Shown: one piece after another, positions 1-64,000 of the stretch
Layout: each line of letters begins with the position of its first letter
How positions within the stretch are numbered: position 1 is the stretch's first letter
Assembly: GCA_963741385.1 (NCBI GenBank)
Contig: CAVUHO010000003.1
Coordinates: 134,833 to 198,832, forward strand
DNA: 64,000 nt
Origin: Candidatus Sulfomarinibacteraceae bacterium
GTDB lineage: Bacteria > Acidobacteriota > Thermoanaerobaculia > Thermoanaerobaculales > Sulfomarinibacteraceae
Reading direction: 5' to 3'
Translations under genes and position numbers: made by a program
Notes under the pieces: generated by a model
What the model was told of the DNA's origin: nothing
Seen by the model: the letters and a program-made list of their open reading frames with translations, nothing else
Databases searched by the model: none

Positions 1-40
1 GTCGAGGATGTCGATCCATTTCTCCAGATGCAGTGGAGGG

Positions 41-559
41 CTAGCTCCTCGACGGATAGACCCCATACAGACAGATGATGTAGTTGACCGCCAGCGAGGG
101 CTGGATGTTGTTGAACGACTGGTTGCCGCCGGTGTTTCCAATCGTCACGCCGCTCATGCCTGTTGATGGGCCCGAACTGGAATAGATGTCCTCGTTGGTT
201 CGTGCCAGGTATTTCCCAGTGGGGTCGGAAGCGTCCGCGGCCGCGGTGGAACCGCTCAACGCTATTCCGTGCGTGTGTGATGGGAGTTGCGTGATATTCA
301 GAGTTTCACGTTCGGCGCCGCCTTTTTCGCCAAGTCTTCGATCTGAAAGCCCCGGGCCGTTACCGGCATGGATGGCGACTCGGCCGCGAAGGTCGGGGAG
401 GGCAAAGGTGGTTTGGCCGTCGCCGCCATAGGTCGTCCCAAGGACGGAGAACAGGGCTTCATTCGAAAAGATAGACAGCAACTGTCCATCACAAAACGCC
501 CAGCTTCTGGGTGCGAAGTTGCCTCCAAACATCATGATCTGTCCGATGAATCCTTCCAT
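41..559 (-). CDS. Phage-tail-collar domain protein (MdpB/COG4675-like), tandem paralog 1
   Basis: ORF 41..607. Alignment with the two neighbouring paralogs puts the start at MEGFIGQ (ATG at 559). Shared motifs: FAPRSWAFCDGQLL, ALFSVLGTTYGGDG, TFALPDLRGR, QLPSHTH. Confidence 0.8.
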   Translation of the reverse strand: MEGFIGQIMMFGGNFAPRSWAFCDGQLLSIFSNEALFSVLGTTYGGDGQTTFALPDLRGRVAIHAGNGPGLSDRRLGEKGGAERETLNITQLPSHTHGIALSGSTAAADASDPTGKYLARTNEDIYSSSGPSTGMSGVTIGNTGGNQSFNNIQPSLAVNYIICLYGVYPSRS

Positions 560-634
560 CAAGATCTCCTTCTGTCCTGTGTCGCCAAGTACCCTATCCC
601 TGACCACGTCGTGTGGGGTAGATCTGTCAACAGG

Positions 635-1156
635 TCAGTCCCTCGAGGGGTAGATCCCCTGTAAACAGATGATGAAGTAAATTGCCAGGTAGGGCTGCAT
701 GTTGTTCACCGCCACGTTGTTGCCGGTGTTGCCGATCGACAATCCGCTCATACCGCTGGCGGGGCTCGACCCGGCGTAGATGTCCTCGGTGGGTTGTGCC
801 AGATATCTGCCGGTGGGGTCGGAGGCGTCCGCGGCCGCGGTGGAGCCGCTCAACTGAATGGGATGCGTGTGTGAAGGTATTTGCGTGACGTTCAAGATGT
901 TTTCGACTGTGCCCGTTCTCTCACCCTCCCGATAGTCCGAAAGTCCCGGGCCTTGGCGGGGGCCGACGAGAAACCGCCCGCGGAGATCGGGGAGGGCAAA
1001 TGTGGTGCGGCCGTCCCCTCCGTAGATGGTGCCCAGAATGGAAAACAAGGCGGTATTCGAAGAGATCGACAGCAACTGCCCGTCACAAAAGGCCCAATAC
1101 CTGGGCGCGAAGTTGCCAGCGAACAAGATGATCTGGCCGATGAATCCTTCCATCAA
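635..1156 (-). CDS. Phage-tail-collar domain protein, tandem paralog 2
   Basis: 173-aa ORF starting MMEGFIGQIILFAGNFAPRYWAFCDGQLL. It has the same motif set (TFALPDLRGR, QIPSHTH) and ends IICLQGIYPSRD, like paralog 1. Confidence 0.8.
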   Translation of the reverse strand: MMEGFIGQIILFAGNFAPRYWAFCDGQLLSISSNTALFSILGTIYGGDGRTTFALPDLRGRFLVGPRQGPGLSDYREGERTGTVENILNVTQIPSHTHPIQLSGSTAAADASDPTGRYLAQPTEDIYAGSSPASGMSGLSIGNTGNNVAVNNMQPYLAIYFIICLQGIYPSRD

Positions 1157-1226
1157 AAACTCCCTTTTCCTGTGACGGCCGCGTGTCCTGCTCCTGCCCC
1201 GTCATACGGACGGGTCGTTGGGGTTG

Positions 1227-1745
1227 CTAGCTTCGCACGGGAAAGATCCCCTGGATCGCGATGATGTAGTTGACCGCCAGCCAGGGCTGCATGTTGTTGA
1301 CCGACTGGTTGCCGCCAGTGCTGCCGAGCACCGGGCCGTTCATATTTGTGGGAGGTCCCGAACTGGAATAGGCGCGCACGTCAGTCTGTGCCGGGACTCT
1401 CCCGGAGGGGTCGGAGGCGTCGGCGGCGGCGGTGGTACCGCTCAACTGACCGGTGTGGGTGTGTGACGGCAGCTGGGAGGTACTCAAGGTATTGGTTTGC
1501 CAGCCGGCTCGCCCACCCACATAGTGGTTCGGGAGACCGGGGCCCTGTCCCGGTCCGATGGGACCTCTCCCGCGGAGATCCGGGAGAGCAAAGGTGATTC
1601 GACCGTCGCCGCCGTACATGGTTCCCAGAAGCGAAAAAAGAGCCTGGTTCTGGGAAATTGGGAGAAGCTGACCGTCACAAAGGGCCCAGCCCCTGGGTGC
1701 GAAATTTCCACCGAACATGACGATTTGGGCGAGGGTTGGTTCCAT
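1227..1745 (-). CDS. Phage-tail-collar domain protein, tandem paralog 3
   Basis: 172-aa ORF with FAPRGWALCDGQLL, ALFSLLGTMYGGDG, TFALPDLRGR and QLPSHTH. Co-directional with paralogs 1 and 2. Confidence 0.8.
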   Translation of the reverse strand: MEPTLAQIVMFGGNFAPRGWALCDGQLLPISQNQALFSLLGTMYGGDGRITFALPDLRGRGPIGPGQGPGLPNHYVGGRAGWQTNTLSTSQLPSHTHTGQLSGTTAAADASDPSGRVPAQTDVRAYSSSGPPTNMNGPVLGSTGGNQSVNNMQPWLAVNYIIAIQGIFPVRS

Positions 1746-1861
1746 CGAGATCTCCCTTGGTCAGCGCTGGGTTGTTGCCGGCCGCGCGCGCCGGTTCGGC
1801 GAGATACCGGTCATTCCAACCGGACTGCCGCGAAAGGGCAGGGACCCCATGATTTTCACGA

Positions 1862-2158
1862 TCAGTTGAAGATGCATTCGAAATAGCTCCCATCGGGATC
1901 CGGTTGGCGGGGGATGAGGAAAAGCTCCATCGTACCGAGCAGCGGGTGGCTGATCGCGTAAATGTTCTGCGGGAGGAAAAGACCACCCGGGCCGCGAAAC
2001 ATGAGTGCAAAGGGGTCCTGCCGCGGAGCGCCGGGATGTGCCGAGAGCGGTTTGACCTCGATGAGTTCGAGCACCACAGGTTCGCCCTCTCCGATTGTCA
2101 CGGTGAAGGTGGTGCCGACGTGGGGGCTGAATCGATCGAGAACGTATGTGTCTTCCAT
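1862..2158 (-). CDS. Small hypothetical protein, paralog of the C-terminal part of the next upstream gene
   Basis: ORF 1862..2188. The ATG at 2158 (MEDTYVLDRF) follows a GGGAAG RBS and lies 8 nt after the upstream stop. By-eye alignment to ORF 2167..2622 shows VG.TF ... L.F.GP ... H..LG ... E.IFN at the C-terminus. Confidence 0.55.
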   Translation of the reverse strand: MEDTYVLDRFSPHVGTTFTVTIGEGEPVVLELIEVKPLSAHPGAPRQDPFALMFRGPGGLFLPQNIYAISHPLLGTMELFLIPRQPDPDGSYFECIFN

Positions 2159-2166
2159 CGTCTTCC

Positions 2167-2622
2167 CTAGTTGAACCCGATCTCGCACAGGTTGGCCGTG
2201 GGCCGTCGCGGATCGGGGCGTGGATTGATGAAGGCCGGGAATCGCCCGAGCCTGGTGTGTTCAACGATGTGGGTGGCACTGGTGACGGGCTCGGGACCGG
2301 CCACCTCGAAGATCAACGAGCACCACTGGTCGGGCACGCCCGGGGGAAGCTCGGTGGAGTTGTTGTGGCGCCGGCGTTCGACATCTCTCAGGACCAACAC
2401 GGCGGGTTGCGCCTCTTCATCGAGGGGCGAACCGCATGCATAGAAGGTGTCGCCGACCAGCTCCTCCCAGGGTTTCTGGGCGATGTGGCTGATGCGGGTC
2501 GTGCCCCCCGCACCTTCCGATGTCGTGGCTGAGAGAGCAATGCCGCCACCGATGCCTGCGGCGCAGGCGTGGACCAGAAACTGGCGTCTGTTGGGTTGGT
2601 ACTGATCGTTTCGATCTTGCAT
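2167..2622 (-). CDS. Tat-signal hypothetical protein, paralogous domain to 1862..2158
   Basis: 151-aa ORF. Twin-arginine motif NRRQFLVHACAAGIGGGIALSA at the N-terminus. The C-terminal 100 aa align to the 98-aa neighbour and end EIGFN. Confidence 0.6.
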   Translation of the reverse strand: MQDRNDQYQPNRRQFLVHACAAGIGGGIALSATTSEGAGGTTRISHIAQKPWEELVGDTFYACGSPLDEEAQPAVLVLRDVERRRHNNSTELPPGVPDQWCSLIFEVAGPEPVTSATHIVEHTRLGRFPAFINPRPDPRRPTANLCEIGFN

Positions 2623-2644
2623 GGTATTGCGTCCTTTTCCCCGG

Positions 2645-3427
2645 TTACTGGCGCCGCAAGAGAATATATCCGGCGACCGCCAGGAGGCTCACCAGAACCG
2701 CGAATCCGAGGTGGGTGGCCGCGGGCACGCTGGTAACGGCGCTGCCGAAGCCGCGGATCATCCAGTTGCCGGCGACAAAACCATCGATCGTGGAGAAAAG
2801 GTTGTTGGCCGGAAGCAATGGTGGGTTCGGCGGGTCGCCGGTCCACACCGCAAGCCACGAACGGCCCTGGCTGGCCCCGGTGTCGATGGCAGCGGGTTGG
2901 GTCGCCGAGGTCACGCCTGATGTGACGAATCTGTCCACCACCCCGATGAGAACATCCCCCGGTTGGGAGATCAGGACTCCTGGATCGAGCGGATAGACCG
3001 AAAAGGTGTTGCCGTCGACCACTTGGATAGTCTCGTTGAAGGTCGCCACGAGGTCAGCGCCGTTGGACGGGTTGCCGTCTGGATCGTGGTACACGACGAG
3101 CTGGACGGCGGCGCCGGTCGTCACGTTGGGACCGGGTGGAAAAAGGACCCAGATCTCTTCCAAAGTGAATGGCAGCGAACCCGGCGTGAATCGGTTGAAC
3201 CACAGGAATTGCTGGGCGGTCGGTTGACCGACGCCAAACGCCCCTTCGCTCGAATCATCGTCCAGCACCAACTGGACGGCTGCGGGAGGGATCGGCGGCA
3301 GGGCCTTGAGCGAGGATTTGTTCGGCTGGAACGTTGTTTGAAGCTCCAACTCCGAGGCCGCGCCGGTGCCGCACACCATCAGCGCGACCGCGATGGCCCC
3401 GAAGATGACTTTTGATGACGTGTTCAT
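2645..3427 (-). CDS. Secreted hypothetical protein with exosortase-type (PEP-CTERM-like) C-terminal tail
   Basis: 260-aa ORF with signal peptide MNTSSKVIFGAIAVALMVCGTGAAS. The C-terminus VPAATHLGFAVLVSLLAVAGYILLRRQ is a short motif plus a hydrophobic helix plus a basic end. Confidence 0.65.
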   Translation of the reverse strand: MNTSSKVIFGAIAVALMVCGTGAASELELQTTFQPNKSSLKALPPIPPAAVQLVLDDDSSEGAFGVGQPTAQQFLWFNRFTPGSLPFTLEEIWVLFPPGPNVTTGAAVQLVVYHDPDGNPSNGADLVATFNETIQVVDGNTFSVYPLDPGVLISQPGDVLIGVVDRFVTSGVTSATQPAAIDTGASQGRSWLAVWTGDPPNPPLLPANNLFSTIDGFVAGNWMIRGFGSAVTSVPAATHLGFAVLVSLLAVAGYILLRRQ

Positions 3428-3448
3428 GGCTTCTCCAACCGGTCCTTT

Positions 3449-6400
3449 CTAAGGAGTGGTCAATGACCACATTGTTGTGCCGCCGCTTTCAAATCCATCG
3501 GAGAAGATCAGGTCTCCCTTTCCGAAGAACAGATCGTCGAGCCCAGCCGTGAAGTTCTGGCCGCCCGGCGTCGTGAACCTGAATGCGCAGCGTGCGGAAG
3601 AGGCACCTGCTGTCGTCGTCATCGTATCGGAGACCTCGATCCATGTACCACCCGTGCCACCCATGAGGTCGCTGTTGATCGAATTTCCGAGACCGGTCCC
3701 GGGCGCGCCGCAAAGGGTGGTGGAAAAGAACTCGCAGCTTCTGGAATAGGAGATGAAGCTGGTCGTGGTCAACCGCATCCGACCGACGATGTCGTAGTTC
3801 GTGGAAGGCGTCACTTTGACACACTGGCTGATCTCGAAGAGCGTATTCGCCGCCAGCTGCATGATCTGGGTGGAGCCCGAGATGGTCGAGCCGTCGGCGT
3901 CGTCGGAATCGCGGATGATCTCCACCGGATCTGAAACGCTCCAGCCGTCGAGACCGGTGGACGGGCAGTCGAAGTGGCCGTTTGTGAAATTGTTGAAGGG
4001 ATCGGAGCGGAATGTCCGCAAGAAGTCGTCCCCGGCCGCTCCGTCGCCGGTGCCGTCGAGCGGGTTGCCGGCGATATCGCGGATGGAGGTCGATCCGCAG
4101 ACGAGCAATCGCACCTGCGAGCTCGGGAGGCTGCCGGTAGCGAGTGTGGCGGTGCGGGTGGGTTCGTCATACGACACGGCCGTCAAGTTGACCACCTCAT
4201 CGTCGCCGAGCGGTCCTCCGCACACTGCGGTCGAGAAGTCGCCGTCGGGGCCGGATCCGATCACCAGATAGTTGGCCGGGTTGGTGACATCGTCGCTGTC
4301 GGTGTCACCGGGTGGATCGCGCACGGGTTCGGAGAAGATGACCCGCAGCGAGGTGATTGGCGACAGCACGGTGCGGCACGCCTCGAGTTCGCCGGCGCCC
4401 GGCTCCGCCAGGAGAGAAGTTACGGTCGGCGGCGTGGTGTCGGTGGTGGTTTCCTCGTCGTCGGTGTTGTCCTCGGCATCGAGCTCCGTTTCGGTGGCTG
4501 TCACGCTCGCGGTGTTGGTGATGATCGGCGGTGGATCGGGATTGACCGTCACCGAGATCGTGTACTGCTTCGAACCGCCAGCCGCGAGGGTACCGAGGGT
4601 GCAGGTCGGCACACCGCTCTGGTCCTCGGCGCAACCGGAGGTGGAAACCAGTGTCACCGACGCGGGCAGGGTGTCCGTCACCTCGACGCCGGTGGCGTCG
4701 GAGGGCCCCTGGTTGGTGATCGTCAACGTGTAGACAAGGGTCGCCCCCGGGGACCACGGGTTGGGCGAGCCGGTCTTGTCGAGCACCAGATCGATCTCTC
4801 GGGTCACCGAGGTCAACTCCGAGGCACTGTCGTTTGCCGGCACCGTGTCGGTTTCGTTGACCGCGGTGACGGTGGCGGTGGAGTCGACGACATCGGTGCC
4901 GGAGGCCGTCGAGGCCGAGACCGTGAGGACGACCGTCAGCGTTTCACTGTCGCCTCTGGCGAGGCCACCGAGGGTCCACGTGGGATCTGCAAACGAACCG
5001 CCGCTCGGTGTCACCGAGTCGATGGTGACCCCCGTCGGCAGCGTGAGGGCGGTTGTGATCGTCACGCCCGAGGCATCGGAAGGCCCGTTGTTGGTGGCGG
5101 TCACGACGTAGGTGAGGTTACCCGCTCCGGAGCCCGCCACCACTGGGTCGAAGGACTCCGCGACGGTCACCTCGACATCCACCTCACGCGTCACCGAGGT
5201 GTTCTCCGAAGAGGAGTCGTTTGCGGAGGAGGTGTCGGTTTCGTTGACCGCGGTGATGGTGGCGGTGGAGTCGATGACATTGGTGCCGAAGGCCGCGGAG
5301 TTGTCCACGGTCAGCGTCACCGTCAAGGTTTCGCTTGCGCCCGCCGCGACATAACCGAGGGTCCAGGTGGGGTCCGCAAACGAACCAGCGCTCGGTGTCA
5401 CCGAGTCGACAGTGACCCCCTCGGGCAGGGTCAGGATCTCGGAGAGAGTCACCCCTGAAGCGTCGGATGGGCCGTTGTTGGTCGCGGTCACTGTGTAGAC
5501 CAGGTTGCCGGCGCCGGATCCCGCCACCACCGGGTCAATGGACTCGGTAGTCGAAACCTCGAGATCAACCTCTCGCGAAACCGAGGTGGTTTCGGTCGAG
5601 GTGTCGTTCGCGGTGGAGGTGTCGGTTTCGTTCAACGCCGTCACCGTCGCGGTCGAACCGATCACGTCGCTGCCGGCGACCGTCGAGGAGGCCACGGTGA
5701 GCGTCACCGTCAATGTCTCGCTCGCGCCGCTGGCGAGATCACCGATGGTCCAGGTGGGTCCGGCCCACGAACCGGCCCCGCTGGGCACCACGGAATCAGC
5801 CGAGGCCCCTGCCGGCAGCGTCAGGACCTCTGACACCGTGAGACCGGTCGCGTTGGCCGGTCCGTTGTTGGTGGCGGTCACGGTGTAGACCAGATTGCCG
5901 GCGCCGGATCCCGCCACCACCGGGTCGATCGACCCAGAGGTGGTCAGCTCGATGTCGACCCGGCGTGTCACCGATGTGGCCTCGGTGGCCGAGTTGTTGT
6001 CGGTGTCGGTCTCCGGTTCGTTGACTGCGGTGAGGGTAGCGGTGGTCGAGATGACGTCGGTGCCGGCCGCAGCCGAGCTCTGGACCGAGAGGACCAGCGT
6101 CAGGGTCTCGCTGGCGCCGTTGACCAGATCACCGATGGTCCATGTGGGGTCCGTCCACGTAGTGGCCCCGCTGGGCGTGATCGAGTCGATCGCCACTCCG
6201 GCGGGCAGGGTCAGGATATTGCTCGCCGTGACGCCGGATGCATCGCCGGGACCAATGTTGGTGGCGGTCACCACGTAGGTCAGATTGCCCGCACCGGAAC
6301 CGGCGATGACGGGATCGATGCTTTCGGCGGCGGCAATCTCGATATCCACGTTCCGCGTTACCGATGTGGCGACGGAGGAGGTGTCGTTCGCTGCGTTGGT

Positions 6401-9166
6401 GTCGGTTTCGTTCACAGCTGTTACGGTTGCGGTGGAGCCGATGACGTCGGTGCCGGCGGTCGTCGAGGCAGCCACAGTGAGAGTCACCGTCAATGTCGCG
6501 CTGGCGCCGGCGGCGAGGCTACCGAGGGTCCACGTGGGATCTGCAAACGAACCGCCGCTCGGTGTCACCGAGTCGATGGTGACCCCCGTCGGCAGCGTGA
6601 GGGTCTCTGAGATCGTCAGACCTGAGGCATCGCCCGGTCCCTTGTTGGCGGCGGTCACGGTGTAGACCAGGTTACCGGCACCGGAGCCGGCCATCACCGG
6701 GTCGATCGACTCGGTGGTGGTGAGTTCGATGTCGACCTGGCGTGTCACCGATGTGGCCTCGGTGGCCTCGTTGTTGTCGGTGACGGTCTCCGGCTGGGTG
6801 GTGGCGGTGATTGTGGCCGTGTTGGAGATGACATCGGTGCCGGCTGCCGTGGAGCTCTGCACCGTGAGGACCACGGTGAGGGTTGCGCTGGCGCCGTTGG
6901 CCAGATCACCGACGGTCCAGGTGGACGGAGCTGTCCAAACGGTGCCTGCACTGGGAGTGACCGAGTCCCTTGCCACTCCGGCTGGCAAGGTCAGGACGTT
7001 GCTCACCACGACGCCGGAGGCATCAACGGGACCGTTGTTGGTGGTGGTCACGGTGTAGGTGAGATTGCCTGCTGCGGAGCCGGCGACCACCGGGTCGACG
7101 GAGTCGACGACGGTCACGGCGATGTCGACGATTCTGATGTTGCCGAAAACGAGACCTGTCACGTCGACCCCACTCACAGTCGTGATGTCATGGACCGCGG
7201 GAAGCGTCGTTTGAACGGTGCCCGCCGGTGTGAGTTGGCGAACGAAATACCGTCCACCGCCCACGTTCGAGAAACCGAAAAGGCCTGCGAGGTCGGAGCC
7301 TGTCGAGTCAATTGAAACGTCGTCACCGATCCCGAAGTCCGGTGTGCCGTCGCCACCGTCCCGCCACAACTCGATCGTCACCATCGGAAACGCCGGGTCA
7401 CCGGTTGGGCTGCCGTCTCCGTTGAGGTCTTCGAAGACCAGTCCCGAAATGCTGACGGGTGTGAAGGGCCTGAGACCGGCGTCGATGGAGAGATCTTCGA
7501 TAGTGAAGGTCACATCGGCCTGACCGTCCGCCGGATCGAAGTTGCTGTCGAGTTCGAAGTCGCCGCCCTGTTCCTTGGGCGAAAGCTCGGATTCGGGCGG
7601 AAAACTGACCGTGAGCGTGTAGGAGCCAGGCAGCAGAGCGGGGAAGAGATACCTGCCGTTGACGTCGCTGGTGGTCGAAACACTCACCGACCCGGCGATC
7701 GCGACGGAAACGGCGTGGACACCCGGTTCGCCACCGTCCTGGATGCCGTCACTGTTGGTGTCGCTCCATACGAAGTCCCCAAGGTTGGCGGGAAGGTCTT
7801 CGGCGGCGATGACGCCCGCGGCCACCGTGACGGTTCCGGTGACCACGATTGGCGTACCGGCATTGGTGTTGTCCGCGATCACCGTCGCCGGAACGAACGA
7901 AGCCGAGTTCCCCTGATCCAACTGGACCGTGCTGACGGCCTGATCAATCTGATATGCGGAGGCGCCAGGGGTCTGGACGGTGTTGCCGGAGATGTCGAGG
8001 TCCAACGTGTAGACGCCGTTGTTTGCGTCGGCGTCGATCAGAATGCCCTCGCCAGTCGGGCTGGTGATGGTGTTTCCGGTGAGGACCACCTTCCAGAGAC
8101 CGCCGGAGCCGGTCGACGCGTCCTGTGGTCGCATCCGGATTCCGGCTCCGGAACCGGTGCCTGTGACGGTGTTGGCGTCGATCAGAACGTTGGCGATGAT
8201 GTCTGCGGAGGCCGAACCCCCATCGATGAAGATGCCGTTGTTTCCGGGGGCGGTGATCTGGTTGTTGCGGACGATGACGGACGTGGTCGTGGCGGCGCCC
8301 TCGAGGTCGACGAGGATGGCCTGTGACAGAGGGCTGGTGATCTGGTTGTCTTCAATGGCGATCGATGCGGAGGTGCCGACACTTCCGGTGTCTCCCAGGT
8401 CGACATCGATGGGGCTCCCCGATCCGGCGGCTGCATTGAACGTGTTGTTGATGATCCGACCGAGGATCACCGGCCCTGCCGGGCCGCTCGGCGACTGGAC
8501 GTCGATCTTGATGCCGTCGTCCTGCAGCATCGTAAAGGTGTTGTCCTCTGCGATGAGGTTGATGGACGGTGCGCCGGTGATCTCGATCTCGACCGCGTCC
8601 TGATTATCGGCGGGGGTTTCGAAACTGTTTCCCCGGACCTCGAGGGTGGTGACGGTGGACCCCGATACCGCCATCAGCACGCCAACGCCTCCGTATCCCG
8701 GGCCGAAGGTGTTGTCGAGCACGGTGACGACGCCGTCAATATTGATGAGTGAGAGGACACCGGTGGGAACGCCGGCGTCGGCATCGAGCACAAAACCGCT
8801 GACCGTTATGTTGCCCGCAAAGCCTGTAGCGCGGAACGCCGCACCCATTCCGCCGTCGACGGTGGCGCCCAGCGGGTTGGCTGCACGAATCGTCAGGTCG
8901 CCGACCGTGGGCGTTCCCAACGCGCTGCCCATCAGGCCGAGATCGACGCTCTCGTCGTACGAGCCGTCGTCAACCACGATTTCATCGCCTGGAGAGGCGT
9001 TGTTCACGGCCTCCTGGATCGTTGTGTAATCGTCAGAAACCGAGATCGTTGCGGCCTCTGAAAATGCTGGCAGCACCAGACATACGGCCATGATCGTCAG
9101 CGTCATCGACACACTCCAAATCGGGGGCTGAGGTGTCTTCGCGCATTCGTCGGAGTCGGTCGTCAT
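3449..9166 (-). CDS. Giant secreted surface protein with parallel beta-helix repeats, two SdrD-B/Cna-B-like units, seven DUF11-type repeats and Ig-like plus CBM-like C-terminal modules
   Basis: 1905-aa ORF with signal peptide MTLTIMAVCLVLPAFSEA (alternative start at 9106). It has NNxF/NNQIT beta-helix repeats and GDFVWSDTNSDGIQDGGEPG...NGRYLF...GSYTL. It contains seven units of about 130 aa each, with the core DPV.AGS.AGNL.YTVT..N.GP.DA.GV. The C-terminus is LIFSDGFESGGTTMWSLTTP. Confidence 0.85.
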   Translation of the reverse strand: MTTDSDECAKTPQPPIWSVSMTLTIMAVCLVLPAFSEAATISVSDDYTTIQEAVNNASPGDEIVVDDGSYDESVDLGLMGSALGTPTVGDLTIRAANPLGATVDGGMGAAFRATGFAGNITVSGFVLDADAGVPTGVLSLINIDGVVTVLDNTFGPGYGGVGVLMAVSGSTVTTLEVRGNSFETPADNQDAVEIEITGAPSINLIAEDNTFTMLQDDGIKIDVQSPSGPAGPVILGRIINNTFNAAAGSGSPIDVDLGDTGSVGTSASIAIEDNQITSPLSQAILVDLEGAATTTSVIVRNNQITAPGNNGIFIDGGSASADIIANVLIDANTVTGTGSGAGIRMRPQDASTGSGGLWKVVLTGNTITSPTGEGILIDADANNGVYTLDLDISGNTVQTPGASAYQIDQAVSTVQLDQGNSASFVPATVIADNTNAGTPIVVTGTVTVAAGVIAAEDLPANLGDFVWSDTNSDGIQDGGEPGVHAVSVAIAGSVSVSTTSDVNGRYLFPALLPGSYTLTVSFPPESELSPKEQGGDFELDSNFDPADGQADVTFTIEDLSIDAGLRPFTPVSISGLVFEDLNGDGSPTGDPAFPMVTIELWRDGGDGTPDFGIGDDVSIDSTGSDLAGLFGFSNVGGGRYFVRQLTPAGTVQTTLPAVHDITTVSGVDVTGLVFGNIRIVDIAVTVVDSVDPVVAGSAAGNLTYTVTTTNNGPVDASGVVVSNVLTLPAGVARDSVTPSAGTVWTAPSTWTVGDLANGASATLTVVLTVQSSTAAGTDVISNTATITATTQPETVTDNNEATEATSVTRQVDIELTTTESIDPVMAGSGAGNLVYTVTAANKGPGDASGLTISETLTLPTGVTIDSVTPSGGSFADPTWTLGSLAAGASATLTVTLTVAASTTAGTDVIGSTATVTAVNETDTNAANDTSSVATSVTRNVDIEIAAAESIDPVIAGSGAGNLTYVVTATNIGPGDASGVTASNILTLPAGVAIDSITPSGATTWTDPTWTIGDLVNGASETLTLVLSVQSSAAAGTDVISTTATLTAVNEPETDTDNNSATEATSVTRRVDIELTTSGSIDPVVAGSGAGNLVYTVTATNNGPANATGLTVSEVLTLPAGASADSVVPSGAGSWAGPTWTIGDLASGASETLTVTLTVASSTVAGSDVIGSTATVTALNETDTSTANDTSTETTSVSREVDLEVSTTESIDPVVAGSGAGNLVYTVTATNNGPSDASGVTLSEILTLPEGVTVDSVTPSAGSFADPTWTLGYVAAGASETLTVTLTVDNSAAFGTNVIDSTATITAVNETDTSSANDSSSENTSVTREVDVEVTVAESFDPVVAGSGAGNLTYVVTATNNGPSDASGVTITTALTLPTGVTIDSVTPSGGSFADPTWTLGGLARGDSETLTVVLTVSASTASGTDVVDSTATVTAVNETDTVPANDSASELTSVTREIDLVLDKTGSPNPWSPGATLVYTLTITNQGPSDATGVEVTDTLPASVTLVSTSGCAEDQSGVPTCTLGTLAAGGSKQYTISVTVNPDPPPIITNTASVTATETELDAEDNTDDEETTTDTTPPTVTSLLAEPGAGELEACRTVLSPITSLRVIFSEPVRDPPGDTDSDDVTNPANYLVIGSGPDGDFSTAVCGGPLGDDEVVNLTAVSYDEPTRTATLATGSLPSSQVRLLVCGSTSIRDIAGNPLDGTGDGAAGDDFLRTFRSDPFNNFTNGHFDCPSTGLDGWSVSDPVEIIRDSDDADGSTISGSTQIMQLAANTLFEISQCVKVTPSTNYDIVGRMRLTTTSFISYSRSCEFFSTTLCGAPGTGLGNSINSDLMGGTGGTWIEVSDTMTTTAGASSARCAFRFTTPGGQNFTAGLDDLFFGKGDLIFSDGFESGGTTMWSLTTP
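4400..7125. repeat. Intragenic tandem repeat of about 390 bp x7 (DUF11 units of the giant protein)
   Basis: The plus-strand shadow ORFs recur every 390 bp (5505, 5895, 6285). The protein repeat is 130 aa. Six units are highly similar and the seventh (about 4400-4790) is more diverged. Boundaries are approximate. Confidence 0.75.
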
Positions 9167-9471
9167 AGCCGCGTCTCCAGTGATCGGGGTTGGTAGGCTC
9201 TCGCGTCGTGTTCAAACACAACTCGATTTGCCTCTGTTGTGAGCAAGAAACGAAGGAAGAGGGTCATTTGCGCTGCGTCTTGTGCTCTTTGGCATGTTCG
9301 GTTTCGAGAATGCACGCCGAACTCTTCACGCGTTTTGGCCACTGCCTTTCGAGTTTATCACTGGGCAGCGATCGCCCTCGCGCACTGGCGATTTCTCTGT
9401 GGAAAGGTGAGCTAGTGCCCCAGACGCAGCCGCCGCACTCGGAGGCGGCCCCACCGCAGGTGCCGTCCGAC

Positions 9472-10509
9472 TCAGTGGGAGTCGGCCATGGACGCAAGCC
9501 ACGCCAGCGGGCGTTGAGCCCCGACGCACAGCAGCCGCATTCCCACGGCGCCTTTTTCCGTCATGAGATCGGCCCGGTCGGCGCCCCGGTCGGCGGCGGG
9601 GATCTTCGACGCCGCCTGTTCGATCAGGGCTTCGGTGGCCGCGTCGAGGGTCGACGCCAGGATCCGGCCGTCGAGACCGACGATGGCGGCGGGTCGCGGG
9701 AGGGCGCCGAGGAGCCCCACCAGCAGATCCCGGTAGAGCGCCGTTCGTCCCACCATGGTGTTTTCGACCTCCTGCTGGCGGTCGAGCACCGCGTTGAGCT
9801 GGCGGGCGACCGCGCCGAGTTCGTCCGTGTACTGCATCGCGGCCCGGCGGTCGAAGCTGCCGCCGGCGATCGCCTCCGCGACCTCGGCCAACTCGTCGAG
9901 CCGTTCGAGGAGGGTCCGGTTCAACGCGCGCGACAGAAAGGCCAGGGAAAACAGCGCCAGCAGAACCAGGAGGGCGAGGACGGTTGCTCGTTGCGATGCG
10001 GTTGCCTGCGCTTGCCGGTCGGCCTCGACCATCGCCTGGTGGTTGATCTCCAGAAGATCGATGACGCCTGCCTTGACGGCTTCGAACTTCGGAAAGGTCT
10101 CCTCGTCGTAGGCGCGCAGGGGATATTCGGGCCTCGCTCCCAGCAGCTGGTCGCGGGCTGCGGCGAAGGCCGCGAACCGTTGTTCGATGTCCTCGATAAC
10201 CGGCTCTTCCTCCGGGAGGGTGATGTTGGCTCGAGCGCGAGCTAACGCCTGATGGAAGGACTCTTCCGACGCCTCGAGCGCGTGGCGCGCGTCGTTCTTG
10301 CCGAGGAGCAGTGCGAGGACCGCGCTGTCCTGGCGTTCCAGCGACTCCATCATGGCCGTGGAAGCGCGCACGCTGTCGAAGTTCTCCTTGAGCACCCGGC
10401 CGATGTTGCTGCCGAGGGTGTGGAAGCCGAGGGCCGCGCCGGCCGCGATGATGACGAGGAGGATCACCAGGTACCAGTAGCCGAGCAGGATTCGTGTGGC
10501 GAGCCGCAT
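9472..10509 (-). CDS. Membrane sensor protein with a periplasmic helical sensor, HAMP and a PAS-like remnant, and no kinase or other output domain
   Basis: 345-aa ORF. N-terminal TM, then LKENFDSVRASTAMMESLERQDSAVLALLLG...LARARANIT, homologous by eye to the sensor of the kinase at 22182. A second TM is followed by a HAMP-like segment (LNRTLLERLDELAEVAEAIAGGSFDRR...DELGAVARQLNAVL). No H-box or ATPase motifs. Confidence 0.7.
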   Translation of the reverse strand: MRLATRILLGYWYLVILLVIIAAGAALGFHTLGSNIGRVLKENFDSVRASTAMMESLERQDSAVLALLLGKNDARHALEASEESFHQALARARANITLPEEEPVIEDIEQRFAAFAAARDQLLGARPEYPLRAYDEETFPKFEAVKAGVIDLLEINHQAMVEADRQAQATASQRATVLALLVLLALFSLAFLSRALNRTLLERLDELAEVAEAIAGGSFDRRAAMQYTDELGAVARQLNAVLDRQQEVENTMVGRTALYRDLLVGLLGALPRPAAIVGLDGRILASTLDAATEALIEQAASKIPAADRGADRADLMTEKGAVGMRLLCVGAQRPLAWLASMADSH

Positions 10510-10511
10510 GG

Positions 10512-11168
10512 TCAGACCTTGGCCGCGAATCTGGCGACGGCGCTGGAGGATCCGATGACCATGAGAGTCTCGCCGGCCTGCAGCGCCTCGTCACGGCTCG
10601 GGTTGGCGACGATCTTGTCGCCTCGGTGGATGGCGACGACGGTGATGTCGAAGCGGCGGCGGACGTCGAGCTCGACCAGGGTCTTGCCCACGTACTGCGC
10701 GGGAACCTCGAGCTCGGCGAGCTCGATGTTATCGCCGAGGTCCACACGGTCGAGGACGTTGGGGTGCGAGAGTCGATAGGCAAGCCGCTGGCCCATCTCC
10801 ACCTCGGGGCTCACAACCTCATGTGCGCCCACCGCCCGCAGCACGCGGGCGTGGAGGTCGCTGAGCGAACGGGCGACGATGCGAGGCACACCGATCTGGC
10901 GCAGCAGCGCGGTCGCCAGGATCGAAGCCTCCATCGACTCGGCGCCGATGGCGACCACGGCGCACGACACCCGATCGAGCCGCAGGTTGCGCAGCGCCTC
11001 CTCGTCGGTCGCGTCGGCGCGAACCACGGCGTCGAGCTCGGTGGCCATCCGGTTGACCTCGTCCTCGTTGGTGTCGATGGCGAGCACGGTCTGACCCTCG
11101 CGCGCGAGGCTCGTGGCGACCATCCTCCCGAACATGCCGAGCCCAATGACGACAAACTCTCCGACCAT
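10512..11168 (-). CDS. trkA: Trk/Ktr K+ uptake regulatory subunit (RCK N+C domains)
   Basis: Within ORF 10512..11765. The conserved protein starts at MVGEFVVIGLGMFGRMVA (Rossmann GxGxxG; ATG at 11168). The 218-aa length fits a TrkA-N plus TrkA-C protein. It lies 14 nt downstream of the trkH stop. Confidence 0.88.
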   Translation of the reverse strand: MVGEFVVIGLGMFGRMVATSLAREGQTVLAIDTNEDEVNRMATELDAVVRADATDEEALRNLRLDRVSCAVVAIGAESMEASILATALLRQIGVPRIVARSLSDLHARVLRAVGAHEVVSPEVEMGQRLAYRLSHPNVLDRVDLGDNIELAELEVPAQYVGKTLVELDVRRRFDITVVAIHRGDKIVANPSRDEALQAGETLMVIGSSSAVARFAAKV

Positions 11169-11182
11169 GCGAAAGCCTCCCT

Positions 11183-13291
11183 TCACCCGACCATGATTCT
11201 GGCCTCGGGGTAGCCGACGGCGGCCTGCCGCTTCCTGCCGAACAGGAGCGCGAGGCTCAACGGGCCGATGCGGCCGATGAGCATGACAATGACAACCACC
11301 AGCTTGCCTGAAATCTTGAGTCCGGCCGTCGCGCCGAGTGAAAGGCCGACGGTGCCGAACGCACTCACGGTTTCGAACACCAGCGGCAGAAAGCCCTGGT
11401 TCTCCAGCGCCATCAGCGCCGTCGCCCCGCCCACGACCACCAGCATCGCGACGACAGCGATCGCCGCGCAGCGGAACACAGTCTCGAGGCTGATCGTGCG
11501 TTTGAGCAGCACCACCCGCTGGCGGCCGCTGGCGATCGCCGGGATCGCACTGAGCAGCACCACCAGCGTCGTCGTCTTGATGCCGCCGCCGGTGCCTCCG
11601 GGCGAGGCGCCGACAAACATCAGCGCCATGACGAGCATCAACGTCGCCGGCTGCAGAGCGTCGAAGCCCACCGAGTTGAAGCCGGCGGTGCGGCAGGTCA
11701 CGCTCTGGAACAGGGCGTTGACCAGCTTGTCGAGGGTGCCGAGGCCGGCCAGTCCGTGGTTCCACTCAGCGAGCGCGATCCCCACAAAACCGAACGCGGT
11801 CAGCGCGGCGGAGGCCAGGAGCACGATTCTCACCTGGGTCGCGAGCCCGACGTGGGCGCTGCTCTTGAGCCGCAACCAGGCAAAGGCGAGCACCGCGAAT
11901 CCGAGTCCGCCGAGGGTGATCAACGTCGCCATCACCAGGAGAACCAACGGCTGATCCTGAAATCCCACCAACGAGTCCGAGTAGAGGGCGAAGCCGGCGT
12001 TGCAGAAGGCGGAAACGGAGTGGAAGATCCCCAGCCAGGCGGCGGTCAACGGCGGTGCCCCGCGCTCGAATTCGACCGCACCGAGGATCGACGCGCCGAT
12101 GCCCTCCACCAGCAGCGTGCTGACGACGATGAAGCCGATCAGCCGGTAGGCGGCCGCCACCGACGGCAGGTCGAGCATGGCCCCCAGCGCCTGCTCGCCG
12201 CGCAGGCCGAGCCCGCGCCCGAGCAGGAGGGCGGCGAAGGTGGACAGCACCATGATATTGAGGCCGCCGATCTGGATCAGGAGCAGGACCACAAACTGGC
12301 CGAAGAACGACAGGTCGTGCGGCGTGTCGAGAACGATCAGGCCGGTGACGCAGGCCGCGCTGGTTGCCGTGAAGAGGGCGTCGACCGGCTGCAGAGGCGT
12401 GGCGTGGGCTGAGGCCGCGGGAAAGGTCAACAACAGGGTTCCGAAGCCGATCAACACCACGAAGCTGACCAGGATGAGCAGCGCCGGTCGTCCGTAGAAA
12501 AACTGGAGCACCTCGGCAATCAGGCTGCTGCGGGTCGCGAGAAGCACCAGAACGACGGCGTCGAAGGCGGCCAGGAGGGCGAGAGAGACCTCGGGCCGGG
12601 CGGCGGCCGCAATGGCGGCGGCCACGAGCACGAAAGGCGCGAAGACGTCCCAGCGCCCGCGTTTCGACAACTTGCGAAGGAAGCCTCCGGCGACCGCGAC
12701 CGCGAGCACCTGCAACGCGACGCAGACCGAATGTGCGGGCGCTCTCCAGCCGATTCCGTAGCCGACCACCGCGACGGTTGCGACCAGGGCGATCGTCAGG
12801 AGATGGCGGGCTGCGGGGCCGTTGAGCGCGAGCCAGGCGGCAACGTCGTCATCCGGATCGGATGGCTCCCGGCCGAGGAGCGTGAAGCGCGTCCTGACTG
12901 AGAGCACAATGCGGCTCAGAAGATAGAAGTTCCACAGAACGACGAGGCCTGCGATCACCGGGTTGGCGACCAACGGCGGGACGAACAGGCCGATGTTGAT
13001 GGCGAAGATCGCCATGGCACCGTAGGGCCCCCAACGGCTGCGGCGCGTCTGCGCCAGGATCGTCATCGTCAGGAGGACGAGGATTCCCGCCGAGTAAATG
13101 ACGCCGAACGGTGTGACTTCGTCGGATGGTCCGAAGTAGCTCTCCGGCATCGAGACCGCGAACTGCGCCAGCAGCGCAGCCGCCACCGCTCCCACCTGCC
13201 GCGCCATCTGCAGCCGGGCGCGCACGCCTGCGTGGTGCGCGTCGTCGGCGGCCGGGGGAAACATCTGGGGTCGCGGCATGGCATCGATCAT
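11183..13291 (-). CDS. trkH: TrkH/KtrB-family K+ transporter membrane subunit with a long N-terminal multi-TM extension
   Basis: 702-aa ORF. The core from about residue 270 (LLILVSFVVLIGFGTLLLTFP...TATSAACVTGL...CNAGF...RTAGFN...GGIKTTT) matches the TrkH/KtrB selectivity-loop pattern. The first 270 aa or so are extra hydrophobic segments. Confidence 0.85.
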   Translation of the reverse strand: MIDAMPRPQMFPPAADDAHHAGVRARLQMARQVGAVAAALLAQFAVSMPESYFGPSDEVTPFGVIYSAGILVLLTMTILAQTRRSRWGPYGAMAIFAINIGLFVPPLVANPVIAGLVVLWNFYLLSRIVLSVRTRFTLLGREPSDPDDDVAAWLALNGPAARHLLTIALVATVAVVGYGIGWRAPAHSVCVALQVLAVAVAGGFLRKLSKRGRWDVFAPFVLVAAAIAAAARPEVSLALLAAFDAVVLVLLATRSSLIAEVLQFFYGRPALLILVSFVVLIGFGTLLLTFPAASAHATPLQPVDALFTATSAACVTGLIVLDTPHDLSFFGQFVVLLLIQIGGLNIMVLSTFAALLLGRGLGLRGEQALGAMLDLPSVAAAYRLIGFIVVSTLLVEGIGASILGAVEFERGAPPLTAAWLGIFHSVSAFCNAGFALYSDSLVGFQDQPLVLLVMATLITLGGLGFAVLAFAWLRLKSSAHVGLATQVRIVLLASAALTAFGFVGIALAEWNHGLAGLGTLDKLVNALFQSVTCRTAGFNSVGFDALQPATLMLVMALMFVGASPGGTGGGIKTTTLVVLLSAIPAIASGRQRVVLLKRTISLETVFRCAAIAVVAMLVVVGGATALMALENQGFLPLVFETVSAFGTVGLSLGATAGLKISGKLVVVIVMLIGRIGPLSLALLFGRKRQAAVGYPEARIMVG

Positions 13292-13488
13292 ACGCCGGCG
13301 GGACCTCCAGTCGCGGGGTTGATGCTCCCGAAGCCGGTTGCGGCATGAACTCTCGTTGTGAATCGATCGGCTGCGAGGTCTTGTTCCGGGGACGTGGCCC
13401 CGAAACCGCTGTAGGATGGTCGCCGCTCAGCCCCGCCGCGCACCGGAGACGACTCCGGACGGGACGGCCGGGGCACAAAGGGGGATCC

Positions 13489-13983
13489 ATGAAAAAGTCT
13501 TATCTGATGTTCGTGATGGTGTGCTGTGTTTTGGTCGCAGTGATCGGCTGCAGCAAGCCGGGGCCGGTGGTCGAGGCCGAGGCCGACGCGACGATGGACG
13601 CGGTCACGGACGAGATCGTCGCCGAGGATGCGGGAACTGCGGTCCGGAACGACGTCATCTTTGTCTGCAACTGTGGGCCTGACTGCACGTGCAAATCGGT
13701 GAGCACCGAGGCCGGCACCTGCATCTGCGGCAAGGAGCTGGCGGCTGCCCATGTCGTCAAGATCGAGGGCAACGAAGCGCTGCTGTGCACCTGCGGCGGC
13801 GACTGCACCTGCGCGATCAACGCCGACGACGAGACCAAGTGCGCGTGCGGCACCGACGTCCGGCGGGTGAGCCTGGAGGGCAGCGGCCTCTACTACTGCA
13901 ACTGCGGTGGTTCGTGCACCTGCAACTTCATCTCCGACGAGCCGGGTACCTGCAGCTGCGGCATGGAGCTGGTCACCAGCTGA
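13489..13983 (+). CDS. Cysteine-rich triple-repeat lipoprotein (metallothionein-like CxCGxxCxC...CxCG motif x3)
   Basis: In-frame ATG at 13489 within ORF 13126..13983. Lipobox LVAVIGC. Three repeats: CNCGPDCTCKSVSTEAGTCICGKEL, CTCGGDCTCAINADDETKCACGTDV, CNCGGSCTCNFISDEPGTCSCGMEL. Confidence 0.7.
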   Translation: MKKSYLMFVMVCCVLVAVIGCSKPGPVVEAEADATMDAVTDEIVAEDAGTAVRNDVIFVCNCGPDCTCKSVSTEAGTCICGKELAAAHVVKIEGNEALLCTCGGDCTCAINADDETKCACGTDVRRVSLEGSGLYYCNCGGSCTCNFISDEPGTCSCGMELVTS

Positions 13984-14176
13984 CCTTGTCAGCCCGGGCC
14001 GAAAGGACCAAACGCCCCACCCTCCGCAGCGGTAGGGTCACTCCTCCAAGCGTCCCTCGCGGGTCGGGACGTCGCGGATGTGAAGTCGGGATAAAGAAGT
14101 GGAATTCGGGCGGCGCGGTGTGAAATAATCCGCGCTTCGCCGACATTTCCAAGGCAGAGTCGAAAGGAAGAGAGTC

Positions 14177-14989
14177 ATGCGTCACCCATCTTCGGTCCGT
14201 ACGGCGGTTCTGGCAGTTGTGGTTTCGATGGCGTTCGTCACCCCTTCCACTTTTGCCGAAGACGACAACGCCGATGTGGCTGAAGAGGCGAAGCTGTTGG
14301 CCAACGCCAACAACCCGCTGGCAAACATCGTGGCGTTCAACATCCAGAACTACTATTACTCCTCTCTCTACGGCACCGACGACAGCGCCAACACTGCCTG
14401 GCTTCGCTATGTGCGGCCCTTCGGTCGCTGGTTGCTGCGGGCCTCGTTGCCGATCGCAACGGTGCCGACGCCCGCCTCGCCGGACCCGACATCGGGTCTC
14501 GGCGACTTCAACGCCTTCCTCGCCTACCTGGTCTCCGACCCGTCATCCCCCACGCAGTTCGGCGTCGGGCCGTTGATCGCGGCCCCCACTGCCACCGACG
14601 ATGCCCTAGGTTCGGACACCTGGCAGGCGGGAGCGGCGGCGGTGTACTTCAACGCCAAGTCGCGCCGGGTGCAGTACGGCGGGTTGGTCACCTATCAGAC
14701 CTCGTTTGCTGGCGATGGGACCGACGTCAGCCAGGCGGCCGTTCAGCCCTTCTACATGTTCCAGCTCGGCAAGGGCACGTATCTCCGCGGTGCGCCCGTC
14801 TGGGTGTACGACTTCGAGAACGACTCGTACAGCGTGCCGTTCGGTTTAGGGATCGGTCAGGTCATCAAAAACGACAAGACCGTCTATAACATATTTATCG
14901 AACCCCAGTGGACGATCCTCCACGACGGCGTCGGCCAGCCCGAGTTCACGGTCTTTGTCGGGCTCAACATCCAGTTCTTGCCGAAGTAA
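14177..14989 (+). CDS. Outer-membrane beta-barrel protein (MetA-pathway/transporter-like family, by motif recollection)
   Basis: 270-aa ORF with signal peptide ending TFAEDD and an N-terminal NNPLANIVAFNIQNYYY motif. Alternating beta-strand pattern. The C-terminus is FVGLNIQFLPK, with the aromatic F four residues from the end. Confidence 0.6.
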   Translation: MRHPSSVRTAVLAVVVSMAFVTPSTFAEDDNADVAEEAKLLANANNPLANIVAFNIQNYYYSSLYGTDDSANTAWLRYVRPFGRWLLRASLPIATVPTPASPDPTSGLGDFNAFLAYLVSDPSSPTQFGVGPLIAAPTATDDALGSDTWQAGAAAVYFNAKSRRVQYGGLVTYQTSFAGDGTDVSQAAVQPFYMFQLGKGTYLRGAPVWVYDFENDSYSVPFGLGIGQVIKNDKTVYNIFIEPQWTILHDGVGQPEFTVFVGLNIQFLPK

Positions 14990-15095
14990 CGCGGGGTGGA
15001 GATTCAAGGGTGGTGTCACGCCGCTGAGATCAGCCTGCGGAAGGGTTGCAGCGGTCTTCTTAGGTTCGAAAGTTTTAATGTCAAGGGAGAATGTC

Positions 15096-15785
15096 ATGAA
15101 GAATCAAAGAGTCCTGCGCATGGTGCTGGCGTCTGTGGTGGTGCTGACGATGGTGGGTTTCGCGGGCGTGGTGTCCGCTCAGGACGAATCGGCGGCACAG
15201 GCCGGTGAAAAGACCGGCGTCGAAGGCACGTTCGTCCGCGTTGCCGAGAACAACGAGGGTTTTGTCGTGCTTGGCTATACCACGGCCAACGGCTCGGTCA
15301 AGGAGAAGTGGATGCTTCTCAACGTCGGCATCACCCTTCAGGACGGCGTCAAACCTCAGAAGATCACCCGCGATCAGATCAAGCTCGTGACTCCGGACGA
15401 CCAGGTGATCTCCCTCGCAACCCAGGAAGAGTTCATGAAAGGCTCCGGGGTGCTCGACCCGATGAACGCACGCGCCAACATGGAGTCGGAGTCGATCAAT
15501 TACTTCCCGAACGGCCGCACCCGTCCCTGCCGCATCGGTTTCTTCGGCGACATGGACCGGGCCGTCGGCAACCTCGCCTTCAACCAGGTGGATGTGGACG
15601 ACAGGTCGGCGTGCATGGGCAGGGTTTACTTCCAGGTGCCAGAAGGTGTCCAGTACGGCAACTACAACCTCGACGTCCAGTTCGCCGACAGCATCGTCAG
15701 GGTTCCGTTCAAGATCATGACGAAGGAAGAGGCCAAGGCGTTCGACAAACAGTGGAAGGCAGCGGAGAAGGAAGAAAAGCACTAG
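15096..15785 (+). CDS. Secreted hypothetical protein
   Basis: ATG at 15096 preceded by AGGGAGA. Signal peptide MKNQRVLRMVLASVVVLTMVGFAGVVSAQ. Lys/Glu-rich C-terminus. No recognised domain. Confidence 0.55.
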   Translation: MKNQRVLRMVLASVVVLTMVGFAGVVSAQDESAAQAGEKTGVEGTFVRVAENNEGFVVLGYTTANGSVKEKWMLLNVGITLQDGVKPQKITRDQIKLVTPDDQVISLATQEEFMKGSGVLDPMNARANMESESINYFPNGRTRPCRIGFFGDMDRAVGNLAFNQVDVDDRSACMGRVYFQVPEGVQYGNYNLDVQFADSIVRVPFKIMTKEEAKAFDKQWKAAEKEEKH

Positions 15786-15807
15786 GACTGGCCGACCATT
15801 CTCACCG

Positions 15808-16185
15808 GTGTTCCCCTCGCGGGGGAACACCGGTGATCTGATGACCCGCGCCCTCAACGTCTACAACAACAGCTTCCGCGGCGCCTCGGCGATGGCCTTC
15901 TGGTCCTTTACCGTGTACGACAATCAGTCGCGCTCGATGCTGCAGACGCCGCAGAAATATCCACGCGCGGGCAGCCAGAGCTACCCGTCGCCCGCCGCCG
16001 AGGCCAGTGCCGATGGCTCGACAACGGTGTACTTCGGTCCGAAGCAGCCGCAGGGCGTCGCCCGCGGCAACTGGATTCAGACCATGCCAGGCAAGGGCTG
16101 GTTCACGATCATCCGGCTCTACAGCCCGCTGCCGTCGTTCTTCGACAAGACCTGGCGGCCGGGCGAGATCGAGCTGGTGAAATAG
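15808..16185 (+). pseudogene. C-terminal fragment of a DUF1214-family protein (gene remnant)
   Basis: The 125-aa ORF covers only the family's C-terminal signature (FWSFTVYD...GNWIQTMPGKGWFTIIRLYSPL...FFDKTWRPGEIELV). Full-length family members are several-fold longer. There is no upstream DUF1254 part. Confidence 0.6.
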
Positions 16186-16213
16186 GCGAACCGCGCCAGA
16201 CCGATGATTCTTG

Positions 16214-16243
16214 ATGACGGCGCCTCGGCGCCGTCATTCGTTT
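16214..16243 (+). terminator. Rho-independent terminator-like hairpin
   Basis: ATGACGGCGCC-tc-GGCGCCGTCAT followed by TCGTTTC, 29 nt after the stop at 16185. Confidence 0.5.
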
Positions 16244-16359
16244 CTGGAACTGGAGCTGCCGTTGTGTTTTTCGAACAAGATCAGCCGGCATCAGCTCACC
16301 TCGGTGTGAGGATCTTGCACGGAGAGAGGTTATAGTGGCCGCACTCTCTGCAATACACG

Positions 16360-17100
16360 ATGAGAGGCGGCGTTCCGATGGACCGGGGAGGTGCTGTGGT
16401 TAAGGACATTTCGGCGGTGCTCCTGGCGGGGATCGGCCGCGGCCCATTCAAGGCGGTCGCCCCGGTTCTCGACCGCCGCCACCTCAAGATCGAGCACATC
16501 ACCGAGCCGGAAGATGCAGTTGCGCTCGCCTGCACCAAACCCTTCGACCTGGTGATTTTCGATGCCGAGCCCCAGCGGCTCGGGCTCGCCGAGCTGGTCG
16601 GCAGGCTTCGCACTCCGGGTTCCGCGAGCCGCTTCAGCTCCCTGATGGTGGTTGCTAGACCGGGCGCCGCGCAGGAGGCGGCCGAACTGATCGGCCTCGG
16701 CGTCAACCGCGTGGTGACTCTCGACATGAGCGAGGAGATCATCGACCGGTACGTCGCGGACCTCCTCGATGTCGCACCGCGCGCCGCCGTCCGTTTCAAG
16801 GCGCGTCTGACCACCGTTCTCAACAGCGGCGCGATCGAGATCATCGGCCGCACGGCCAACGTGTCGGTGACCGGGATGTTGCTGCAGACCGCGACCAGGC
16901 TGGAGATCGGGCAACCGGTGGCGTTCGAGTTTCTCGCGAGCGACGGCGACGACATGGTCTCGGGAGAGGCCTGGGTCGTGCGCCACGCGGTTGCCGAGCG
17001 CGGCGGCGTCGACGGGATCGGACTGCGCTTTCTCCGATTTCACGGCGACGGCCGCGAACGCATCGAGGAAATCCTCACCAGAGCCTGCGTGGGTCCCTGA
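16360..17100 (+). CDS. Degenerate receiver-like domain plus PilZ domain protein (putative c-di-GMP effector)
   Basis: 246-aa ORF. The C-terminal half has the PilZ signatures RAAVR (RxxxR) and NVSVTG (D/NxSxxG). The N-terminal half has a CheY-like pattern (DLVIFD) but lacks the N-terminal acidic pair. Confidence 0.7.
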   Translation: MRGGVPMDRGGAVVKDISAVLLAGIGRGPFKAVAPVLDRRHLKIEHITEPEDAVALACTKPFDLVIFDAEPQRLGLAELVGRLRTPGSASRFSSLMVVARPGAAQEAAELIGLGVNRVVTLDMSEEIIDRYVADLLDVAPRAAVRFKARLTTVLNSGAIEIIGRTANVSVTGMLLQTATRLEIGQPVAFEFLASDGDDMVSGEAWVVRHAVAERGGVDGIGLRFLRFHGDGRERIEEILTRACVGP

Positions 17101-17245
17101 CCGCTTGGTGCGGACCGCCCCGGCCGCCGTTTCGCAGCCTCCCGCCGAATGCAGGTTGGGGTCGAATCGTGATAGTGTTTCCGCTTGCGAAATCCGTCCG
17201 AGAGATCGGAATTTATTGAAAGCTCTACAGTCTGGAGGAGACAAG

Positions 17246-17665
17246 ATGAAAAGAAACGTGCTGGTGGTGATCGTGGCGGTGTTGTTGCTGAGCGTGTCCG
17301 GGGCCTGGGCGCAACAGGAGATCGTCGACAATATGATGACCGCCTGTGCGACCGAGATCGAGACCTACTGCAGCCAGGTGACCCCGGGTGAGGGCCGGCT
17401 GCTGGCCTGTGCCTATGCGCACGAGGACAAGCTCTCCGGAGAGTGCAGCTGGGCGATCTACAAAGGCGTCGCGGAGCTCGAGGCTTTCGTCGACGCGTTG
17501 GTCGAGGTCGTGACGGCCTGCGAGGACGATCTGATGAAGTTCTGCGCCGAAGTCGAACTCGGTGAGGGCCAGGTCGCGACCTGCCTGCTCGAGCACAAGG
17601 CCGAGGTCACCGAAGACTGCCGCGCGGCGGTCGAGGACACCGGTCTCGAGGTCGTCGAAAACTGA
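17246..17665 (+). CDS. Secreted cysteine-rich-repeat protein
   Basis: ATG at 17246 after GGAGGAG. Signal peptide ...LLSVSGAWAQQ. Two repeats of C-x(7)-C-x(11)-L(L)AC-x(13-15)-C (TACATEIETYCSQVTPGEGRLLACAYAHEDKLSGEC and TACEDDLMKFCAEVELGEGQVATCLLEHKAEVTEDC). Confidence 0.7.
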   Translation: MKRNVLVVIVAVLLLSVSGAWAQQEIVDNMMTACATEIETYCSQVTPGEGRLLACAYAHEDKLSGECSWAIYKGVAELEAFVDALVEVVTACEDDLMKFCAEVELGEGQVATCLLEHKAEVTEDCRAAVEDTGLEVVEN

Positions 17666-17687
17666 CGATCGCACGAAAACGAGAAAA

Positions 17688-17709
17688 GGGCGGGGATCCA
17701 CTCCGCCCC
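17688..17709. terminator. Hairpin between convergent genes, with a T-tract on the minus strand
   Basis: GGGCGG-ggatccact-CCGCCC. On the minus strand it is followed by CTTTTCTCGTTTT. It lies between the stops at 17665 (+) and 17762 (-). Confidence 0.5.
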
Positions 17710-17761
17710 GGCAATTCATCGTGAGCGGGAGGGGTTGATCCCCTCCCTTTCATTTCGAGTC

Positions 17762-18652
17762 TTACGGCGTGCAGTTCACGGCGTGGACCTGGTCGGTTCC
17801 GACGATTACCTGTCCGCTCAGCAACGTGCCTTTGAGCATCAGCTGCCTGGTCGTGCACGCCAGCGCGATGTCTGCAATCGTGAACCGTGCGAGAAGATCG
17901 ACGTTTCCGTCCGAATTGACATCCTTGAATACCTTGTTGGCGAGGGCCGCTTCCTGCCCGGTTGCGCCCAGATGCAGGCTGGCGAGGTCGATTTGATGCG
18001 GATCAAACGTAGGAGATCCGAAAACTGCAACCGCGAGCTTCCCGGCGCTCTGGGGGTCGACGTGATTGTTCGCATTGTTCGGATTGATGTCGATGGACAG
18101 CTTCTGCTGGCCCGGGAGGTAGGCGAAATTGTCCAGGACCATGTAGGTGTTGTCGTACGAGAACTCGACCCAGGAGATGTCCACCGGACTTTCGACGCCG
18201 AAGAAGTCCGGCGTCCACGGCACGAATGCAGGACTGAGCGAGAAGACCTCGCCGGTGGAGAGGCGGATGGTGTAGGAGCCGGCCACGTTGTAAAAAGGCG
18301 ACAGATCGGTCCCGAAGGCGTAGGTTCCGGCGGGGAGGACCACCCGCAGACCCTGGGACGGGAACACGTAGAGCGACTGATTCCAGTAGCTGCGGGCACC
18401 GACGAAATCCGCGCCCCTCAGCGTGATCGGCGAAAACGCGACGTCGTTTACTGGAAACGTGATGACGCACCCGTCGTCGCGCGTCGTGAAGTCGATGACC
18501 GTCGACGGGGTCCCGACTGCCGCCTCCCAGGTCGAACGATCCGTATACGTGACGCTTTGCGCTGAGCCAGTCAGGGCCGGCAGGAGCAGCGCGGCAAAGC
18601 AGACGCTCTTGAGGAATCGGGCCGACAGAGGTTGTTGATATGGAGTCTTCAT
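17762..18652 (-). CDS. Secreted hypothetical protein
   Basis: 296-aa ORF with signal peptide ...FAALLLPALTGSAQS. No recognised catalytic motifs. Confidence 0.6.
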   Translation of the reverse strand: MKTPYQQPLSARFLKSVCFAALLLPALTGSAQSVTYTDRSTWEAAVGTPSTVIDFTTRDDGCVITFPVNDVAFSPITLRGADFVGARSYWNQSLYVFPSQGLRVVLPAGTYAFGTDLSPFYNVAGSYTIRLSTGEVFSLSPAFVPWTPDFFGVESPVDISWVEFSYDNTYMVLDNFAYLPGQQKLSIDINPNNANNHVDPQSAGKLAVAVFGSPTFDPHQIDLASLHLGATGQEAALANKVFKDVNSDGNVDLLARFTIADIALACTTRQLMLKGTLLSGQVIVGTDQVHAVNCTP

Positions 18653-18944
18653 ATCGTGAGCGTTGCACCCTTTTTGAACAAAAGCAATACCCTCCTCAAC
18701 GTTCTGACCAGAAAATGTGAAAAACGGCAGAGGGGACTCCGGCCCGAGTTCAAGCGAAGTCCGGCACCTATGGGAATATTCTGACGCTGCACCGCGTCTT
18801 CCAGTGCTCGAACAGGGGATCTCGTGTCGCGGGAGGTCGCACCAGGCGGTGACATGGTAGTTTGTGAGCGCAATCAGACAGGTTCATGCATCCGGACGGA
18901 CGTCCCTGATGTCCCGCATTCAGAACTCTCGAGGAGGCTGTTCA

Positions 18945-20477
18945 ATGAAAACGTCAATCGCGCTGGTGCTTTCGTTCTCGTTGGTCGTGTTCGCCGGGTC
19001 GTCTGCGACCATCGCTCGAAGCGAGGACACCGCCGGCGGGGAAAAGACCGCAAAGGCTGAGATTCCGGCTGCCAAGGTCTTTCAATCCGACCACCAACTC
19101 GCGGTCGGCGGCCGAACCGTCAACTACACGGCGACCGCCGGGACCATGTTGATGAAGGACGACGCCGGCAAGCCGGTGGCCCTCTTCGGCTATACGGCTT
19201 ACATCGAGAAGGGGGCCGACCCGGCCAAACGCCCGATCCTCTTCGCCTACAACGGGGGCCCGGGCTCGGCGTCCGTCTGGCTGCACATGGGCATTCTCGG
19301 TCCGCAGCGGGTCGTCGTGACCGATGCCGGTTTCACGCCCCCCGGCCCCTTCAAACGCGTGGCGAACGAGTTCAGCATTCTCGATGTGGCCGACCTCGTG
19401 ATGATCGATCCGGTCGGAACGGGCTACTCGAAGCCGGTGGGCGAGGCCGAGGGCAAGGACTTCTGGGGCGTCGACCAGGACATCAAATCGGTCTCCGCCT
19501 TCATCGCCCAGTACGTCACGCAGAACGGCCGCTGGGCCTCGCCCAAGTACCTGCTCGGCGAGAGCTACGGCGGGATGCGCTCCGGAGGCGTCGCCTACCG
19601 CCTCCTCACCACCCACAACCTGGCGCTCAACGGCGTCATCCTGGTGTCCCCCTATCTGGATTTCGTGGCCGGCACCGCCGGTCTCCAGGTCGACCTGCCG
19701 TACGTGCTCTTCTTCAGCGCGTACGCGGCGACCGCCTGGTACCACGACGTTGTCCCGGACAAGCCTGACGACCTCCTGGCCTTTCTCGCGGCGGCAGAGG
19801 ATTTCGCCGAGACGGTGTACGCCCCGGCCCTCTTCAAGGGCAACAGTCTTCCCCAGGCGGAACGCGCGAAGGTGCTCGCCGGGATGACGCGCTTCACCGG
19901 GATAGAAGAGGAGTACTGGGACCGGGCCAATCTCCGCATCGACGAGATGCACTTCTCGAAGGAGCTGCTGCGCCGGCGCAAGGAAACGGCCGGGCGCGCC
20001 GACTCCCGATTCAAGGGAGAGAGCATCAACCTGCTCGCCGAGCGCTTCACCTACGACCCCTTCAACTCATCGGTGGGCCCGGCATTCGCAGCCGCCTTCA
20101 ACGACTACTATCGGGCCGATCTGGGCGTCGACTTCGAGCAGGACTACGTCGTCTCCGGTGAGCTCTGGAAGAAATGGGATGAAACGCACGACCAACCCGA
20201 CGGCGGCGCGTGGGGCAAAGTCCCATTCGCCAACACGGCCATCGACCTGACCTACGCCATGGTGCAGAACCCCAACATGAGGGTGCTCGTCAACCAGGGC
20301 TACTTCGATCTCGCGACGCCGTTCGGGGTCACCAACTACGTCATCGACCACATGAAATTGAGCCCCGAGCTGCAGAAGAACCTCGTGATCGAGTACTACC
20401 GAGCGGGACACATGATGTACATCCACCCCCCCTCGATGGCGAAGTTCAGGGAAACCCTGGCGAACTTCATCGAGTGA
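18945..20477 (+). CDS. Peptidase S10 family serine carboxypeptidase
   Basis: ATG at 18945 after GAGGAGG. Signal peptide [22 protein letters not shown]10 signatures [18 protein letters not shown] and the nucleophile motif GESYGG. Confidence 0.85.
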
Positions 20478-20649
20478 AGACCGAATGGGTGCCAGCGCCA
20501 TTCCGGTGGCGGGATTGTCGCGCGGCGGCGGGTCGCCAGCACGTGAAAGATCGGGACCTGTGATCCACCACTGGCGGCCCGACCTTCCATCGTGGACGAC
20601 GCAAAGTCCCGTGGTTTAGGTCTATGATGGGGCCGAAAACCGACCCATT

Positions 20650-22011
20650 ATGACTCATTCCGGCGAACACTCCCATCCTGACCTCAACATCCTTGTCGTG
20701 GATGACGAGCCGAACATCCGCAAGACTCTCTCCTACTGCCTCGCCGCCGAGGGGCACACCGTGATTGCGGTGAGCAACGGCGAGGATGCCGCCGAGGAAG
20801 CGCGGGGCCGGTCCTTCGATGTCGTCTTCCTGGATCTCAGGCTCAAGGAGAGTGACGGCATGGAGCTGATCCCGGTGATGTTGTCCGGCTCACCGTGGAC
20901 GAAGATCGTCGTGATCACCGCGCACGCATCGATCGAAAGTGCGGTCGACGCGATGCGGCGCGGCGCCGCGGACTACATCGCCAAACCGTTCACGCCTGAC
21001 CAGGTCACGCATGTCGTGCGGCGCCTTGCAGAGCTTCGTCGACTCGAATCTGAAGTCGTCACCCTCAGGGAGGGCCTGCAGATGCTCGAACCCGGGGATC
21101 GGCTGCAGAGCGGCAACCCGGGGATGCAAAGGGTGATCGAGACCGCCCGACGCTCCGCCTCCTCGGAGGCGATCATCCTGCTCGAGGGCGAAAGTGGCAC
21201 CGGAAAATCCGTGCTGGCACGAGCTATCCATCGCTGGAGCCCGAGAAGCTCGAAACCGATGGCGTTGGTCGCCTGTCCGGCGGTACCGACGGATCTCCTG
21301 GAGAGCGAGCTCTTCGGTCATGTCAAGGGCGCGTTCACCGGCGCAGTCGCGGATCAACCTGGACGGGTCGCCTCGTGCGAAGGCGGTTCGCTCTTCCTCG
21401 ACGAGGTTGCCGAGATGGCACCCTCGGTACAGGCCAAGCTGCTTCGTTTCATCCAGGACAAGGAGTACGAGCGTCTTGGAGAGTCGAAGCCGCGCAGGGC
21501 GGACGTGCGCATCATCGCCGCCACCAACGCAGATCTCGAACAGCGTGTGGCGGAGGGGCGGTTTCGAGAGGACCTGTTCTACCGGCTCAACGTCATACGG
21601 TTGACGATCCCGCCCCTTCGAGAGCGGCGCGAGGACGTGATGCCGCTGGCGACGGATTTTCTCGCGCACTTCGGTCGTGCCAACCACCGGAGGATCCTCG
21701 GGTTTGGTGATGAGGCGAAACGGAGCTTGACCGAACACAGCTGGCCCGGAAACGTCCGAGAGCTTCAAAATGCCATCGAACGCGCCGTGATCCTGGGGAG
21801 CGGAGAGTGGATCGAGATTGCAGACCTCCCTGAGAGTATCGTTGCCGCGGAGAGCACGGTTTCCATCGGCGACCTCGTACCGCTGACGGCGATCGAGGAG
21901 CGACACATCAGGAAGGTTCTGGCCCGGACCTCGTCGCTTCAGGAGGCGGCGGACATCCTGGGTATCGACCAGGCGACGCTGTGGCGTCGAAGAAAATCCT
22001 ACGGCATCTGA
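20650..22011 (+). CDS. Sigma-54-dependent response regulator (NtrC family: REC, AAA+ and Fis-type HTH)
   Basis: 453-aa ORF. REC (ILVVDDE...DVVFLDLRL). Walker A GESGTGKS. The sigma-54 contact motif ESELFGHVKGAFTGA. C-terminal HTH (LQEAADILGIDQATLWRRRKSYGI). Confidence 0.9.
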   Translation: MTHSGEHSHPDLNILVVDDEPNIRKTLSYCLAAEGHTVIAVSNGEDAAEEARGRSFDVVFLDLRLKESDGMELIPVMLSGSPWTKIVVITAHASIESAVDAMRRGAADYIAKPFTPDQVTHVVRRLAELRRLESEVVTLREGLQMLEPGDRLQSGNPGMQRVIETARRSASSEAIILLEGESGTGKSVLARAIHRWSPRSSKPMALVACPAVPTDLLESELFGHVKGAFTGAVADQPGRVASCEGGSLFLDEVAEMAPSVQAKLLRFIQDKEYERLGESKPRRADVRIIAATNADLEQRVAEGRFREDLFYRLNVIRLTIPPLRERREDVMPLATDFLAHFGRANHRRILGFGDEAKRSLTEHSWPGNVRELQNAIERAVILGSGEWIEIADLPESIVAAESTVSIGDLVPLTAIEERHIRKVLARTSSLQEAADILGIDQATLWRRRKSYGI

Positions 22012-22134
22012 TTCCGCGCCCGGGCTGCTGTCGCATTGAAGCATGCAAGGTCGGGGTGGCGGCTCTCTTTCAACTTTCAATGCATGCAGCGTCGGTTGTC
22101 GTTGGAACTGGTGTGATTCCAATATCTTGAAAGT

Positions 22135-22150
22135 TGGCACCACTGTTGCT
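22135..22150 (+). promoter_or_regulatory. Sigma-54 (-24/-12) promoter
   Basis: TGGCAC-cactg-TTGCT matches TGGCAC-N5-TTGCW exactly. It lies 32 nt upstream of the kinase start (22182) and 124 nt downstream of the NtrC-type activator gene. Confidence 0.7.
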
Positions 22151-22181
22151 CTACGGCCTGATGCCAGGGAGGTCCCGTCGA

Positions 22182-24015
22182 ATGAGCTTGAAACGGAAAA
22201 TTCTGACCGGATACGGCGTGGTGTTCGTACTCATGGCGCTGGTCATCGCCTGGGCGGTCGCCAACCTGGTGTCCCTTGGAAGAGCCACATCCGCCATTCT
22301 CAGTGAAAACTACCGGAGCATTCTCGCGGCGGAAAACATGGTGGATGCCCTGGAGCGTCAAGACAGCGGCGTTCTGCTCGTCTACCTCGGCGAAACGGAA
22401 TCGGGGATTGCACAGGCTCGCGAGAACGAGGCTTTGTTTCTCGAATGGCTGGCGCGGGCGAAGGACAACATCACCATTCACGGCGAACGGGAGCTCGTGC
22501 AAACCATCGAGGCCGATTACGAGACCTATCTCCGTCTCCTTTCCTCTGTGAGAGGCACCGACGCTTCGGCCGGCCCTCCGGGGCTGCCCTCGTCCTACCG
22601 CGAATCGGTTTTCCCCGTGTTCGCAAAGGTGCGCGAGGCCTGCATCACCCTGCGGAGACTCAACGAGGAAACGATGTACGGCGCCAGCGTTCGGGCGGCT
22701 GACGTCGCCGGACGGGCCATCTGGTCGACGACCCTGGTGGCGGGCGTGGCACTGACCATCGCCCTGGTTTTCAGCCTCGTCCTGTCCGAACGCATCGTCG
22801 GGCCGATCCGTCGCTACATGACTGCATCACGGACGATCTCGTCGGGCGACTACGGAGTCCACGTGCCGGTCGAGACCCAAGACGAATTCGGCCAGCTGGC
22901 CGAAGAGTTCAACCGGATGGCCGCACAGCTCGGCCGGTACCACGAGATGAACATCGAGCAGATCATCGAGGAAAAGAACAAGGGTGAGGCCGTTCTCTCC
23001 AGCATCGAGGACGGTTTGGTGGTTTTCGACACCGATCTCAGAGTGACCGCGGTCAACCCGGCGGCGAGACGTCTGCTCTCACTGGACGCCTCCGACATCT
23101 CGGCGCTGCAGTGCGAGGACGTGCTGCCGGACGCTCAGATCTGCAAGCAGATCCGCGCAACAGTCCGAACCGGAGATCAACCGGACCTTCCCGACGAGGA
23201 GCGGGTCCTCACCCTGTCAAGCGACCGGCAGGTCCGCCATTTTCTCTATTCCGTCACACCGATCCGCCGCAAGGACAGGGTCCTTTCCGGTATCGTGCTG
23301 CTGCTGAGAGATATCACCCGCATCAAGGAGGTCGAGCGGCTCAAGAGCGAGTTCATCATGGCGGCGTCCCACGAGCTGCGGACACCGTTGACCAGTCTCG
23401 GGATGAGTGTCGACCTGCTCCTGGAGCACGCCGCGCGGGACCTCTCCGAACAGGACCGCGAGCTCCTGCAGGCGGCCCACGAGGAGGTCCATCGAACCAA
23501 AGCGCTGGTCGCGGACCTGCTCGACCTCTCAAAGATCGAAGCCGGAAAGATCGACATGGACTTCGAAATGGTTTCGATTCCCGACCTTTTCAGGCGTGTG
23601 CACGGAGTCTTCAAGACTCAGGCGGACATGAAGTCGATCACTCTGACGACGGACGCGAGCCCGGGCCTGCCCGCGGTCTGGGCAGACTGCCAACAAGATC
23701 ACCTGGGTGATGTCGAACCTGATCTCCAACGCCCTACGGTACGTCAAGCCGGGCGGCCGGATCGACCTCGAGGCCAGGGAGGCCGGCCCCCGCGTCCACC
23801 TCTCGGTGCGCGATAACGGTCCGGGAATTCCGGCGGAGTACCACAGCAGGATTTTTCAGAAGTTCGCGCAGGTGCATGGACGGGAGACGGACGGGTCGGG
23901 TCTCGGGCTCGCCATCTGCAAGGAGATCGTGCGTGCTCACGGTGGGACGATCTGGGTGGAGTCGCCGCCGGACCAGGGGTGCACCTTCACGTTCACCCTT
24001 CCTGTGGATCGGTAG
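22182..24015 (+). pseudogene. Sensor histidine kinase (helical periplasmic sensor, HAMP, PAS, HisKA, HATPase_c) interrupted by an apparent 1-nt frameshift near 23688
   Basis: ORF 22134..23816 carries the sensor, HAMP, PAS and H-box (AASHELRTPLTSL) and then runs into Arg/Pro junk after ...LPAVWAD. The ATPase domain (ANKITWVMSNLISNALRYV...DNGPGIP...GSGLGLAICKEIV) continues in the +1 frame as ORF 23707..24015. Removing t23688 restores one reading frame. Confidence 0.75.
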
Positions 24016-24023
24016 GAGGAGCC

Positions 24024-24749
24024 ATGAAGAGGCAAGCGGTTCTCGTGGTCGACGACGAGAAGAACATCCGTCTGACAGCGGCCCGGTCGTTGCGGCCGCT
24101 CGAGGTGCAGATCGAGGCGGCGGTCAACGGAGAGGAGGCCCTTGCGAAGCTCGGCCAGCAGCCGTTCGACCTGGTTTTCCTGGATCTGAAGATGCCCGGT
24201 ATGGGTGGAATGGAGGTTCTGCGCCGGATCAGGAGCAACTGGCCGCAGGTGCGGGTCGTCATCATCACCGCCCACGGAACGATCGACACAGCGGTCGAGG
24301 CGATCAAGCTGGGAGCGAGCGATTTCCTGCAGAAACCCTTCAGCGCCAACGAGATCCGAGACGTCGCCAGGGCGTCGCTCGAACACGTTCAGTCGCCTCG
24401 TGAGGGCGCGGTCGACAGTCGCTCCCTGCTCGAGCTTGTCAGACGCCACATCGCAAACCGGGATCTCGCGGCCGCTCGAGAAACCGTGTGCCGAGTGATC
24501 GCGGCGGACCCGACGGAGGTGGAGGCGTACAACCTGCTCGGTGCGCTGCTGGAGACGAATGGTGACTGGTTGGGCGCCCAGAAGTTCTACCGGGCCGCGC
24601 TCGACATGGACCCGACCTTCAAACCGGCGCAGGCGAACCTCGAGCGCACGACCTCCTGGAGTAAATCGGGCGAAATCCAGCTCGGCGCCGATCAGGGAGA
24701 CGCCGGCACTCCGCAGGCGACGCCTCGGGGGGGCCGAGATGAAGACTGA
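24024..24749 (+). CDS. Response regulator with REC and a TPR-like C-terminal domain
   Basis: ATG at 24024 after AGGAGGA. REC motifs VLVVDDE, DLVFLDLKMPGMGG and ITAHG...KLGASDFLQKP. The C-terminus carries TPR-like helices (EAYNLLGALLETNGDWLGAQKFYRAALDMDP). Confidence 0.85.
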   Translation: MKRQAVLVVDDEKNIRLTAARSLRPLEVQIEAAVNGEEALAKLGQQPFDLVFLDLKMPGMGGMEVLRRIRSNWPQVRVVIITAHGTIDTAVEAIKLGASDFLQKPFSANEIRDVARASLEHVQSPREGAVDSRSLLELVRRHIANRDLAAARETVCRVIAADPTEVEAYNLLGALLETNGDWLGAQKFYRAALDMDPTFKPAQANLERTTSWSKSGEIQLGADQGDAGTPQATPRGGRDED

Positions 24750-25179
24750 CCGTTACATCGTCGTTGTCGGATGCGGGCGATTGGGCTCGCTCCTCGCGAA
24801 TCGCCTGAGCCGCGACGGGAACGCGCTCGTCGTCATCGACCGCGACAGGGCGACGTTCGACGACCTGTCCCTCGAGTACAGCGGCTTTCGCGTCGAAGGC
24901 GACGCGACCCGGCTCGCCGTGCTCAACCAGGCAAAGGTCGGGAACGCCGATGTCCTGATCGCGACCACCCACCAGGACAACGTCAACCTGATGGTCGCCC
25001 AGGTTGCTCGTCGGATCTTCGGCGTCGCCACTGTTCTTGCCAGGGTTTTCGACCCCAAGAGAGAGGAGGTCTACTCCCGGTTGGGCATCGACACCGTGTC
25101 GCCGATCTCGTTGGCTGCGGAGAGGTTCTTGACGTCGATTGACTCAGGGGGGATCGCGACCAATGGAGCCTCACTATGA
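24739..25179 (+). CDS. TrkA-N (RCK NAD-binding) domain protein
   Basis: ATG at 24739 overlaps the end of the upstream gene. YIVVVGCGRLGSLLA Rossmann motif. 146 aa, N-domain only. Confidence 0.8.
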   Translation: MKTDRYIVVVGCGRLGSLLANRLSRDGNALVVIDRDRATFDDLSLEYSGFRVEGDATRLAVLNQAKVGNADVLIATTHQDNVNLMVAQVARRIFGVATVLARVFDPKREEVYSRLGIDTVSPISLAAERFLTSIDSGGIATNGASL

Positions 25180-25838
25180 GGGTGCTCATTGTCGGCGGCG
25201 GGAAAACGCTCTACTTCCTCTGCCGGAGCTTCACTGCCAAGGGGTACGAGGTCGTCGTGGTCAACCGCGACCGCGAGGAGTGCGCCCAGATGGCCCGTGA
25301 ATTGAGGGCGGTCGTGGTCGAAGGTGACGCGAGCGACGCCGGCATCCTCGAGGAGGCCGGCGCGAGAGTGGCAGACGTCGTCCTCGCCATCACCCCCAAC
25401 GACCAGGACAACCTGGTCATCTGTCAGCTCGCCTCACTCCAGTTCGAGGTGCCACGGGTCCTGGCCCTGGCGAATGACCCGGAGAACGCCCGGATTTTCG
25501 AAGAGCTTGGGGTTTCAGCGTTTTCGACCACGAAGATCGTGAGCAATCTGATCGAACAGCGGGCGGCGGTGGAACAGATCACGAACCTGTTGCCGGTCGG
25601 CGAGGGGCTGGTCAACGTCACGGAGATCGTGCTGGAGGCCGATTCCCCGGTCGCCGGGAAAGCGCTCAAGGACATCATGCTGCCCGAGAACGCTCTGATT
25701 GCAATCGTCATCCGCGGAGGCAAGCCGATCGTTCCACGGGGCACCAGCGTATTGGCAGCGCGCGATCGTCTGGTCCTTGTGACCTTACCCGAAAACCACG
25801 GCCCGGTTGTGAAGGCCCTCACCGGCGAGCGGATCTGA
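25176..25838 (+). CDS. trkA: Trk/Ktr K+ uptake regulatory subunit (RCK N+C)
   Basis: 220-aa ORF with RVLIVGGGKTLYFL Rossmann motif and a C-terminal TrkA-C pattern (VTEIVLEADSPVAGKALKDIMLPENALIAIVIRGGKPIVPRG). ATGA overlap with the upstream gene. Confidence 0.85.
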   Translation: MRVLIVGGGKTLYFLCRSFTAKGYEVVVVNRDREECAQMARELRAVVVEGDASDAGILEEAGARVADVVLAITPNDQDNLVICQLASLQFEVPRVLALANDPENARIFEELGVSAFSTTKIVSNLIEQRAAVEQITNLLPVGEGLVNVTEIVLEADSPVAGKALKDIMLPENALIAIVIRGGKPIVPRGTSVLAARDRLVLVTLPENHGPVVKALTGERI

Positions 25839-25850
25839 AGGGGAATCGTC

Positions 25851-27341
25851 GTGCGCGAAAGGGAGCACCTCCGTTTGCGTTATCGCGCGATCGCGTCCTT
25901 CGTCGGGCCCATTCTGGTGGCGGCCGGCGTGGTGATGATGTTGCCGCTCCTGATCCTCCCGAGCCACCCGGAGGAGGTACTTCGGGCACCGGCGTTCGTC
26001 GTTCCGGCCGCCGGTCTGATCGTCGTCGGCGGCCTGTGCCACAGAGGCATTCGCCGTCCCGCCGGTATCGTGCTGTCGATCCAGGAGGGGGGCATCATCG
26101 TGGTGATCACCTGGATCGTGGTCATTCTCGTGTCAGCCTTGCCGTTCGTGTGGCTGTCAGGTCTCACATTTTCGCGGGCGGTGTTCGAAGCGGTGAGCGG
26201 GTGGACCACGACCGGGCTTTCGGTCGTCGACGTCAACACTGCGGGCCCCCTGATCCTCCTCTGGCGAAGCGTCATGCAGCTGGCCGGCGGAGCGGGGTTC
26301 GCCATCATCATGATGTCGTCGATTCTCGGACCCACCGGGGTCGGTTTCGCCACGGCCGAGGGCAGGAGCGACCAGCTCGTTCCCCACGTCCGCGCGTCGG
26401 CACGTCTCGTCCTCGCCATCTACTCCGTGTATGCGGTGGCCGGCGTCCTGGCCTATCGGCTGGCCGGCATGTCGTCCTTCGACGCGGTCAACCATGCGTT
26501 CGCGGCGATCTCCACCGGCGGTTTCTCCACGCGCGCGCAGAGCATCGGCTACTGGGATTCCGTGGCTGTCGAGGCAGTGACGTTGCCGCTGATGATTCTC
26601 GGCAACCTCAGCTTTGTTACGGCGTGGTTCCTTGTGCGCGCAAAGCTCCGTTCGGTTGCGAGAAACGGCGAGGTCCGGCTGCTGGCGATCGTGGTTCCCC
26701 TCGCCGCGGCCATGATGTTCTTCCTGACCTGTCGGACGATATACCCTCAGCTTGGGAAATCGATTCGGGTGGCGGTGTTCGAGACGGTCACTGCACTCAC
26801 AACGACAGGTTTCTCGACTGTCAGCTACGCCGACTGGAACGCTTCCGGCATCCTCCTGATGATCGCCTTGATGCTGATCGGCGGCGGCACCTGTTCGACT
26901 GCGGGTGGCATCAAACAGTTTCGGGTGCACCTCCTGGCCAGCACTCTGGTGTGGGACCTCAAACGAGCGCTCATGCCGCGCACGGCGGTCGTGGCGCGTC
27001 CCGTTTGGGAGGGCGACCAGCGGGTCTTCGTGGACGATGCGAGGGTGCGACAGGTATCGACCTTCGTCTCCCTGTACCTGATGTCGTTCGTCGTTGGCAC
27101 GATGGTCCTGTGCGCCTGTGGCTACAGCCTGGGCGAATCACTGTTCGAGTTCGCATCCGCCCTCGGAACGGTCGGGTTGTCGGTCGGGGTGACGTCTCCC
27201 AACATGCCGGACGTCGCGCTCTGGGTAGAGGCTGTCGGGATGTTTCTCGGTCGGTTGGAGTTCATGGTCGTGATCGTGAGTGCGCTCAAGCTCGCCAAAG
27301 ACATGCGTCGCGCAATGGCGAGAGAATCCCACGGCAGCTGA
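25851..27341 (+). CDS. trkH: TrkH/KtrB-family K+ transporter membrane subunit
   Basis: 496-aa multi-TM ORF (GTG start) with loop motifs SGWTTTGLSV, STGGFST, LTTTGFST and GGIKQFR. Confidence 0.85.
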   Translation: MREREHLRLRYRAIASFVGPILVAAGVVMMLPLLILPSHPEEVLRAPAFVVPAAGLIVVGGLCHRGIRRPAGIVLSIQEGGIIVVITWIVVILVSALPFVWLSGLTFSRAVFEAVSGWTTTGLSVVDVNTAGPLILLWRSVMQLAGGAGFAIIMMSSILGPTGVGFATAEGRSDQLVPHVRASARLVLAIYSVYAVAGVLAYRLAGMSSFDAVNHAFAAISTGGFSTRAQSIGYWDSVAVEAVTLPLMILGNLSFVTAWFLVRAKLRSVARNGEVRLLAIVVPLAAAMMFFLTCRTIYPQLGKSIRVAVFETVTALTTTGFSTVSYADWNASGILLMIALMLIGGGTCSTAGGIKQFRVHLLASTLVWDLKRALMPRTAVVARPVWEGDQRVFVDDARVRQVSTFVSLYLMSFVVGTMVLCACGYSLGESLFEFASALGTVGLSVGVTSPNMPDVALWVEAVGMFLGRLEFMVVIVSALKLAKDMRRAMARESHGS

Positions 27342-27345
27342 TGCC

Positions 27346-27969
27346 ATGTGCCTCGATACCCGCGTGACCCGCGAACCCAGGGTGCGAGCCCTTTGGGTCC
27401 TGGTGTGCGACCCGGGCGGCGCCAGCGACGGCAGGCCGTCACCGGGCAAAGACGAATGGGTTCACAGCGCGGTCCACTGTCTGCACCGGGCGGTGGACGG
27501 CGCGCATGACGTGGTCGTTGTCTGCTTCGGCGATGCATCGATCGGGAATCGAGCTGCATTGGTGGAACTGTGCGCCGCACTGAAGCAGAACTCTCATACC
27601 AGGGAGCGCCCCGTGCTCGCGTTGATCAGAGCGCGACATCGAGGACTGATCGAGGATCTGGAACGGGCGCAGGTCGATTTCGTTTGCGTCGTGGGAGAGG
27701 CCGATCTGGACCCGGCCGCCGTGCGGGCGATCCTCCAGGAGGTGGGGCCGGACGACGAGCTGCCACGTTTCCTCGACACACTCTGTCCGTTGATTCACTA
27801 CTGCGCCGATGACGCCGAGCACGAGCTTGCGGTGTGCGGGGGGTACCTGGACCGGCTCGTGCTGGGGGGTAATCGTTTGCGTCGTATCTGCGAGACCCGT
27901 GAACATCTCCGCTGCGAGTACTTTCTGAGTCCCAAGCCCAAACGAACGCGCCGGGCCGGTCACAGTTGA
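27346..27969 (+). CDS. Hypothetical protein with a receiver-like N-terminal pattern and a Cys-rich C-terminus
   Basis: ATG at 27346 within ORF 27280..27969. It has the codon bias of its neighbours. C-terminal cysteines: CPLIHYC...CGG...C...C. No recognised family. Confidence 0.45.
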   Translation: MCLDTRVTREPRVRALWVLVCDPGGASDGRPSPGKDEWVHSAVHCLHRAVDGAHDVVVVCFGDASIGNRAALVELCAALKQNSHTRERPVLALIRARHRGLIEDLERAQVDFVCVVGEADLDPAAVRAILQEVGPDDELPRFLDTLCPLIHYCADDAEHELAVCGGYLDRLVLGGNRLRRICETREHLRCEYFLSPKPKRTRRAGHS

Positions 27970-28023
27970 TCGGCGCCACGAACCCTGTTGCTGCATGAGC
28001 TGTCTGAAATCGGGGCAGATCGA

Positions 28024-28135
28024 TGCCAGGAGAAACGTCGTCAACTTTCTTGATCGTTGAGAGGAACATTGTCGGGAGAGCTGCGCGAGTCTCGGGGTGG
28101 CGAAGCAAACAAAGTTAAGAAAGTTTCTCCTGGCA
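28024..28135 (+). mobile_element. 112-bp MITE-like element, copy A
   Basis: Perfect 13-bp terminal inverted repeats TGCCAGGAGAAAC...GTTTCTCCTGGCA. Near-identical copies lie at 30350..30461 (same orientation) and 39454..39565 (inverted). All are followed by CCGATA. Confidence 0.8.
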
Positions 28136-28339
28136 CCGATACTGCGCGGCGTCGTGGTCGGCCGCAAGAACCACTATGGCTCGAAGTCGAAACGAGGCAC
28201 CGAGGTCGTGGCGCTCTTCTACACCCTCTTCGAAACCGCGAAGCTGAGCCAGATCGACCCGCGTGCCTACGTCACCCTGGCGGCGCACCGCGCCATCGCC
28301 GAGCACGGCGCAATCACCCTGCCCTCAGACCTCTCCTGA
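28136..28339 (+). pseudogene. IS66-family transposase C-terminal remnant
   Basis: The translation LRGVVVGRKNHYGSKSKRGTEVVALFYTLFETAKLSQIDPRAYV matches the conserved C-terminal GRKN...AKL..(I/V)(D/N)P..YL block of IS66 transposases. The N-terminal 400 aa or more are absent, and the fragment abuts MITE copy A. Confidence 0.65.
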
Positions 28340-28610
28340 TCTGCCTCGACTCAGATTCCAAGCACTCCCATCTGCGCCTGGCAAGACGGGGTAGGGCGAG
28401 GGCGTACGTTTGAATGAGGCAACCGCTGTTACCCCAAATCGAAGAACGGCACGGATAAAATAGCCTCCCTCGAATAGTGTGTCATTTTGCAACATCATTT
28501 CACTAGATCGCTGCCTCTCTAGCCTTAATCAATAACTGTTCTCAAATCTGTCAAACCATTTGACGCTATAGAGTAGAATTGCCCAACAAATAATCTGTAG
28601 GAGTTGGCTT

Positions 28611-29228
28611 ATGAGGTTTTTCCTGTTGGCCATCATCGCGGCGATCACCTTGGTCGGCCCAAATCATATTGCAGTCGCACAAGACGCTGAAATGCCGGTT
28701 CCTGGACTGGTGGTAAAGGACGCTGACGGAAAGGTGATGGGGCAGGTGGACGGGTTCTTGCCAGGGACTTCGGGTACGCTCTATCCAGTCGTTGTTTTCA
28801 ATATTGAAGGGAGTCTCGCCTTCTTAGTCTATCGGCCCTATGGTCTGATCGACGGAGTAGCGCACGCAGCTGGAAACTTGGGCGGTCCCACCGTTTATTT
28901 TTCAGGCTCCGACTGCACAGGGAATTCATACGTCAATATTGTTCACCCGGATGGAGTCGAAGCACAGTCCGGATATGCCTATGGCGTAGGTGGGCCAGAT
29001 CCGACTTCAGGGGAATACAAACTGTACCGCTCCAACACGCTGGCAGCCGGCATGTCCTTCGTGACCTCGAAATGGGAAGGTGGTACCTGCAGGAACTATG
29101 GCCCAACAGACCCGGACGTACTTTCCGCAGAGGAAGTTGTTCCCAACCCCCTCGCCGGTTTCCACGGCCCGACAACCGCCAACCCCGAACGCGTGCTGAC
29201 CATTGAGGGTGGCACGAGGCTTCCGTAA
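28611..29228 (+). CDS. Secreted hypothetical protein (paralog pair, member 1)
   Basis: 205-aa ORF after GGAG with signal peptide MRFFLLAIIAAITLVGPNHIAVAQ. The C-terminal 33 aa (SAEEVVPNPLAGFHGPTTANPERVLTIEGGTRLP) are nearly identical to the next gene. Lower G+C than the flanks. Confidence 0.7.
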   Translation: MRFFLLAIIAAITLVGPNHIAVAQDAEMPVPGLVVKDADGKVMGQVDGFLPGTSGTLYPVVVFNIEGSLAFLVYRPYGLIDGVAHAAGNLGGPTVYFSGSDCTGNSYVNIVHPDGVEAQSGYAYGVGGPDPTSGEYKLYRSNTLAAGMSFVTSKWEGGTCRNYGPTDPDVLSAEEVVPNPLAGFHGPTTANPERVLTIEGGTRLP

Positions 29229-29243
29229 AGAAAGGAGAATGCT

Positions 29244-29828
29244 ATGAGGTCATTTCTTTTCACCTTGGCAGCCATCTCTTTCCTGTTAACCCCAAGCCAA
29301 AGCGCGGATGCCCAAAGCGCAGAAATGCCGTTGCCGATTGCTGTCGTGAAGGACGCGGACGGGAAGTTGATTGCTCAAATCGTCGATATTGGGCCTAATG
29401 AGGGATCCGATCCCAAAGTACTACTCAACATAGGTGGCACCCCTGTCCCTTTTAGAGTTTCACCTCTCAAGGGGGTGTTTGAATCTCAAAGATTTGCCTA
29501 TTTCCCCTTTGAAAATTGCAGTGGTAGCCCAGCCATAACCCCTCCCCTAGCCATTGGTTGGGACTCCTTTTCTCAAACGAGTTTTGCGGTGGTTGGTCCG
29601 GACCCTGACTCTGGGACGTACAAGGTCTATCGATCGACTTCGCCAACTCCCGTGGCGTTTTCCCCTCTTTCCTATTGGATTGACGGATCCTGCGATGGCA
29701 TAACTGGGCAGACTTTGCTGTCTCCTGCAGAGGAAGTTGTTCCCAACCCCCTCGCAGGCTTCCACGGTCCGACAACCGCCAACCCCGAACGTGTATGGAC
29801 GATCGAGGGCGGCACGAGGCTCCCATGA
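29244..29828 (+). CDS. Secreted hypothetical protein (paralog pair, member 2)
   Basis: 194-aa ORF after AGGAGAA with signal peptide MRSFLFTLAAISFLLTPSQSADAQ. The N-terminal motif AEMP.P..VVKDADGK and the C-terminal block are shared with 28611..29228. Confidence 0.7.
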   Translation: MRSFLFTLAAISFLLTPSQSADAQSAEMPLPIAVVKDADGKLIAQIVDIGPNEGSDPKVLLNIGGTPVPFRVSPLKGVFESQRFAYFPFENCSGSPAITPPLAIGWDSFSQTSFAVVGPDPDSGTYKVYRSTSPTPVAFSPLSYWIDGSCDGITGQTLLSPAEEVVPNPLAGFHGPTTANPERVWTIEGGTRLP

Positions 29829-30295
29829 TGGACGCCAAACACCCAACCCACATCATCTGGAAACTGATTCCCCTGGTCGGCTTCATCCTTATTGCCGGAG
29901 TCATCCCCGCCGAAAGTGAAACCTGCAACGTCCCCTCCTCCAGCTATCCCTCAATCCAATCCGCCGTCAACGTCATCAACTGCACCGAGATCGTACTGAC
30001 GTCCGGCAACTTCTTCGGTGATGTCACCATCGGTCGTACGCTGACGGTTCAAGGGGTATCCAGTGCCTCAACCACCGTGTTTGGGAAAGTGACGGTCTCG
30101 GGTTCAGATACCCAGGCCACGCTCAAGGGACTGAAGATCGCAGTCGGTCCTGAAGATCTTCCCCACAATGGATTGGTGGTTGTGGGTGATGCTGAGGTGA
30201 TTCCTGATGACCTTGTGATTGGATCGACTGATTTGATCTTCGAGGATGGTTTTGAGCGCGGGAATACGACGGCTTGGTCGAACACGGTGTCCTAA
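29825..30295 (+). CDS. Small secreted or membrane-anchored protein sharing N- and C-terminal modules with the giant surface protein
   Basis: ATGA overlap with the upstream stop. A hydrophobic N-terminus is followed by SYPSIQSAVNVINCTEIVLTSGNFFGDV (compare DYTTIQEAVNNASPGDEIVVDDGSYDESV in 3449..9166). The C-terminus is DLIFEDGFERGNTTAWSNTVS (compare DLIFSDGFESGGTTMWSLTTP). Confidence 0.65.
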   Translation: MMDAKHPTHIIWKLIPLVGFILIAGVIPAESETCNVPSSSYPSIQSAVNVINCTEIVLTSGNFFGDVTIGRTLTVQGVSSASTTVFGKVTVSGSDTQATLKGLKIAVGPEDLPHNGLVVVGDAEVIPDDLVIGSTDLIFEDGFERGNTTAWSNTVS

Positions 30296-30349
30296 GGTTT
30301 TGGATTGGAGAACGTGCCAATGAGGCATTCCCATAGTGGTGCCTAGTGG

Positions 30350-30461
30350 TGCCAGGAGAAACGTTGTTAACTTTCTTGATCGTTGAGAGGAACATTGTCG
30401 GGAAAGCTGCGCGAGTCTCGGGGTGGCGAAGCAAACAAAGTTAAAAAAGTTTCTCCTGGCA
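30350..30461 (+). mobile_element. 112-bp MITE-like element, copy B
   Basis: Same 13-bp TIRs and internal sequence as copy A, with a few substitutions. Same orientation. Confidence 0.8.
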
Positions 30462-30496
30462 CCGATATAGAGTACTACTAAGCCGCATCGGCATCA

Positions 30497-30555
30497 GTGC
30501 CAGGTACATAGTTACGGAGTTGTGAAATGTAACTGCGGAACTCCGTACCTGGCAC
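30497..30555. repeat. 59-bp REP-like imperfect palindrome R1
   Basis: GTGCCAGGTAC...GTACCTGGCAC ends. Aligns along its full length to the reverse complement of R2 (32597..32655). It lies 3 nt beyond the stop of the 30559..32454 gene. Confidence 0.75.
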
Positions 30556-30558
30556 CGA

Positions 30559-32454
30559 TTAGGGAGTCCCGCCGGTTGCGGCGACGCGACGGCCGACCCG
30601 GCGCGGCGCCGGGTTGAGCCCGAGTGCCCTCTTGATCCGGTTGCCGTCCGCCAACGAGATCCCCGCCGAAGGGATGACGATGGTCTGGTCGTCACCGCCC
30701 ATCGGCGGCAGGCCCTGCGGCTGGTTGTTGACAATGATCGCCGCCACGGCGCCCGCATCTTGTGCGTTCTTCACCTTTTCGACGAACAGGCACGTACCGC
30801 GGTCGATGACGGCGATCTTACCCGTGATCTCGCTGGCGTTGACCAGCGGTTCGCAACCCAGGATCGGCGCATTCGAGCCGTCGCGGACCACGGCCAGATC
30901 TCCGGAGACCCCCACAACGCTCACCGGCGGCCCGAACTGGGCCGTCTGTACCGCGTAACCCCCAGCCAGGCTCGGAGGTGAGTTGATGAGAAGCCGCGGG
31001 GCGTTGCCGAGAATCTGAGGCGCTGCATCGACAGAGGCCGGCCCATCCCAGACCAACCGCCCGGTGTTGACGGCGGAGGTCCGACGTTCGTCGTTGGTCA
31101 TGACGTTCCAGTGCAGACCGATCTCCGAGTCGAAGGTGTAGACGCTGTAGATGCCGGGTTGCCGCGGGAGGCCGGCAAAAAACGGCAGCGACCCGGTGCT
31201 GGGATCAACGAAGCTCTGAAACCCCAGCCCGTGCGCGATCTCGTGGAGGGCCACCATGGCGAAGGAGGCCTGGCCGCTCGGCGTGTTGCCGTCCAAACCA
31301 TAGTAGAAGCGGTAGGACGGCGCCAGGCAGCCCTCGTCAATTCGGCTGTTGAAGTTGGCCACAACGTCGCCGGTGTTCGAGGGCCGGTTATTTTCGGTCG
31401 TGCTGAGGTTTTCGCCCGCCAGGGCTTCGGCGAGAGCGCCGGAATACCAGGTTCCCTGGCGAGGGGCGTTCGCGAAATCGGAAAACAGGTAGCGCGTACC
31501 GGCCGCCGCCAGAACCGCCCCTTCATCGGGATCGCAGTCGAACTCGTCGAAGGCTGCGTCAATGTTGATCTCGATCTCGCTGCCGAGGAGAGTCCCCCAG
31601 ACGTCCGCAGCCCACTGCAAAGCGGCAAGCCGCTGTCCACCAACAGTGGTCCCTCCCGGGTTGGCGGGAGACTCGGGGACAACGGTGGCATCGTTGAAGC
31701 CTTCGCCACTGGAGTCTTGAACCCTGATGGTCACGGTAGAGGAGCCGGCGGGCCAGCCAATGTCCTGGAAAAGCGGGAGCGTGAGGTCGACCTCGCCGAA
31801 GCCGACGCCCGGCGACGCGGTCGGCTCCATCAGAAGGTCAGGGGTGGCCGAAAGGTCCCAGTGGGAAATCGAGGAGCCCAGCTCGAGCGGATCCGGGTTG
31901 TAGAGCAACGGCCGCCCCAGCGTGTCGGCGCCGGCCAGACGAGTCGGGTCGATGGCGAGGCTCGCGGAGACCTCGGCCGCCTTGAAGGACAGCTGCGACG
32001 GTGGCGCGACCGCCAACAGCCCGAGGGAGAGCGGGACATCGATTCCGGCCTTTGCCGAACCGAGGCCCATCAGCTTTTCCACCGCTTGCACATGGTCAAC
32101 ACACGACGTCGCGAACGAGCCGTCCGCTCGCACCTGGACCATGAAGACGTGCCGAAAGCGACCGTCGAGGTCAACCCCTCTCCCGCCGTTGTCGAGATCG
32201 AAGACCTGCAGGCCATCAGTTGAACGGCTGAGGGCGTTCATGATGGCGCCCGACAGCGGGCCAGATTCCTCGCGAGGTTCCGCTGGAACAACCTGATTGG
32301 GCCCGTCATCAGTCGCGGCTCTCACGACCGAAGGAGCGCCGTCGGGACCCGGCGATGCGGCCGCCACTCCCGCGAGCGGCACCACACAGATGGCGATGCA
32401 GCACAGTATGGTCACTCGGAAACGGAGATTGACTCCAGCGTGCACTCGTTTCAT
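30559..32454 (-). CDS. Secreted zinc metalloprotease-like protein with HExxHxxG motif and a C-terminal PA (protease-associated) domain
   Basis: 631-aa ORF with signal peptide ...CVVPLAGVAAASP. VALHEIAHGLGF motif. PA-domain pattern GKIAVIDRGTCLFVEKVKNAQDAGAVAAIIVNN. Confidence 0.75.
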   Translation of the reverse strand: MKRVHAGVNLRFRVTILCCIAICVVPLAGVAAASPGPDGAPSVVRAATDDGPNQVVPAEPREESGPLSGAIMNALSRSTDGLQVFDLDNGGRGVDLDGRFRHVFMVQVRADGSFATSCVDHVQAVEKLMGLGSAKAGIDVPLSLGLLAVAPPSQLSFKAAEVSASLAIDPTRLAGADTLGRPLLYNPDPLELGSSISHWDLSATPDLLMEPTASPGVGFGEVDLTLPLFQDIGWPAGSSTVTIRVQDSSGEGFNDATVVPESPANPGGTTVGGQRLAALQWAADVWGTLLGSEIEINIDAAFDEFDCDPDEGAVLAAAGTRYLFSDFANAPRQGTWYSGALAEALAGENLSTTENNRPSNTGDVVANFNSRIDEGCLAPSYRFYYGLDGNTPSGQASFAMVALHEIAHGLGFQSFVDPSTGSLPFFAGLPRQPGIYSVYTFDSEIGLHWNVMTNDERRTSAVNTGRLVWDGPASVDAAPQILGNAPRLLINSPPSLAGGYAVQTAQFGPPVSVVGVSGDLAVVRDGSNAPILGCEPLVNASEITGKIAVIDRGTCLFVEKVKNAQDAGAVAAIIVNNQPQGLPPMGGDDQTIVIPSAGISLADGNRIKRALGLNPAPRRVGRRVAATGGTP

Positions 32455-32596
32455 TTCAAACTCCTCGACGACCCCATGTCAGCATACTCAAACACGGCTC
32501 ACTCTGGGAACCACACGAACGGCATCTCGAATTTCATCCCCTCACAACGTTGTCACGCATTCGAAGCCCCGCAAGGGCGTCGAATGAATGCAATGG

Positions 32597-32655
32597 GTGC
32601 CAGGTCCGGAGTTACGCAGTTACAGATCACAACTCCGTAACTCCGTACCTGGCAC
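32597..32655. repeat. 59-bp REP-like imperfect palindrome R2 (inverted relative to R1)
   Basis: Its reverse complement aligns to R1 with a handful of substitutions. It lies 143 nt upstream of the start of the 30559..32454 gene and is followed by CGAT, like R1 and the MITEs. Confidence 0.75.
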
Positions 32656-32903
32656 CGATGTTCTGCCACCATGCTTTCGTGTGTGGCGACTTTGCCGGAA
32701 CTGGCGCCTTCGAGACCCCACGCGATTGCGTTGGCGAACCGGACGCGTTCGGTCAGCGAATCAAACACGGCGGGGGAAAGGAGCACGCAGGCCGCGCGGC
32801 CGGCACCGAAACCGATCCCACCCAAGCCAACCGCCGCGTGGCGATCCTCATCAAGGACAAGGCCAAGTGACCTCGACCCGGAGGGCCGGCTGGGCAACGC
32901 CTC

Positions 32904-35900
32904 TCAGCCCGGCGGTCTGCCCCGCCCCAGGCTGACGAAGAACCGTCCGCCGGTCATCGCGGGATCGTCCGGATAGCCGAGAGCCTCGAAGTCGAGGCGC
33001 CGCTCGACGCCGGGGTAGACCTTTCGGGCATGCTCGGGACGGTCCATCCCCTTGGCGGCACGGTGGCAGCGCACGCAGTTGGCGGCCTCGACGCTGTGGC
33101 AGTCGGTGCACCCCAGGGCCGTCACGGCAGGACCGACCCCGTGGTGAAGCCCTGTGTAAAGGGTTGTCTCCACCCACTCGAAGCGGCCCGAGTACTCGAG
33201 CCCCATGGCCTTCATGCCGTCTCTGATCGACCGCTCCCAGCTGAAGTCCGCCCAGTAGTCCGCCGACAGCTTCGGTATGGCGAGCACACGCGATTCGGCG
33301 TCGACCGGTTGGATTGCGGTATGGGCCTTGAACGGGAAGATGCGCGCCGCCGGGTTTCGCTTGTCCCCGGACGGTGGGTTGAGGAGAACGCCGCGCGAAG
33401 AGTTGACCTTCTCTCCGACCAGGGTCGCGCGGCGGCTGCCGTCGAACCACAGGTACACCGGCACCTGGTCCATGCCCCAGCGAAGGGTCCCGAAGCGGCG
33501 GTCGTAGGTCGGCATGCCGTAGCGGTCCAGCTCCTCCACCCTGTCCTCGCCCGCCACCGAGTAGTCCCGGTGCAGCAGGGTGGGTGTGGCGCGCGCGAAC
33601 GCGGGAATGTGGCAGGTCTCGCAGGCGATGCTGCGGACGTGGTCGTCCAGGTGCTGCCCCAGCATGCCGACGACACCGTGCGGCGTGGAACCGTGGCACT
33701 GCTCGCAGGACACTCGCCCCTCCATTGCCGGGGCGGTCATGGACATACCGGCGATGCGGTGGTGAGTCGTCGTGTGGCAGTCCTGGCAGCGCATGTTGCG
33801 CCTGCCCATATGCTGATCGAGGTCTGCGGACGGATCGGCAAGCTGCGGCTCGAGGTCCCCGTGCTTGGCGTTGGGCGCGCCGCCACTCTGGAAGTGGCAG
33901 GACCCGCAGGTCGCGCGTGACGGACGACCGACCTTGCGGGCGACCGCCACCAGGTCGACCTCCGGCAACGGCATGCCGGCCTGCAGAGGGTCCTTGCGGT
34001 AGGTGCCCGTGGTGTCGTGGCAGACCAGGCAGTCGATGTTGGATGGATCGGTGAAGTCGAAGCCCTCGTCGACCCAGCCGTAGCCGATGTGGCAGGTCGC
34101 ACAGGCCTGGGGGTTGGAGCCGATGGCGATGCAGTAGTTGTTGACCATGAGCTGCAGGCTGATGTCGGTGCGGTGCTGGTAGCCGACGAGGGTCGGCGAC
34201 TGGCCCTTCCAGTTCCAGTGCGCGGTCACCAAGAGGTCGTCGCCGACGCGGGAGTGGCACGCCAGGCAGGCACGGGTAGTCTCCTGCGGGGAGGGCCGCT
34301 CCGGCAGCTCGACGAGGAGGCTGTGGTCGGGCGTCCACGGATGGTGGCACGAGCTGCACTCGGTGGGCGCCGGGGCGGGCTGCATGCGGCGCTCATGGCA
34401 GCCGATGCACTGGCGGTGGTACGCGCCCTTGAGCCCGAGACGCGCAGGGGCGTCCTCCTCGTTGGGCATGCCGTGGCAACGAGCGCAGGACTGCGGCGGG
34501 TTGTCCGCCATGTCCTCGTGGCAGCCGGAACAGGCGCCGCCGATGGGCACGTCGATGGACTCGTGGAGCTCGACAATGTCCTCGCCGACCCGGTCGTCGT
34601 CGTCCCATGAGTAACGGTGGTGGCAGACGCCGCAGTCCCCCCCGTTCAGCTCGTCGTGAATGCGGTGGGAGAAGGCCACCGGCTCATAGTCGTCCGAGGC
34701 GGCGTTCAGCATCGGGTTGGAGAGGACGTAAACTCTCCTGTACCTATCGGGTCGCAGCGGGTACGCATCTCTCGTCGCCTCCACGTGGACGGGTTCGGCG
34801 GCCGTGACCCGCTGAACTTCGGCCACGGTCTCTCGGGAGGCCGCAATCGCAGATCGGTGCACCAGAGAGTACGTGAGGACGAAACCGAGAAGCACCGCGA
34901 CGGCCGAGGCCCGGATCACCCAGGTCCACCGCGACGGCACGGTGCGCGCTCGTTCCTCGCGAAGACTCGCAAGCTGCGCGCTGGTAGCCGGGACGTAGCC
35001 CGGGAGGATGGGGAAGAAGGTCACCAGCAGCCGGTAGCAGAACAGGATGCTGGAGACGATGGCGATGGTCATGGCGATCTCGCCGATGGACGGGAAGTAT
35101 GTCGTGGTGGAGTACGGAGGGTTGTAGCCCACGAGGAACACGTTGATCCGGTTGAGGATCACACCGAAGATGATGAGGGCGATCGCAAAGAACAGCCAGC
35201 CCATGGACCGCCGCACCGCCTTGTTGAGCAGGAGAAGGAAGGGGGCGACCACGCCGATCAGGATTTCGACGACCAGGGCAATCGTCGCACCCGGGTTGTC
35301 GAGGAAATCGATCTGGTTGTGGCGGACGACGAGGTCTCCGATCTTCACCACACCGTAGGCCGCCAGGAACCAGGGAATGATGCGCGCCAGAGGTGTCAGC
35401 AGCTCCATTTCCGCCTTGCGACCGAAGCTGATGTTGGCGTAAATGGACTCCAGAATGACCATCGGGAAACCGACCATGAGTGCCGACAGCAGGAAGAGCA
35501 GAGGCAGGATCGAGGTGTCCCACAGCGCGCTCATTTTGGTGGTGGAGATCAACATCAAGGTGCCGAGAGAGGACTGGTGCATGCAGGACAGCACCACGCC
35601 TGCTACGACGAAAATCGGCAGAACGATGTTCACCCACGAGTGCAGGGCGTCCACGGGCTTCTCGAGGCGGTGCAGAAACCGTGCTCCCGTGGAGTCCTCG
35701 GCAATCCGGTCCTTGAGCCCCTCCAGAATCGAGGGACTCATCTCGACGCTCAGAATCACCAGATAAAAGGTGACGCACATGGCCACCTCGAAAAGCACCG
35801 AGTTGCCCTGCCAGTTGAACAGAGGCCGCCACGAATTCCAATAGCGGCCGAGATCGAAGAGCAGAGCAATGGCAACCCACAGGTAGCCCAGGAATGCTGT

Positions 35901-36185
35901 CAGAAGCGCTGGGCGCAGCAGCGCCCGGTATTTCCTGCGGCCGAAGATCTCCACCAGGGCGGCGGTGAGGAACCCGCCGGCGGCGAGGGCGACGCCGCAG
36001 GCCACGTCGAAAGCGATCCAAATACCCCAGGGATTGTGATTGTCGAGATTGGTCACCGACCCCAACCCGAGGAACAGACGGGTGATGCCGAAGGAAAAGC
36101 CGATTCCCATGAGGATCAGCAGGGTGAGCGTGCCGAAGGTGAAAAACGGCTTGGTGACGCGATGGGGACGGTCGTTGGCACTCAT
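32904..36185 (-). CDS. NrfD/PsrC-like polytopic quinol-interacting membrane protein fused to a 14-haem c-type cytochrome domain
   Basis: 1093-aa ORF. The N-terminal 430 aa or so are NrfD-like TM helices (NPWGIWIAFDVACGVALAAGGF...). The C-terminal 620 aa or so contain 14 CxxCH motifs, counted in the translation. The last 8-9 haems resemble the octahaem tetrathionate-reductase-type family by recollection (IDCLVCHDTTGTYRK, CGSCHFQSGG). ATGA overlap with the upstream FeS gene. Confidence 0.8.
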   Translation of the reverse strand: MSANDRPHRVTKPFFTFGTLTLLILMGIGFSFGITRLFLGLGSVTNLDNHNPWGIWIAFDVACGVALAAGGFLTAALVEIFGRRKYRALLRPALLTAFLGYLWVAIALLFDLGRYWNSWRPLFNWQGNSVLFEVAMCVTFYLVILSVEMSPSILEGLKDRIAEDSTGARFLHRLEKPVDALHSWVNIVLPIFVVAGVVLSCMHQSSLGTLMLISTTKMSALWDTSILPLLFLLSALMVGFPMVILESIYANISFGRKAEMELLTPLARIIPWFLAAYGVVKIGDLVVRHNQIDFLDNPGATIALVVEILIGVVAPFLLLLNKAVRRSMGWLFFAIALIIFGVILNRINVFLVGYNPPYSTTTYFPSIGEIAMTIAIVSSILFCYRLLVTFFPILPGYVPATSAQLASLREERARTVPSRWTWVIRASAVAVLLGFVLTYSLVHRSAIAASRETVAEVQRVTAAEPVHVEATRDAYPLRPDRYRRVYVLSNPMLNAASDDYEPVAFSHRIHDELNGGDCGVCHHRYSWDDDDRVGEDIVELHESIDVPIGGACSGCHEDMADNPPQSCARCHGMPNEEDAPARLGLKGAYHRQCIGCHERRMQPAPAPTECSSCHHPWTPDHSLLVELPERPSPQETTRACLACHSRVGDDLLVTAHWNWKGQSPTLVGYQHRTDISLQLMVNNYCIAIGSNPQACATCHIGYGWVDEGFDFTDPSNIDCLVCHDTTGTYRKDPLQAGMPLPEVDLVAVARKVGRPSRATCGSCHFQSGGAPNAKHGDLEPQLADPSADLDQHMGRRNMRCQDCHTTTHHRIAGMSMTAPAMEGRVSCEQCHGSTPHGVVGMLGQHLDDHVRSIACETCHIPAFARATPTLLHRDYSVAGEDRVEELDRYGMPTYDRRFGTLRWGMDQVPVYLWFDGSRRATLVGEKVNSSRGVLLNPPSGDKRNPAARIFPFKAHTAIQPVDAESRVLAIPKLSADYWADFSWERSIRDGMKAMGLEYSGRFEWVETTLYTGLHHGVGPAVTALGCTDCHSVEAANCVRCHRAAKGMDRPEHARKVYPGVERRLDFEALGYPDDPAMTGGRFFVSLGRGRPPG

Positions 36186-37138
36186 CGCTCGTTCCCCTCT
36201 GCTGCCCGCTCACCGGCCTCAGCGGCCTCCTCACCGTCGTCGGCTTCCGCGTGGCGATGGTTGAACCACATGATCCCGGCAAGAGCGCCATACAACGCGA
36301 CCGGGAGAATGCCATACTTGAAGATGCCGTGCTGGATGGCCTCCGTGCGCAATGCCGGTGCTCTCTCGGGCAGCGGCAGCAGGCCGATCTCTTCCACCGG
36401 CCGGCCAGTCAGGTAGAGCCAACCCGTTCCGCCCACCTCCTGCTCCCCATAGACCTTCTGCACATAGCGGTCCGGCCGCCCCTCCAGGCGCTGGTGGGCG
36501 ATCGCCAGGAGATCGGCGCGTTTGCCGGCAACGAGGGTCTCGGTCGGACAGGCTGCTGCGCACGCCGGATCAGCGCCGCCGCCGGCTGTCGTGCCCGTGC
36601 ACAGCTCGCACTTTCGCACTCTGGGCGCCAGGGCCGTGTCGTACTCGTAGGCCAGCACCTCGAACGGGCAGGCCACCATACAGTAGCGGCAGCCGATGCA
36701 CACGGTGGGGTCGTAGACCACGGCACCGTCAGGCGCCTTGGTCAACGCGCCGACGATGCAGGCCGACACGCACGACGGGATGAGACAGTGCATGCACTGA
36801 ACCTTGGCGAAGGTCACCGGCAGCTCGGTCTGGTCCGGCGACGGGCTCCCTCGGAACTGGTTGACGACAGTGAAGGCGTTCTCGGAAGGCCGACGGAAGG
36901 TGTGCAACACCTCGCGATCCGAGAAGGAGCCGGAGGTGCGCGGCAGGAGGTTGCGCCGATTGCACGCCTCCTCACACTTCCGACACCCGATGCACAGCGT
37001 TGTGTCGACGAGGACACCGGCGTAGTCCGGGGAAACGGTGTGTCTCTCTGCGGCGCCCTCGGCGGGTGCCGGCGCCGTGCCGCTGACTACTGCCGCTGCG
37101 CCGAGGCCCACGAAAGCGCGGCGATCGAGTCGCTTCAT
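36182..37138 (-). CDS. Tat-exported 4x[4Fe-4S] ferredoxin-type subunit (NrfC/PsrB/HybA-like) with a C-terminal membrane anchor
   Basis: 318-aa ORF. Twin-arginine signal MKRLDRRAFVGLGAAA. Cluster motifs CIGCRKCEEAC, CMHCLIPSCVSAC, CIGCRYCMVACP and CELC...CAAACP. C-terminal hydrophobic helix ILPVALYGALAGIMWF. Confidence 0.85.
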   Translation of the reverse strand: MKRLDRRAFVGLGAAAVVSGTAPAPAEGAAERHTVSPDYAGVLVDTTLCIGCRKCEEACNRRNLLPRTSGSFSDREVLHTFRRPSENAFTVVNQFRGSPSPDQTELPVTFAKVQCMHCLIPSCVSACIVGALTKAPDGAVVYDPTVCIGCRYCMVACPFEVLAYEYDTALAPRVRKCELCTGTTAGGGADPACAAACPTETLVAGKRADLLAIAHQRLEGRPDRYVQKVYGEQEVGGTGWLYLTGRPVEEIGLLPLPERAPALRTEAIQHGIFKYGILPVALYGALAGIMWFNHRHAEADDGEEAAEAGERAAEGNER

Positions 37139-37157
37139 GGCATTTCCCTCCGAATCA

Positions 37158-37195
37158 ATTGTAATATCTTTTGCTCACTTGTGAATCTGCTCACA
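37158..37195 (-). promoter_or_regulatory. Candidate sigma-70 promoter overlapped by a perfect CRP-type palindrome
   Basis: Read on the minus strand: TGTGA-gcagat-TCACA (37180..37195), which equals TGTGA-N6-TCACA. -35 TTCACA, a 16-bp spacer, -10 TACAAT (37158..37163), then GGAGGG and the ATG at 37138. Confidence 0.5.
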
Positions 37196-37198
37196 AAA

Positions 37199-38342
37199 TA
37201 AAAGTGCCATAAAAGTGCCATAAAAGTGCCAGTAAAAGTGCCAGGTACGGTGGTTATGATGTTATAATGTCCTTACCTCAATTGGTGGAGATGGGGGATG
37301 GGGCGTCGACCGCGGATACTTTTGCCTGGTGGTATTTACCACGTGTACAACCGGACGTCCCGTGGCGAGGACGTTTTCCGTGAGGACGAAGAGGCCGATC
37401 GGCTCGAGGGCCTCATCTCTGCGACGAAGGCGCGAGACGACTTCCAGATCCTCGCCTGGTGCATCATGTCGAATCACTACCACCTCGCGGTGCGGATGGG
37501 AGAGGTCCCATTGTCACGATCGATGCGAACGATCCACCATAGGTTCGCACAGAGCTTCAACGGTCGGCACCGCGTCTTCGGTCCGTTCTGGCAGGGCCGT
37601 TTCCGGTCGAAGTTCGTGGGCGACGACGAGTATGTGAGACGGCTCATCGCATACATCCATCTCAATCCGGTGACCGCCGGAATCGTGAGAGATGCGGCGC
37701 AGTATCGGTGGTGTGGGCACCGCGAGGTGGTCGGTAGGGCGGCGGGACGTCGTCTGGTCGATGTCAACGAGACGCTGATGTCGTATCACCCGAAGCGAAG
37801 GGATGCGCTGGCGGGGTACCGCGAGGCGATGTCATCGACGCTGGCTGAGGAATGGCGGTCGGAAGGCCCGGGGCACCTTCCCTGGTGGAAGGTCGGTCGC
37901 CCGAAGGGTGGCGATGACGAGCGGGAGATCGAGGTCGACGAGGCGAAGCCTCGGATCCAGATGAACGGGCGGAGCAACGTCGAGATGAGGCCGAGAATGG
38001 AGATCGCCAGGTTCATCGAATTGGGTGCGGACGCCTGTGGCGTTATGGCAGCCGACTTGAGGAGCAACAGGCGGGGATCGCCGGTGGTGGAGGCGCGAGA
38101 GATCCTGGCCTGGCTTGGGACAATACTGTACGGGTTCAAGGTCAAAGAGATCGCGGCAGGATTCGACAAGTACGGAGAGACGGCGAGTCGATTGGTGAGC
38201 AGAGCGGCGCGGCGTAGGATGGACGATGTGGGCTTCGCGGACCGGATCCAAAGCGTCGATTCCGCGATCACGAAGGGGGCGACTGGGGTCGAGAAAAAAT
38301 AACATCATAACCACCGTACCTGGTACCTTTTTGGTACCTTTT
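37199..38342 (+). mobile_element. RAYT-type (IS200/IS605-like Y1) transposase unit with perfect 23-bp inverted repeats and 11-bp subterminal tandem repeats
   Basis: Left IR CCAGGTACGGTGGTTATGATGTT (37241..37263) is the exact reverse complement of 38301..38323. Outside the IRs there are four copies of TAAAAGTGCCA on the left (37199..37243) and two of TGGTACCTTTT on the right (38321..38342). Confidence 0.8.
37298..38302 (+). CDS. REP-associated tyrosine transposase-like protein (Y1/HUH) with a C-terminal DnaA-C-like HTH domain
   Basis: 334-aa ORF with GGIYHVYNRTSRGEDVF, the HUH motif SNHYHLAV, FWQGRF and the catalytic Tyr region AYIHLNP. The C-terminal segment REILAWLGTILYGFKVKEIAAGFDKYGETASRLVSRA resembles the DnaA domain IV HTH. 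Confidence 0.8.
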   Translation: MGRRPRILLPGGIYHVYNRTSRGEDVFREDEEADRLEGLISATKARDDFQILAWCIMSNHYHLAVRMGEVPLSRSMRTIHHRFAQSFNGRHRVFGPFWQGRFRSKFVGDDEYVRRLIAYIHLNPVTAGIVRDAAQYRWCGHREVVGRAAGRRLVDVNETLMSYHPKRRDALAGYREAMSSTLAEEWRSEGPGHLPWWKVGRPKGGDDEREIEVDEAKPRIQMNGRSNVEMRPRMEIARFIELGADACGVMAADLRSNRRGSPVVEAREILAWLGTILYGFKVKEIAAGFDKYGETASRLVSRAARRRMDDVGFADRIQSVDSAITKGATGVEKK

Positions 38343-39569
38343 CGCGAGCCCTTCGTGGCCCATGAACGTGTGCCACTGTCGTTCACCATCGGAGTTCAGC
38401 TTGACGGCAAAACCGTTATCCCCTCCACCGTGTGAATGAACGGGCGTTCTCCACGAGGCATCGCTGGCACCACTACTACCGGCATCCTCGATGAAATTCA
38501 GGATGTTGCGGCCGAGAACACCATCGACGACCTCCTGCGGGTACCCACGCTCGGTGAGACGCCGGCCGATCCTCGAGAAAGCATCCTCGCGGTTGAGGCT
38601 GGCCGGCACGTACCTCCCTCCAGCCTGAAGATCGGAGCCGATGCCAACGTGATCGGGACCGAGATGCCCGATCAACTCGGCGATCTGGTCGACCATCAAC
38701 TCCAGTGCATCCGCTTCCGGATCACCTGCCAGCAGATCTGAGGCGTTGAACGACACCCAGACTGATCCGCCGGTCTCCCCGAGCTTCGCCACGACGTCGT
38801 CAGGCAGGTTGAATGCCGTAGGGCTCACCTCAGCGGTGAGGCTGTGGGTCGCGACCACCGGCGCTCTCGATTGTTTGATGATTACCAGTTTCTGCGGATG
38901 ACTCAGGTGGGTGATGTCGATCGAGACGCCGGTTTCATTCATGGCCTCCACGATCCGTTTCCCGAATGGCGTCAATTCGTTCGATCGATCGCCGACACCG
39001 AAGAGCCCGTCGGGGTCCTTCTCCACGAGACCGATGATTCGCACCCCGAGATTTCGAAACCGCTCCACCCTCCCTGGATCTCCATCGAAAATCCTGTCAA
39101 ACCACTCGATGGAGAACAGGAGGCGAAGGTCGTTCTCTGGAGCGCTGCCCGGCTTCTCGTGCGGACCGACGATCGAAAAACCCGCGTCCGTCGCCGCAGC
39201 CCGCCGAAGCTCCGTCATTTCGCTGACAATGCGGGACTCCACATCCGATGTTTTCGATCGGTCGAGGGGCAGTGGAACCACCACCGTATCGATGCCGCGA
39301 GATCGCACTGCCGCGAGCCGTGAGAGGTCCAGCCGGCCGCCCCTAATACCAATGACGTCGTGGTTGTGGCCGTCGACCACCGGGCTCGGCTCGCCCGCGA
39401 TCGCAGGCGGGCACAACGAAAAGACGATCAACGCGGCTGCGTATCGGTATCGGTGCCAGGAGAAACTTTCTGAACTTTGTTTGCGTCGCCACCCCGAGAC
39501 CCGCGCAACTCTCTCGACAATTTTCTTCCTGGCGATCAAGAAAGTTAACAACGTTTCTCCTGGCATCAC
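38268..39569 (-). CDS. Peptidase M19 (membrane dipeptidase) family protein with both ends remodelled by mobile elements
   Basis: M19 motifs DGHNHD, ITHLSH, VVATHS and GIGSDL. The first 38 codons or so lie in MITE copy C and the last 25 codons or so lie in the right end of the RAYT unit. The native start and stop are therefore uncertain. Confidence 0.6.
   Translation of the reverse strand: MMPGETLLTFLIARKKIVERVARVSGWRRKQSSESFSWHRYRYAAALIVFSLCPPAIAGEPSPVVDGHNHDVIGIRGGRLDLSRLAAVRSRGIDTVVVPLPLDRSKTSDVESRIVSEMTELRRAAATDAGFSIVGPHEKPGSAPENDLRLLFSIEWFDRIFDGDPGRVERFRNLGVRIIGLVEKDPDGLFGVGDRSNELTPFGKRIVEAMNETGVSIDITHLSHPQKLVIIKQSRAPVVATHSLTAEVSPTAFNLPDDVVAKLGETGGSVWVSFNASDLLAGDPEADALELMVDQIAELIGHLGPDHVGIGSDLQAGGRYVPASLNREDAFSRIGRRLTERGYPQEVVDGVLGRNILNFIEDAGSSGASDASWRTPVHSHGGGDNGFAVKLNSDGERQWHTFMGHEGLAKRYQKGTRYGGYDVIFSRPQSPPS
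39454..39565 (-). mobile_element. 112-bp MITE-like element, copy C (inverted)
   Basis: Reverse complement of copies A and B, with the same 13-bp TIRs. The CCGATA flank is duplicated (TATCGGTATCGG at 39442..39453). Confidence 0.8.
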
Positions 39570-39575
39570 TAAGTC

Positions 39576-39863
39576 TTAAGTTTTGAATCGCCACACTTCA
39601 GCGGGAGGAATCTGCCCCTCTGTGTTGCACTTGGGACAGAGGACTCGCACCCCGCTGCCGGTCATCACTCCGAACACGCCCGGCGGGTCGAGTGAATCTT
39701 CCCTTGGAGATGACCACTCGGCGTGACATTTGGTGCACCGAAAACTGATCTGCTTGGGTGCGCCTTGCATCGGCTTTGACGGGTTTCGGTTTCTTCGGAG
39801 CGTCGGGTCTTTAATCTCGCTCCATTCTTCGACAGCGAGTATCAGAATAGGTGATTCGCTCAT
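39576..39863 (-). CDS. Small zinc-ribbon-like hypothetical protein
   Basis: 95-aa ORF from the ATG at 39863 (inside the longer ORF 39576..40235, which would run through the tRNA). Two CxxC pairs (CTKCH...CPKCN). Lower-G+C region. No RBS checked. Confidence 0.35.
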   Translation of the reverse strand: MSESPILILAVEEWSEIKDPTLRRNRNPSKPMQGAPKQISFRCTKCHAEWSSPREDSLDPPGVFGVMTGSGVRVLCPKCNTEGQIPPAEVWRFKT

Positions 39864-39976
39864 GTATCGAACATACCTCAGATAGCGGCTTGAGGAAAAC
39901 GTTTCGATCGAGCAGATTTGGCAACGAAGGGCGACCCGAGTGTATCCAGCCGACAGCGATTTTTTTCGTAAGATGT

Positions 39977-39998
39977 TGGTGCGAAAGGGGGGGCTCGA
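39977..39998. repeat. Direct repeat of the tRNA-Leu 3' end (att-like scar)
   Basis: TGGTGCGAAAGGGGGGgCTCGA versus 40155..40176 TGGTGCGAAAGGGGGGaCTCGA, 21 of 22 identical. It lies 157 bp beyond the tRNA 3' end. Confidence 0.65.
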
Positions 39999-40153
39999 TC
40001 GTGCCGAGAGGCAGCGGTTTGTGGTCGTTGCCGAGGTGGAAGGTTGGGGTGGTGGTCGGCCTACGACCATCCGGCGGCTCCGGCGTGAGGCCGTGCCCCG
40101 GGGCATGGCCAACCCCCCGGGGGAGTTGGTGAGCACTCGAGCGGTGAGGAGAA

Positions 40154-40241
<88 letters not shown>

Positions 40242-40392
40242 ACACAGGCGGGAGATGCATGGTAGATCAGGGGAGGAAGACCGTCAAGGCGGTTAGCGGT
40301 GCAATTCGACCGGAAATCGGTTCGGACCGCGTCGGCTCGGCTAAGATCCTCGCAGGTGGAGAATCACGGCGACATCTGAAAGGGGGCACGAA

Positions 40393-40644
40393 ATGCGGTT
40401 GAACACGAGGGCGTTTGCTCTGACCTGCGGGATCCTGTGGGGGGTGTCGGTTCTGCTGGCCACGGTGTGGATCATCGTATTTGGTTTCGACGGAACCGTG
40501 ATGGTCAACCTCGATCACTTCTACTTCGGCTACAACATCAGCTATCTGGGGGCCGTCATCGGCGGCATCTGGGGTTTCGTGGACGGCGCGATCGGCGGCG
40601 CGATTTTCGCGTGGCTCTACAACAAGCTGGCCGGCGCCAAGTAG
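40393..40644 (+). CDS. Small Gly-rich membrane protein (2-3 TM)
   Basis: 83-aa ORF after GAAAGGGGG. Hydrophobic segments FALTCGILWGVSVLLATVWIIVF and YLGAVIGGIWGFVDGAIGGAIFAWL. Confidence 0.6.
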   Translation: MRLNTRAFALTCGILWGVSVLLATVWIIVFGFDGTVMVNLDHFYFGYNISYLGAVIGGIWGFVDGAIGGAIFAWLYNKLAGAK

Positions 40645-40650
40645 CGCCGG

Positions 40651-40820
40651 CGATTTCGGATTTCGGATTTCGGATTTCGGATTTGCGCCCGCCCACCCGG
40701 CAGCCGGGACGGCTGCCCCACAATTCCCCCGGCAGAACAAATTGGTTTGTGGGGCACGCGTCTCGCGTGCCGGGCGGGCGGTCGGGAATTCAAAATTCAG
40801 AATTCAAAATTGAGAATTGA
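40651..40820. repeat. Composite structured intergenic repeat, copy I (GGATTTC heptamer arm, GC-rich double-hairpin core, GAATTCAAAATT-type arm)
   Basis: (GATTTCG)x4.7 at 40651..40685. Core with GGCAGCC-GGGAC-GGCTGCC + CCCACAA ... TTTGTGGGG + CACGCG-TCT-CGCGTG. AT-rich 7-nt-period arm at 40786..40820. Confidence 0.8.
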
Positions 40821-40844
40821 CTCTGGTGTGCTTCAATAGCGGCC

Positions 40845-43085
40845 ATGACAGTGAAAAGCAAAGACAATGAAATCGATGCGGCCGCGGTTCTGGCCGCGAT
40901 CCACGAACGCGGGCAGAAGGGCCTGACCATCCAGCAACTGGTCAACCAGGTGGCCGCCGAACAGGATGCGGACCGATCCGAGACGCGGCACCTGCTGCGT
41001 CCGGTCCTCAAGAAACTGCAGCGCGACGGGCTGGTGGTCCTGGGCCGCGGCAAGCGCTACTTCGTGCCGGAGGCGTCGGACCTGGTGAGCGGCAAGCTGC
41101 GGCGGGTGCCGGGCGGCCACGTGGAACTGGTGGCGCCTGGCCTCGAGGGTCCGCCGGTGCGGGTCCCGCCGCGTGGACTCCGCGGGGCGCTCGATGGCGA
41201 CACGGTCCTGGTGCGGTTGGAGAAACCGCGCAAGAAGGCGCGTGTCGACGGCGTCCGCGAGGGCGTCGTAGTGAAGGTGATCGAACGCAGCCGCAGCGAG
41301 GTGGTCGGCCGCTGGATGGTGGGCGGCGGACGTCCGCACGTGCGGCCGCTCGACCGACGGTTGCGGTTCAAGGTGGAGCCTACCGGTTCGCGGGTCGAGG
41401 GGCAGCCGGACGAGGGCGAGATGGTGGTGATCTCGCTCGACACGGTCGATTCGCATGGCGAAACCGCCCGCGGCGAGCTGCTGGAGAGGCTCGGTCAGGT
41501 TGAGGACCCCGGCGTGGTGGAGCGGGTGGTGCTGCGGCTGCACGGCATCGAGACGGAGTTCCCGGCCGCCGCGCTGCAGGAGGCGGAGCTGCTACCCGGA
41601 GAGATTTCGGCGGAAGACGTCGCCGGTCGCGAGGACCGCCGCGGCGAGAAGGTGATCACGATCGACGGCAGCACCGCGCGGGACTTCGACGACGCGGTCA
41701 GCGCCCGGCGCGGCCAGAACGGTGCAATCGAGGTCGAGGTCCACATCGCCGACGTCAGTCACTTCGTCCTCCCCGGCACGGCGCTCGACGACTCGGCCCG
41801 TGAGAGGGGCACCTCGGTCTACCTGCCCGGGGTGTGCGTGCCGATGCTGCCGGAACGGCTGTCCAACGACCTGTGCTCGCTGCGCGAGGACGTGGACCGC
41901 CTGACCTTCAGCGTGCGCTACACCATCGACCGTAAGGGCAAGATCACATCGACAAAGACCTATGACTCGGTGATCAGGTCGCGCCGACGGTGCACCTATG
42001 ACGAGGTGGCCGAGTGGTTGGATCTGCCGCGGGCCCGGTGGCCGCGCGAGACCGCCGGTTTTGCGGACTCGCTGGAGCTCCTGGCCGAGGCCGCAAAGCG
42101 GTTGGGCACGGCGCGTCGCGAGCGCGGCAGCCTCGACTTCGACCTCGCCGAGCCGGAGCTGATCCTCGACCCCGAGGGCCGGGTGGTGGCCATCCAGCCG
42201 GCGGCCCGCAACCGCGCCCACCGGCTGATCGAGGAATTGATGGTGGCCGCCAACAGCTGCGTGGCGGGAATCCTGATGAAGGCCGACCAGCCCGGGCTCT
42301 ACCGGGTGCACGACCAGCCGGAGGCGTCGCGCGTCGAGGAGCTCAAACAGGTGATGTCGGATCTCGGTCTGCAGCTCAAGGGCGAGTCGCGGTCGCTGAA
42401 GCCGGCGGCCCTGCAAGAACTGCTCGAGGCCGCCGACGGCCGTCCCGAGGAGCGGCTGGTGGACATGCTGGTGCTGCGGACGCTGGCCCGGGCTATCTAC
42501 AGCCCGGAGCCGCGGGGCCACTACGCGTTGACCACCGACGAGTACCTCCACTTCACCTCGCCGATCCGGCGCTACCCCGACCTGGTGGTGCACCGGATGC
42601 TCCGACAGCTCAACGACGAAGGACCGCTGCGGGAGGGTGAGAAGCGGGCCGCCGTGGAGGCCGAGCTGAAGGAGCTGGGCGAGTCGTGCTCGGCGGCCGA
42701 ACGGCGGGCCGAGGCGGCAGAGCGGTCGGCGGTGGAGTGGAAGACGGTGCTCTTCCTGCGCGAGCGGGAGGGCGAGGAGTTTGCGGGCCACATCTCGGGG
42801 GTGACCGACTTCGGGCTCTTTGTCCGTCTCGACGAGATCTCGGTGGATGGGATGGTGCACATTTCCGAGCTCGGCGACGACTACTACGTGTATGACGACC
42901 GCCGCCACCGGTTGGTGGGGGAGCGCACAGGGCGGGTGTGGCGGTTGGGCGATGCCATCGAGGTCAAGCTCGTCCGGGTGGACCTCGACGCCATGCAGTT
43001 GCAGTTTCTGCCGGTGGGTGTCGAACCCGATGCCCGCGCCGCGCGCAAAACGGGCCGCCCGCGGAAGAAGACTTCGAAACGTTAG
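40845..43085 (+). CDS. rnr: Ribonuclease R
   Basis: 746-aa ORF. RNB catalytic motifs (ITIDGSTARDFDDAVS, HYALTTDEYLHFTSPIRRYPDLVVHR). C-terminal S1 domain (GHISGVTDFGLFVRL...GMVHISEL). Basic tail. Confidence 0.92.
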   Translation: MTVKSKDNEIDAAAVLAAIHERGQKGLTIQQLVNQVAAEQDADRSETRHLLRPVLKKLQRDGLVVLGRGKRYFVPEASDLVSGKLRRVPGGHVELVAPGLEGPPVRVPPRGLRGALDGDTVLVRLEKPRKKARVDGVREGVVVKVIERSRSEVVGRWMVGGGRPHVRPLDRRLRFKVEPTGSRVEGQPDEGEMVVISLDTVDSHGETARGELLERLGQVEDPGVVERVVLRLHGIETEFPAAALQEAELLPGEISAEDVAGREDRRGEKVITIDGSTARDFDDAVSARRGQNGAIEVEVHIADVSHFVLPGTALDDSARERGTSVYLPGVCVPMLPERLSNDLCSLREDVDRLTFSVRYTIDRKGKITSTKTYDSVIRSRRRCTYDEVAEWLDLPRARWPRETAGFADSLELLAEAAKRLGTARRERGSLDFDLAEPELILDPEGRVVAIQPAARNRAHRLIEELMVAANSCVAGILMKADQPGLYRVHDQPEASRVEELKQVMSDLGLQLKGESRSLKPAALQELLEAADGRPEERLVDMLVLRTLARAIYSPEPRGHYALTTDEYLHFTSPIRRYPDLVVHRMLRQLNDEGPLREGEKRAAVEAELKELGESCSAAERRAEAAERSAVEWKTVLFLREREGEEFAGHISGVTDFGLFVRLDEISVDGMVHISELGDDYYVYDDRRHRLVGERTGRVWRLGDAIEVKLVRVDLDAMQLQFLPVGVEPDARAARKTGRPRKKTSKR

Positions 43086-43107
43086 CAATTCGCGGCAGCG
43101 AATTGCC

Positions 43108-43152
43108 TTGACAAACGTTCCGGTGCGACATAGTTTACAAAACGAACGTTCG
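43108..43152 (+). promoter_or_regulatory. Candidate sigma-70 promoter plus palindromic operator upstream of the TetR gene
   Basis: TTGACA (43108..43113), 17 bp, TAGTTT (43131..43136). Perfect 10-bp palindrome CGAACGTTCG at 43143..43152, with a related AAACGTTCC half-site at 43113..43121. The TetR ATG is at 43163. Confidence 0.5.
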
Positions 43153-43162
43153 GTTTTTATAA

Positions 43163-43846
43163 ATGCCACGAGGAACCAACGGACGCCAGGCTACGAGGTC
43201 GGAGGTCGCGACCGCCGGGGTGCTGCAGGCGGCGCTCGAGCTGTTTTCGACCCAGGGCTACGGCGCCACGTCCATGCGCCAGATCGCCGAGGCGTGCGAC
43301 CAGTCGGTGGGCAACCTCTACCACCACTTCGGCTCCAAAGAAAAGATCTACCAGGCCCTCATCGACGATTACTGGGCCCGGCTGCTCAATCCCGAGAACC
43401 CACTCCAGAAGGTCTTCACGCGGGCCAACTTCCCCGATGACCTCGAAGATCTGGCGGCGGCGATCGAGGCCACGGTGGAGGAGAACAGGGCCTCGATCCT
43501 GCTCGTGTTCGTTGACGTCATCGAGCACCAGGGCCGGCACATCCGGTCCTTTTACGAGACCATGGCCGGCCGCTTCAAGGAAAAGTACGGCCCGCACTTC
43601 GCGGATCTCGCAAGGGAAGGCCGCCTCGCCGACGCCGACCCCCTGGTGGCGGTCATGGTAGCGACCCGGTGGCTCTTCTATTTCTACACGGTGGAGAAGT
43701 GTTTCGGTGTGCCCATGCACTTCGGCATGGACGCCCAGCAAGCAGTGGGCGGTTTTATCCGCATTTTGCGTAACGGGGTGCTGCGGCAGCCGGTGGAGGC
43801 TGGCGCGGTGCCCACAACGGAAGTCAAGGAGGGGAGAGCATCATGA
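43163..43846 (+). CDS. TetR/AcrR-family transcriptional regulator
   Basis: 227-aa ORF. N-terminal HTH signature LELFSTQGYGATSMRQIAEACDQSVGNLYHHFGSKE. Confidence 0.88.
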   Translation: MPRGTNGRQATRSEVATAGVLQAALELFSTQGYGATSMRQIAEACDQSVGNLYHHFGSKEKIYQALIDDYWARLLNPENPLQKVFTRANFPDDLEDLAAAIEATVEENRASILLVFVDVIEHQGRHIRSFYETMAGRFKEKYGPHFADLAREGRLADADPLVAVMVATRWLFYFYTVEKCFGVPMHFGMDAQQAVGGFIRILRNGVLRQPVEAGAVPTTEVKEGRAS

Positions 43847-46134
43847 GTGATCGATTGAGGAACTGGTTGTTGCTATTGGCCGCCCTTGTCATAGTCTGCG
43901 GACTGGCGGGCCCGGTGCTGGCGCAGGAGGCCACCGAGGACCCGGGCGAGTCTCCAAAGACCGAAGAAGAAAAGGCTATCGATGAAGCGCTGAAGCGGGA
44001 GCCTTTCGCGGGCGAGATCATCGTCACGTCGCGACGGCGAGAGGAGGTCTTGCAGGAGGTTCCGATCGCGGTTTCGGTGGTGGCCGGAGATCAGCTCGAA
44101 GACGTCGCGGCATCCACTATTTCCGAGCTCCAGGCCTATGTCCCCAACCTGTCCATCTATCAGGGCCGTAACCAGTCGACCACGCTGACGGCGTTCATTC
44201 GTGGTGTCGGGCAGGCGGACCCACTGTGGGGCGTGGATCCCGGAGTCGGGCTGTATATTGATGACGTCTATATCGCCCGTGCACAGGGCGCGCTGCTCGA
44301 CGTCTACGACATCTCGAGGGTCGAGGTGCTGCGCGGTCCACAGGGGACCCTGTACGGCAAGAACACGATTGGCGGCGCGATCAAGTACGTCACCAAACCG
44401 CTTTCAAACACTTTAGAAGGCCGCATCACCTGGAACCCCGGGACCTTCAACACCGAGGAGTTCCGGGCCAATGTCAGCGGGCCGATCGTCAAGGACAAAC
44501 TGCTTGGCAAGGCGTCCTTCGCCAAGCTCACCCGCGACGGCTACGGTACGAACCTCTACCAGGAAAGAGAAGTTTCGAACAAGGACACCACCGCCTACCG
44601 CCTCGCCCTGGAGTGGCTGGCGTCGGACAAGGTGTCGCTTCGTGCGGACTACGACTACACCAAAGACGACGCCGAGCCGATCGGTTTGACCCGGCTCGCG
44701 TCCAACCCGTTTTGTTGGGTCTACGGCGGATATGCCTGCGATCCGTTGCCGAATCTCTTCGACACCGAGAGCGGTATCGATCCGGTCAACAACACCAAAT
44801 CCACCGGTTATTCGCTGACTCTCCAATGGGATATCAACCCCGGCCTGAAGTTCAAGTCGATCACCGCCTACCGGGAAACCGACACCCAGAACTGGATTGA
44901 CTTTGACACCTCTCCGTTGGCGATTGCTGATTCTCAGGCGACCTATTACGACGATCAGACCACGCAGGAGTTCCAGCTCATCTTTACCGGTTCCAAGAAG
45001 TGGAGTGGTGTCGTCGGGTTCTTCTACTTCGATGGCCTGGCGGGAGGCGAGGTCGAGGCCATCTTCTACACCAACTTCCCCAACACGACGACCGGAGACA
45101 TGGGAACCAAATCCTATGCCGTGTACGGCGACGCCAGTGTCAGACTCACCGATCGGTTGACCCTCAATTTGGGTCTGCGGCCGACCCGGGAGACGAAGCA
45201 CGGCAGGGCCTTCAACGTCTACAATATTCCCCCGGATGACTTCGACAACTACTATTTCGTTGCGGCGGATTTCGATAAAGAGGTGACCTTCACGTCCTGG
45301 GCTCCCAAGATCGGACTCGATTACCAGTTCAGCCCTGACGTCATGGGCTATGTCAAGGTCAACCAGGGATTCAAGAGCGGCGGTTACAACGTCCGTGCGC
45401 AGTCGACCCTTTTTCCTGATACCGCCCTGCCCTTCGATGACGAGACCATGACCATGGGCGAGATCGGACTCAAGACGGTTCTGGCGAATCGGTCACTCGT
45501 CCTCAACACCGCCGTCTTCTACGGTTCCTACGACGACATCCAGGTCAGCACCTTCACCTCGTACGATTCGAACGGCGATGGTTCTGACGATGCGTTCTTC
45601 GGCAACTTCCTCAATGCCGGCAACGCCACGATCAAAGGTCTCGAGGTCGAGTACAACTGGGCCTCGAAGTCCTGGTTCGGGCTTTCGGGATTCGTCGCGT
45701 ACCTCGACGCAAAACCGGACGAGTTTCTCGATGAAAACGGGGACGGGTTCGTCGATACCCAGGTCATCACCAACGCACCGGAGTGGACCGGAACCATCCG
45801 CGGGAATGTCGACTTCCCACTCTTCGGAGGTCTGATCACCGGGAGCGTCGGATACGCCTATCGTGATGATTCGGTACTGACCAACGAGGGCGGAACCCAG
45901 CCGTTCAATCCGACGCAACCGTTGCTGCCCCTGGTGCAACCGTCGTACGGCTTGTTGGACGCCTGGATTGCGTGGCTGTCGGGCAATTCCAAATGGCGCT
46001 TCGGTGTCAGCGGCAAGAACCTCACTGACGAGGAGTACCTGACAAACGGCTACAACCTTCCGGTGCTGGGATCGGTCACCGGTTCGTACGGCATGCCGCG
46101 AACATTCGTAGCGACATTGGAGTTCAGATTCTGA
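43843..46134 (+). CDS. TonB-dependent outer-membrane receptor
   Basis: 763-aa ORF with a signal peptide and plug motifs (IIVTSRRREEVLQEVPIAVSVV, RVEVLRGPQGTLYGKNTIGGAIKY). The C-terminal strand ends TLEFRF. ATGA overlap with the TetR gene. Confidence 0.9.
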   Translation: MSDRLRNWLLLLAALVIVCGLAGPVLAQEATEDPGESPKTEEEKAIDEALKREPFAGEIIVTSRRREEVLQEVPIAVSVVAGDQLEDVAASTISELQAYVPNLSIYQGRNQSTTLTAFIRGVGQADPLWGVDPGVGLYIDDVYIARAQGALLDVYDISRVEVLRGPQGTLYGKNTIGGAIKYVTKPLSNTLEGRITWNPGTFNTEEFRANVSGPIVKDKLLGKASFAKLTRDGYGTNLYQEREVSNKDTTAYRLALEWLASDKVSLRADYDYTKDDAEPIGLTRLASNPFCWVYGGYACDPLPNLFDTESGIDPVNNTKSTGYSLTLQWDINPGLKFKSITAYRETDTQNWIDFDTSPLAIADSQATYYDDQTTQEFQLIFTGSKKWSGVVGFFYFDGLAGGEVEAIFYTNFPNTTTGDMGTKSYAVYGDASVRLTDRLTLNLGLRPTRETKHGRAFNVYNIPPDDFDNYYFVAADFDKEVTFTSWAPKIGLDYQFSPDVMGYVKVNQGFKSGGYNVRAQSTLFPDTALPFDDETMTMGEIGLKTVLANRSLVLNTAVFYGSYDDIQVSTFTSYDSNGDGSDDAFFGNFLNAGNATIKGLEVEYNWASKSWFGLSGFVAYLDAKPDEFLDENGDGFVDTQVITNAPEWTGTIRGNVDFPLFGGLITGSVGYAYRDDSVLTNEGGTQPFNPTQPLLPLVQPSYGLLDAWIAWLSGNSKWRFGVSGKNLTDEEYLTNGYNLPVLGSVTGSYGMPRTFVATLEFRF

Positions 46135-46145
46135 GTTTTTCCCAA

Positions 46146-46176
46146 GGGGGCGCCGGAGCCGGCGCCCCCTGTTTTC
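46146..46176 (+). terminator. Rho-independent terminator
   Basis: GGGGGCGCCGG-ag-CCGGCGCCCCC followed by TGTTTTC, 12 nt after the receptor stop. Confidence 0.75.
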
Positions 46177-46252
46177 TTGATTCAATTACCCGGGCAGGTT
46201 CGTGGGCGAAGCCATGTCCTGCCGGGATTGGTTCAGACTATTTGGAGGAGCC

Positions 46253-47038
46253 ATGATCGAAACTGGACTCAAGAACAAGGTTGTCATCGTCACCGGCGCG
46301 GCGGCCGGGATCGGGCGCGCAACCGCTGAGCGGTTTGCCGCCGAGGGGTGCAAGGTCGCGGCGTGGGATGTGAACGAGGCAGTGTCGCACGAGGTGGTGG
46401 CGGCACTCGAGGCCGCCGGTGGGAAGGGCATCTTCCAGAAGGTGAACGTCGCCAACGTGGGCGAGGTGGAAGCTGCGGTCGCGGATGTCGTGGATCGTTG
46501 GGGTTCGGTCTCGGTGCTGGTCAACAACGCCGGCATCGTGCGCGACAGCCAGTTGGTCAAGTACAAGGACGGCGCGGTTCAATCGACCATGACCGACGAG
46601 GCGTGGGATGCGGTGATCGGAGTCAACCTCAAGGGCGTGTTCAACTGCACGCGGGCGGTGGTGCCGCACTTGATCGCCGGCGGCCAGGGCGGCGTGGTCC
46701 TCAACGCCTCGTCGGTGGCCTGCCTCAACGGCAACTTCGGCCAGACCAACTACGTGGCCACCAAGGCCGGCGTCATCGGCATGACCAAGACCTGGGCGCG
46801 TGAACTGGGCAAGTTCGGGATCCGGGTCAACGCGGTGGCCCCGGGCTTCGTCAAGACCGAAATCATCAACGCCATGCCGCAGAAGGTCATCGAATCCATG
46901 GTGGCGCACACGCCGATGGGGCGCATCGGTGACACGAAAGACATCGCCGAGGCGTACGTGTGGTTGGCGTCCGATGCGGCGAACTGGGTGACGGGGACGG
47001 TCTTGTCGGTGGATGGTGGGTTGGTGATCGGGACGTGA
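46253..47038 (+). CDS. Short-chain dehydrogenase/reductase, 3-oxoacyl-ACP reductase (FabG)-like
   Basis: ATG at 46253 after GGAGGAG. TGAAAGIG cofactor motif, NNAG, and the S...YxxxK pattern (NYVATKAG). Confidence 0.85.
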   Translation: MIETGLKNKVVIVTGAAAGIGRATAERFAAEGCKVAAWDVNEAVSHEVVAALEAAGGKGIFQKVNVANVGEVEAAVADVVDRWGSVSVLVNNAGIVRDSQLVKYKDGAVQSTMTDEAWDAVIGVNLKGVFNCTRAVVPHLIAGGQGGVVLNASSVACLNGNFGQTNYVATKAGVIGMTKTWARELGKFGIRVNAVAPGFVKTEIINAMPQKVIESMVAHTPMGRIGDTKDIAEAYVWLASDAANWVTGTVLSVDGGLVIGT

Positions 47039-47175
47039 ATTTCGGATTTCGGATTTCGGATTTCGGATTTCGGATTGGCCACCCAACCACCCGGCACGCG
47101 GGACGCGTGACCCACAAGGCTTCTGATCCGGTTTGTGGGGCAGCCGTCCCGGCTGCCATTCCGCTGGGTGGATTG
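47038..47175. repeat. Composite structured intergenic repeat, copy II (heptamer arm plus core in inverted orientation, no AT arm)
   Basis: (ATTTCGG)x5 at 47038..47076. The core carries the CACGCG hairpin first and GGCAGCC-GTCCC-GGCTGCC second, i.e. the reverse complement of the copy I core. Confidence 0.8.
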
Positions 47176-47198
47176 AACGGTCAGTGAGGGAGGGGGAG

Positions 47199-48191
47199 AT
47201 GGCCAGATACGCGACGATTGTCTCGACCGGGCGCTACATCCCTGAAATCGAGGTGTCCAACGACGTGCTCCGGGAGCGCTTTGCGCACCTTCCGGACTTC
47301 GTCGACAAGATGGAGGAGTCGTCGAACATCAGGACCCGTTGGTGGGCCCCGGACGACTGGTGCACCTCCGACATCGCGTTGCCCGCGGCCCAACGGGCGC
47401 TCGAAAAGGCCGGTCGCAGGCCTGAGGACGTGGACCTGATCGTCCTCGGCACCGACTCGCCGGACTACATCACGCCGGCCACATCGGTGGTTCTCCAGCA
47501 CAAGCTCGGCGCCAAGAACGCCGGCACCTTTGATGTGGGGTGTGCGTGTGCGTCGTTCCCGACCGGAGCGGCCATTGCGGCAGGCCTCATCGCCGCGAAT
47601 CAGGCATTGAAGACCGTGCTGGTGGTCGGCGTCTACAACATGCACAAGCTGGCCTCGCCGGACGATCCGATGGTCTTTTTCTACGGTGACGGCGCCGGCG
47701 CTGCGGTTCTGGAGCCGGCAGATGAACCGGGCTTCATCTCGTCGGCGTACAGGGCCGACGGTTTCTACCACCGCCACTGGGGGATCTACGCGGGCGCCAC
47801 CTTCGAGCCGGCAACCGAGGCAGCGGTCCGCGACGGCCGGACCATGGTCAAGATGATCGATCGCTACCCGCCGGAGATCAACCACGAGGGTTGGCCGGCG
47901 GTGGTCCGCAAGCTCGCCGCCAACGGGGGGTTCGAGCTGTCGGATATCGACTTCACGATCTTCACCCAGGTTCGCAAGCCGTCCATCGAGCTGGTGATGG
48001 CCGATCTCGGGCTGCCGATGGAGCGCACCCACACGGTGATGGAGAAGTGGGGCTACACGGGGTCGGCGTGCGTGCCGATCGCGCTCGACGACGCGCTCGA
48101 ACAGGGAAAGATCAAATCAGGCGATCTGCTCGTGATGGTAGGGTCCGGGGTAGGGTATAACCAAGCAGGAGTCGCGTTCAGGATGCCCTGA
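47199..48191 (+). CDS. KAS III (FabH)-like protein with Cys retained but His/Asn positions substituted
   Basis: ATG at 47199 after GAGGGAGGGGGAG. FabH-like fold motifs (FDVGCACASF, FFYGDGAGAAVL). By-eye alignment to E. coli FabH puts FTQVR opposite PHQAN and WGYTGSAC opposite HGNTSAAS. Confidence 0.8.
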   Translation: MARYATIVSTGRYIPEIEVSNDVLRERFAHLPDFVDKMEESSNIRTRWWAPDDWCTSDIALPAAQRALEKAGRRPEDVDLIVLGTDSPDYITPATSVVLQHKLGAKNAGTFDVGCACASFPTGAAIAAGLIAANQALKTVLVVGVYNMHKLASPDDPMVFFYGDGAGAAVLEPADEPGFISSAYRADGFYHRHWGIYAGATFEPATEAAVRDGRTMVKMIDRYPPEINHEGWPAVVRKLAANGGFELSDIDFTIFTQVRKPSIELVMADLGLPMERTHTVMEKWGYTGSACVPIALDDALEQGKIKSGDLLVMVGSGVGYNQAGVAFRMP

Positions 48192-48199
48192 ACGTGGGA

Positions 48200-48300
48200 A
48201 AAATTCTGAATTTTGAATTTTTAATTTTGAATTGCGGACACGCAACCGTTCTCTGGCCGGGTGGCCGTGAATTCAAAATTCATAATTCAAAATTTAAAAC
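48200..48300. repeat. Composite structured intergenic repeat, copy III (inverted AT-rich arms around a short GC core)
   Basis: AAAATTCTGAATTTTGAATTTTTAATTTTGAATTG ... GAATTCAAAATTCATAATTCAAAATTTAAAAC. The arms are mutually inverted. Confidence 0.75.
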
Positions 48301-48327
48301 TCGCGATGATCGGTTCGGGGGCTGAAG

Positions 48328-49293
48328 ATGGGCAGGAAGTTGCTGAAGATTCTCATGGTTATCGGAGTTTTGGTCGTCGTTGCGATCATCGCGTGCGTGT
48401 GGATGGTGTGGAAACGGCCGCTCACCGTGGATGCGATGTTCAGCCGCATGGCGCTCGGCAGGATCGGGTTCGAGAAGACGACCGTCGCCATCCCGGAAGG
48501 CAGGATGACGGTGTGGGTCGGCGGTGAGGGGCCCTGCATGGTGCTGTTGCACGGCGCGGGCGACCAGGCTGGCGCCTGGGCGCGGATGGCGGCGCCCCTG
48601 CTGGACGACCACCGGGTCGTCATTCCGGATCTCCCGGGCCACTGGAAGAGCGATCCGCGGAGCGGGCCGCTCGGTATCGGCCAGGTTCTCGGGGGGCTCG
48701 AGGCGGTGATGGAGACCACCTGCGCGGGAGAGAACGCGATTCTGGTGGGCAACTCGATGGGGGCATGGATCTCGATGCTCTACGCCGTCGAACACCCGGA
48801 CCGCGTCGAGCGTTTGGTGGCGATCAACGGCGGCGCGATCCGCGAGGACAACCCGCAAGTGAACCTCTTCCCGACGAGCCGCGAGGAGGCGCGCGCGACC
48901 TTGAAGGCGCTGATGGGCCCGGCGACGCCGCCGGTGCCCGACTTCGTGCTCGACGACGTCATCCGCCACGCGCGGGTCGGTCCGGCGGGCCGGCTGGCGC
49001 TGACCGCCGGTGACATGGGCCGCTATCTCCTCGACGGCAGGCTCGACGAGGTGACGGTGCCGGTGGAGCTGGTGTGGGGTGACGCCGACGGGTTGTTGAC
49101 CCTCGATTACGCACAACGGCTGCTGGACGGATTGCCGCGGGCGCGGCTGTACCCGGTGCACGGCTGCGGCCACGTCCCCGAGCGCGAATGCCCCGACAAG
49201 ACCCTCGAGGTCATGGAGACGGCCCTGGCGATGGCGCCGGTCGAAACCGCCGTCGTCGAGGAGCCGCCGACCGAGGAGGAGGCAACACCGTGA
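48328..49293 (+). CDS. Alpha/beta hydrolase with N-terminal membrane anchor
   Basis: 321-aa ORF. TM LKILMVIGVLVVVAIIACVWMV. HG oxyanion motif VLLHGAGD. Nucleophile elbow GNSMG. GCGHVP near the C-terminus. Confidence 0.85.
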   Translation: MGRKLLKILMVIGVLVVVAIIACVWMVWKRPLTVDAMFSRMALGRIGFEKTTVAIPEGRMTVWVGGEGPCMVLLHGAGDQAGAWARMAAPLLDDHRVVIPDLPGHWKSDPRSGPLGIGQVLGGLEAVMETTCAGENAILVGNSMGAWISMLYAVEHPDRVERLVAINGGAIREDNPQVNLFPTSREEARATLKALMGPATPPVPDFVLDDVIRHARVGPAGRLALTAGDMGRYLLDGRLDEVTVPVELVWGDADGLLTLDYAQRLLDGLPRARLYPVHGCGHVPERECPDKTLEVMETALAMAPVETAVVEEPPTEEEATP

Positions 49294-50828
49294 TCTGCGG
49301 CGACATCATCGGCGAACGCAGCCGCCTGTCTCCCGACCGCACGGCGGTGGTTGACGTGGCCAGCGGCCGCCGCCTGACCTACCGCGAGATGAACTCGCGG
49401 GCGGCTCACTGCGCCCGGACCTGGCTCTACGGTCTCGGGCTCAAACGGGGCGACCGCATCGGCATCCTGGCCGGCAACCGCCTCGAGTTTCTCGACGCCT
49501 TTTTCGCCGCCGGCAAGTCGGGCGTGATTCTGGTGCCGTTGGGGACGCGGCTGACGGCGGCGGAGCTGGCGGTGATCGCCGCCGATTGTGGTCTTTCGGC
49601 ACTGGTCTTCGGCGACGATCACGCGGACACCGTGCGGGAGCTGGCCGGTCGCGGCGACGTCGGCCGTCTGGTGGCGTTGGATGAAGGTGCCGGGATCGGT
49701 GCTGCATCGTGGAAAGAGTTGAAAGACAGGGTGGGGGAGGGCGATCACGTGCCCTCGGTGTGCTCGCCGGACGACCCCTACTGCCTGCTCTACACTTCGG
49801 GGACCACCGGCCGGCCCAAGGGCGTGATCACACCGCACCGCATGGTGGCATGGAATGCCTACAACACGGTTGTGTGTTGGCAGCTGACCGAGAACGACGT
49901 CAGCCCGATCTTCACACCGCTCTACCACGCAGGAGGACTGGGCGCCTTTTTGACGCCGATCCTGCTGGCCGGAGGGACCATCCTGCTCCACCGGCAGTTC
50001 GACCCGACCGAGGTGTGGCGGGTCATCGAGTCGGAAGGTTGCACGGTGGTGCTGGGCGTGCCCACGATCTGGAAGATGCTGGCCGAGGCCCCCGAGTTTG
50101 AAAACGCCGACCTCAGCCGGGTTCGCTGGTTCATCTCCGGCGGCGCACCGTTACCGCGCCATCTGGTCCAGACCTTTCGCGATCGCGGTGTTGTGCTGAG
50201 GCAGGGCTACGGTCTGACCGAAGTCGGGGTGAACTGTTTCTCGATGACCGACGAGGAGGCCTGGCTCAAGGCGGGCTCGATCGGCAAGCCGCTGATGTTC
50301 ACCGAAGCGCGGGTGATGGACCCCGACGGCAGGGAAAAGCCGCCCGACGAGGTCGGTGAGCTGTGCTTCCGCGGGCCGCACGTCAGCGCCGGCTACTGGA
50401 ACAACCCACAGGCGACCGCCGAAGCCCGCGACAAGGACGGCTGGTTCCACACCGGCGACATGGCGTGCCGTGATGCCGACGGGTTCTACTCCATCGCCGG
50501 CCGCGCCAAGGACATGTTCATCTCGGGCGGGGTCAACGTCTATCCGGCCGAGATCGAAAATGCGCTGCTCCAACATCCCGCGGTGTCCGACGTGGCGGTT
50601 GCCGGGGTGCCGCACGATGTGTGGGGAGAGATCGGCGTTGCCTTCGTGGTGCCGGTGGCCGGCGGCGACGCCGTAACGCCGGAAGCGATGGCCGAATACC
50701 TTGGCGCCCGGCTCGCGCGCTACAAGATCCCACGCCAGTTCCACCTGCTCGAGGAGTTACCCCGCACGGCCTACGGCAAAGTGGTGAAGGGAGAGCTTGT
50801 GGAGTGGTGGAAGAAACGGAACCAATGA
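49290..50828 (+). CDS. AMP-dependent acyl-CoA synthetase/ligase
   Basis: GTG at 49290 (GTGA overlap with the upstream stop, GAGGAGGAGG RBS). AMP-binding motif LLYTSGTTGRPKGV, plus GYGLTE, TGDMA and the C-terminal YGKVVK. Confidence 0.88.
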   Translation: MICGDIIGERSRLSPDRTAVVDVASGRRLTYREMNSRAAHCARTWLYGLGLKRGDRIGILAGNRLEFLDAFFAAGKSGVILVPLGTRLTAAELAVIAADCGLSALVFGDDHADTVRELAGRGDVGRLVALDEGAGIGAASWKELKDRVGEGDHVPSVCSPDDPYCLLYTSGTTGRPKGVITPHRMVAWNAYNTVVCWQLTENDVSPIFTPLYHAGGLGAFLTPILLAGGTILLHRQFDPTEVWRVIESEGCTVVLGVPTIWKMLAEAPEFENADLSRVRWFISGGAPLPRHLVQTFRDRGVVLRQGYGLTEVGVNCFSMTDEEAWLKAGSIGKPLMFTEARVMDPDGREKPPDEVGELCFRGPHVSAGYWNNPQATAEARDKDGWFHTGDMACRDADGFYSIAGRAKDMFISGGVNVYPAEIENALLQHPAVSDVAVAGVPHDVWGEIGVAFVVPVAGGDAVTPEAMAEYLGARLARYKIPRQFHLLEELPRTAYGKVVKGELVEWWKKRNQ

Positions 50829-50921
50829 AAATTTCGGATTTCGGATTTCGGATTTCGGATGTGACCCCCACCCACCCGGTGACCCGGATTGTTCGTGAGG
50901 GCGGGCGGGAAATCCGAAATC
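50828..50921. repeat. Composite structured intergenic repeat, copy IV (inverted GGATTTC-type arms)
   Basis: (ATTTCGG)x4 at 50828..50860, a GC-rich core (CCCACCCACCCGG ... GAGGGCGGGCGGG), and GAAATCCGAAATC at 50909..50921. Confidence 0.75.
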
Positions 50922-50952
50922 TAAAGAGCCTATTACTTCAAAAGGAGTCTCG

Positions 50953-52158
50953 ATGATGAAGAAGATTTATATTGCCGCTTATCATCAATCCAAGTTCGGC
51001 AAGCTGTTCGACATGACGGTGCCGGACATCATCGCCAACGCGGTCACCGAAACCTGCGCCGAGATCGGCGCCGAGCCGTCCGCCATCGATGTGGCTTCGG
51101 TCGGCGCCACCTGCAATTTCTCCCTCAACGAACAGGGCCTGTTGGCCGGTCTGGTGGCGATGGTGCCGGGACTTGGCGCCAAGCCCATCGAGGCAGTCGA
51201 GAACGCCTGCGCCAGCGGCGGTCAGGCTGTGTTGAGCGTGATCGGCAAGCTCCAGATGGGTCTCGGCGATGTCGGGCTTGCGGTGGGCTACGAGAAGATG
51301 CGCGACTCCGAGGGCAAGATGGACGGCGCGTTGATCGGCAAGGTGCTCGGCTATTTCTCACACCCCGTCGAGCGCGAGGGCAAGGTCTACATCTTCCCCC
51401 ACCTCTTCGCGGAGGTGATGCGCGACTACATGGCGGCCCACGGAACCACCGAACGCGAGTTCGCCGAGATCTCCTCCCGTGAGTACGCCAACGGCAACCA
51501 CAACCCCTACGCCCAGATGCAGAAGGTCCAGGTATCGCTCGACGAGGCGGCGACGGCCGAGGGCCGCAACCGCTACATCGTCGATGGCCTGCCGCTCAAG
51601 ACCTACGACTGCTCGCAGATCACCGACGGCTACGCGGGCATGATTCTCGCCACCGCCGAGGGTCTTTCAAAATTGGGAATCGCCAAAGCCGACTGCGTCG
51701 AGATCGCCGGGTGGGGCCAGGCCACCGACCCGTTGCTCAAGGCCGGCCGCGACATCCTCAAACCAGAGGGCGCCTACGCCGCGATGAACGCCGCTTATCA
51801 ACTGGCGGGTGCAAACCCGGCCGATGTCAACGTGGCCGAGATCCACGACTGCTTTACGGTCATGGCCGCCATCGGGACCGAAGTCATCGGCAAGGCGGGC
51901 CACGGCAAGGGCGCGCGGTTCTGGGCCGACGGCAAGGCCGACGCCAAGGGCGAGTGCGGCATCAACACCTCGGGCGGGCTGATCGCCAAGGGGCACCCGG
52001 TGGGCGCTACCGGCATCGCCATGATCGGGTGGAGCGCGTGGCAGCTGCAGGGCAAGGCGCCCGCCGAGCTCCAGGTGCCCAACCCCAAGCTCGCGGCGAC
52101 CTTCAATATCGGCGGACCGATCTGCGCATCAGTCTGCACAGTTCTCAGGCGAGCCTGA
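50953..52158 (+). CDS. Thiolase-fold protein (SCP-x/non-specific lipid-transfer-type thiolase-like)
   Basis: 401-aa ORF. Active-site Cys context VENACASGG. C-terminal thiolase motifs NTSGGLIAKGHPVGATG and NIGG. Confidence 0.85.
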   Translation: MMKKIYIAAYHQSKFGKLFDMTVPDIIANAVTETCAEIGAEPSAIDVASVGATCNFSLNEQGLLAGLVAMVPGLGAKPIEAVENACASGGQAVLSVIGKLQMGLGDVGLAVGYEKMRDSEGKMDGALIGKVLGYFSHPVEREGKVYIFPHLFAEVMRDYMAAHGTTEREFAEISSREYANGNHNPYAQMQKVQVSLDEAATAEGRNRYIVDGLPLKTYDCSQITDGYAGMILATAEGLSKLGIAKADCVEIAGWGQATDPLLKAGRDILKPEGAYAAMNAAYQLAGANPADVNVAEIHDCFTVMAAIGTEVIGKAGHGKGARFWADGKADAKGECGINTSGGLIAKGHPVGATGIAMIGWSAWQLQGKAPAELQVPNPKLAATFNIGGPICASVCTVLRRA

Positions 52159-52170
52159 GAACGGCGCAGA

Positions 52171-52283
52171 CTCAATTTTGAATTATGAATTATGAATTTT
52201 GAATTCCCATCACACTACCAATCCGCATCGAAGATTGGGGCTGCGTCCGAAATTCAAAATTGAGAATTCAAAATTAAGAATTA
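52171..52283. repeat. Composite structured intergenic repeat, copy V (inverted AT-rich arms)
   Basis: CTCAATTTTGAATTATGAATTATGAATTTTGAATTC ... AAATTCAAAATTGAGAATTCAAAATTAAGAATTA. The arms are mutually inverted around a core of about 43 bp. Confidence 0.75.
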
Positions 52284-52296
52284 TTCAGGAGGAACG

Positions 52297-53187
52297 ATGA
52301 ATCAGGAACTGGCGCCTGATCGCAGCGGTCATCTGCAGGTCGGCGACAATAAAATCTGGTGGGAGTACTTTGGCACGGGCGACCGCGAGGCGGTGTGCCT
52401 GCTCAACGGCCTCGCCATGCACACCAAGGCCTGGTACGGCTTTCTGCCGATGCTGATCGACGAGTACGACGTGATCCTCTACGACTTTCTCGGCCAGGGG
52501 GAGTCGTCGAAGGAAGACGTCCCGTACTCCATGGACGAACTCGCTCGCCACCTCGCGCTGATCATGGATGAGGTCGGGGTCGAAAAAGTCCACCCCATGG
52601 GGATCTCCTACGGCGGCTTCATCGCGCTCGAGTTCGCGCGCCTCTACCCCGAGCGGCTCCACACGTTGATCCTGTCGGGGATCCTCGCCAGCCGGGAGAA
52701 GCTCTTCTCCATGTACCAGGACATTTCCTTGCGCTTCTACCGCGGCACAGAGGGCGAGTTCGAGCTCTACACCTACTACATGTACGAAAAGATCTTTTCC
52801 GAACGATTCGTCAAGAACATCCCGGACGAGCAGCTCGCGGCCATGCGGCAGCGCTTTTACGATCGCTACATCGACTACCGCTACTGCCTGATCCGTTTGA
52901 CCGAGGCCCAGAACCCGTACTTCGCCAACATCGAGGAACGGGTGGAAGGCTATCGGAAGGTGACCGCGCCGACCCTGATCCTGGCCGGCGCCCACGACCG
53001 GGCGATCCCGCTGTGGCAGCAGGAGAAGCTGGCCGAGATCTTCCCCAACAGCCGCTACGAGCTGGTGCCGGAGAGCGGCCACGTGGTCTATATCGAACGG
53101 CCGGACATCTTCTTTCCGGCCCTCAAGGCCTTCATGGCGGCGAAGTCGGTCGATTTCGAGATGCCGTCGGGCGAGAGCGCCGCGTGA
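52297..53187 (+). CDS. Alpha/beta hydrolase
   Basis: 296-aa ORF after AGGAGGA. LLNGLAM..., nucleophile elbow GISYGG, and C-terminal SGHVVYIE. Confidence 0.85.
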   Translation: MNQELAPDRSGHLQVGDNKIWWEYFGTGDREAVCLLNGLAMHTKAWYGFLPMLIDEYDVILYDFLGQGESSKEDVPYSMDELARHLALIMDEVGVEKVHPMGISYGGFIALEFARLYPERLHTLILSGILASREKLFSMYQDISLRFYRGTEGEFELYTYYMYEKIFSERFVKNIPDEQLAAMRQRFYDRYIDYRYCLIRLTEAQNPYFANIEERVEGYRKVTAPTLILAGAHDRAIPLWQQEKLAEIFPNSRYELVPESGHVVYIERPDIFFPALKAFMAAKSVDFEMPSGESAA

Positions 53188-53981
53188 ACGAGTCCGCGAC
53201 GGTCCTCTTTCACCAGTGCGACGGTGACGGCGAACCGCTGCTGCTGCTCAACGGGATCGCCATGACGACGGCCTCGTGGCAGGCGGTGGCGCGGCCGCTG
53301 GCCAAACGATTCCAGGTCGTCCGCTGCGATTTCCGCGGCCAGTTGATGACCCCTGGCGCCCCGCCGGACGACGTTGCCCAGCACGCCGACGACGTGGCCG
53401 CCCTCCTCGACCACCTCGAGATCGACTCCGTTCACGTGGTGGGCACCTCTTTCGGCGGTGTCGTCGGGACCCTCTTCGCCGCCCGGTATGCCGACCGGAC
53501 CCGTTCGCTGATCACCATCGCGTCGGCCGATGGGTTTGACGACGTCATGGCGGACGAAGTGGTGCGATGGCGGCGGGGGTGTGCCGACTCACTTCGGGGC
53601 GGCGACCGCGGAGTGCTGTCCGACGTTCTCGAACCGGTGGTCTACTCCCCGGGGTGGGTGGCCGCGCACCGTGCAGAGCGTGCGCAGCGGCGTGCCCAGA
53701 TTGCGGCGCTCCCGGATGTGTGGTTCGAGGGATTGATCGGGCTCCTCGACTCGGCCCACTCGCTGCGACTTCGTGAGGAATTGGTTGCAGTTACGTGCCC
53801 GACCATGGTGGTGGCGGCGGCGCTCGACGGCTTCGTGCCGCTCGATCGCGCACGCGGCCTCGCCGCCGCCATCGCCGGCGCACGCTTCGAGATCATTCCC
53901 GAAGCCGGTCACGCCGTGGTGGTGGAGCAACCGCAGCGGATCGTCGAAATCTGCACCGGTTTTCTGGCCGGGTTGACCTGA
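53184..53981 (+). CDS. Alpha/beta hydrolase
   Basis: GTG at 53184 (GTGA overlap). LLLNGIAM, nucleophile elbow GTSFGG, and C-terminal AGHAVVVEQP. Confidence 0.8.
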   Translation: MNESATVLFHQCDGDGEPLLLLNGIAMTTASWQAVARPLAKRFQVVRCDFRGQLMTPGAPPDDVAQHADDVAALLDHLEIDSVHVVGTSFGGVVGTLFAARYADRTRSLITIASADGFDDVMADEVVRWRRGCADSLRGGDRGVLSDVLEPVVYSPGWVAAHRAERAQRRAQIAALPDVWFEGLIGLLDSAHSLRLREELVAVTCPTMVVAAALDGFVPLDRARGLAAAIAGARFEIIPEAGHAVVVEQPQRIVEICTGFLAGLT

Positions 53982-53993
53982 AGCCACGCTCCA

Positions 53994-54551
53994 GATCCCT
54001 CCGCTCGGTCGCTGCGCTCCCTCGGTCGGGATGACAGTGAGAGAGGACGTTCGCCCTTCGGTCCGGAAGTCGCTCTCAAAATGTCATTCCGACCGAGGGA
54101 GCGCCAACGACCCTCCCCAATGTCATTCCGACCGAGGAAGCGCCAACGACCGCTCCTCGTGTCATTCCGACCGAGGGAGCGCCAACGACCGCCCCTATGT
54201 CATTCCGACCGAGGGAGCGCCAACGACCGCCTCTCTTGTCATTCCGACCGAGGGAGCGCCAACGACCCTCCCCTATGTCATTCCGACCGCGGGAGAGCCC
54301 ACGACCCCTTCCCTGTGTCATTCCGACCGACGGAGCGCCAACGACAGCCCCTCTTGTCATTCCGACCGACGGAGCGCCAACGACCGCCTCTCTTGTCATT
54401 CCGACCGACGGAGAGCCAACGACCGCCTCTCTTGTCATTCCGACCGACGGAGAGCCAACGACACCCCTCTTGTCATTCCGACCGACGGAGAGCCAACGAC
54501 ACCCCCCTTGTCATTCCGACCGAGGGAGCGCAGCGACCGAGTGGAGGAATC
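53994..54551. repeat. Tandem array (12 copies, 38-40-bp period) bracketed by inverted 42-bp elements
   Basis: Units GTCATTCCGACCGAGGGAGCGCCAACGACC + 8-10 variable nt start at 54083, 54122, 54161, 54199, 54238, 54277, 54317, 54356, 54395, 54434, 54472 and 54510. 53994..54035 matches the reverse complement of 54510..54551 at 39 of 42 positions. Confidence 0.85.
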
Positions 54552-54687
54552 TCGGCGGATGAGCGAGCATGCTCCCGGGCCCCCTCATGGCAGCCGGGAC
54601 GGCTGCCTCACAAGGCGCCGGCGGCTTTGGAACACGCGTCCCCTGTGGCGCGGCTCCTTTGCCCCCGGAGGGCCGTTCTCTGCAATA

Positions 54688-55785
54688 ATGGCCGGCATGG
54701 TGTGGATCTGGTCCGAGGCGGGAGTGATCGGCGTGGCTGTGACGGCCGGCGCCGCGCTGTGGCACCTCGGACGATTGATGCCGCAACACCTCGATCCCGG
54801 CGTGTGCCTCGGTTGGTTGTTGATTGCCGCCGGGCAGGTGATCGGGACCCCAGCCATTGCGGGGGGACCACACGGGGTTGGTGGCGCGCTGGTCGTGGCC
54901 GGTCTGGTGTTGATCGGCATGTCACTGTCTTCCGCGCCGCACGGCGGGAGTTGGAGACGGGTCGGCGTGGTTCTGGCGGTGGCCTTGCCGCTCGTGATCG
55001 CGGCGGTCGTCCTGCCGACGGTGGCGTGGCGCGGCCTCTGGGGTGCGGCACTGTTGGTTGTCGCGGTGTGGCTCGGGCAACAGTGGGGTGAGCACCGCTC
55101 GCGGACGCTCTTCAGTCTGGGGATCGCGTTGCTGACGCTCGCAGCGACGGGTCTGATGGTCACATCCATCCGCCCGTCTCTCGGGTTGTTGTCGGAGGGA
55201 GTGGTTGGGGCGTTGATCTTCGTCGGGATGGTCGGTGTCGCGGCGGCGACGATTCTCGACCAGGCGACTGCAGAGGTGAGCTCGCTGCGCAGCAAGCTCG
55301 CAGATCTCGAGGAGGACCACGAACACCTGCTCCGACTTTCGGAGGCCGATCCACTCACCGGCTGCCCGACGCGACAGGCGCTGAGGGCGTGGTTCGAGCG
55401 GTGGGACGGCGGCGAGCCGGTGTCGGTGGTGTTGATCGATGTGGACAACCTCAAACGCATCAACGAGCGGCACGGCAGCGGAGCCGGCGACGAGGCCTTG
55501 CGCCTGGTGGCGGGCGTGTTGATGGGATCGATCCGGCCGGGTGATCTGGTCGTGCGCTGGGGTGGCGACGAGTTCGTGGTGGTGCTTCGTGGTGCCGACC
55601 ACGAAGCCGCAAAACGAAGGTTCACGGGGCTCATCGATACCCTTCAGGAATCGACCGGCGCCTTTCCCTACGAAGAGACGTTGCGGGTCGACTGGGGTGT
55701 CTCGTCGTGCTCGTTACCGTCGGACATCTCGCGTGCCCTGGCCGAGGCGGACGAGCGCATGTTCGCCATGAAGCGGCGGCGCTGA
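54688..55785 (+). CDS. Membrane-anchored diguanylate cyclase (GGDEF with RxxD I-site)
   Basis: ATG at 54688 (or 54697) in frame within ORF 54031..55785. About six hydrophobic segments, a coiled-coil linker and a GGDEF domain (DPLTGCPTRQAL...VVLIDVDNLKRIN...RPGDLVVRWGGDEFVVV). Confidence 0.8.
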   Translation: MAGMVWIWSEAGVIGVAVTAGAALWHLGRLMPQHLDPGVCLGWLLIAAGQVIGTPAIAGGPHGVGGALVVAGLVLIGMSLSSAPHGGSWRRVGVVLAVALPLVIAAVVLPTVAWRGLWGAALLVVAVWLGQQWGEHRSRTLFSLGIALLTLAATGLMVTSIRPSLGLLSEGVVGALIFVGMVGVAAATILDQATAEVSSLRSKLADLEEDHEHLLRLSEADPLTGCPTRQALRAWFERWDGGEPVSVVLIDVDNLKRINERHGSGAGDEALRLVAGVLMGSIRPGDLVVRWGGDEFVVVLRGADHEAAKRRFTGLIDTLQESTGAFPYEETLRVDWGVSSCSLPSDISRALAEADERMFAMKRRR

Positions 55786-55814
55786 GACCGCAGGCCGAAT
55801 CGCCGCGATTGCCT

Positions 55815-56009
55815 TTAACTTTTTGCCGGCGTCCGACGGGTCGAGAATCCGAACGGCAGATAGGCCGGGCACCACGAGATGAACGCCGTCGCCAGCGGGA
55901 TCAGACCGATGAGCCCGAACCAATTTTTGTAGTAGTAACCGGCGGCCAGGATGGCGACGCCGAGGACGCCCCGGATCACGCGGTCGGCGCTTCCCATGTT
56001 CTTTTTCAT
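55815..56009 (-). CDS. DUF2892 (YgaP-like) small membrane protein
   Basis: 64-aa ORF MKKNMGSADRVIRGVLGVAILAAGYY...GLIPLATAFISWCPAY. It shows the characteristic R..R...G and CP.Y pattern. Confidence 0.7.
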   Translation of the reverse strand: MKKNMGSADRVIRGVLGVAILAAGYYYKNWFGLIGLIPLATAFISWCPAYLPFGFSTRRTPAKS

Positions 56010-56251
56010 TTTCTTTCTCCTTTGGTAGCAGGTTTACCGGAAGAACCTGGTATGTGCAACACCCGCCGCTCACGGTCTATTCGCTGTCGCGGGCCCGGTG
56101 CGCCTGGGGTGAACTCTCCCTCGACGTGTCGCCTGGACGCGACGGGTCGAGATGAACCGAGGGGGGTCTGCCGGTGGCCCTCCTCACGTTGGGATCGTTC
56201 TTCAATCACGCCGGCGAATGAGAATCATCAGTTGCTTGTTACGATCATTCG

Positions 56252-56842
56252 GTGACTGGATCAAAGTCGGGAGCTGCCGCGGTGGTCACGGCCGACCGCA
56301 CGCTGGTCAATCGCTGCCTCAAGGGTGATGAGGAGGCGTGGGTGGAGCTGTGGACCCGCTACGGTCCGGTCGTCAAGGCGGTGGCGCGGCGGGTGGGCTG
56401 CGACACGGAGGAGGCGAGAGATGTCCTGCAGCGTGTGGCTCTGGTAGCGCTTCAGGGTCTGGACGGTCTGCGCGATCCGGAGAAACTCGGAGGGTGGCTT
56501 GCCGGAACGGCCCGCTACCAGGCGTATGAGGTCATCCGTCGCCGTCGCCCCACCGAACAGTTGTTTCCGGGATCCGCAGTGCACGATCCATCCCCGGAGG
56601 AATCCATACAGCGAGACCGCGATGTGGTGATTCTGCGGCGCGCGCTGTTGGATCTCGACGAACGCTGCCGCAGGCTGATTCAAAGCCTCGATCTCGAGGA
56701 CCCACCGGTCAGTTATCGCGACGTGGCAGAGGCCGAGGGTCTGACGCCGTCGTCCGTCGGGCCGATCCGGCGGCGGTGTTTGAACCGCTTGAGAAAAATC
56801 GTCGAAAAGCTGTCTTATCGCCGGCCCGGGGGACACACATAG
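56252..56842 (+). CDS. ECF-type (sigma-70 family group 4) sigma factor
   Basis: 196-aa ORF (GTG start). Region 2 (EEAWVELWTRYGPVVKAVARRV...ARDVLQRVALVAL...GWLAGTARYQAYEVIRRRR). Region 4 HTH (VSYRDVAEAEGLTPSSVGPIRRRCLNRLRKIV). Confidence 0.85.
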   Translation: MTGSKSGAAAVVTADRTLVNRCLKGDEEAWVELWTRYGPVVKAVARRVGCDTEEARDVLQRVALVALQGLDGLRDPEKLGGWLAGTARYQAYEVIRRRRPTEQLFPGSAVHDPSPEESIQRDRDVVILRRALLDLDERCRRLIQSLDLEDPPVSYRDVAEAEGLTPSSVGPIRRRCLNRLRKIVEKLSYRRPGGHT

Positions 56843-57457
56843 ATGAGGGATGAGATGAGTCACCTGGAATTCGATCGCCTTTTCGACCTGATGGGAGGAT
56901 CCGGCACCGCCGAAGAAGCCTCCCACCTGGCGGATTGCGATGTCTGCCGTCGTCAACTCGAGCTGTGGCGCACCCGGGTGGACGATCTCCGGGAGATCGA
57001 ATCCAGCGCGGTGGATATGGCCGAAATCCACAACCTGCGCGTGCTCTTTCGGGAGTTCGGGCCATCGCCCGCGGACCGGAGTTGGGTCGCGCGGCTCATC
57101 CGCAGTTCGCAACCGGTTGCCGCTGAGGCTGTTCGCGGCGGTCTGGCAGCCACCCTCGAAGCTTACGATGCCGGTCCCTATCAGATTGTCCTGCAGGTGA
57201 GTCCGTCGGAAGCGGAGGGTCGGTTCGACCTCCAGGGACAGGTGGCGGGCGACGGAAGCCGCGTCCCGGTAAGCACCCAAGTGGTCCTCACATCTGAACG
57301 TGGATTCGCCGACCGGGCGACGGTTGATGCCTTCGGAGAGTTCCGCATCGCCGGGGTGCCCGAGGGACCGTGTCGGTTGGTGTGGTACGGCGGCGGTGAG
57401 CGGATCGATCTCGATAGCCTGCGAATCGGGGAGTGCGATGACGACGACGGGAAATGA
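56843..57457 (+). CDS. Soluble anti-sigma-like protein (zf-HC2 motif) with a C-terminal beta-sandwich (carboxypeptidase-regulatory-like) segment
   Basis: The ATG immediately follows the sigma stop codon. It has an H-x3-C-x2-C motif (HLADCDVC) and no hydrophobic TM segment. C-terminal pattern DAFGEFRIAGVPEGPCRLV. Confidence 0.65.
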   Translation: MRDEMSHLEFDRLFDLMGGSGTAEEASHLADCDVCRRQLELWRTRVDDLREIESSAVDMAEIHNLRVLFREFGPSPADRSWVARLIRSSQPVAAEAVRGGLAATLEAYDAGPYQIVLQVSPSEAEGRFDLQGQVAGDGSRVPVSTQVVLTSERGFADRATVDAFGEFRIAGVPEGPCRLVWYGGGERIDLDSLRIGECDDDDGK

Positions 57458-60164
57458 GCCGTTGCCGCCGGAAATTCTTCGCACTCTGGCCGACGAGGGC
57501 GCGATCCGCGCGGGCGAGCACCTCGTGAGGTATGCCGAAAACATGGCGCGTTCGCGCCCCGGCGAGGCCCGGCGCTGGGGAGCGAGAATGGCCGGTTCGC
57601 ACTATGACGACACGATCGTCACCGGTTGCGCTCACTGGGCGGCAGGAGTCGCGATGTACCTTGCGGGAGATGTGGCTGCCGCAGAACCGGCTCTCCTCGA
57701 TGCCGCCCGGATGCTCAACGGGACCGACGACGGGAGTCTCGCCGACCGCGCAAGACTGTTGCTGATTGATCTCCACGGTGAGAAGTTCGAACTGGGTCGT
57801 GCGCGGCGGCTGGCTGAAAAACTGCATCGTAACTTCAGCGCGCGGGGCGACAGCGCTCGAGCGGCTGCGGTTCTCGCCAATCTCGCCGGCGCTGAGGACG
57901 CCGCCGACCGGGTGTCGCGCGCCCGTGCCCTGTGGCGCCGGGCGCGCCGCGGCCTCGAGGCGGGCTCTCTGCGGAGGTTGCTGACCGACGCCAATCTCGC
58001 CAATGTTGCGGCCCTCGAAGGCCACCTCCGCGATGCTGCCGACGGACTGGCAGCGGTGGCCGGCGAAGCGCGGCGGATGGACATGGACGGTCTTGCGGTC
58101 AAGGCCGAACTCAACCTCGCCGAGGTGGAGTTCTCTGCCGGAGATGTGGACTCGGCCTTCGCCCGTTGGGCACGGGTGCTGACCGAGGCCCACGATTCAG
58201 GCAACCGTGTCGCTGAAGTTGCCGCTGTGATCGATCTTGCAGCCGCCGAGGCCGGCGTCGGCGACATCAGTGGGGCGCGGAGGCGGCTCGAGGGTGCCCT
58301 CACCGGAGCGCGGGAACTCGGTCTCGATGTTGAGGCCGCCCGCGCTGCCCGTCTGCTCGCGACGCTCGAGGCGGCGGACGGCGTTGCGGGCTCGCTCGAG
58401 CGTGCGCAAGGCGATCTTCGCGGACCTGCATGGTCCGTGCAAAGGGATCTCCTGACGGTGGAGGTGGCGCAGCTCGACCCGAGCTGCGACCCCGGCCGGT
58501 TGTCCCGCGCGGCGCGCCGTCTGATCCGTGGCGGCCACCTGCAACGCGGCCGCCTCGGCCTTGCATGGGCCGCATCGCGGTGGCTCGATCGCGGCCAGAC
58601 GTCGCGGGCCCGCGGTTTGGCTCGCGAGGTTCTCGCAGCCCGCGGCCTTTCGCCGTGGATCCGGATGATTGCGAATCACGTGCTCGGCCGCCTCGGCGGG
58701 CCGCAGCAGATTCGTTACCTGCTGGCGGCGGCGTGGAACGCCGATAAGGTCCACGGCCGGCTCGCGGCCGCGGCTGATCGCCAGGCATTTCTGTCGAGAC
58801 GTGGAGAGGTCTACCTGGATCTCATGGGTGCGCTCATCGAACGCAACCGTCCGTCCGATCGGCGCCGGGCTCTAGGTATTGCGGACCGGGTTCGCACAGG
58901 GTGGCTTCTCGATGAATTGGCTCGCCGATCAGACCGCGGCGATGACGACGAAGTGCGGCGGTGGCAGGATCTCCGCTGTCGGCTGTCGGCTCTGCTGCAC
59001 GATGTCGAAGGCGCGGGCGAACCGCGTGTCCGCCGGTCGGGGCTCAAGCTCCACGGCGAGATCAGATCCCTGGAGCGGGATGTGCGGAGGGCCGAAACTG
59101 AACTCGCCCGCCGCTGGCCGGTGGCGTGGAATGGTGTCGAATTCTCGGCGGCCGATGAGCTCTTGAAGGTGCTCCCGGAGCGCGATTGCTTTGTCGAATA
59201 TCTGCTCGACCGGGAGAACCTCGTCGTGTTCCGGGTTCTGGGTGGTTCTCTGACGGTCGTGGTGGTGCCTGGCGGATCACTCGAACTTGCCGGCCTCCTG
59301 GCATCGGTGCAGTTTCATCTCGATGCCGCTACCTGGCTGGGCGACCGGTGGGGCGATGCCCAGAATGCCGCGCTTGACGACAGGCTGCGCCGGCTGGGAG
59401 AGATTCTGCTTGAACATGTGCCCCTGGATGGCGTTGACCGGTTGTGGATCGCACCGCACGCACGTCTTTTTCACGTGCCGTGGCCGGCTCTTCGCCACCC
59501 CCGGGGCGAGCGCCTGCTGGATGTGGTGCCGTTCACCCTGGTACCCGGTGCACGGGCCGCTGCCATGTTGCTCGGTGGAGCCGTTCGCCGTCCCAGATCG
59601 GCGGCCGTCGGTGGGGCGGTGGCGGCGAATTTGCCGCTGGTGGAAAAGGAGATGCGTGAGCTCTCCGAGATTGCCGGCGGCGAGAGCGTTGCAATTTCGA
59701 CGACGCGGGAGGGGTTTCTCGGTTTGATGCGGGAACACGAACTCGTCCACCTCGCCGGTCACGCGCTGTTTCTTGACGGCCTTCCATTCGCGTCGGGTCT
59801 GCGGATGAGCGACGGTTATGTGACGGTCCACGATCTCGCGGCCACCAGAATGGCGGCGCGCTTCGTGTCGTTCGGTGTGTGTTCGGGGCTGCGGCTAGGG
59901 CGTGATTCCGGCGACCGCTACGCGGGGTTCGTATTGGCGTTGATGAGCGGCGGCGTGCGGACCGTGGTCGGACCGGTCGGCCCGGTTCGCGATGACGTCG
60001 CGTATACGTTTGATATGGCTCTCCACCGCCGGCTGGCTGAGACCGGAGACCCGCAGTCAGCGTTCTTCGGCGCTGTCGCCGCGGTCCGTGAGCTCGATCC
60101 GCGGCCCGCCACCTGGGGGAGCTTCCACATGTGGGGCGATCCGCGCGCGTGGGGGATTGCATGA
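57438..60164 (+). CDS. TPR-like repeat plus CHAT (caspase-like) protease domain protein
   Basis: ATG at 57438 overlaps the anti-sigma 3' end. About 600 aa of Ala/Leu/Arg-rich helical repeats. C-terminal CHAT with LVHLAGHA (His) and FVSFGVCSG (Cys) dyad contexts. Confidence 0.8.
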   Translation: MTTTGNEPLPPEILRTLADEGAIRAGEHLVRYAENMARSRPGEARRWGARMAGSHYDDTIVTGCAHWAAGVAMYLAGDVAAAEPALLDAARMLNGTDDGSLADRARLLLIDLHGEKFELGRARRLAEKLHRNFSARGDSARAAAVLANLAGAEDAADRVSRARALWRRARRGLEAGSLRRLLTDANLANVAALEGHLRDAADGLAAVAGEARRMDMDGLAVKAELNLAEVEFSAGDVDSAFARWARVLTEAHDSGNRVAEVAAVIDLAAAEAGVGDISGARRRLEGALTGARELGLDVEAARAARLLATLEAADGVAGSLERAQGDLRGPAWSVQRDLLTVEVAQLDPSCDPGRLSRAARRLIRGGHLQRGRLGLAWAASRWLDRGQTSRARGLAREVLAARGLSPWIRMIANHVLGRLGGPQQIRYLLAAAWNADKVHGRLAAAADRQAFLSRRGEVYLDLMGALIERNRPSDRRRALGIADRVRTGWLLDELARRSDRGDDDEVRRWQDLRCRLSALLHDVEGAGEPRVRRSGLKLHGEIRSLERDVRRAETELARRWPVAWNGVEFSAADELLKVLPERDCFVEYLLDRENLVVFRVLGGSLTVVVVPGGSLELAGLLASVQFHLDAATWLGDRWGDAQNAALDDRLRRLGEILLEHVPLDGVDRLWIAPHARLFHVPWPALRHPRGERLLDVVPFTLVPGARAAAMLLGGAVRRPRSAAVGGAVAANLPLVEKEMRELSEIAGGESVAISTTREGFLGLMREHELVHLAGHALFLDGLPFASGLRMSDGYVTVHDLAATRMAARFVSFGVCSGLRLGRDSGDRYAGFVLALMSGGVRTVVGPVGPVRDDVAYTFDMALHRRLAETGDPQSAFFGAVAAVRELDPRPATWGSFHMWGDPRAWGIA

Positions 60165-62242
60165 GTCGGCGCCAAAGACTCGGGGCGGTGTTCGCGGCGA
60201 TAGCCGTACTGTTGGTCGTGGTCGGTGATCGGGCGGCCGCGGCAGAGCCCTCACTCGCTGACCGGGGCCGGACATCCACCATCCGCGGAATCGTGAAATC
60301 CGTCGATCCGCCGTTCGGTTTCGTGCTGGAAGACGGCACGGTCGTCGAGCTTGAGGCGGGCGCGCAGTGGGACGGCCTTCGCGGCGTCGCGGACCTGGTA
60401 CCGGGCGACAGCATCACGGTCATCGGGACATTGTTCGAAATCGGTGGACGTCCCGCGGTCAAGGCCGGTGGGGTGAGGGTCGCATCGCCGTCCGGTCGTG
60501 TTGTTCCCATCGGTTCGCCGGTGTGCATGCCGCCGCGTTTGACCCATTCCGGTGGCAGGAAGTCGTCCCGCGCCGCGCCCGCCAACCTGACGACGGCCAA
60601 GGGCGAGTTCGAGCTCCAGAAGGACGGTGATGGCGGAGGCGGCGAAAGTGACGACGACGGTGTGGATTTCGAGTCGACCGGTATCGTGACCGAGATCGTG
60701 CCGCCCGACAGTTTTGCCTTCAGCGATCAGCGCATCTATCGGGTGGACGGTCTGACTGAATTCGACGAGCCCATCGTCTCGTACTCGGGTCTTGCAGTGG
60801 GGCAGTACCTCGAGGTCAAGGCAGTGTACGAGGGTGGCAGTGTCTACCGCGCGGTCAAGATCGAGTTCGAAGGGGACGACGACGGGGGCCAGGGCTACCG
60901 GACTGTTGAAGGGACCGTCGCAGCCGTTTCGGCCGTGGAGATGACCCTGACGGATGACACCGTGCTGCTCTTCACAGCCACGACGCAGTTCAACGGCGAC
61001 ACCGACCGGCGCGAGGACCTTCAGGCGGGGTGGGAGGTCGAGGCCACGGCTCTCTTCAACGCATCCGCCCAGTTGTTGGCGCTCACGGTGCGAGCGGAGA
61101 ACCCGGCGCCGTCGACGACCGCGGACCAGGAGTACGAGCCGCACGAGGCCGTTCTCGTGCTGGTGGAAGGAGCCGACCCCCAGACCGTGGCATCGAGACA
61201 CGGCGGCGAAGTTTCGGGCCAGGTCTCGACCCTCGGTGCGCTCTTCAGATGGCAACGGGAAATTGACGATGATCTGCTGGCGCAGCTGGCTGCGGATCCG
61301 GACGTTTTGGCGGTGGAACCGAACTTCCTGTTCCGGGACCCCGAGTCGACCCGCCGGAGATTCGTGATCGTCGACCGGTCGCCTACCAGCGCCGAGTACA
61401 CCGGTCAGCAGGCTGCAATCAAGCACGGGGTCGCGAATGCCCACACCATCAGCCAGGGCGGCGGAACCGTGGTCGCCATCATGGACAACGGAGTGGACTA
61501 CTGCCACCCGCTGCTCCAGGGACACCTCCTGGCGGGCGGGATGGACCTCATCGATGGCGATCTGTTGCCGTGGGAAACAGCCGACGGAATCGACCAGGAC
61601 GGTGATGGCGAGACCGACGAGGCCGCCGGACACGGCACTTTTGTCGCCTCCGTGGTGGCGTTGGCGGCACCCGGGGCGCGGATCCTGCCGTACCGGGTCC
61701 TCGACGACGACGGCGGTGGTACCGCCTTCAACCTGGCGTTGGCCCTCGCCGATGCCATCGAGCGCGGTGTCGACGTCATCAACCTTTCGCTCGCCTACCG
61801 CGAACGGTCGGTAGTGGTGGACCTCCTGCTCGAGGAGGCCGCGAGACGGAAAATCGTGGTGGTGGCCGCTGCTGGCAACGACGCGTCCGCGACGCTGCCG
61901 TTCCCGGCCATCGACAGCCACGTGTTGGCGGTAACTGCTCTTCGGGCGGACGGTGGCGGGCTCGCGGACTTCGCCAACCGCGGCACCACGGTGGTCCTTG
62001 CGGCGATCGGAGAGGACGTCTATGGCGCGCTTTTCGGAGGCGAGTACGGCACTTCCTCGGGCACCTCGATGGCGGCGCCGTTCGCCGCAGCCGGAGCGGC
62101 CCTGGTCAAGAGCCTCGATCCCGGGGTCCCGCCGGACATCGTCCGCCAGCTGCTCCTCCAGTCCGGCGTGGTGATCGCTGACGGCGAGTGGAGCGGTTCT
62201 TCGCTCGATCTCGGTCGTGCCGCAGTCGCCGCTCAGCCCTGA
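60161..62242 (+). CDS. Secreted or anchored subtilisin-like S8 peptidase with three N-terminal OB-like (DUF5666-like) repeats and an I9-like propeptide
   Basis: ATGA overlap with the CHAT gene. Signal/anchor LGAVFAAIAVLLVVVG. Three repeats of about 70 aa (GIVKSVDPP.GFVLEDGTVV..., GIVTEIVPPDSFAFSDQRIY..., EGTVAAVSAVEMTLTDDTVL...). S8 triad contexts VAIMDNGVD, GHGTFVAS and GTSMAAP. Confidence 0.85.
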   Translation: MSRRQRLGAVFAAIAVLLVVVGDRAAAAEPSLADRGRTSTIRGIVKSVDPPFGFVLEDGTVVELEAGAQWDGLRGVADLVPGDSITVIGTLFEIGGRPAVKAGGVRVASPSGRVVPIGSPVCMPPRLTHSGGRKSSRAAPANLTTAKGEFELQKDGDGGGGESDDDGVDFESTGIVTEIVPPDSFAFSDQRIYRVDGLTEFDEPIVSYSGLAVGQYLEVKAVYEGGSVYRAVKIEFEGDDDGGQGYRTVEGTVAAVSAVEMTLTDDTVLLFTATTQFNGDTDRREDLQAGWEVEATALFNASAQLLALTVRAENPAPSTTADQEYEPHEAVLVLVEGADPQTVASRHGGEVSGQVSTLGALFRWQREIDDDLLAQLAADPDVLAVEPNFLFRDPESTRRRFVIVDRSPTSAEYTGQQAAIKHGVANAHTISQGGGTVVAIMDNGVDYCHPLLQGHLLAGGMDLIDGDLLPWETADGIDQDGDGETDEAAGHGTFVASVVALAAPGARILPYRVLDDDGGGTAFNLALALADAIERGVDVINLSLAYRERSVVVDLLLEEAARRKIVVVAAAGNDASATLPFPAIDSHVLAVTALRADGGGLADFANRGTTVVLAAIGEDVYGALFGGEYGTSSGTSMAAPFAAAGAALVKSLDPGVPPDIVRQLLLQSGVVIADGEWSGSSLDLGRAAVAAQP

Positions 62243-62256
62243 ACCCGTTTTGTCGA

Positions 62257-62823
62257 TCAGATCACGACAACGTCCTGGGAGACGATCCAACAGCCGATGA
62301 CGATCAGGAGGATTCCTCCGACGACCGCCATCCGCGAACCGAATCGGTTGCCCAGGGCCTTTCCCCCGAGGGTGCCGACCAGGGTCATGGCGCCCGCCGT
62401 CAGACCGATGATCGCGGCCGGCAGCCAGATCTCGACCCCGAGGGCGGCAAAACTGAGGCCGATCGCCAGCGCGTCGATGCTGGTGGCGATGGACAGCACC
62501 ACCAACGACCACCCGCGGGTGGGATCGGAGCGCCGGGTGTCGCGGCCGTCGCCCCGCAGCGCCTCGAGGATCATGCGACTGCCGACGATGGTCAGCAGGG
62601 CGAATGCCAGCCAGTGGTCCCAACTCTCGATCAACGGCCGGACCGATCTGCCGGCGATCCAGCCGATGATCGGCATCAGAGCCTGAAACAGCCCGAAGTG
62701 CCACGCCAGGCGAAAGGTCTGGCGCCGTGAGGTCCCTCCCAGAGCCACGCTGACTGCGATGGACACAGCAAATGCGTCCATCGCCAGTCCGATGGCGATT
62801 CCGAACAGTACGATCAGATCCAC
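62257..62823 (-). CDS. mntP: Manganese efflux pump MntP
   Basis: DUF204 repeats (GLAMDAFAVSIA and SIDALAIGLSF). The GTG at 62823 gives 188 aa, matching E. coli MntP in length and N-terminal alignment. The longest ORF extends to the ATG at 62898. Confidence 0.8.
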   Translation of the reverse strand: MDLIVLFGIAIGLAMDAFAVSIAVSVALGGTSRRQTFRLAWHFGLFQALMPIIGWIAGRSVRPLIESWDHWLAFALLTIVGSRMILEALRGDGRDTRRSDPTRGWSLVVLSIATSIDALAIGLSFAALGVEIWLPAAIIGLTAGAMTLVGTLGGKALGNRFGSRMAVVGGILLIVIGCWIVSQDVVVI

Positions 62824-62945
62824 GTCGACCTCATGGGCATCGAAGAATAGCGGTGCTTTCGGGCGGTGTCGAGCCGGTAGGCTATGATCCGGTATCACGG
62901 AGGCACATCCTGAAACACGAGCACCACTTCGACCAGCATCTGCCG

Positions 62946-63845
62946 ATGAGCGGTGAGGCGCGCACGCGGTGGGTGGTGGCCATGACGGCGGCGACCATGG
63001 TGGTGGAGATCGCCGCCGGCGTGGTGTACGGGTCGATGGCGCTGCTCGCGGATGGCCTTCATATGGCGTCGCATGCTGCGGCGCTCGGGTTGGCGGCCTT
63101 TGCCTACGCGTACGCCCGCCGGCACGCGCACGACCGGAGCTTCAGCTTCGGTACCGGCAAGGTGAACTCTCTGGCGGGGTTCGCGAGCGCCGTGGTGCTG
63201 GTGTTGTTCGCGGTCATGATGGGCATCGAAAGCCTGAGGAGGTTTTTCGAGCCGGTGCCGATCGCCTACAACCAGGCGATCGCGGTGGCCATCCTCGGGC
63301 TTATCGTCAACGGCATCAGCGTTTTCATCCTCCGCGAAGGCCACGATCACGGCCACGGCCACGGTCACCACGAAGGGGACCACCACCACGATCACAACCT
63401 GCGCGCCGCTCACCTCCACGTTTTGGCGGATGCCCTGACGTCGGTCCTCGCCATCGCCGCCCTCCTCGCAGCCAAGATCTTCGGGGTCAATTGGATGGAC
63501 CCGGCGATGGGGATCGTTGGCGGGATCCTGGTGGCACGGTGGTCGTGGGGCTTGATGCGGACGACGAGCCGGGTCCTCCTCGATCAACAAGCGTCGTCGG
63601 ACATTCTTGATGAGATCAGGACGGCTCTCGGCAAGAGTTCGGTGGAGCTTGTCGACCTGCACGTGTGGGAGATCGGTCCGGGTTACCGGGCTGCGATCGT
63701 CGCGGTCGAGACATCGGAGCCCATCAATCCGGAAGACGTGAAAAAGCTCTTCCCGGAACACCTCGGCATCGCACACCTCACAGTGGAGATTTACCAGTCG
63801 GGGGAGGGGCCATCCCCACCAGATGCCGCCGGAGGGACTGCGTGA
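62946..63845 (+). CDS. Cation diffusion facilitator (CzcD/ZitB-like) metal efflux transporter with His-rich loop
   Basis: ATG at 62946 in ORF 62772..63845. CDF signature LLADGLHMASHAAAL...SFGTGKV. His-rich loop GHDHGHGHGHHEGDHHHDHN. HVLADALTS. C-terminal cytoplasmic domain. Confidence 0.88.
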   Translation: MSGEARTRWVVAMTAATMVVEIAAGVVYGSMALLADGLHMASHAAALGLAAFAYAYARRHAHDRSFSFGTGKVNSLAGFASAVVLVLFAVMMGIESLRRFFEPVPIAYNQAIAVAILGLIVNGISVFILREGHDHGHGHGHHEGDHHHDHNLRAAHLHVLADALTSVLAIAALLAAKIFGVNWMDPAMGIVGGILVARWSWGLMRTTSRVLLDQQASSDILDEIRTALGKSSVELVDLHVWEIGPGYRAAIVAVETSEPINPEDVKKLFPEHLGIAHLTVEIYQSGEGPSPPDAAGGTA

Positions 63846-64000
63846 GCCAACTCCACCTGCTCGGAGAACGCCGTTTCTGGCCGTTGTTCTGGACCCAGTT
63901 TCTGGGCGCGTTCAACGACAATCTGTTCAAAAACGCGCTGGTGATCCTGGTGGCCTACCGCTCCATGACGTTGCTCGGACTCAGTTCGAAGACGATCGTG
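63842..64000 (+). CDS. Partial MFS-type transporter or lysophospholipid transporter/Aas-like N-terminus (truncated by the window end)
   Basis: GTG at 63842 (GTGA overlap with the CDF stop). Translation VSQLHLLGERRFWPLFWTQFLGAFNDNLFKNALVILVAY resembles the N-terminus of LplT/Aas-type MFS proteins. Confidence 0.55.
   Translation, partial: MSQLHLLGERRFWPLFWTQFLGAFNDNLFKNALVILVAYRSMTLLGLSSKTIV

Follow-up and report, generated by a model that had tools for sequence, protein, structure and literature searches.

How might a cytoplasmic protease control an ECF sigma factor at a locus where neither cas genes nor a CRISPR array are found? This question is raised by a four-gene operon in the genome of a Candidatus Sulfomarinibacteraceae bacterium, lying within a 64,000-nucleotide stretch of DNA (hereafter the window) and encoding a sigma factor, a small protein referred to here as ORF2, a TPR-CHAT protein and an S8 subtilase. 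Here, we describe the operon and its relatives and use them to weigh a mechanism in which the CHAT protease would cleave ORF2, acting as an anti-sigma factor, and so free the sigma factor; a reading that draws on analogy with characterised systems and on sequence comparison, and which we rank first while giving it slightly less than an even chance of being correct.

A conserved four-gene operon

The ORF listing of the window places four translationally coupled genes in a row:

56252..56842, plus strand: ECF (group 4) sigma factor (Sigma70_r2, TIGR02937, phmmer)
56843..57457, plus strand: ORF2, soluble candidate anti-sigma factor (AF2 model, motif, adjacency to the sigma gene)
57438..60164, plus strand: TPR-CHAT protein, 908 aa (PF12770, AF2 model, Foldseek)
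60161..62242, plus strand: exported pre-pro subtilase, 693 aa (Peptidase_S8, DUF5666, N-terminal hydrophobic segment)

The tight coupling claimed in a preliminary description of this DNA is borne out at each junction. The sigma stop codon (TAG, 56840-56842) is followed immediately by an ATG at 56843, forming a TAGATG junction; the CHAT start codon (ATG, 57438) lies inside the 3' end of ORF2, whose stop codon is at 57455-57457, giving an overlap of 20 nt; and the CHAT and S8 genes overlap by an ATGA at 60161-60164. HMM searches likewise recovered the expected Sigma70_r2, CHAT (PF12770), Peptidase_S8 and DUF5666 domains.

The four-gene operon is real and widely conserved. The same quartet, in the same order, is present in 31 Acidobacteriota genomes (29 loci by tblastn, and L022 and L023 by HMM), so the conservation that had been proposed as a check on the system is found. 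The triad of sigma factor, ORF2 and TPR-CHAT protein also recurs, with its order shuffled, both in Actinobacteria and in distant lineages known from metagenomes: the order is ORF2-S8-sigma-CHAT in L034 and L036, sigma-ORF2-CHAT in L037 and L071, and sigma-CHAT-ORF2 in L072. Such persistence through three gene orders is typical of physically interacting partners. The S8 gene is dispensable, as it is missing from L037 and L072.

The sigma factor and its candidate promoter

The first gene product is matched by Sigma70_r2 (9.8e-10) and, over residues 28-182, by TIGR02937 sigma70-ECF (1.1e-17, 64.1 bits against a cut-off of 42.9). It consists of regions 2 and 4 alone in 186-196 aa, the layout and size of ECF group 4 (expected about 170-220 aa). 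The ECF identity first proposed therefore holds, but the proposed start at 56252 probably does not. While the maximal ORF from the GTG at 56252 encodes 196 aa, the GTG at 56282 is more likely to be the true start, since it is the one chosen by gene callers (giving a 186-aa product), has a GGAG 8 nt upstream and follows a conserved promoter ending at 56241. In phmmer searches across about 0.9 Mb of loci the sigma factor matched only CHAT-linked sigma factors and no further ECF, with scores of 199-371 bits in Acidobacteriota and 81-102 bits in Actinobacteria, where L034, L036 and L037 supply the only non-acidobacterial matches within these loci.

A promoter of the ECF type, which the preliminary description had suggested seeking upstream of 56252, has a candidate:

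56213..56241, plus strand: candidate ECF-type autoregulated promoter, GGCGAAT-N18-GTTA, conserved upstream of the sigma gene

Its -35 element (GAAT, 56216-56219) and -10 element (GTTA, 56238-56241) are separated by N18. The pattern GAAT-N17-19-GTTA/GATA/GTTG occurs no more than 200 nt 5' of the sigma gene in 21/30 related loci, as against 3.6% of random 240-nt windows from the same sequences, a statistic that is post hoc because the pattern was derived from the very sequences on which it was scored. A search of 55700-62500 for promoters of the sigma-70 type gave none. We infer that the sigma, ORF2, CHAT and S8 genes form one autoregulated transcription unit, which would make CHAT and S8 outputs under any reading of the locus.

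ORF2 as a candidate anti-sigma factor

ORF2 has a maximal length of 204 aa. The ATG abutting the sigma stop codon, which the preliminary description took as its start, is indeed there, but the gene is called from the second ATG, at 56855, to give 200 aa. The AF2 model (pLDDT 76.5) has helices at 6-13, 19-27, 29-50 and 55-68 and strands within 100-191, predicting an N-terminal four-helix region, a disordered linker and a C-terminal beta-sandwich. No hydrophobic segment, TM helix or signal peptide was detected in ORF2, which is predicted to be soluble and cytoplasmic. Two of its sites bear on the mechanism:

56861..56947, plus strand: putative zinc-ligand motif, H3-x20-H24-x3-C28-x2-C31 in the 200-aa numbering (alignment)
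57134..57136, plus strand: codon of Arg94, within the linker motif [GA][VL]R[GS]; a candidate for docking or for protease cleavage

In an alignment of 113 sequences (the window protein and 112 representatives, each of a different 50%-identity cluster), H24, C28 and C31 are kept in 109-110 sequences and H3 in 75. All four ligands are invariant throughout the Acidobacteriota ORF2 family, and they are missing from actinobacterial L037 and from P0268 and P0359. The H-x3-C-x2-C element sits where predicted helix 19-27 meets predicted helix 29-50 (helix 2/3), in an N-terminal helical domain as in class I ZAS proteins. Arg94 is invariant in all 113 sequences and falls in the sole low-confidence interdomain stretch (pLDDT <50 at 89-92 and 95-98); it is our best guess for a cleavage site, and could instead be a structural or docking residue rather than P1.

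With the cut-off relaxed to E<=10, Pfam zf-HC2 still matches neither the window ORF2 nor any of its 17 close relatives, and the zf-HC2 anti-sigma-like protein of the preliminary description thus keeps its motif, its lack of a TM segment and its beta-sandwich, but not the Pfam assignment; the domain (PF13490) is detected in 8/45 distant full-length homologues, at best with 3.1e-8. A PDB profile search with ORF2 returned no anti-sigma match and no Csx30 chain, and Foldseek with the model returned generic Ig-like folds only and no anti-sigma fold. CarboxypepD_reg matches the window protein below its gathering score (23.4 vs 32.3 bits), with weak matches to 18/18 close and 22/45 distant relatives. 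Given its place directly after the sigma gene, its four N-terminal helices, the H-x3-C-x2-C element and the zf-HC2 matches among homologues, we read ORF2 as a candidate anti-sigma factor, and the 'carboxypeptidase-regulatory' neighbour as likely to be of the ZAS type, an identification from sequence that is new.

A ZAS-type protein may release its sigma factor unaided. ORF2 would then be an RsrA-type redox- or zinc-sensing anti-sigma factor that lets go on thiol or oxidative stress, with CHAT and S8 as mere regulon outputs, a role they would have anyway in a single autoregulated unit. The H/H/C/C motif, invariant in the Acidobacteriota family, fits this reading, as does the resemblance of GAAT-N18-GTT to the SigR-type promoter consensus, GGAAT-N18-GTT. 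We nonetheless consider it unlikely, because the ligand-less ORF2 proteins (L037, P0268 and P0359) are all still encoded beside a sigma factor and all have the invariant Arg, and L037 retains its TPR-CHAT partner, so that the association is independent of the zinc site. Furthermore, the three genes stay together despite the shuffling of their order, and many ZAS proteins do not sense redox state.

Proteolysis of the sigma factor itself, with ORF2 as an adaptor or substrate mimic, is the form that regulation takes in the published ECF54 proposal (PMC8999054), and a type III-B system offers the case of PCaspase, which cuts a putative sigma factor (10.1101/2023.06.23.546230). For the present locus this seems very improbable: the sigma factor is of ordinary length, unconserved before residue 15 and free of any extension or conserved linker suggestive of a processing site, one of the two proteases is exported, and ORF2 is like an anti-sigma factor in its placement and size, in its helical N-terminus and in its ZAS motif, with zf-HC2 matches among its homologues.

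The TPR-CHAT protein

In this protein about 24 TPR-like helices (residues 11-560) precede a CHAT domain at 583-908 (PF12770, 1.7e-22, 80.7 bits against a cut-off of 24), which carries the following residues:

59760..59882, plus strand: catalytic dyad codons, His775 (59760-59762) and Cys815 (59880-59882), invariant in alignments

A profile match of the TPR region to Pins/LGN TPRs (E 1.6e-13), the AF2 model (pLDDT 81.9) and its best Foldseek matches, namely human separase, craspase TPR-CHAT/Csx29 and DdvA (E 3e-13 to 4e-10), all indicate the separase/craspase-type architecture of an N-terminal TPR superhelix and a C-terminal CHAT domain. Signal peptide and TM segment are both lacking and the protein is predicted to be cytoplasmic. 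The 908-aa repeat-CHAT protein of the preliminary description, with its LVHLAGHA and GVCSG contexts, is thereby confirmed, and the loss of the dyad that might have undone its proposed role is not seen on alignment: alignment A1, of 19 family members at 32-79% identity, shows no variation at H771, H775 or C815, and the dyad is also kept in the distant orthologues L071, L072, L068, L034, L036 and L037. The partners in L071, L072 and L034 can be aligned to the family profile from one end to the other. Invariance of the dyad down to about 25-30% identity argues for a protease under selection for catalysis.

The same invariance bears on a non-proteolytic switch, in which the TPR-CHAT protein would bind the beta-sandwich or the Arg motif of ORF2 and titrate ORF2 off the sigma factor, leaving CHAT as a scaffold or with other substrates. 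TPR domains do mediate protein binding, and the CHAT site of DdvA is incomplete and at rest, with no difference between dyad mutants and wild type in unstimulated cells (PMC11506125). We give this switch little credence, since the presence of both His and Cys in all orthologues examined, to about 25% identity, argues for retained catalysis.

The S8 subtilase

The S8 protein is predicted to be secreted, with a signal peptide at about 1-28, DUF5666 repeats, an I9-like propeptide (recognised by eye) and a catalytic domain at 433-668. The Peptidase_S8 match (PF00082) is strong (9.5e-39, 133.9 bits), with the triad in canonical motifs: D442 (MDNGVD), H491 (GHGTF) and S636 (GTSMAAP). The hydrophobic N-terminal segment (4-29) recurs across 25 related loci, where the gene often also has an ATGA overlap with the CHAT gene. 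An exported subtilase had been described at the outset and remains one, but of its three supposed OB-like repeats Pfam sees two stretches of DUF5666 (1.2e-14), the third being visible only by eye. As an exported protease would be out of reach of a cytoplasmic anti-sigma factor, its conservation is not explained by the switch itself.

Genomic context

As reported in the preliminary description, the window has no CRISPR-like spaced repeat array, and no cas gene occurs among the proteins scanned. The ten largest other ORFs encode an adhesin, two TrkH proteins, an S10 peptidase, a histidine kinase, a PA-domain protein, a cytochrome/NrfD protein, an RNB-domain ribonuclease (RNase II/R type), a TonB receptor and an AMP-ligase; none is Cas-like, and they include no cas gene of cas7-11 size. 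The ORF listing also takes in the final ~1.7 kb of the window. An 11.3 kb metagenomic contig with an identical ORF2 continues downstream with MntP, cation efflux and MFS/acyltransferase genes, with no cas genes among them, and the related loci inspected have neither cas neighbours nor type III-E genes. The concern that this might be a known type III-E system finds no support in the window proteins scanned or in these loci, and the components of a type III-E craspase (Cas7-11/gRAMP, an array, Csx30/Csx31) were not found at the locus.

The surroundings also speak to an anti-phage or conflict module (abortive infection-like), in which the TPR-CHAT protein would sense an invader protein, CHAT and/or S8 would be toxic effectors and the sigma pair would serve expression control only. 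Craspase, SAVED-CHAT and DdvA, which make up the characterised bacterial CHAT/sigma links, are all defence-related (PMC10028731, PMC11506125, 10.1101/2023.06.23.546230), and flanking genes vary among distant loci, which implies that the module moves as a unit. However, PADLOC yields only a generic subtilase match; cas, CBASS and mobile-element genes are absent from the window proteins scanned and the loci inspected, where neighbours are housekeeping; and S8 is secreted, unlike an intracellular toxin. We therefore judge a defence module highly unlikely.

Proposed mechanism

In the favoured mechanism of CHAT-mediated release, the resting sigma factor would be held by the N-terminal four-helix domain of the soluble, ZAS-like ORF2. 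The TPR-CHAT protein would act as a sensor-protease, its TPR superhelix reading a signal, probably a protein or peptide, that aligns the His775/Cys815 dyad. Activated CHAT would then cut ORF2, perhaps at Arg94, in the disordered linker that joins the sigma-binding domain to the beta-sandwich, and the cut would destabilise ORF2 and free the sigma factor to transcribe its own operon from GAAT-N18-GTTA, raising all four products, of which the secreted subtilase would be the extracytoplasmic output. We favour this scheme on the combined grounds of gene coupling, conservation of the triad, the anti-sigma features of ORF2, the dyad and fold of the TPR-CHAT protein, Arg94, the promoter and the precedents of Csx29, CalpL and DdvA. 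Counting against it, ORF2 goes unrecognised in zf-HC2 and PDB searches, ECF54 has been published without an anti-sigma factor and craspases do not cut after Arg.

Comparison with known systems

ORF2 resembles the ZAS proteins (RsrA, ChrR and RslA; PF13490) in its H-x3-C-x2-C at the helix 2/3 junction, its upstream His and its gene directly 3' of an ECF sigma gene. ChrR consists of an anti-sigma domain and a C-terminal beta-rich sensor domain, a two-domain layout that is also predicted for ORF2. Unlike ZAS proteins, ORF2 has a first-ligand spacing of x20 instead of about x23-26, a distinctive linker with an invariant Arg and a tail resembling CarboxypepD_reg, and the window protein has no significant Pfam or PDB match.

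The neighbourhood is that of ECF54, for which a 2022 review, in its treatment of this group (PMC8999054, citing Huang et al. 2015 and Casas-Pastor et al. 2021), proposes protease regulation, with carboxypeptidase(-regulatory), subtilase and CHAT proteins conserved nearby, and which published ECF classifications enter as lacking an anti-sigma factor (PMC7826278). CarboxypepD_reg (weak), CHAT and Peptidase_S8 occur in one operon here and across the 31 loci, and actinobacterial L034, L036 and L037 share the same components. By contrast, the group was defined in Actinobacteria, whereas the window locus is from Acidobacteriota (Sulfomarinibacteraceae/Thermoanaerobaculia); the gene order of L034 and L036 differs; and the CarboxypepD_reg protein of the window has a full ZAS motif. 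Jointly with the mechanism, we tentatively place the module, with not quite even confidence, in the CHAT/subtilase/CarboxypepD_reg-linked family, as ECF54-type by neighbourhood; the matches of the window sigma factor to those of L034, L036 and L037 bear only indirectly on its clade. The preliminary description overstated its novelty, given this published neighbourhood with its proteolytic regulation (PMC8999054) and the characterised DdvA/DdvS pair (PMC11506125): the gene association is already known, and what is new is ORF2 as a likely ZAS anti-sigma factor, the invariant Arg and the ECF-like promoter.

In the craspase system (Cas7-11/Csx29/Csx30/CASP-sigma), Csx29 cuts Csx30 and lifts its inhibition of CASP-sigma (PMC10028731). 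The window locus would share the cytoplasmic TPR-CHAT protease, the soluble sigma inhibitor and release by cleavage, and its TPR-CHAT model matches Csx29 chains with Foldseek E 3e-12 to 3e-11. It differs in lacking Cas7-11, crRNA and an array, so the activating signal cannot be a target RNA bound by Cas7-11; in its N-terminal repeat region of ~560 residues; and in ORF2, which has no relation to Csx30 detectable by PDB profile search. Craspase cleavage occurs after Met or Leu, not Arg (PMC11506125).

As summarised in 10.1101/2023.06.23.546230, CalpL cuts CalpT and a subcomplex of a CalpT fragment with CalpS is released. [quoted passage not shown]

A characterised ECF pair is DdvA/DdvS of M. xanthus, in which the anti-sigma factor is fused to TPR-CHAT (PMC11506125). 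DdvA combines in a single chain a TM helix and a TPR-CHAT region that is dimeric, lies in the periplasm and feeds into RseP intramembrane proteolysis (PMC11506125), whereas the candidate anti-sigma factor and TPR-CHAT protein of the window are separate, predicted cytoplasmic proteins without TM segment or signal peptide, and the locus adds a beta-sandwich domain and an S8 gene, with no CBASS/CRISPR regulon nearby. What the two would have in common, with the roles at the window locus predicted, is an ECF sigma factor, a zinc-binding anti-sigma domain and a separase/craspase-type TPR-CHAT region with a His/Cys dyad (PMC11506125), and the window CHAT model matches the DdvA structures 8rw5 and 8rot with Foldseek E of about 2-4e-10.

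Organization of the operon

The operon occupies 56252-62242 and consists of four + strand genes, which we call sigma (ECF), ORF2 (the candidate anti-sigma), the CHAT protein and S8 (the subtilase); the ORFs and the junction sequence agree with the arrangement claimed for them in the preliminary description.

Genes of the operon (ORF list)
56252-56842, + strand: sigma, 196 aa
56843-57457, + strand: ORF2, 204 aa
57438-60164, + strand: CHAT protein, from ATG, 908 aa
60161-62242, + strand: S8 protein, from ATG, 693 aa

The TAG of sigma is followed without a gap by the ATG of ORF2, the ORF2 and CHAT genes overlap by 20 nt, and the end of the CHAT gene shares ATGA with the start of S8. These reading frames stand, but gene callers place two of the starts differently, namely at GTG 56282 for sigma (186 aa) and at ATG 56855 for ORF2 (200 aa, the form used for residue numbers here). 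HMM searches bear out the domain identities proposed for sigma (Sigma70_r2), the CHAT protein (PF12770) and S8 (Peptidase_S8 with DUF5666), and a search of the 64-kb window, in line with the original claim, finds neither a CRISPR array nor a cas-like large ORF.

Several repeats lie elsewhere in the window. The intergenic gap at 54016-54538, which directly precedes a membrane GGDEF gene with a called start at 54559, is filled by about 12 tandem copies of a 39-bp unit (TGTCATTCCGACCGAGGGAGCGCCAACGACC and some 8 variable nt), and an inverted partial copy lies at 54016-54037. The lack of spacers makes this repeat unlike CRISPR, and Rfam has no match to it, nor to anything else in a scan of 53900-56400. 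In this 64% GC sequence, several intergenic gaps also hold short arrays of AT-rich heptamers (GATTTCG/ATTTCGG, AATTTTG, AATTATG) and 14-mers (GAATTCAAAATTCA), at 40652-40684, 40786-40818, 47039-47076, 48202-48233, 50831-50860, 52174-52205 and 52251-52282, most of them shortly upstream of + strand ORFs starting at 40845 (an RNB-domain ribonuclease), 47133, 50953 and 52297, which could point to a common regulatory or repeat element. The - strand gene at 3449-9166, which runs over a 387-bp tandem repeat of 5.4 copies, codes for a surface-type protein of 1905 aa that combines seven DUF11 repeats with SdrD_B and beta-helix domains.

The sigma factor and its candidate promoter

Besides Sigma70_r2, sigma matches the ECF superfamily model TIGR02937. 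It matches the CHAT-linked sigmas only, those from actinobacteria scoring 81-102 bits, and none of the other ECFs of the same loci; a homologue search returned orthologues only, the annotated ones belonging to Acidobacteria/Sulfomarinibacteraceae, and gave no pointer to the ECF group. Just upstream of the gene lies a candidate promoter, the bipartite motif GAAT-N18-GTTA (56216-56241), which 21 of 30 loci also have ahead of their sigma gene, compared with 3.6% of random windows, the pattern having been derived post hoc from these sequences. Its ECF -35/-10 form suggests autoregulation. A promoter and terminator scan, itself uninformative, saw no sigma-70-type promoter in the operon. On a related contig, a small gene for a YgaP-like TM protein of 64 aa is called on the opposite strand between the GGDEF gene and the operon; by offset from that contig, it would lie here at 55815-56009 on the - strand.

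The TPR-CHAT protease

The CHAT protein (PF12770 at E 1.7e-22) belongs to a family of proteins of ~900-918 aa that share 43-96% identity, plus one outlier at 32%. It has no signal peptide or TM segment, and on that ground is predicted to be cytoplasmic. An AF2 model (pLDDT 81.9) places ~24 TPR-like helices before the CHAT fold, its best PDB matches being human separase, craspase TPR-CHAT/Csx29 and DdvA (E 3e-13 to 4e-10), and by sequence the TPR part resembles Pins/LGN TPRs (E 1.6e-13). The His/Cys dyad read from the sequence at the outset (His775/Cys815) is intact on alignment: all of 19 family members keep His771, His775 and Cys815, and the dyad is retained in distant orthologues from five other loci, so that catalysis is predicted for the family. 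A partner switch that works without catalysis is weakened as an explanation, because this dyad is invariant.

ORF2, a candidate zinc anti-sigma factor

ORF2 was initially described as a zf-HC2 anti-sigma-like protein with a beta-sandwich tail and no TM segment. The architecture holds, since no TM segment was found and the AF2 model (pLDDT 76.5) has three parts: four N-terminal helices with a zinc-type motif where helices 2 and 3 meet, a linker of low confidence (residues 89-98) and an eight-strand beta-sandwich (residues 100-191), the C-terminal part also giving a sub-threshold CarboxypepD_reg match. As a Pfam assignment zf-HC2 does not hold, the window protein giving no match. Across the Acidobacteriota family the N-terminus nonetheless carries an invariant M-x-H ... 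H-x3-C-x2-C pattern (H3-x20-H24-x3-C28-x2-C31).

A profile search against 1.84 billion cluster representatives recovered 983 relatives of ORF2 (~1000 clusters at 50% identity), many of them about 200 aa long and matching over their whole length. An alignment of 113 full-length sequences has Arg94, part of the linker motif [GA][VL]R[GS], in all 113, and H24, C28 and C31 in 109-110. A separase-like ExxR site at this Arg was rejected as a family feature, the Glu being present in the window protein but not conserved. Pfam recognises zf-HC2 in 8 of 45 distant homologues (best 3.1e-8) and CarboxypepD_reg in 22; because zf-HC2 matches some of them, transitive homology would link ORF2 to the anti-sigma domains of the ZAS (zinc anti-sigma) class, the window protein itself going unrecognised. 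Foldseek with the ORF2 model returned generic Ig-like/FN3 folds only (E at least 7e-3) and no anti-sigma domain, a result that says nothing on the helical domain, a PDB profile search gave two marginal, irrelevant matches and no anti-sigma, and NCBIfam holds no specific family for ORF2 or the CHAT protein.

Conservation of the module

The system is real and well conserved. When species-representative genomes were scanned, 31 loci came up, every one of them in an Acidobacteriota MAG (Ca. Sulfomarinibacteraceae, Thermoanaerobaculia and Holophagae) and the closest 96% identical, which upholds the expectation that the quartet recurs; the order sigma, ORF2, CHAT, S8 is constant wherever the contig is long enough. 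In two loci ORF2 was missed by tblastn and recovered by HMM search, and an apparent sigma-ORF2 fusion in L002 and L022 was rejected, the ORF list and HMM search showing separate genes. The flanking genes vary between distant loci, and the quartet is therefore a self-contained module. It might instead be a defence module, a rival against which stand the lack of defence context and the result of PADLOC, which finds no defence system and gives a generic subtilase match only.

The same set occurs in three actinobacterial loci, and further contexts come from distant ORF2 relatives (22-29% identity).

Gene orders in related loci from other genomes or contigs
L034 (Acidimicrobiales), L036: ORF2-like, S8, sigma, CHAT
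L037 (Nocardioides sp. SYSU DS0651): sigma, ORF2-like, CHAT
L071: sigma, ORF2, TPR-CHAT (959 aa), S8
L072: sigma, TPR-CHAT (966 aa), ORF2
L068: CHAT then ORF2
L066/L067: sigma, HTH gene, ORF2, TPR protein (cut by contig end)
L069, L070 and one further contig: sigma, ORF2, next gene cut
L073: ORF2, next gene cut (1.3-kb contig without sigma)

A CHAT or TPR gene adjoins ORF2 in all four distant loci with enough flank, counting L066/L067, where the TPR gene is truncated at the contig end, as one locus, and also in L070, where the cut gene matches the CHAT family N-terminus. Sigma is also present in four of these five, L068 having too little sequence on the relevant side. A profile of the Acidobacteriota CHAT family covers the proteins of L071, L072 and L034 from end to end, and also aligns with the N-terminal fragments in L066 and L070. 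The triad of sigma, ORF2 and TPR-CHAT is the conserved core. The gene between sigma and the ORF2-like gene in L066 (937-1539) and L067 (781-1383) encodes a transposase-like helix-turn-helix protein (HTH_28/29/32).

A redox switch of the RsrA type, in which the proteases would be outputs, is weakened because relatives that lack the zinc ligands retain both the pairing of sigma with ORF2 and the invariant Arg; one of them, the Nocardioides ORF2-like protein, visibly keeps CHAT too.

The S8 protein matches Peptidase_S8 (E 9.5e-39) and DUF5666 (E 1.2e-14) and has the triad motifs D442, H491 and S636; of the three OB-like repeats first proposed, DUF5666 is present but Pfam recognises two units. A basic, hydrophobic N-terminal signal sequence ending AxA is kept in 25 loci, often together with the ATGA overlap, which points to an exported enzyme. 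It is missing from some triads (L037, L072), and we treat it as an output or accessory outside the cytoplasmic switch. Its best NCBIfam match, mycosin, was rejected at 128.7 against a cut-off of 278.75 bits. In L002 (12754-14695) the gene appears to be split in two, with DUF5666 on one piece (400 aa) and Peptidase_S8 on another, short one, either through decay of the S8 component or through assembly error.

A model for protease-gated sigma release

The most economical model that we infer from the observed anatomy and conservation is a protease-gated ECF switch. Sigma would be sequestered by ORF2 until the TPR domain reads a signal and the CHAT dyad is activated; ORF2 would then be cut, the prime candidate site being the invariant Arg94 linker, and the freed sigma would drive its own operon, the secreted S8 included. 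The clan CD peptidases metacaspase, clostripain and gingipain R cut after Arg. Separase likewise cleaves after Arg (PMC11506125). In a rival scheme, sigma itself would be directly proteolysed.

The broader claim, which we advance tentatively and regard as possible but on balance somewhat doubtful, is that separase-like TPR-CHAT proteases of the cytoplasm form a widespread class independent of CRISPR, and that their dedicated substrate is a two-domain anti-sigma in which a linker with the invariant Arg joins a ZAS domain to a beta-sandwich; a cut at this Arg would free an ECF sigma. The locus and its relatives offer a compact, testable four-gene system, with an invariant protease dyad, an invariant Arg in a disordered linker of the candidate anti-sigma and a conserved promoter usable as a reporter. 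Should the cleavage model hold, CHAT-gated sigma release would be a mode of signalling general to bacteria rather than peculiar to CRISPR, and the system would provide an orthogonal protease-controlled transcription switch; should it fail, this is just another uncharacterised ECF operon.

Relation to known systems

The locus is best filed as an acidobacterial member of a described, experimentally untouched family of CHAT/subtilase-linked ECFs, most likely ECF54 or a close neighbour. A 2022 review citing Huang 2015 and Casas-Pastor 2021 says of ECF54 that control by proteolysis has been proposed, on the ground that carboxypeptidase, subtilase and CHAT domain proteins are conserved around it (PMC8999054), and Casas-Pastor et al. 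place ECF54 among the groups without an anti-sigma (PMC7826278). The protease-gated logic of the preliminary description is reasonable, and as a concept not new; what is added here is a candidate anti-sigma of ZAS type in the CarboxypepD_reg neighbour, with its invariant Arg linker, together with the wide spread of the triad and the candidate promoter. ECF54-type sigma factors belong to the small number of ECF groups for which no regulator is yet listed, and no substrates are known for stand-alone bacterial TPR-CHAT proteins; if the broader claim is true, the 'missing' anti-sigma of the former would be identified, and the latter would gain their first defined substrate and function.

In the literature searched, no paper describes a cytoplasmic TPR-CHAT that stands alone and is paired with a soluble anti-sigma. 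In Myxococcus xanthus, DdvA joins a transmembrane ZAS anti-sigma and a periplasmic TPR-CHAT in one protein (PMC11506125), and in craspase (type III-E Cas7-11/Csx29), Csx29 cuts Csx30 and so lifts inhibition of CASP-sigma (PMC10028731); further protease-sigma links are CalpL/T/S and SAVED-CHAT/PCaspase/PCc-sigma (10.1101/2023.06.23.546230). If true, the broader claim would suggest that an older signalling module with a housekeeping role gave rise to both the CRISPR craspase/Csx30/sigma arrangement and that of DdvA.
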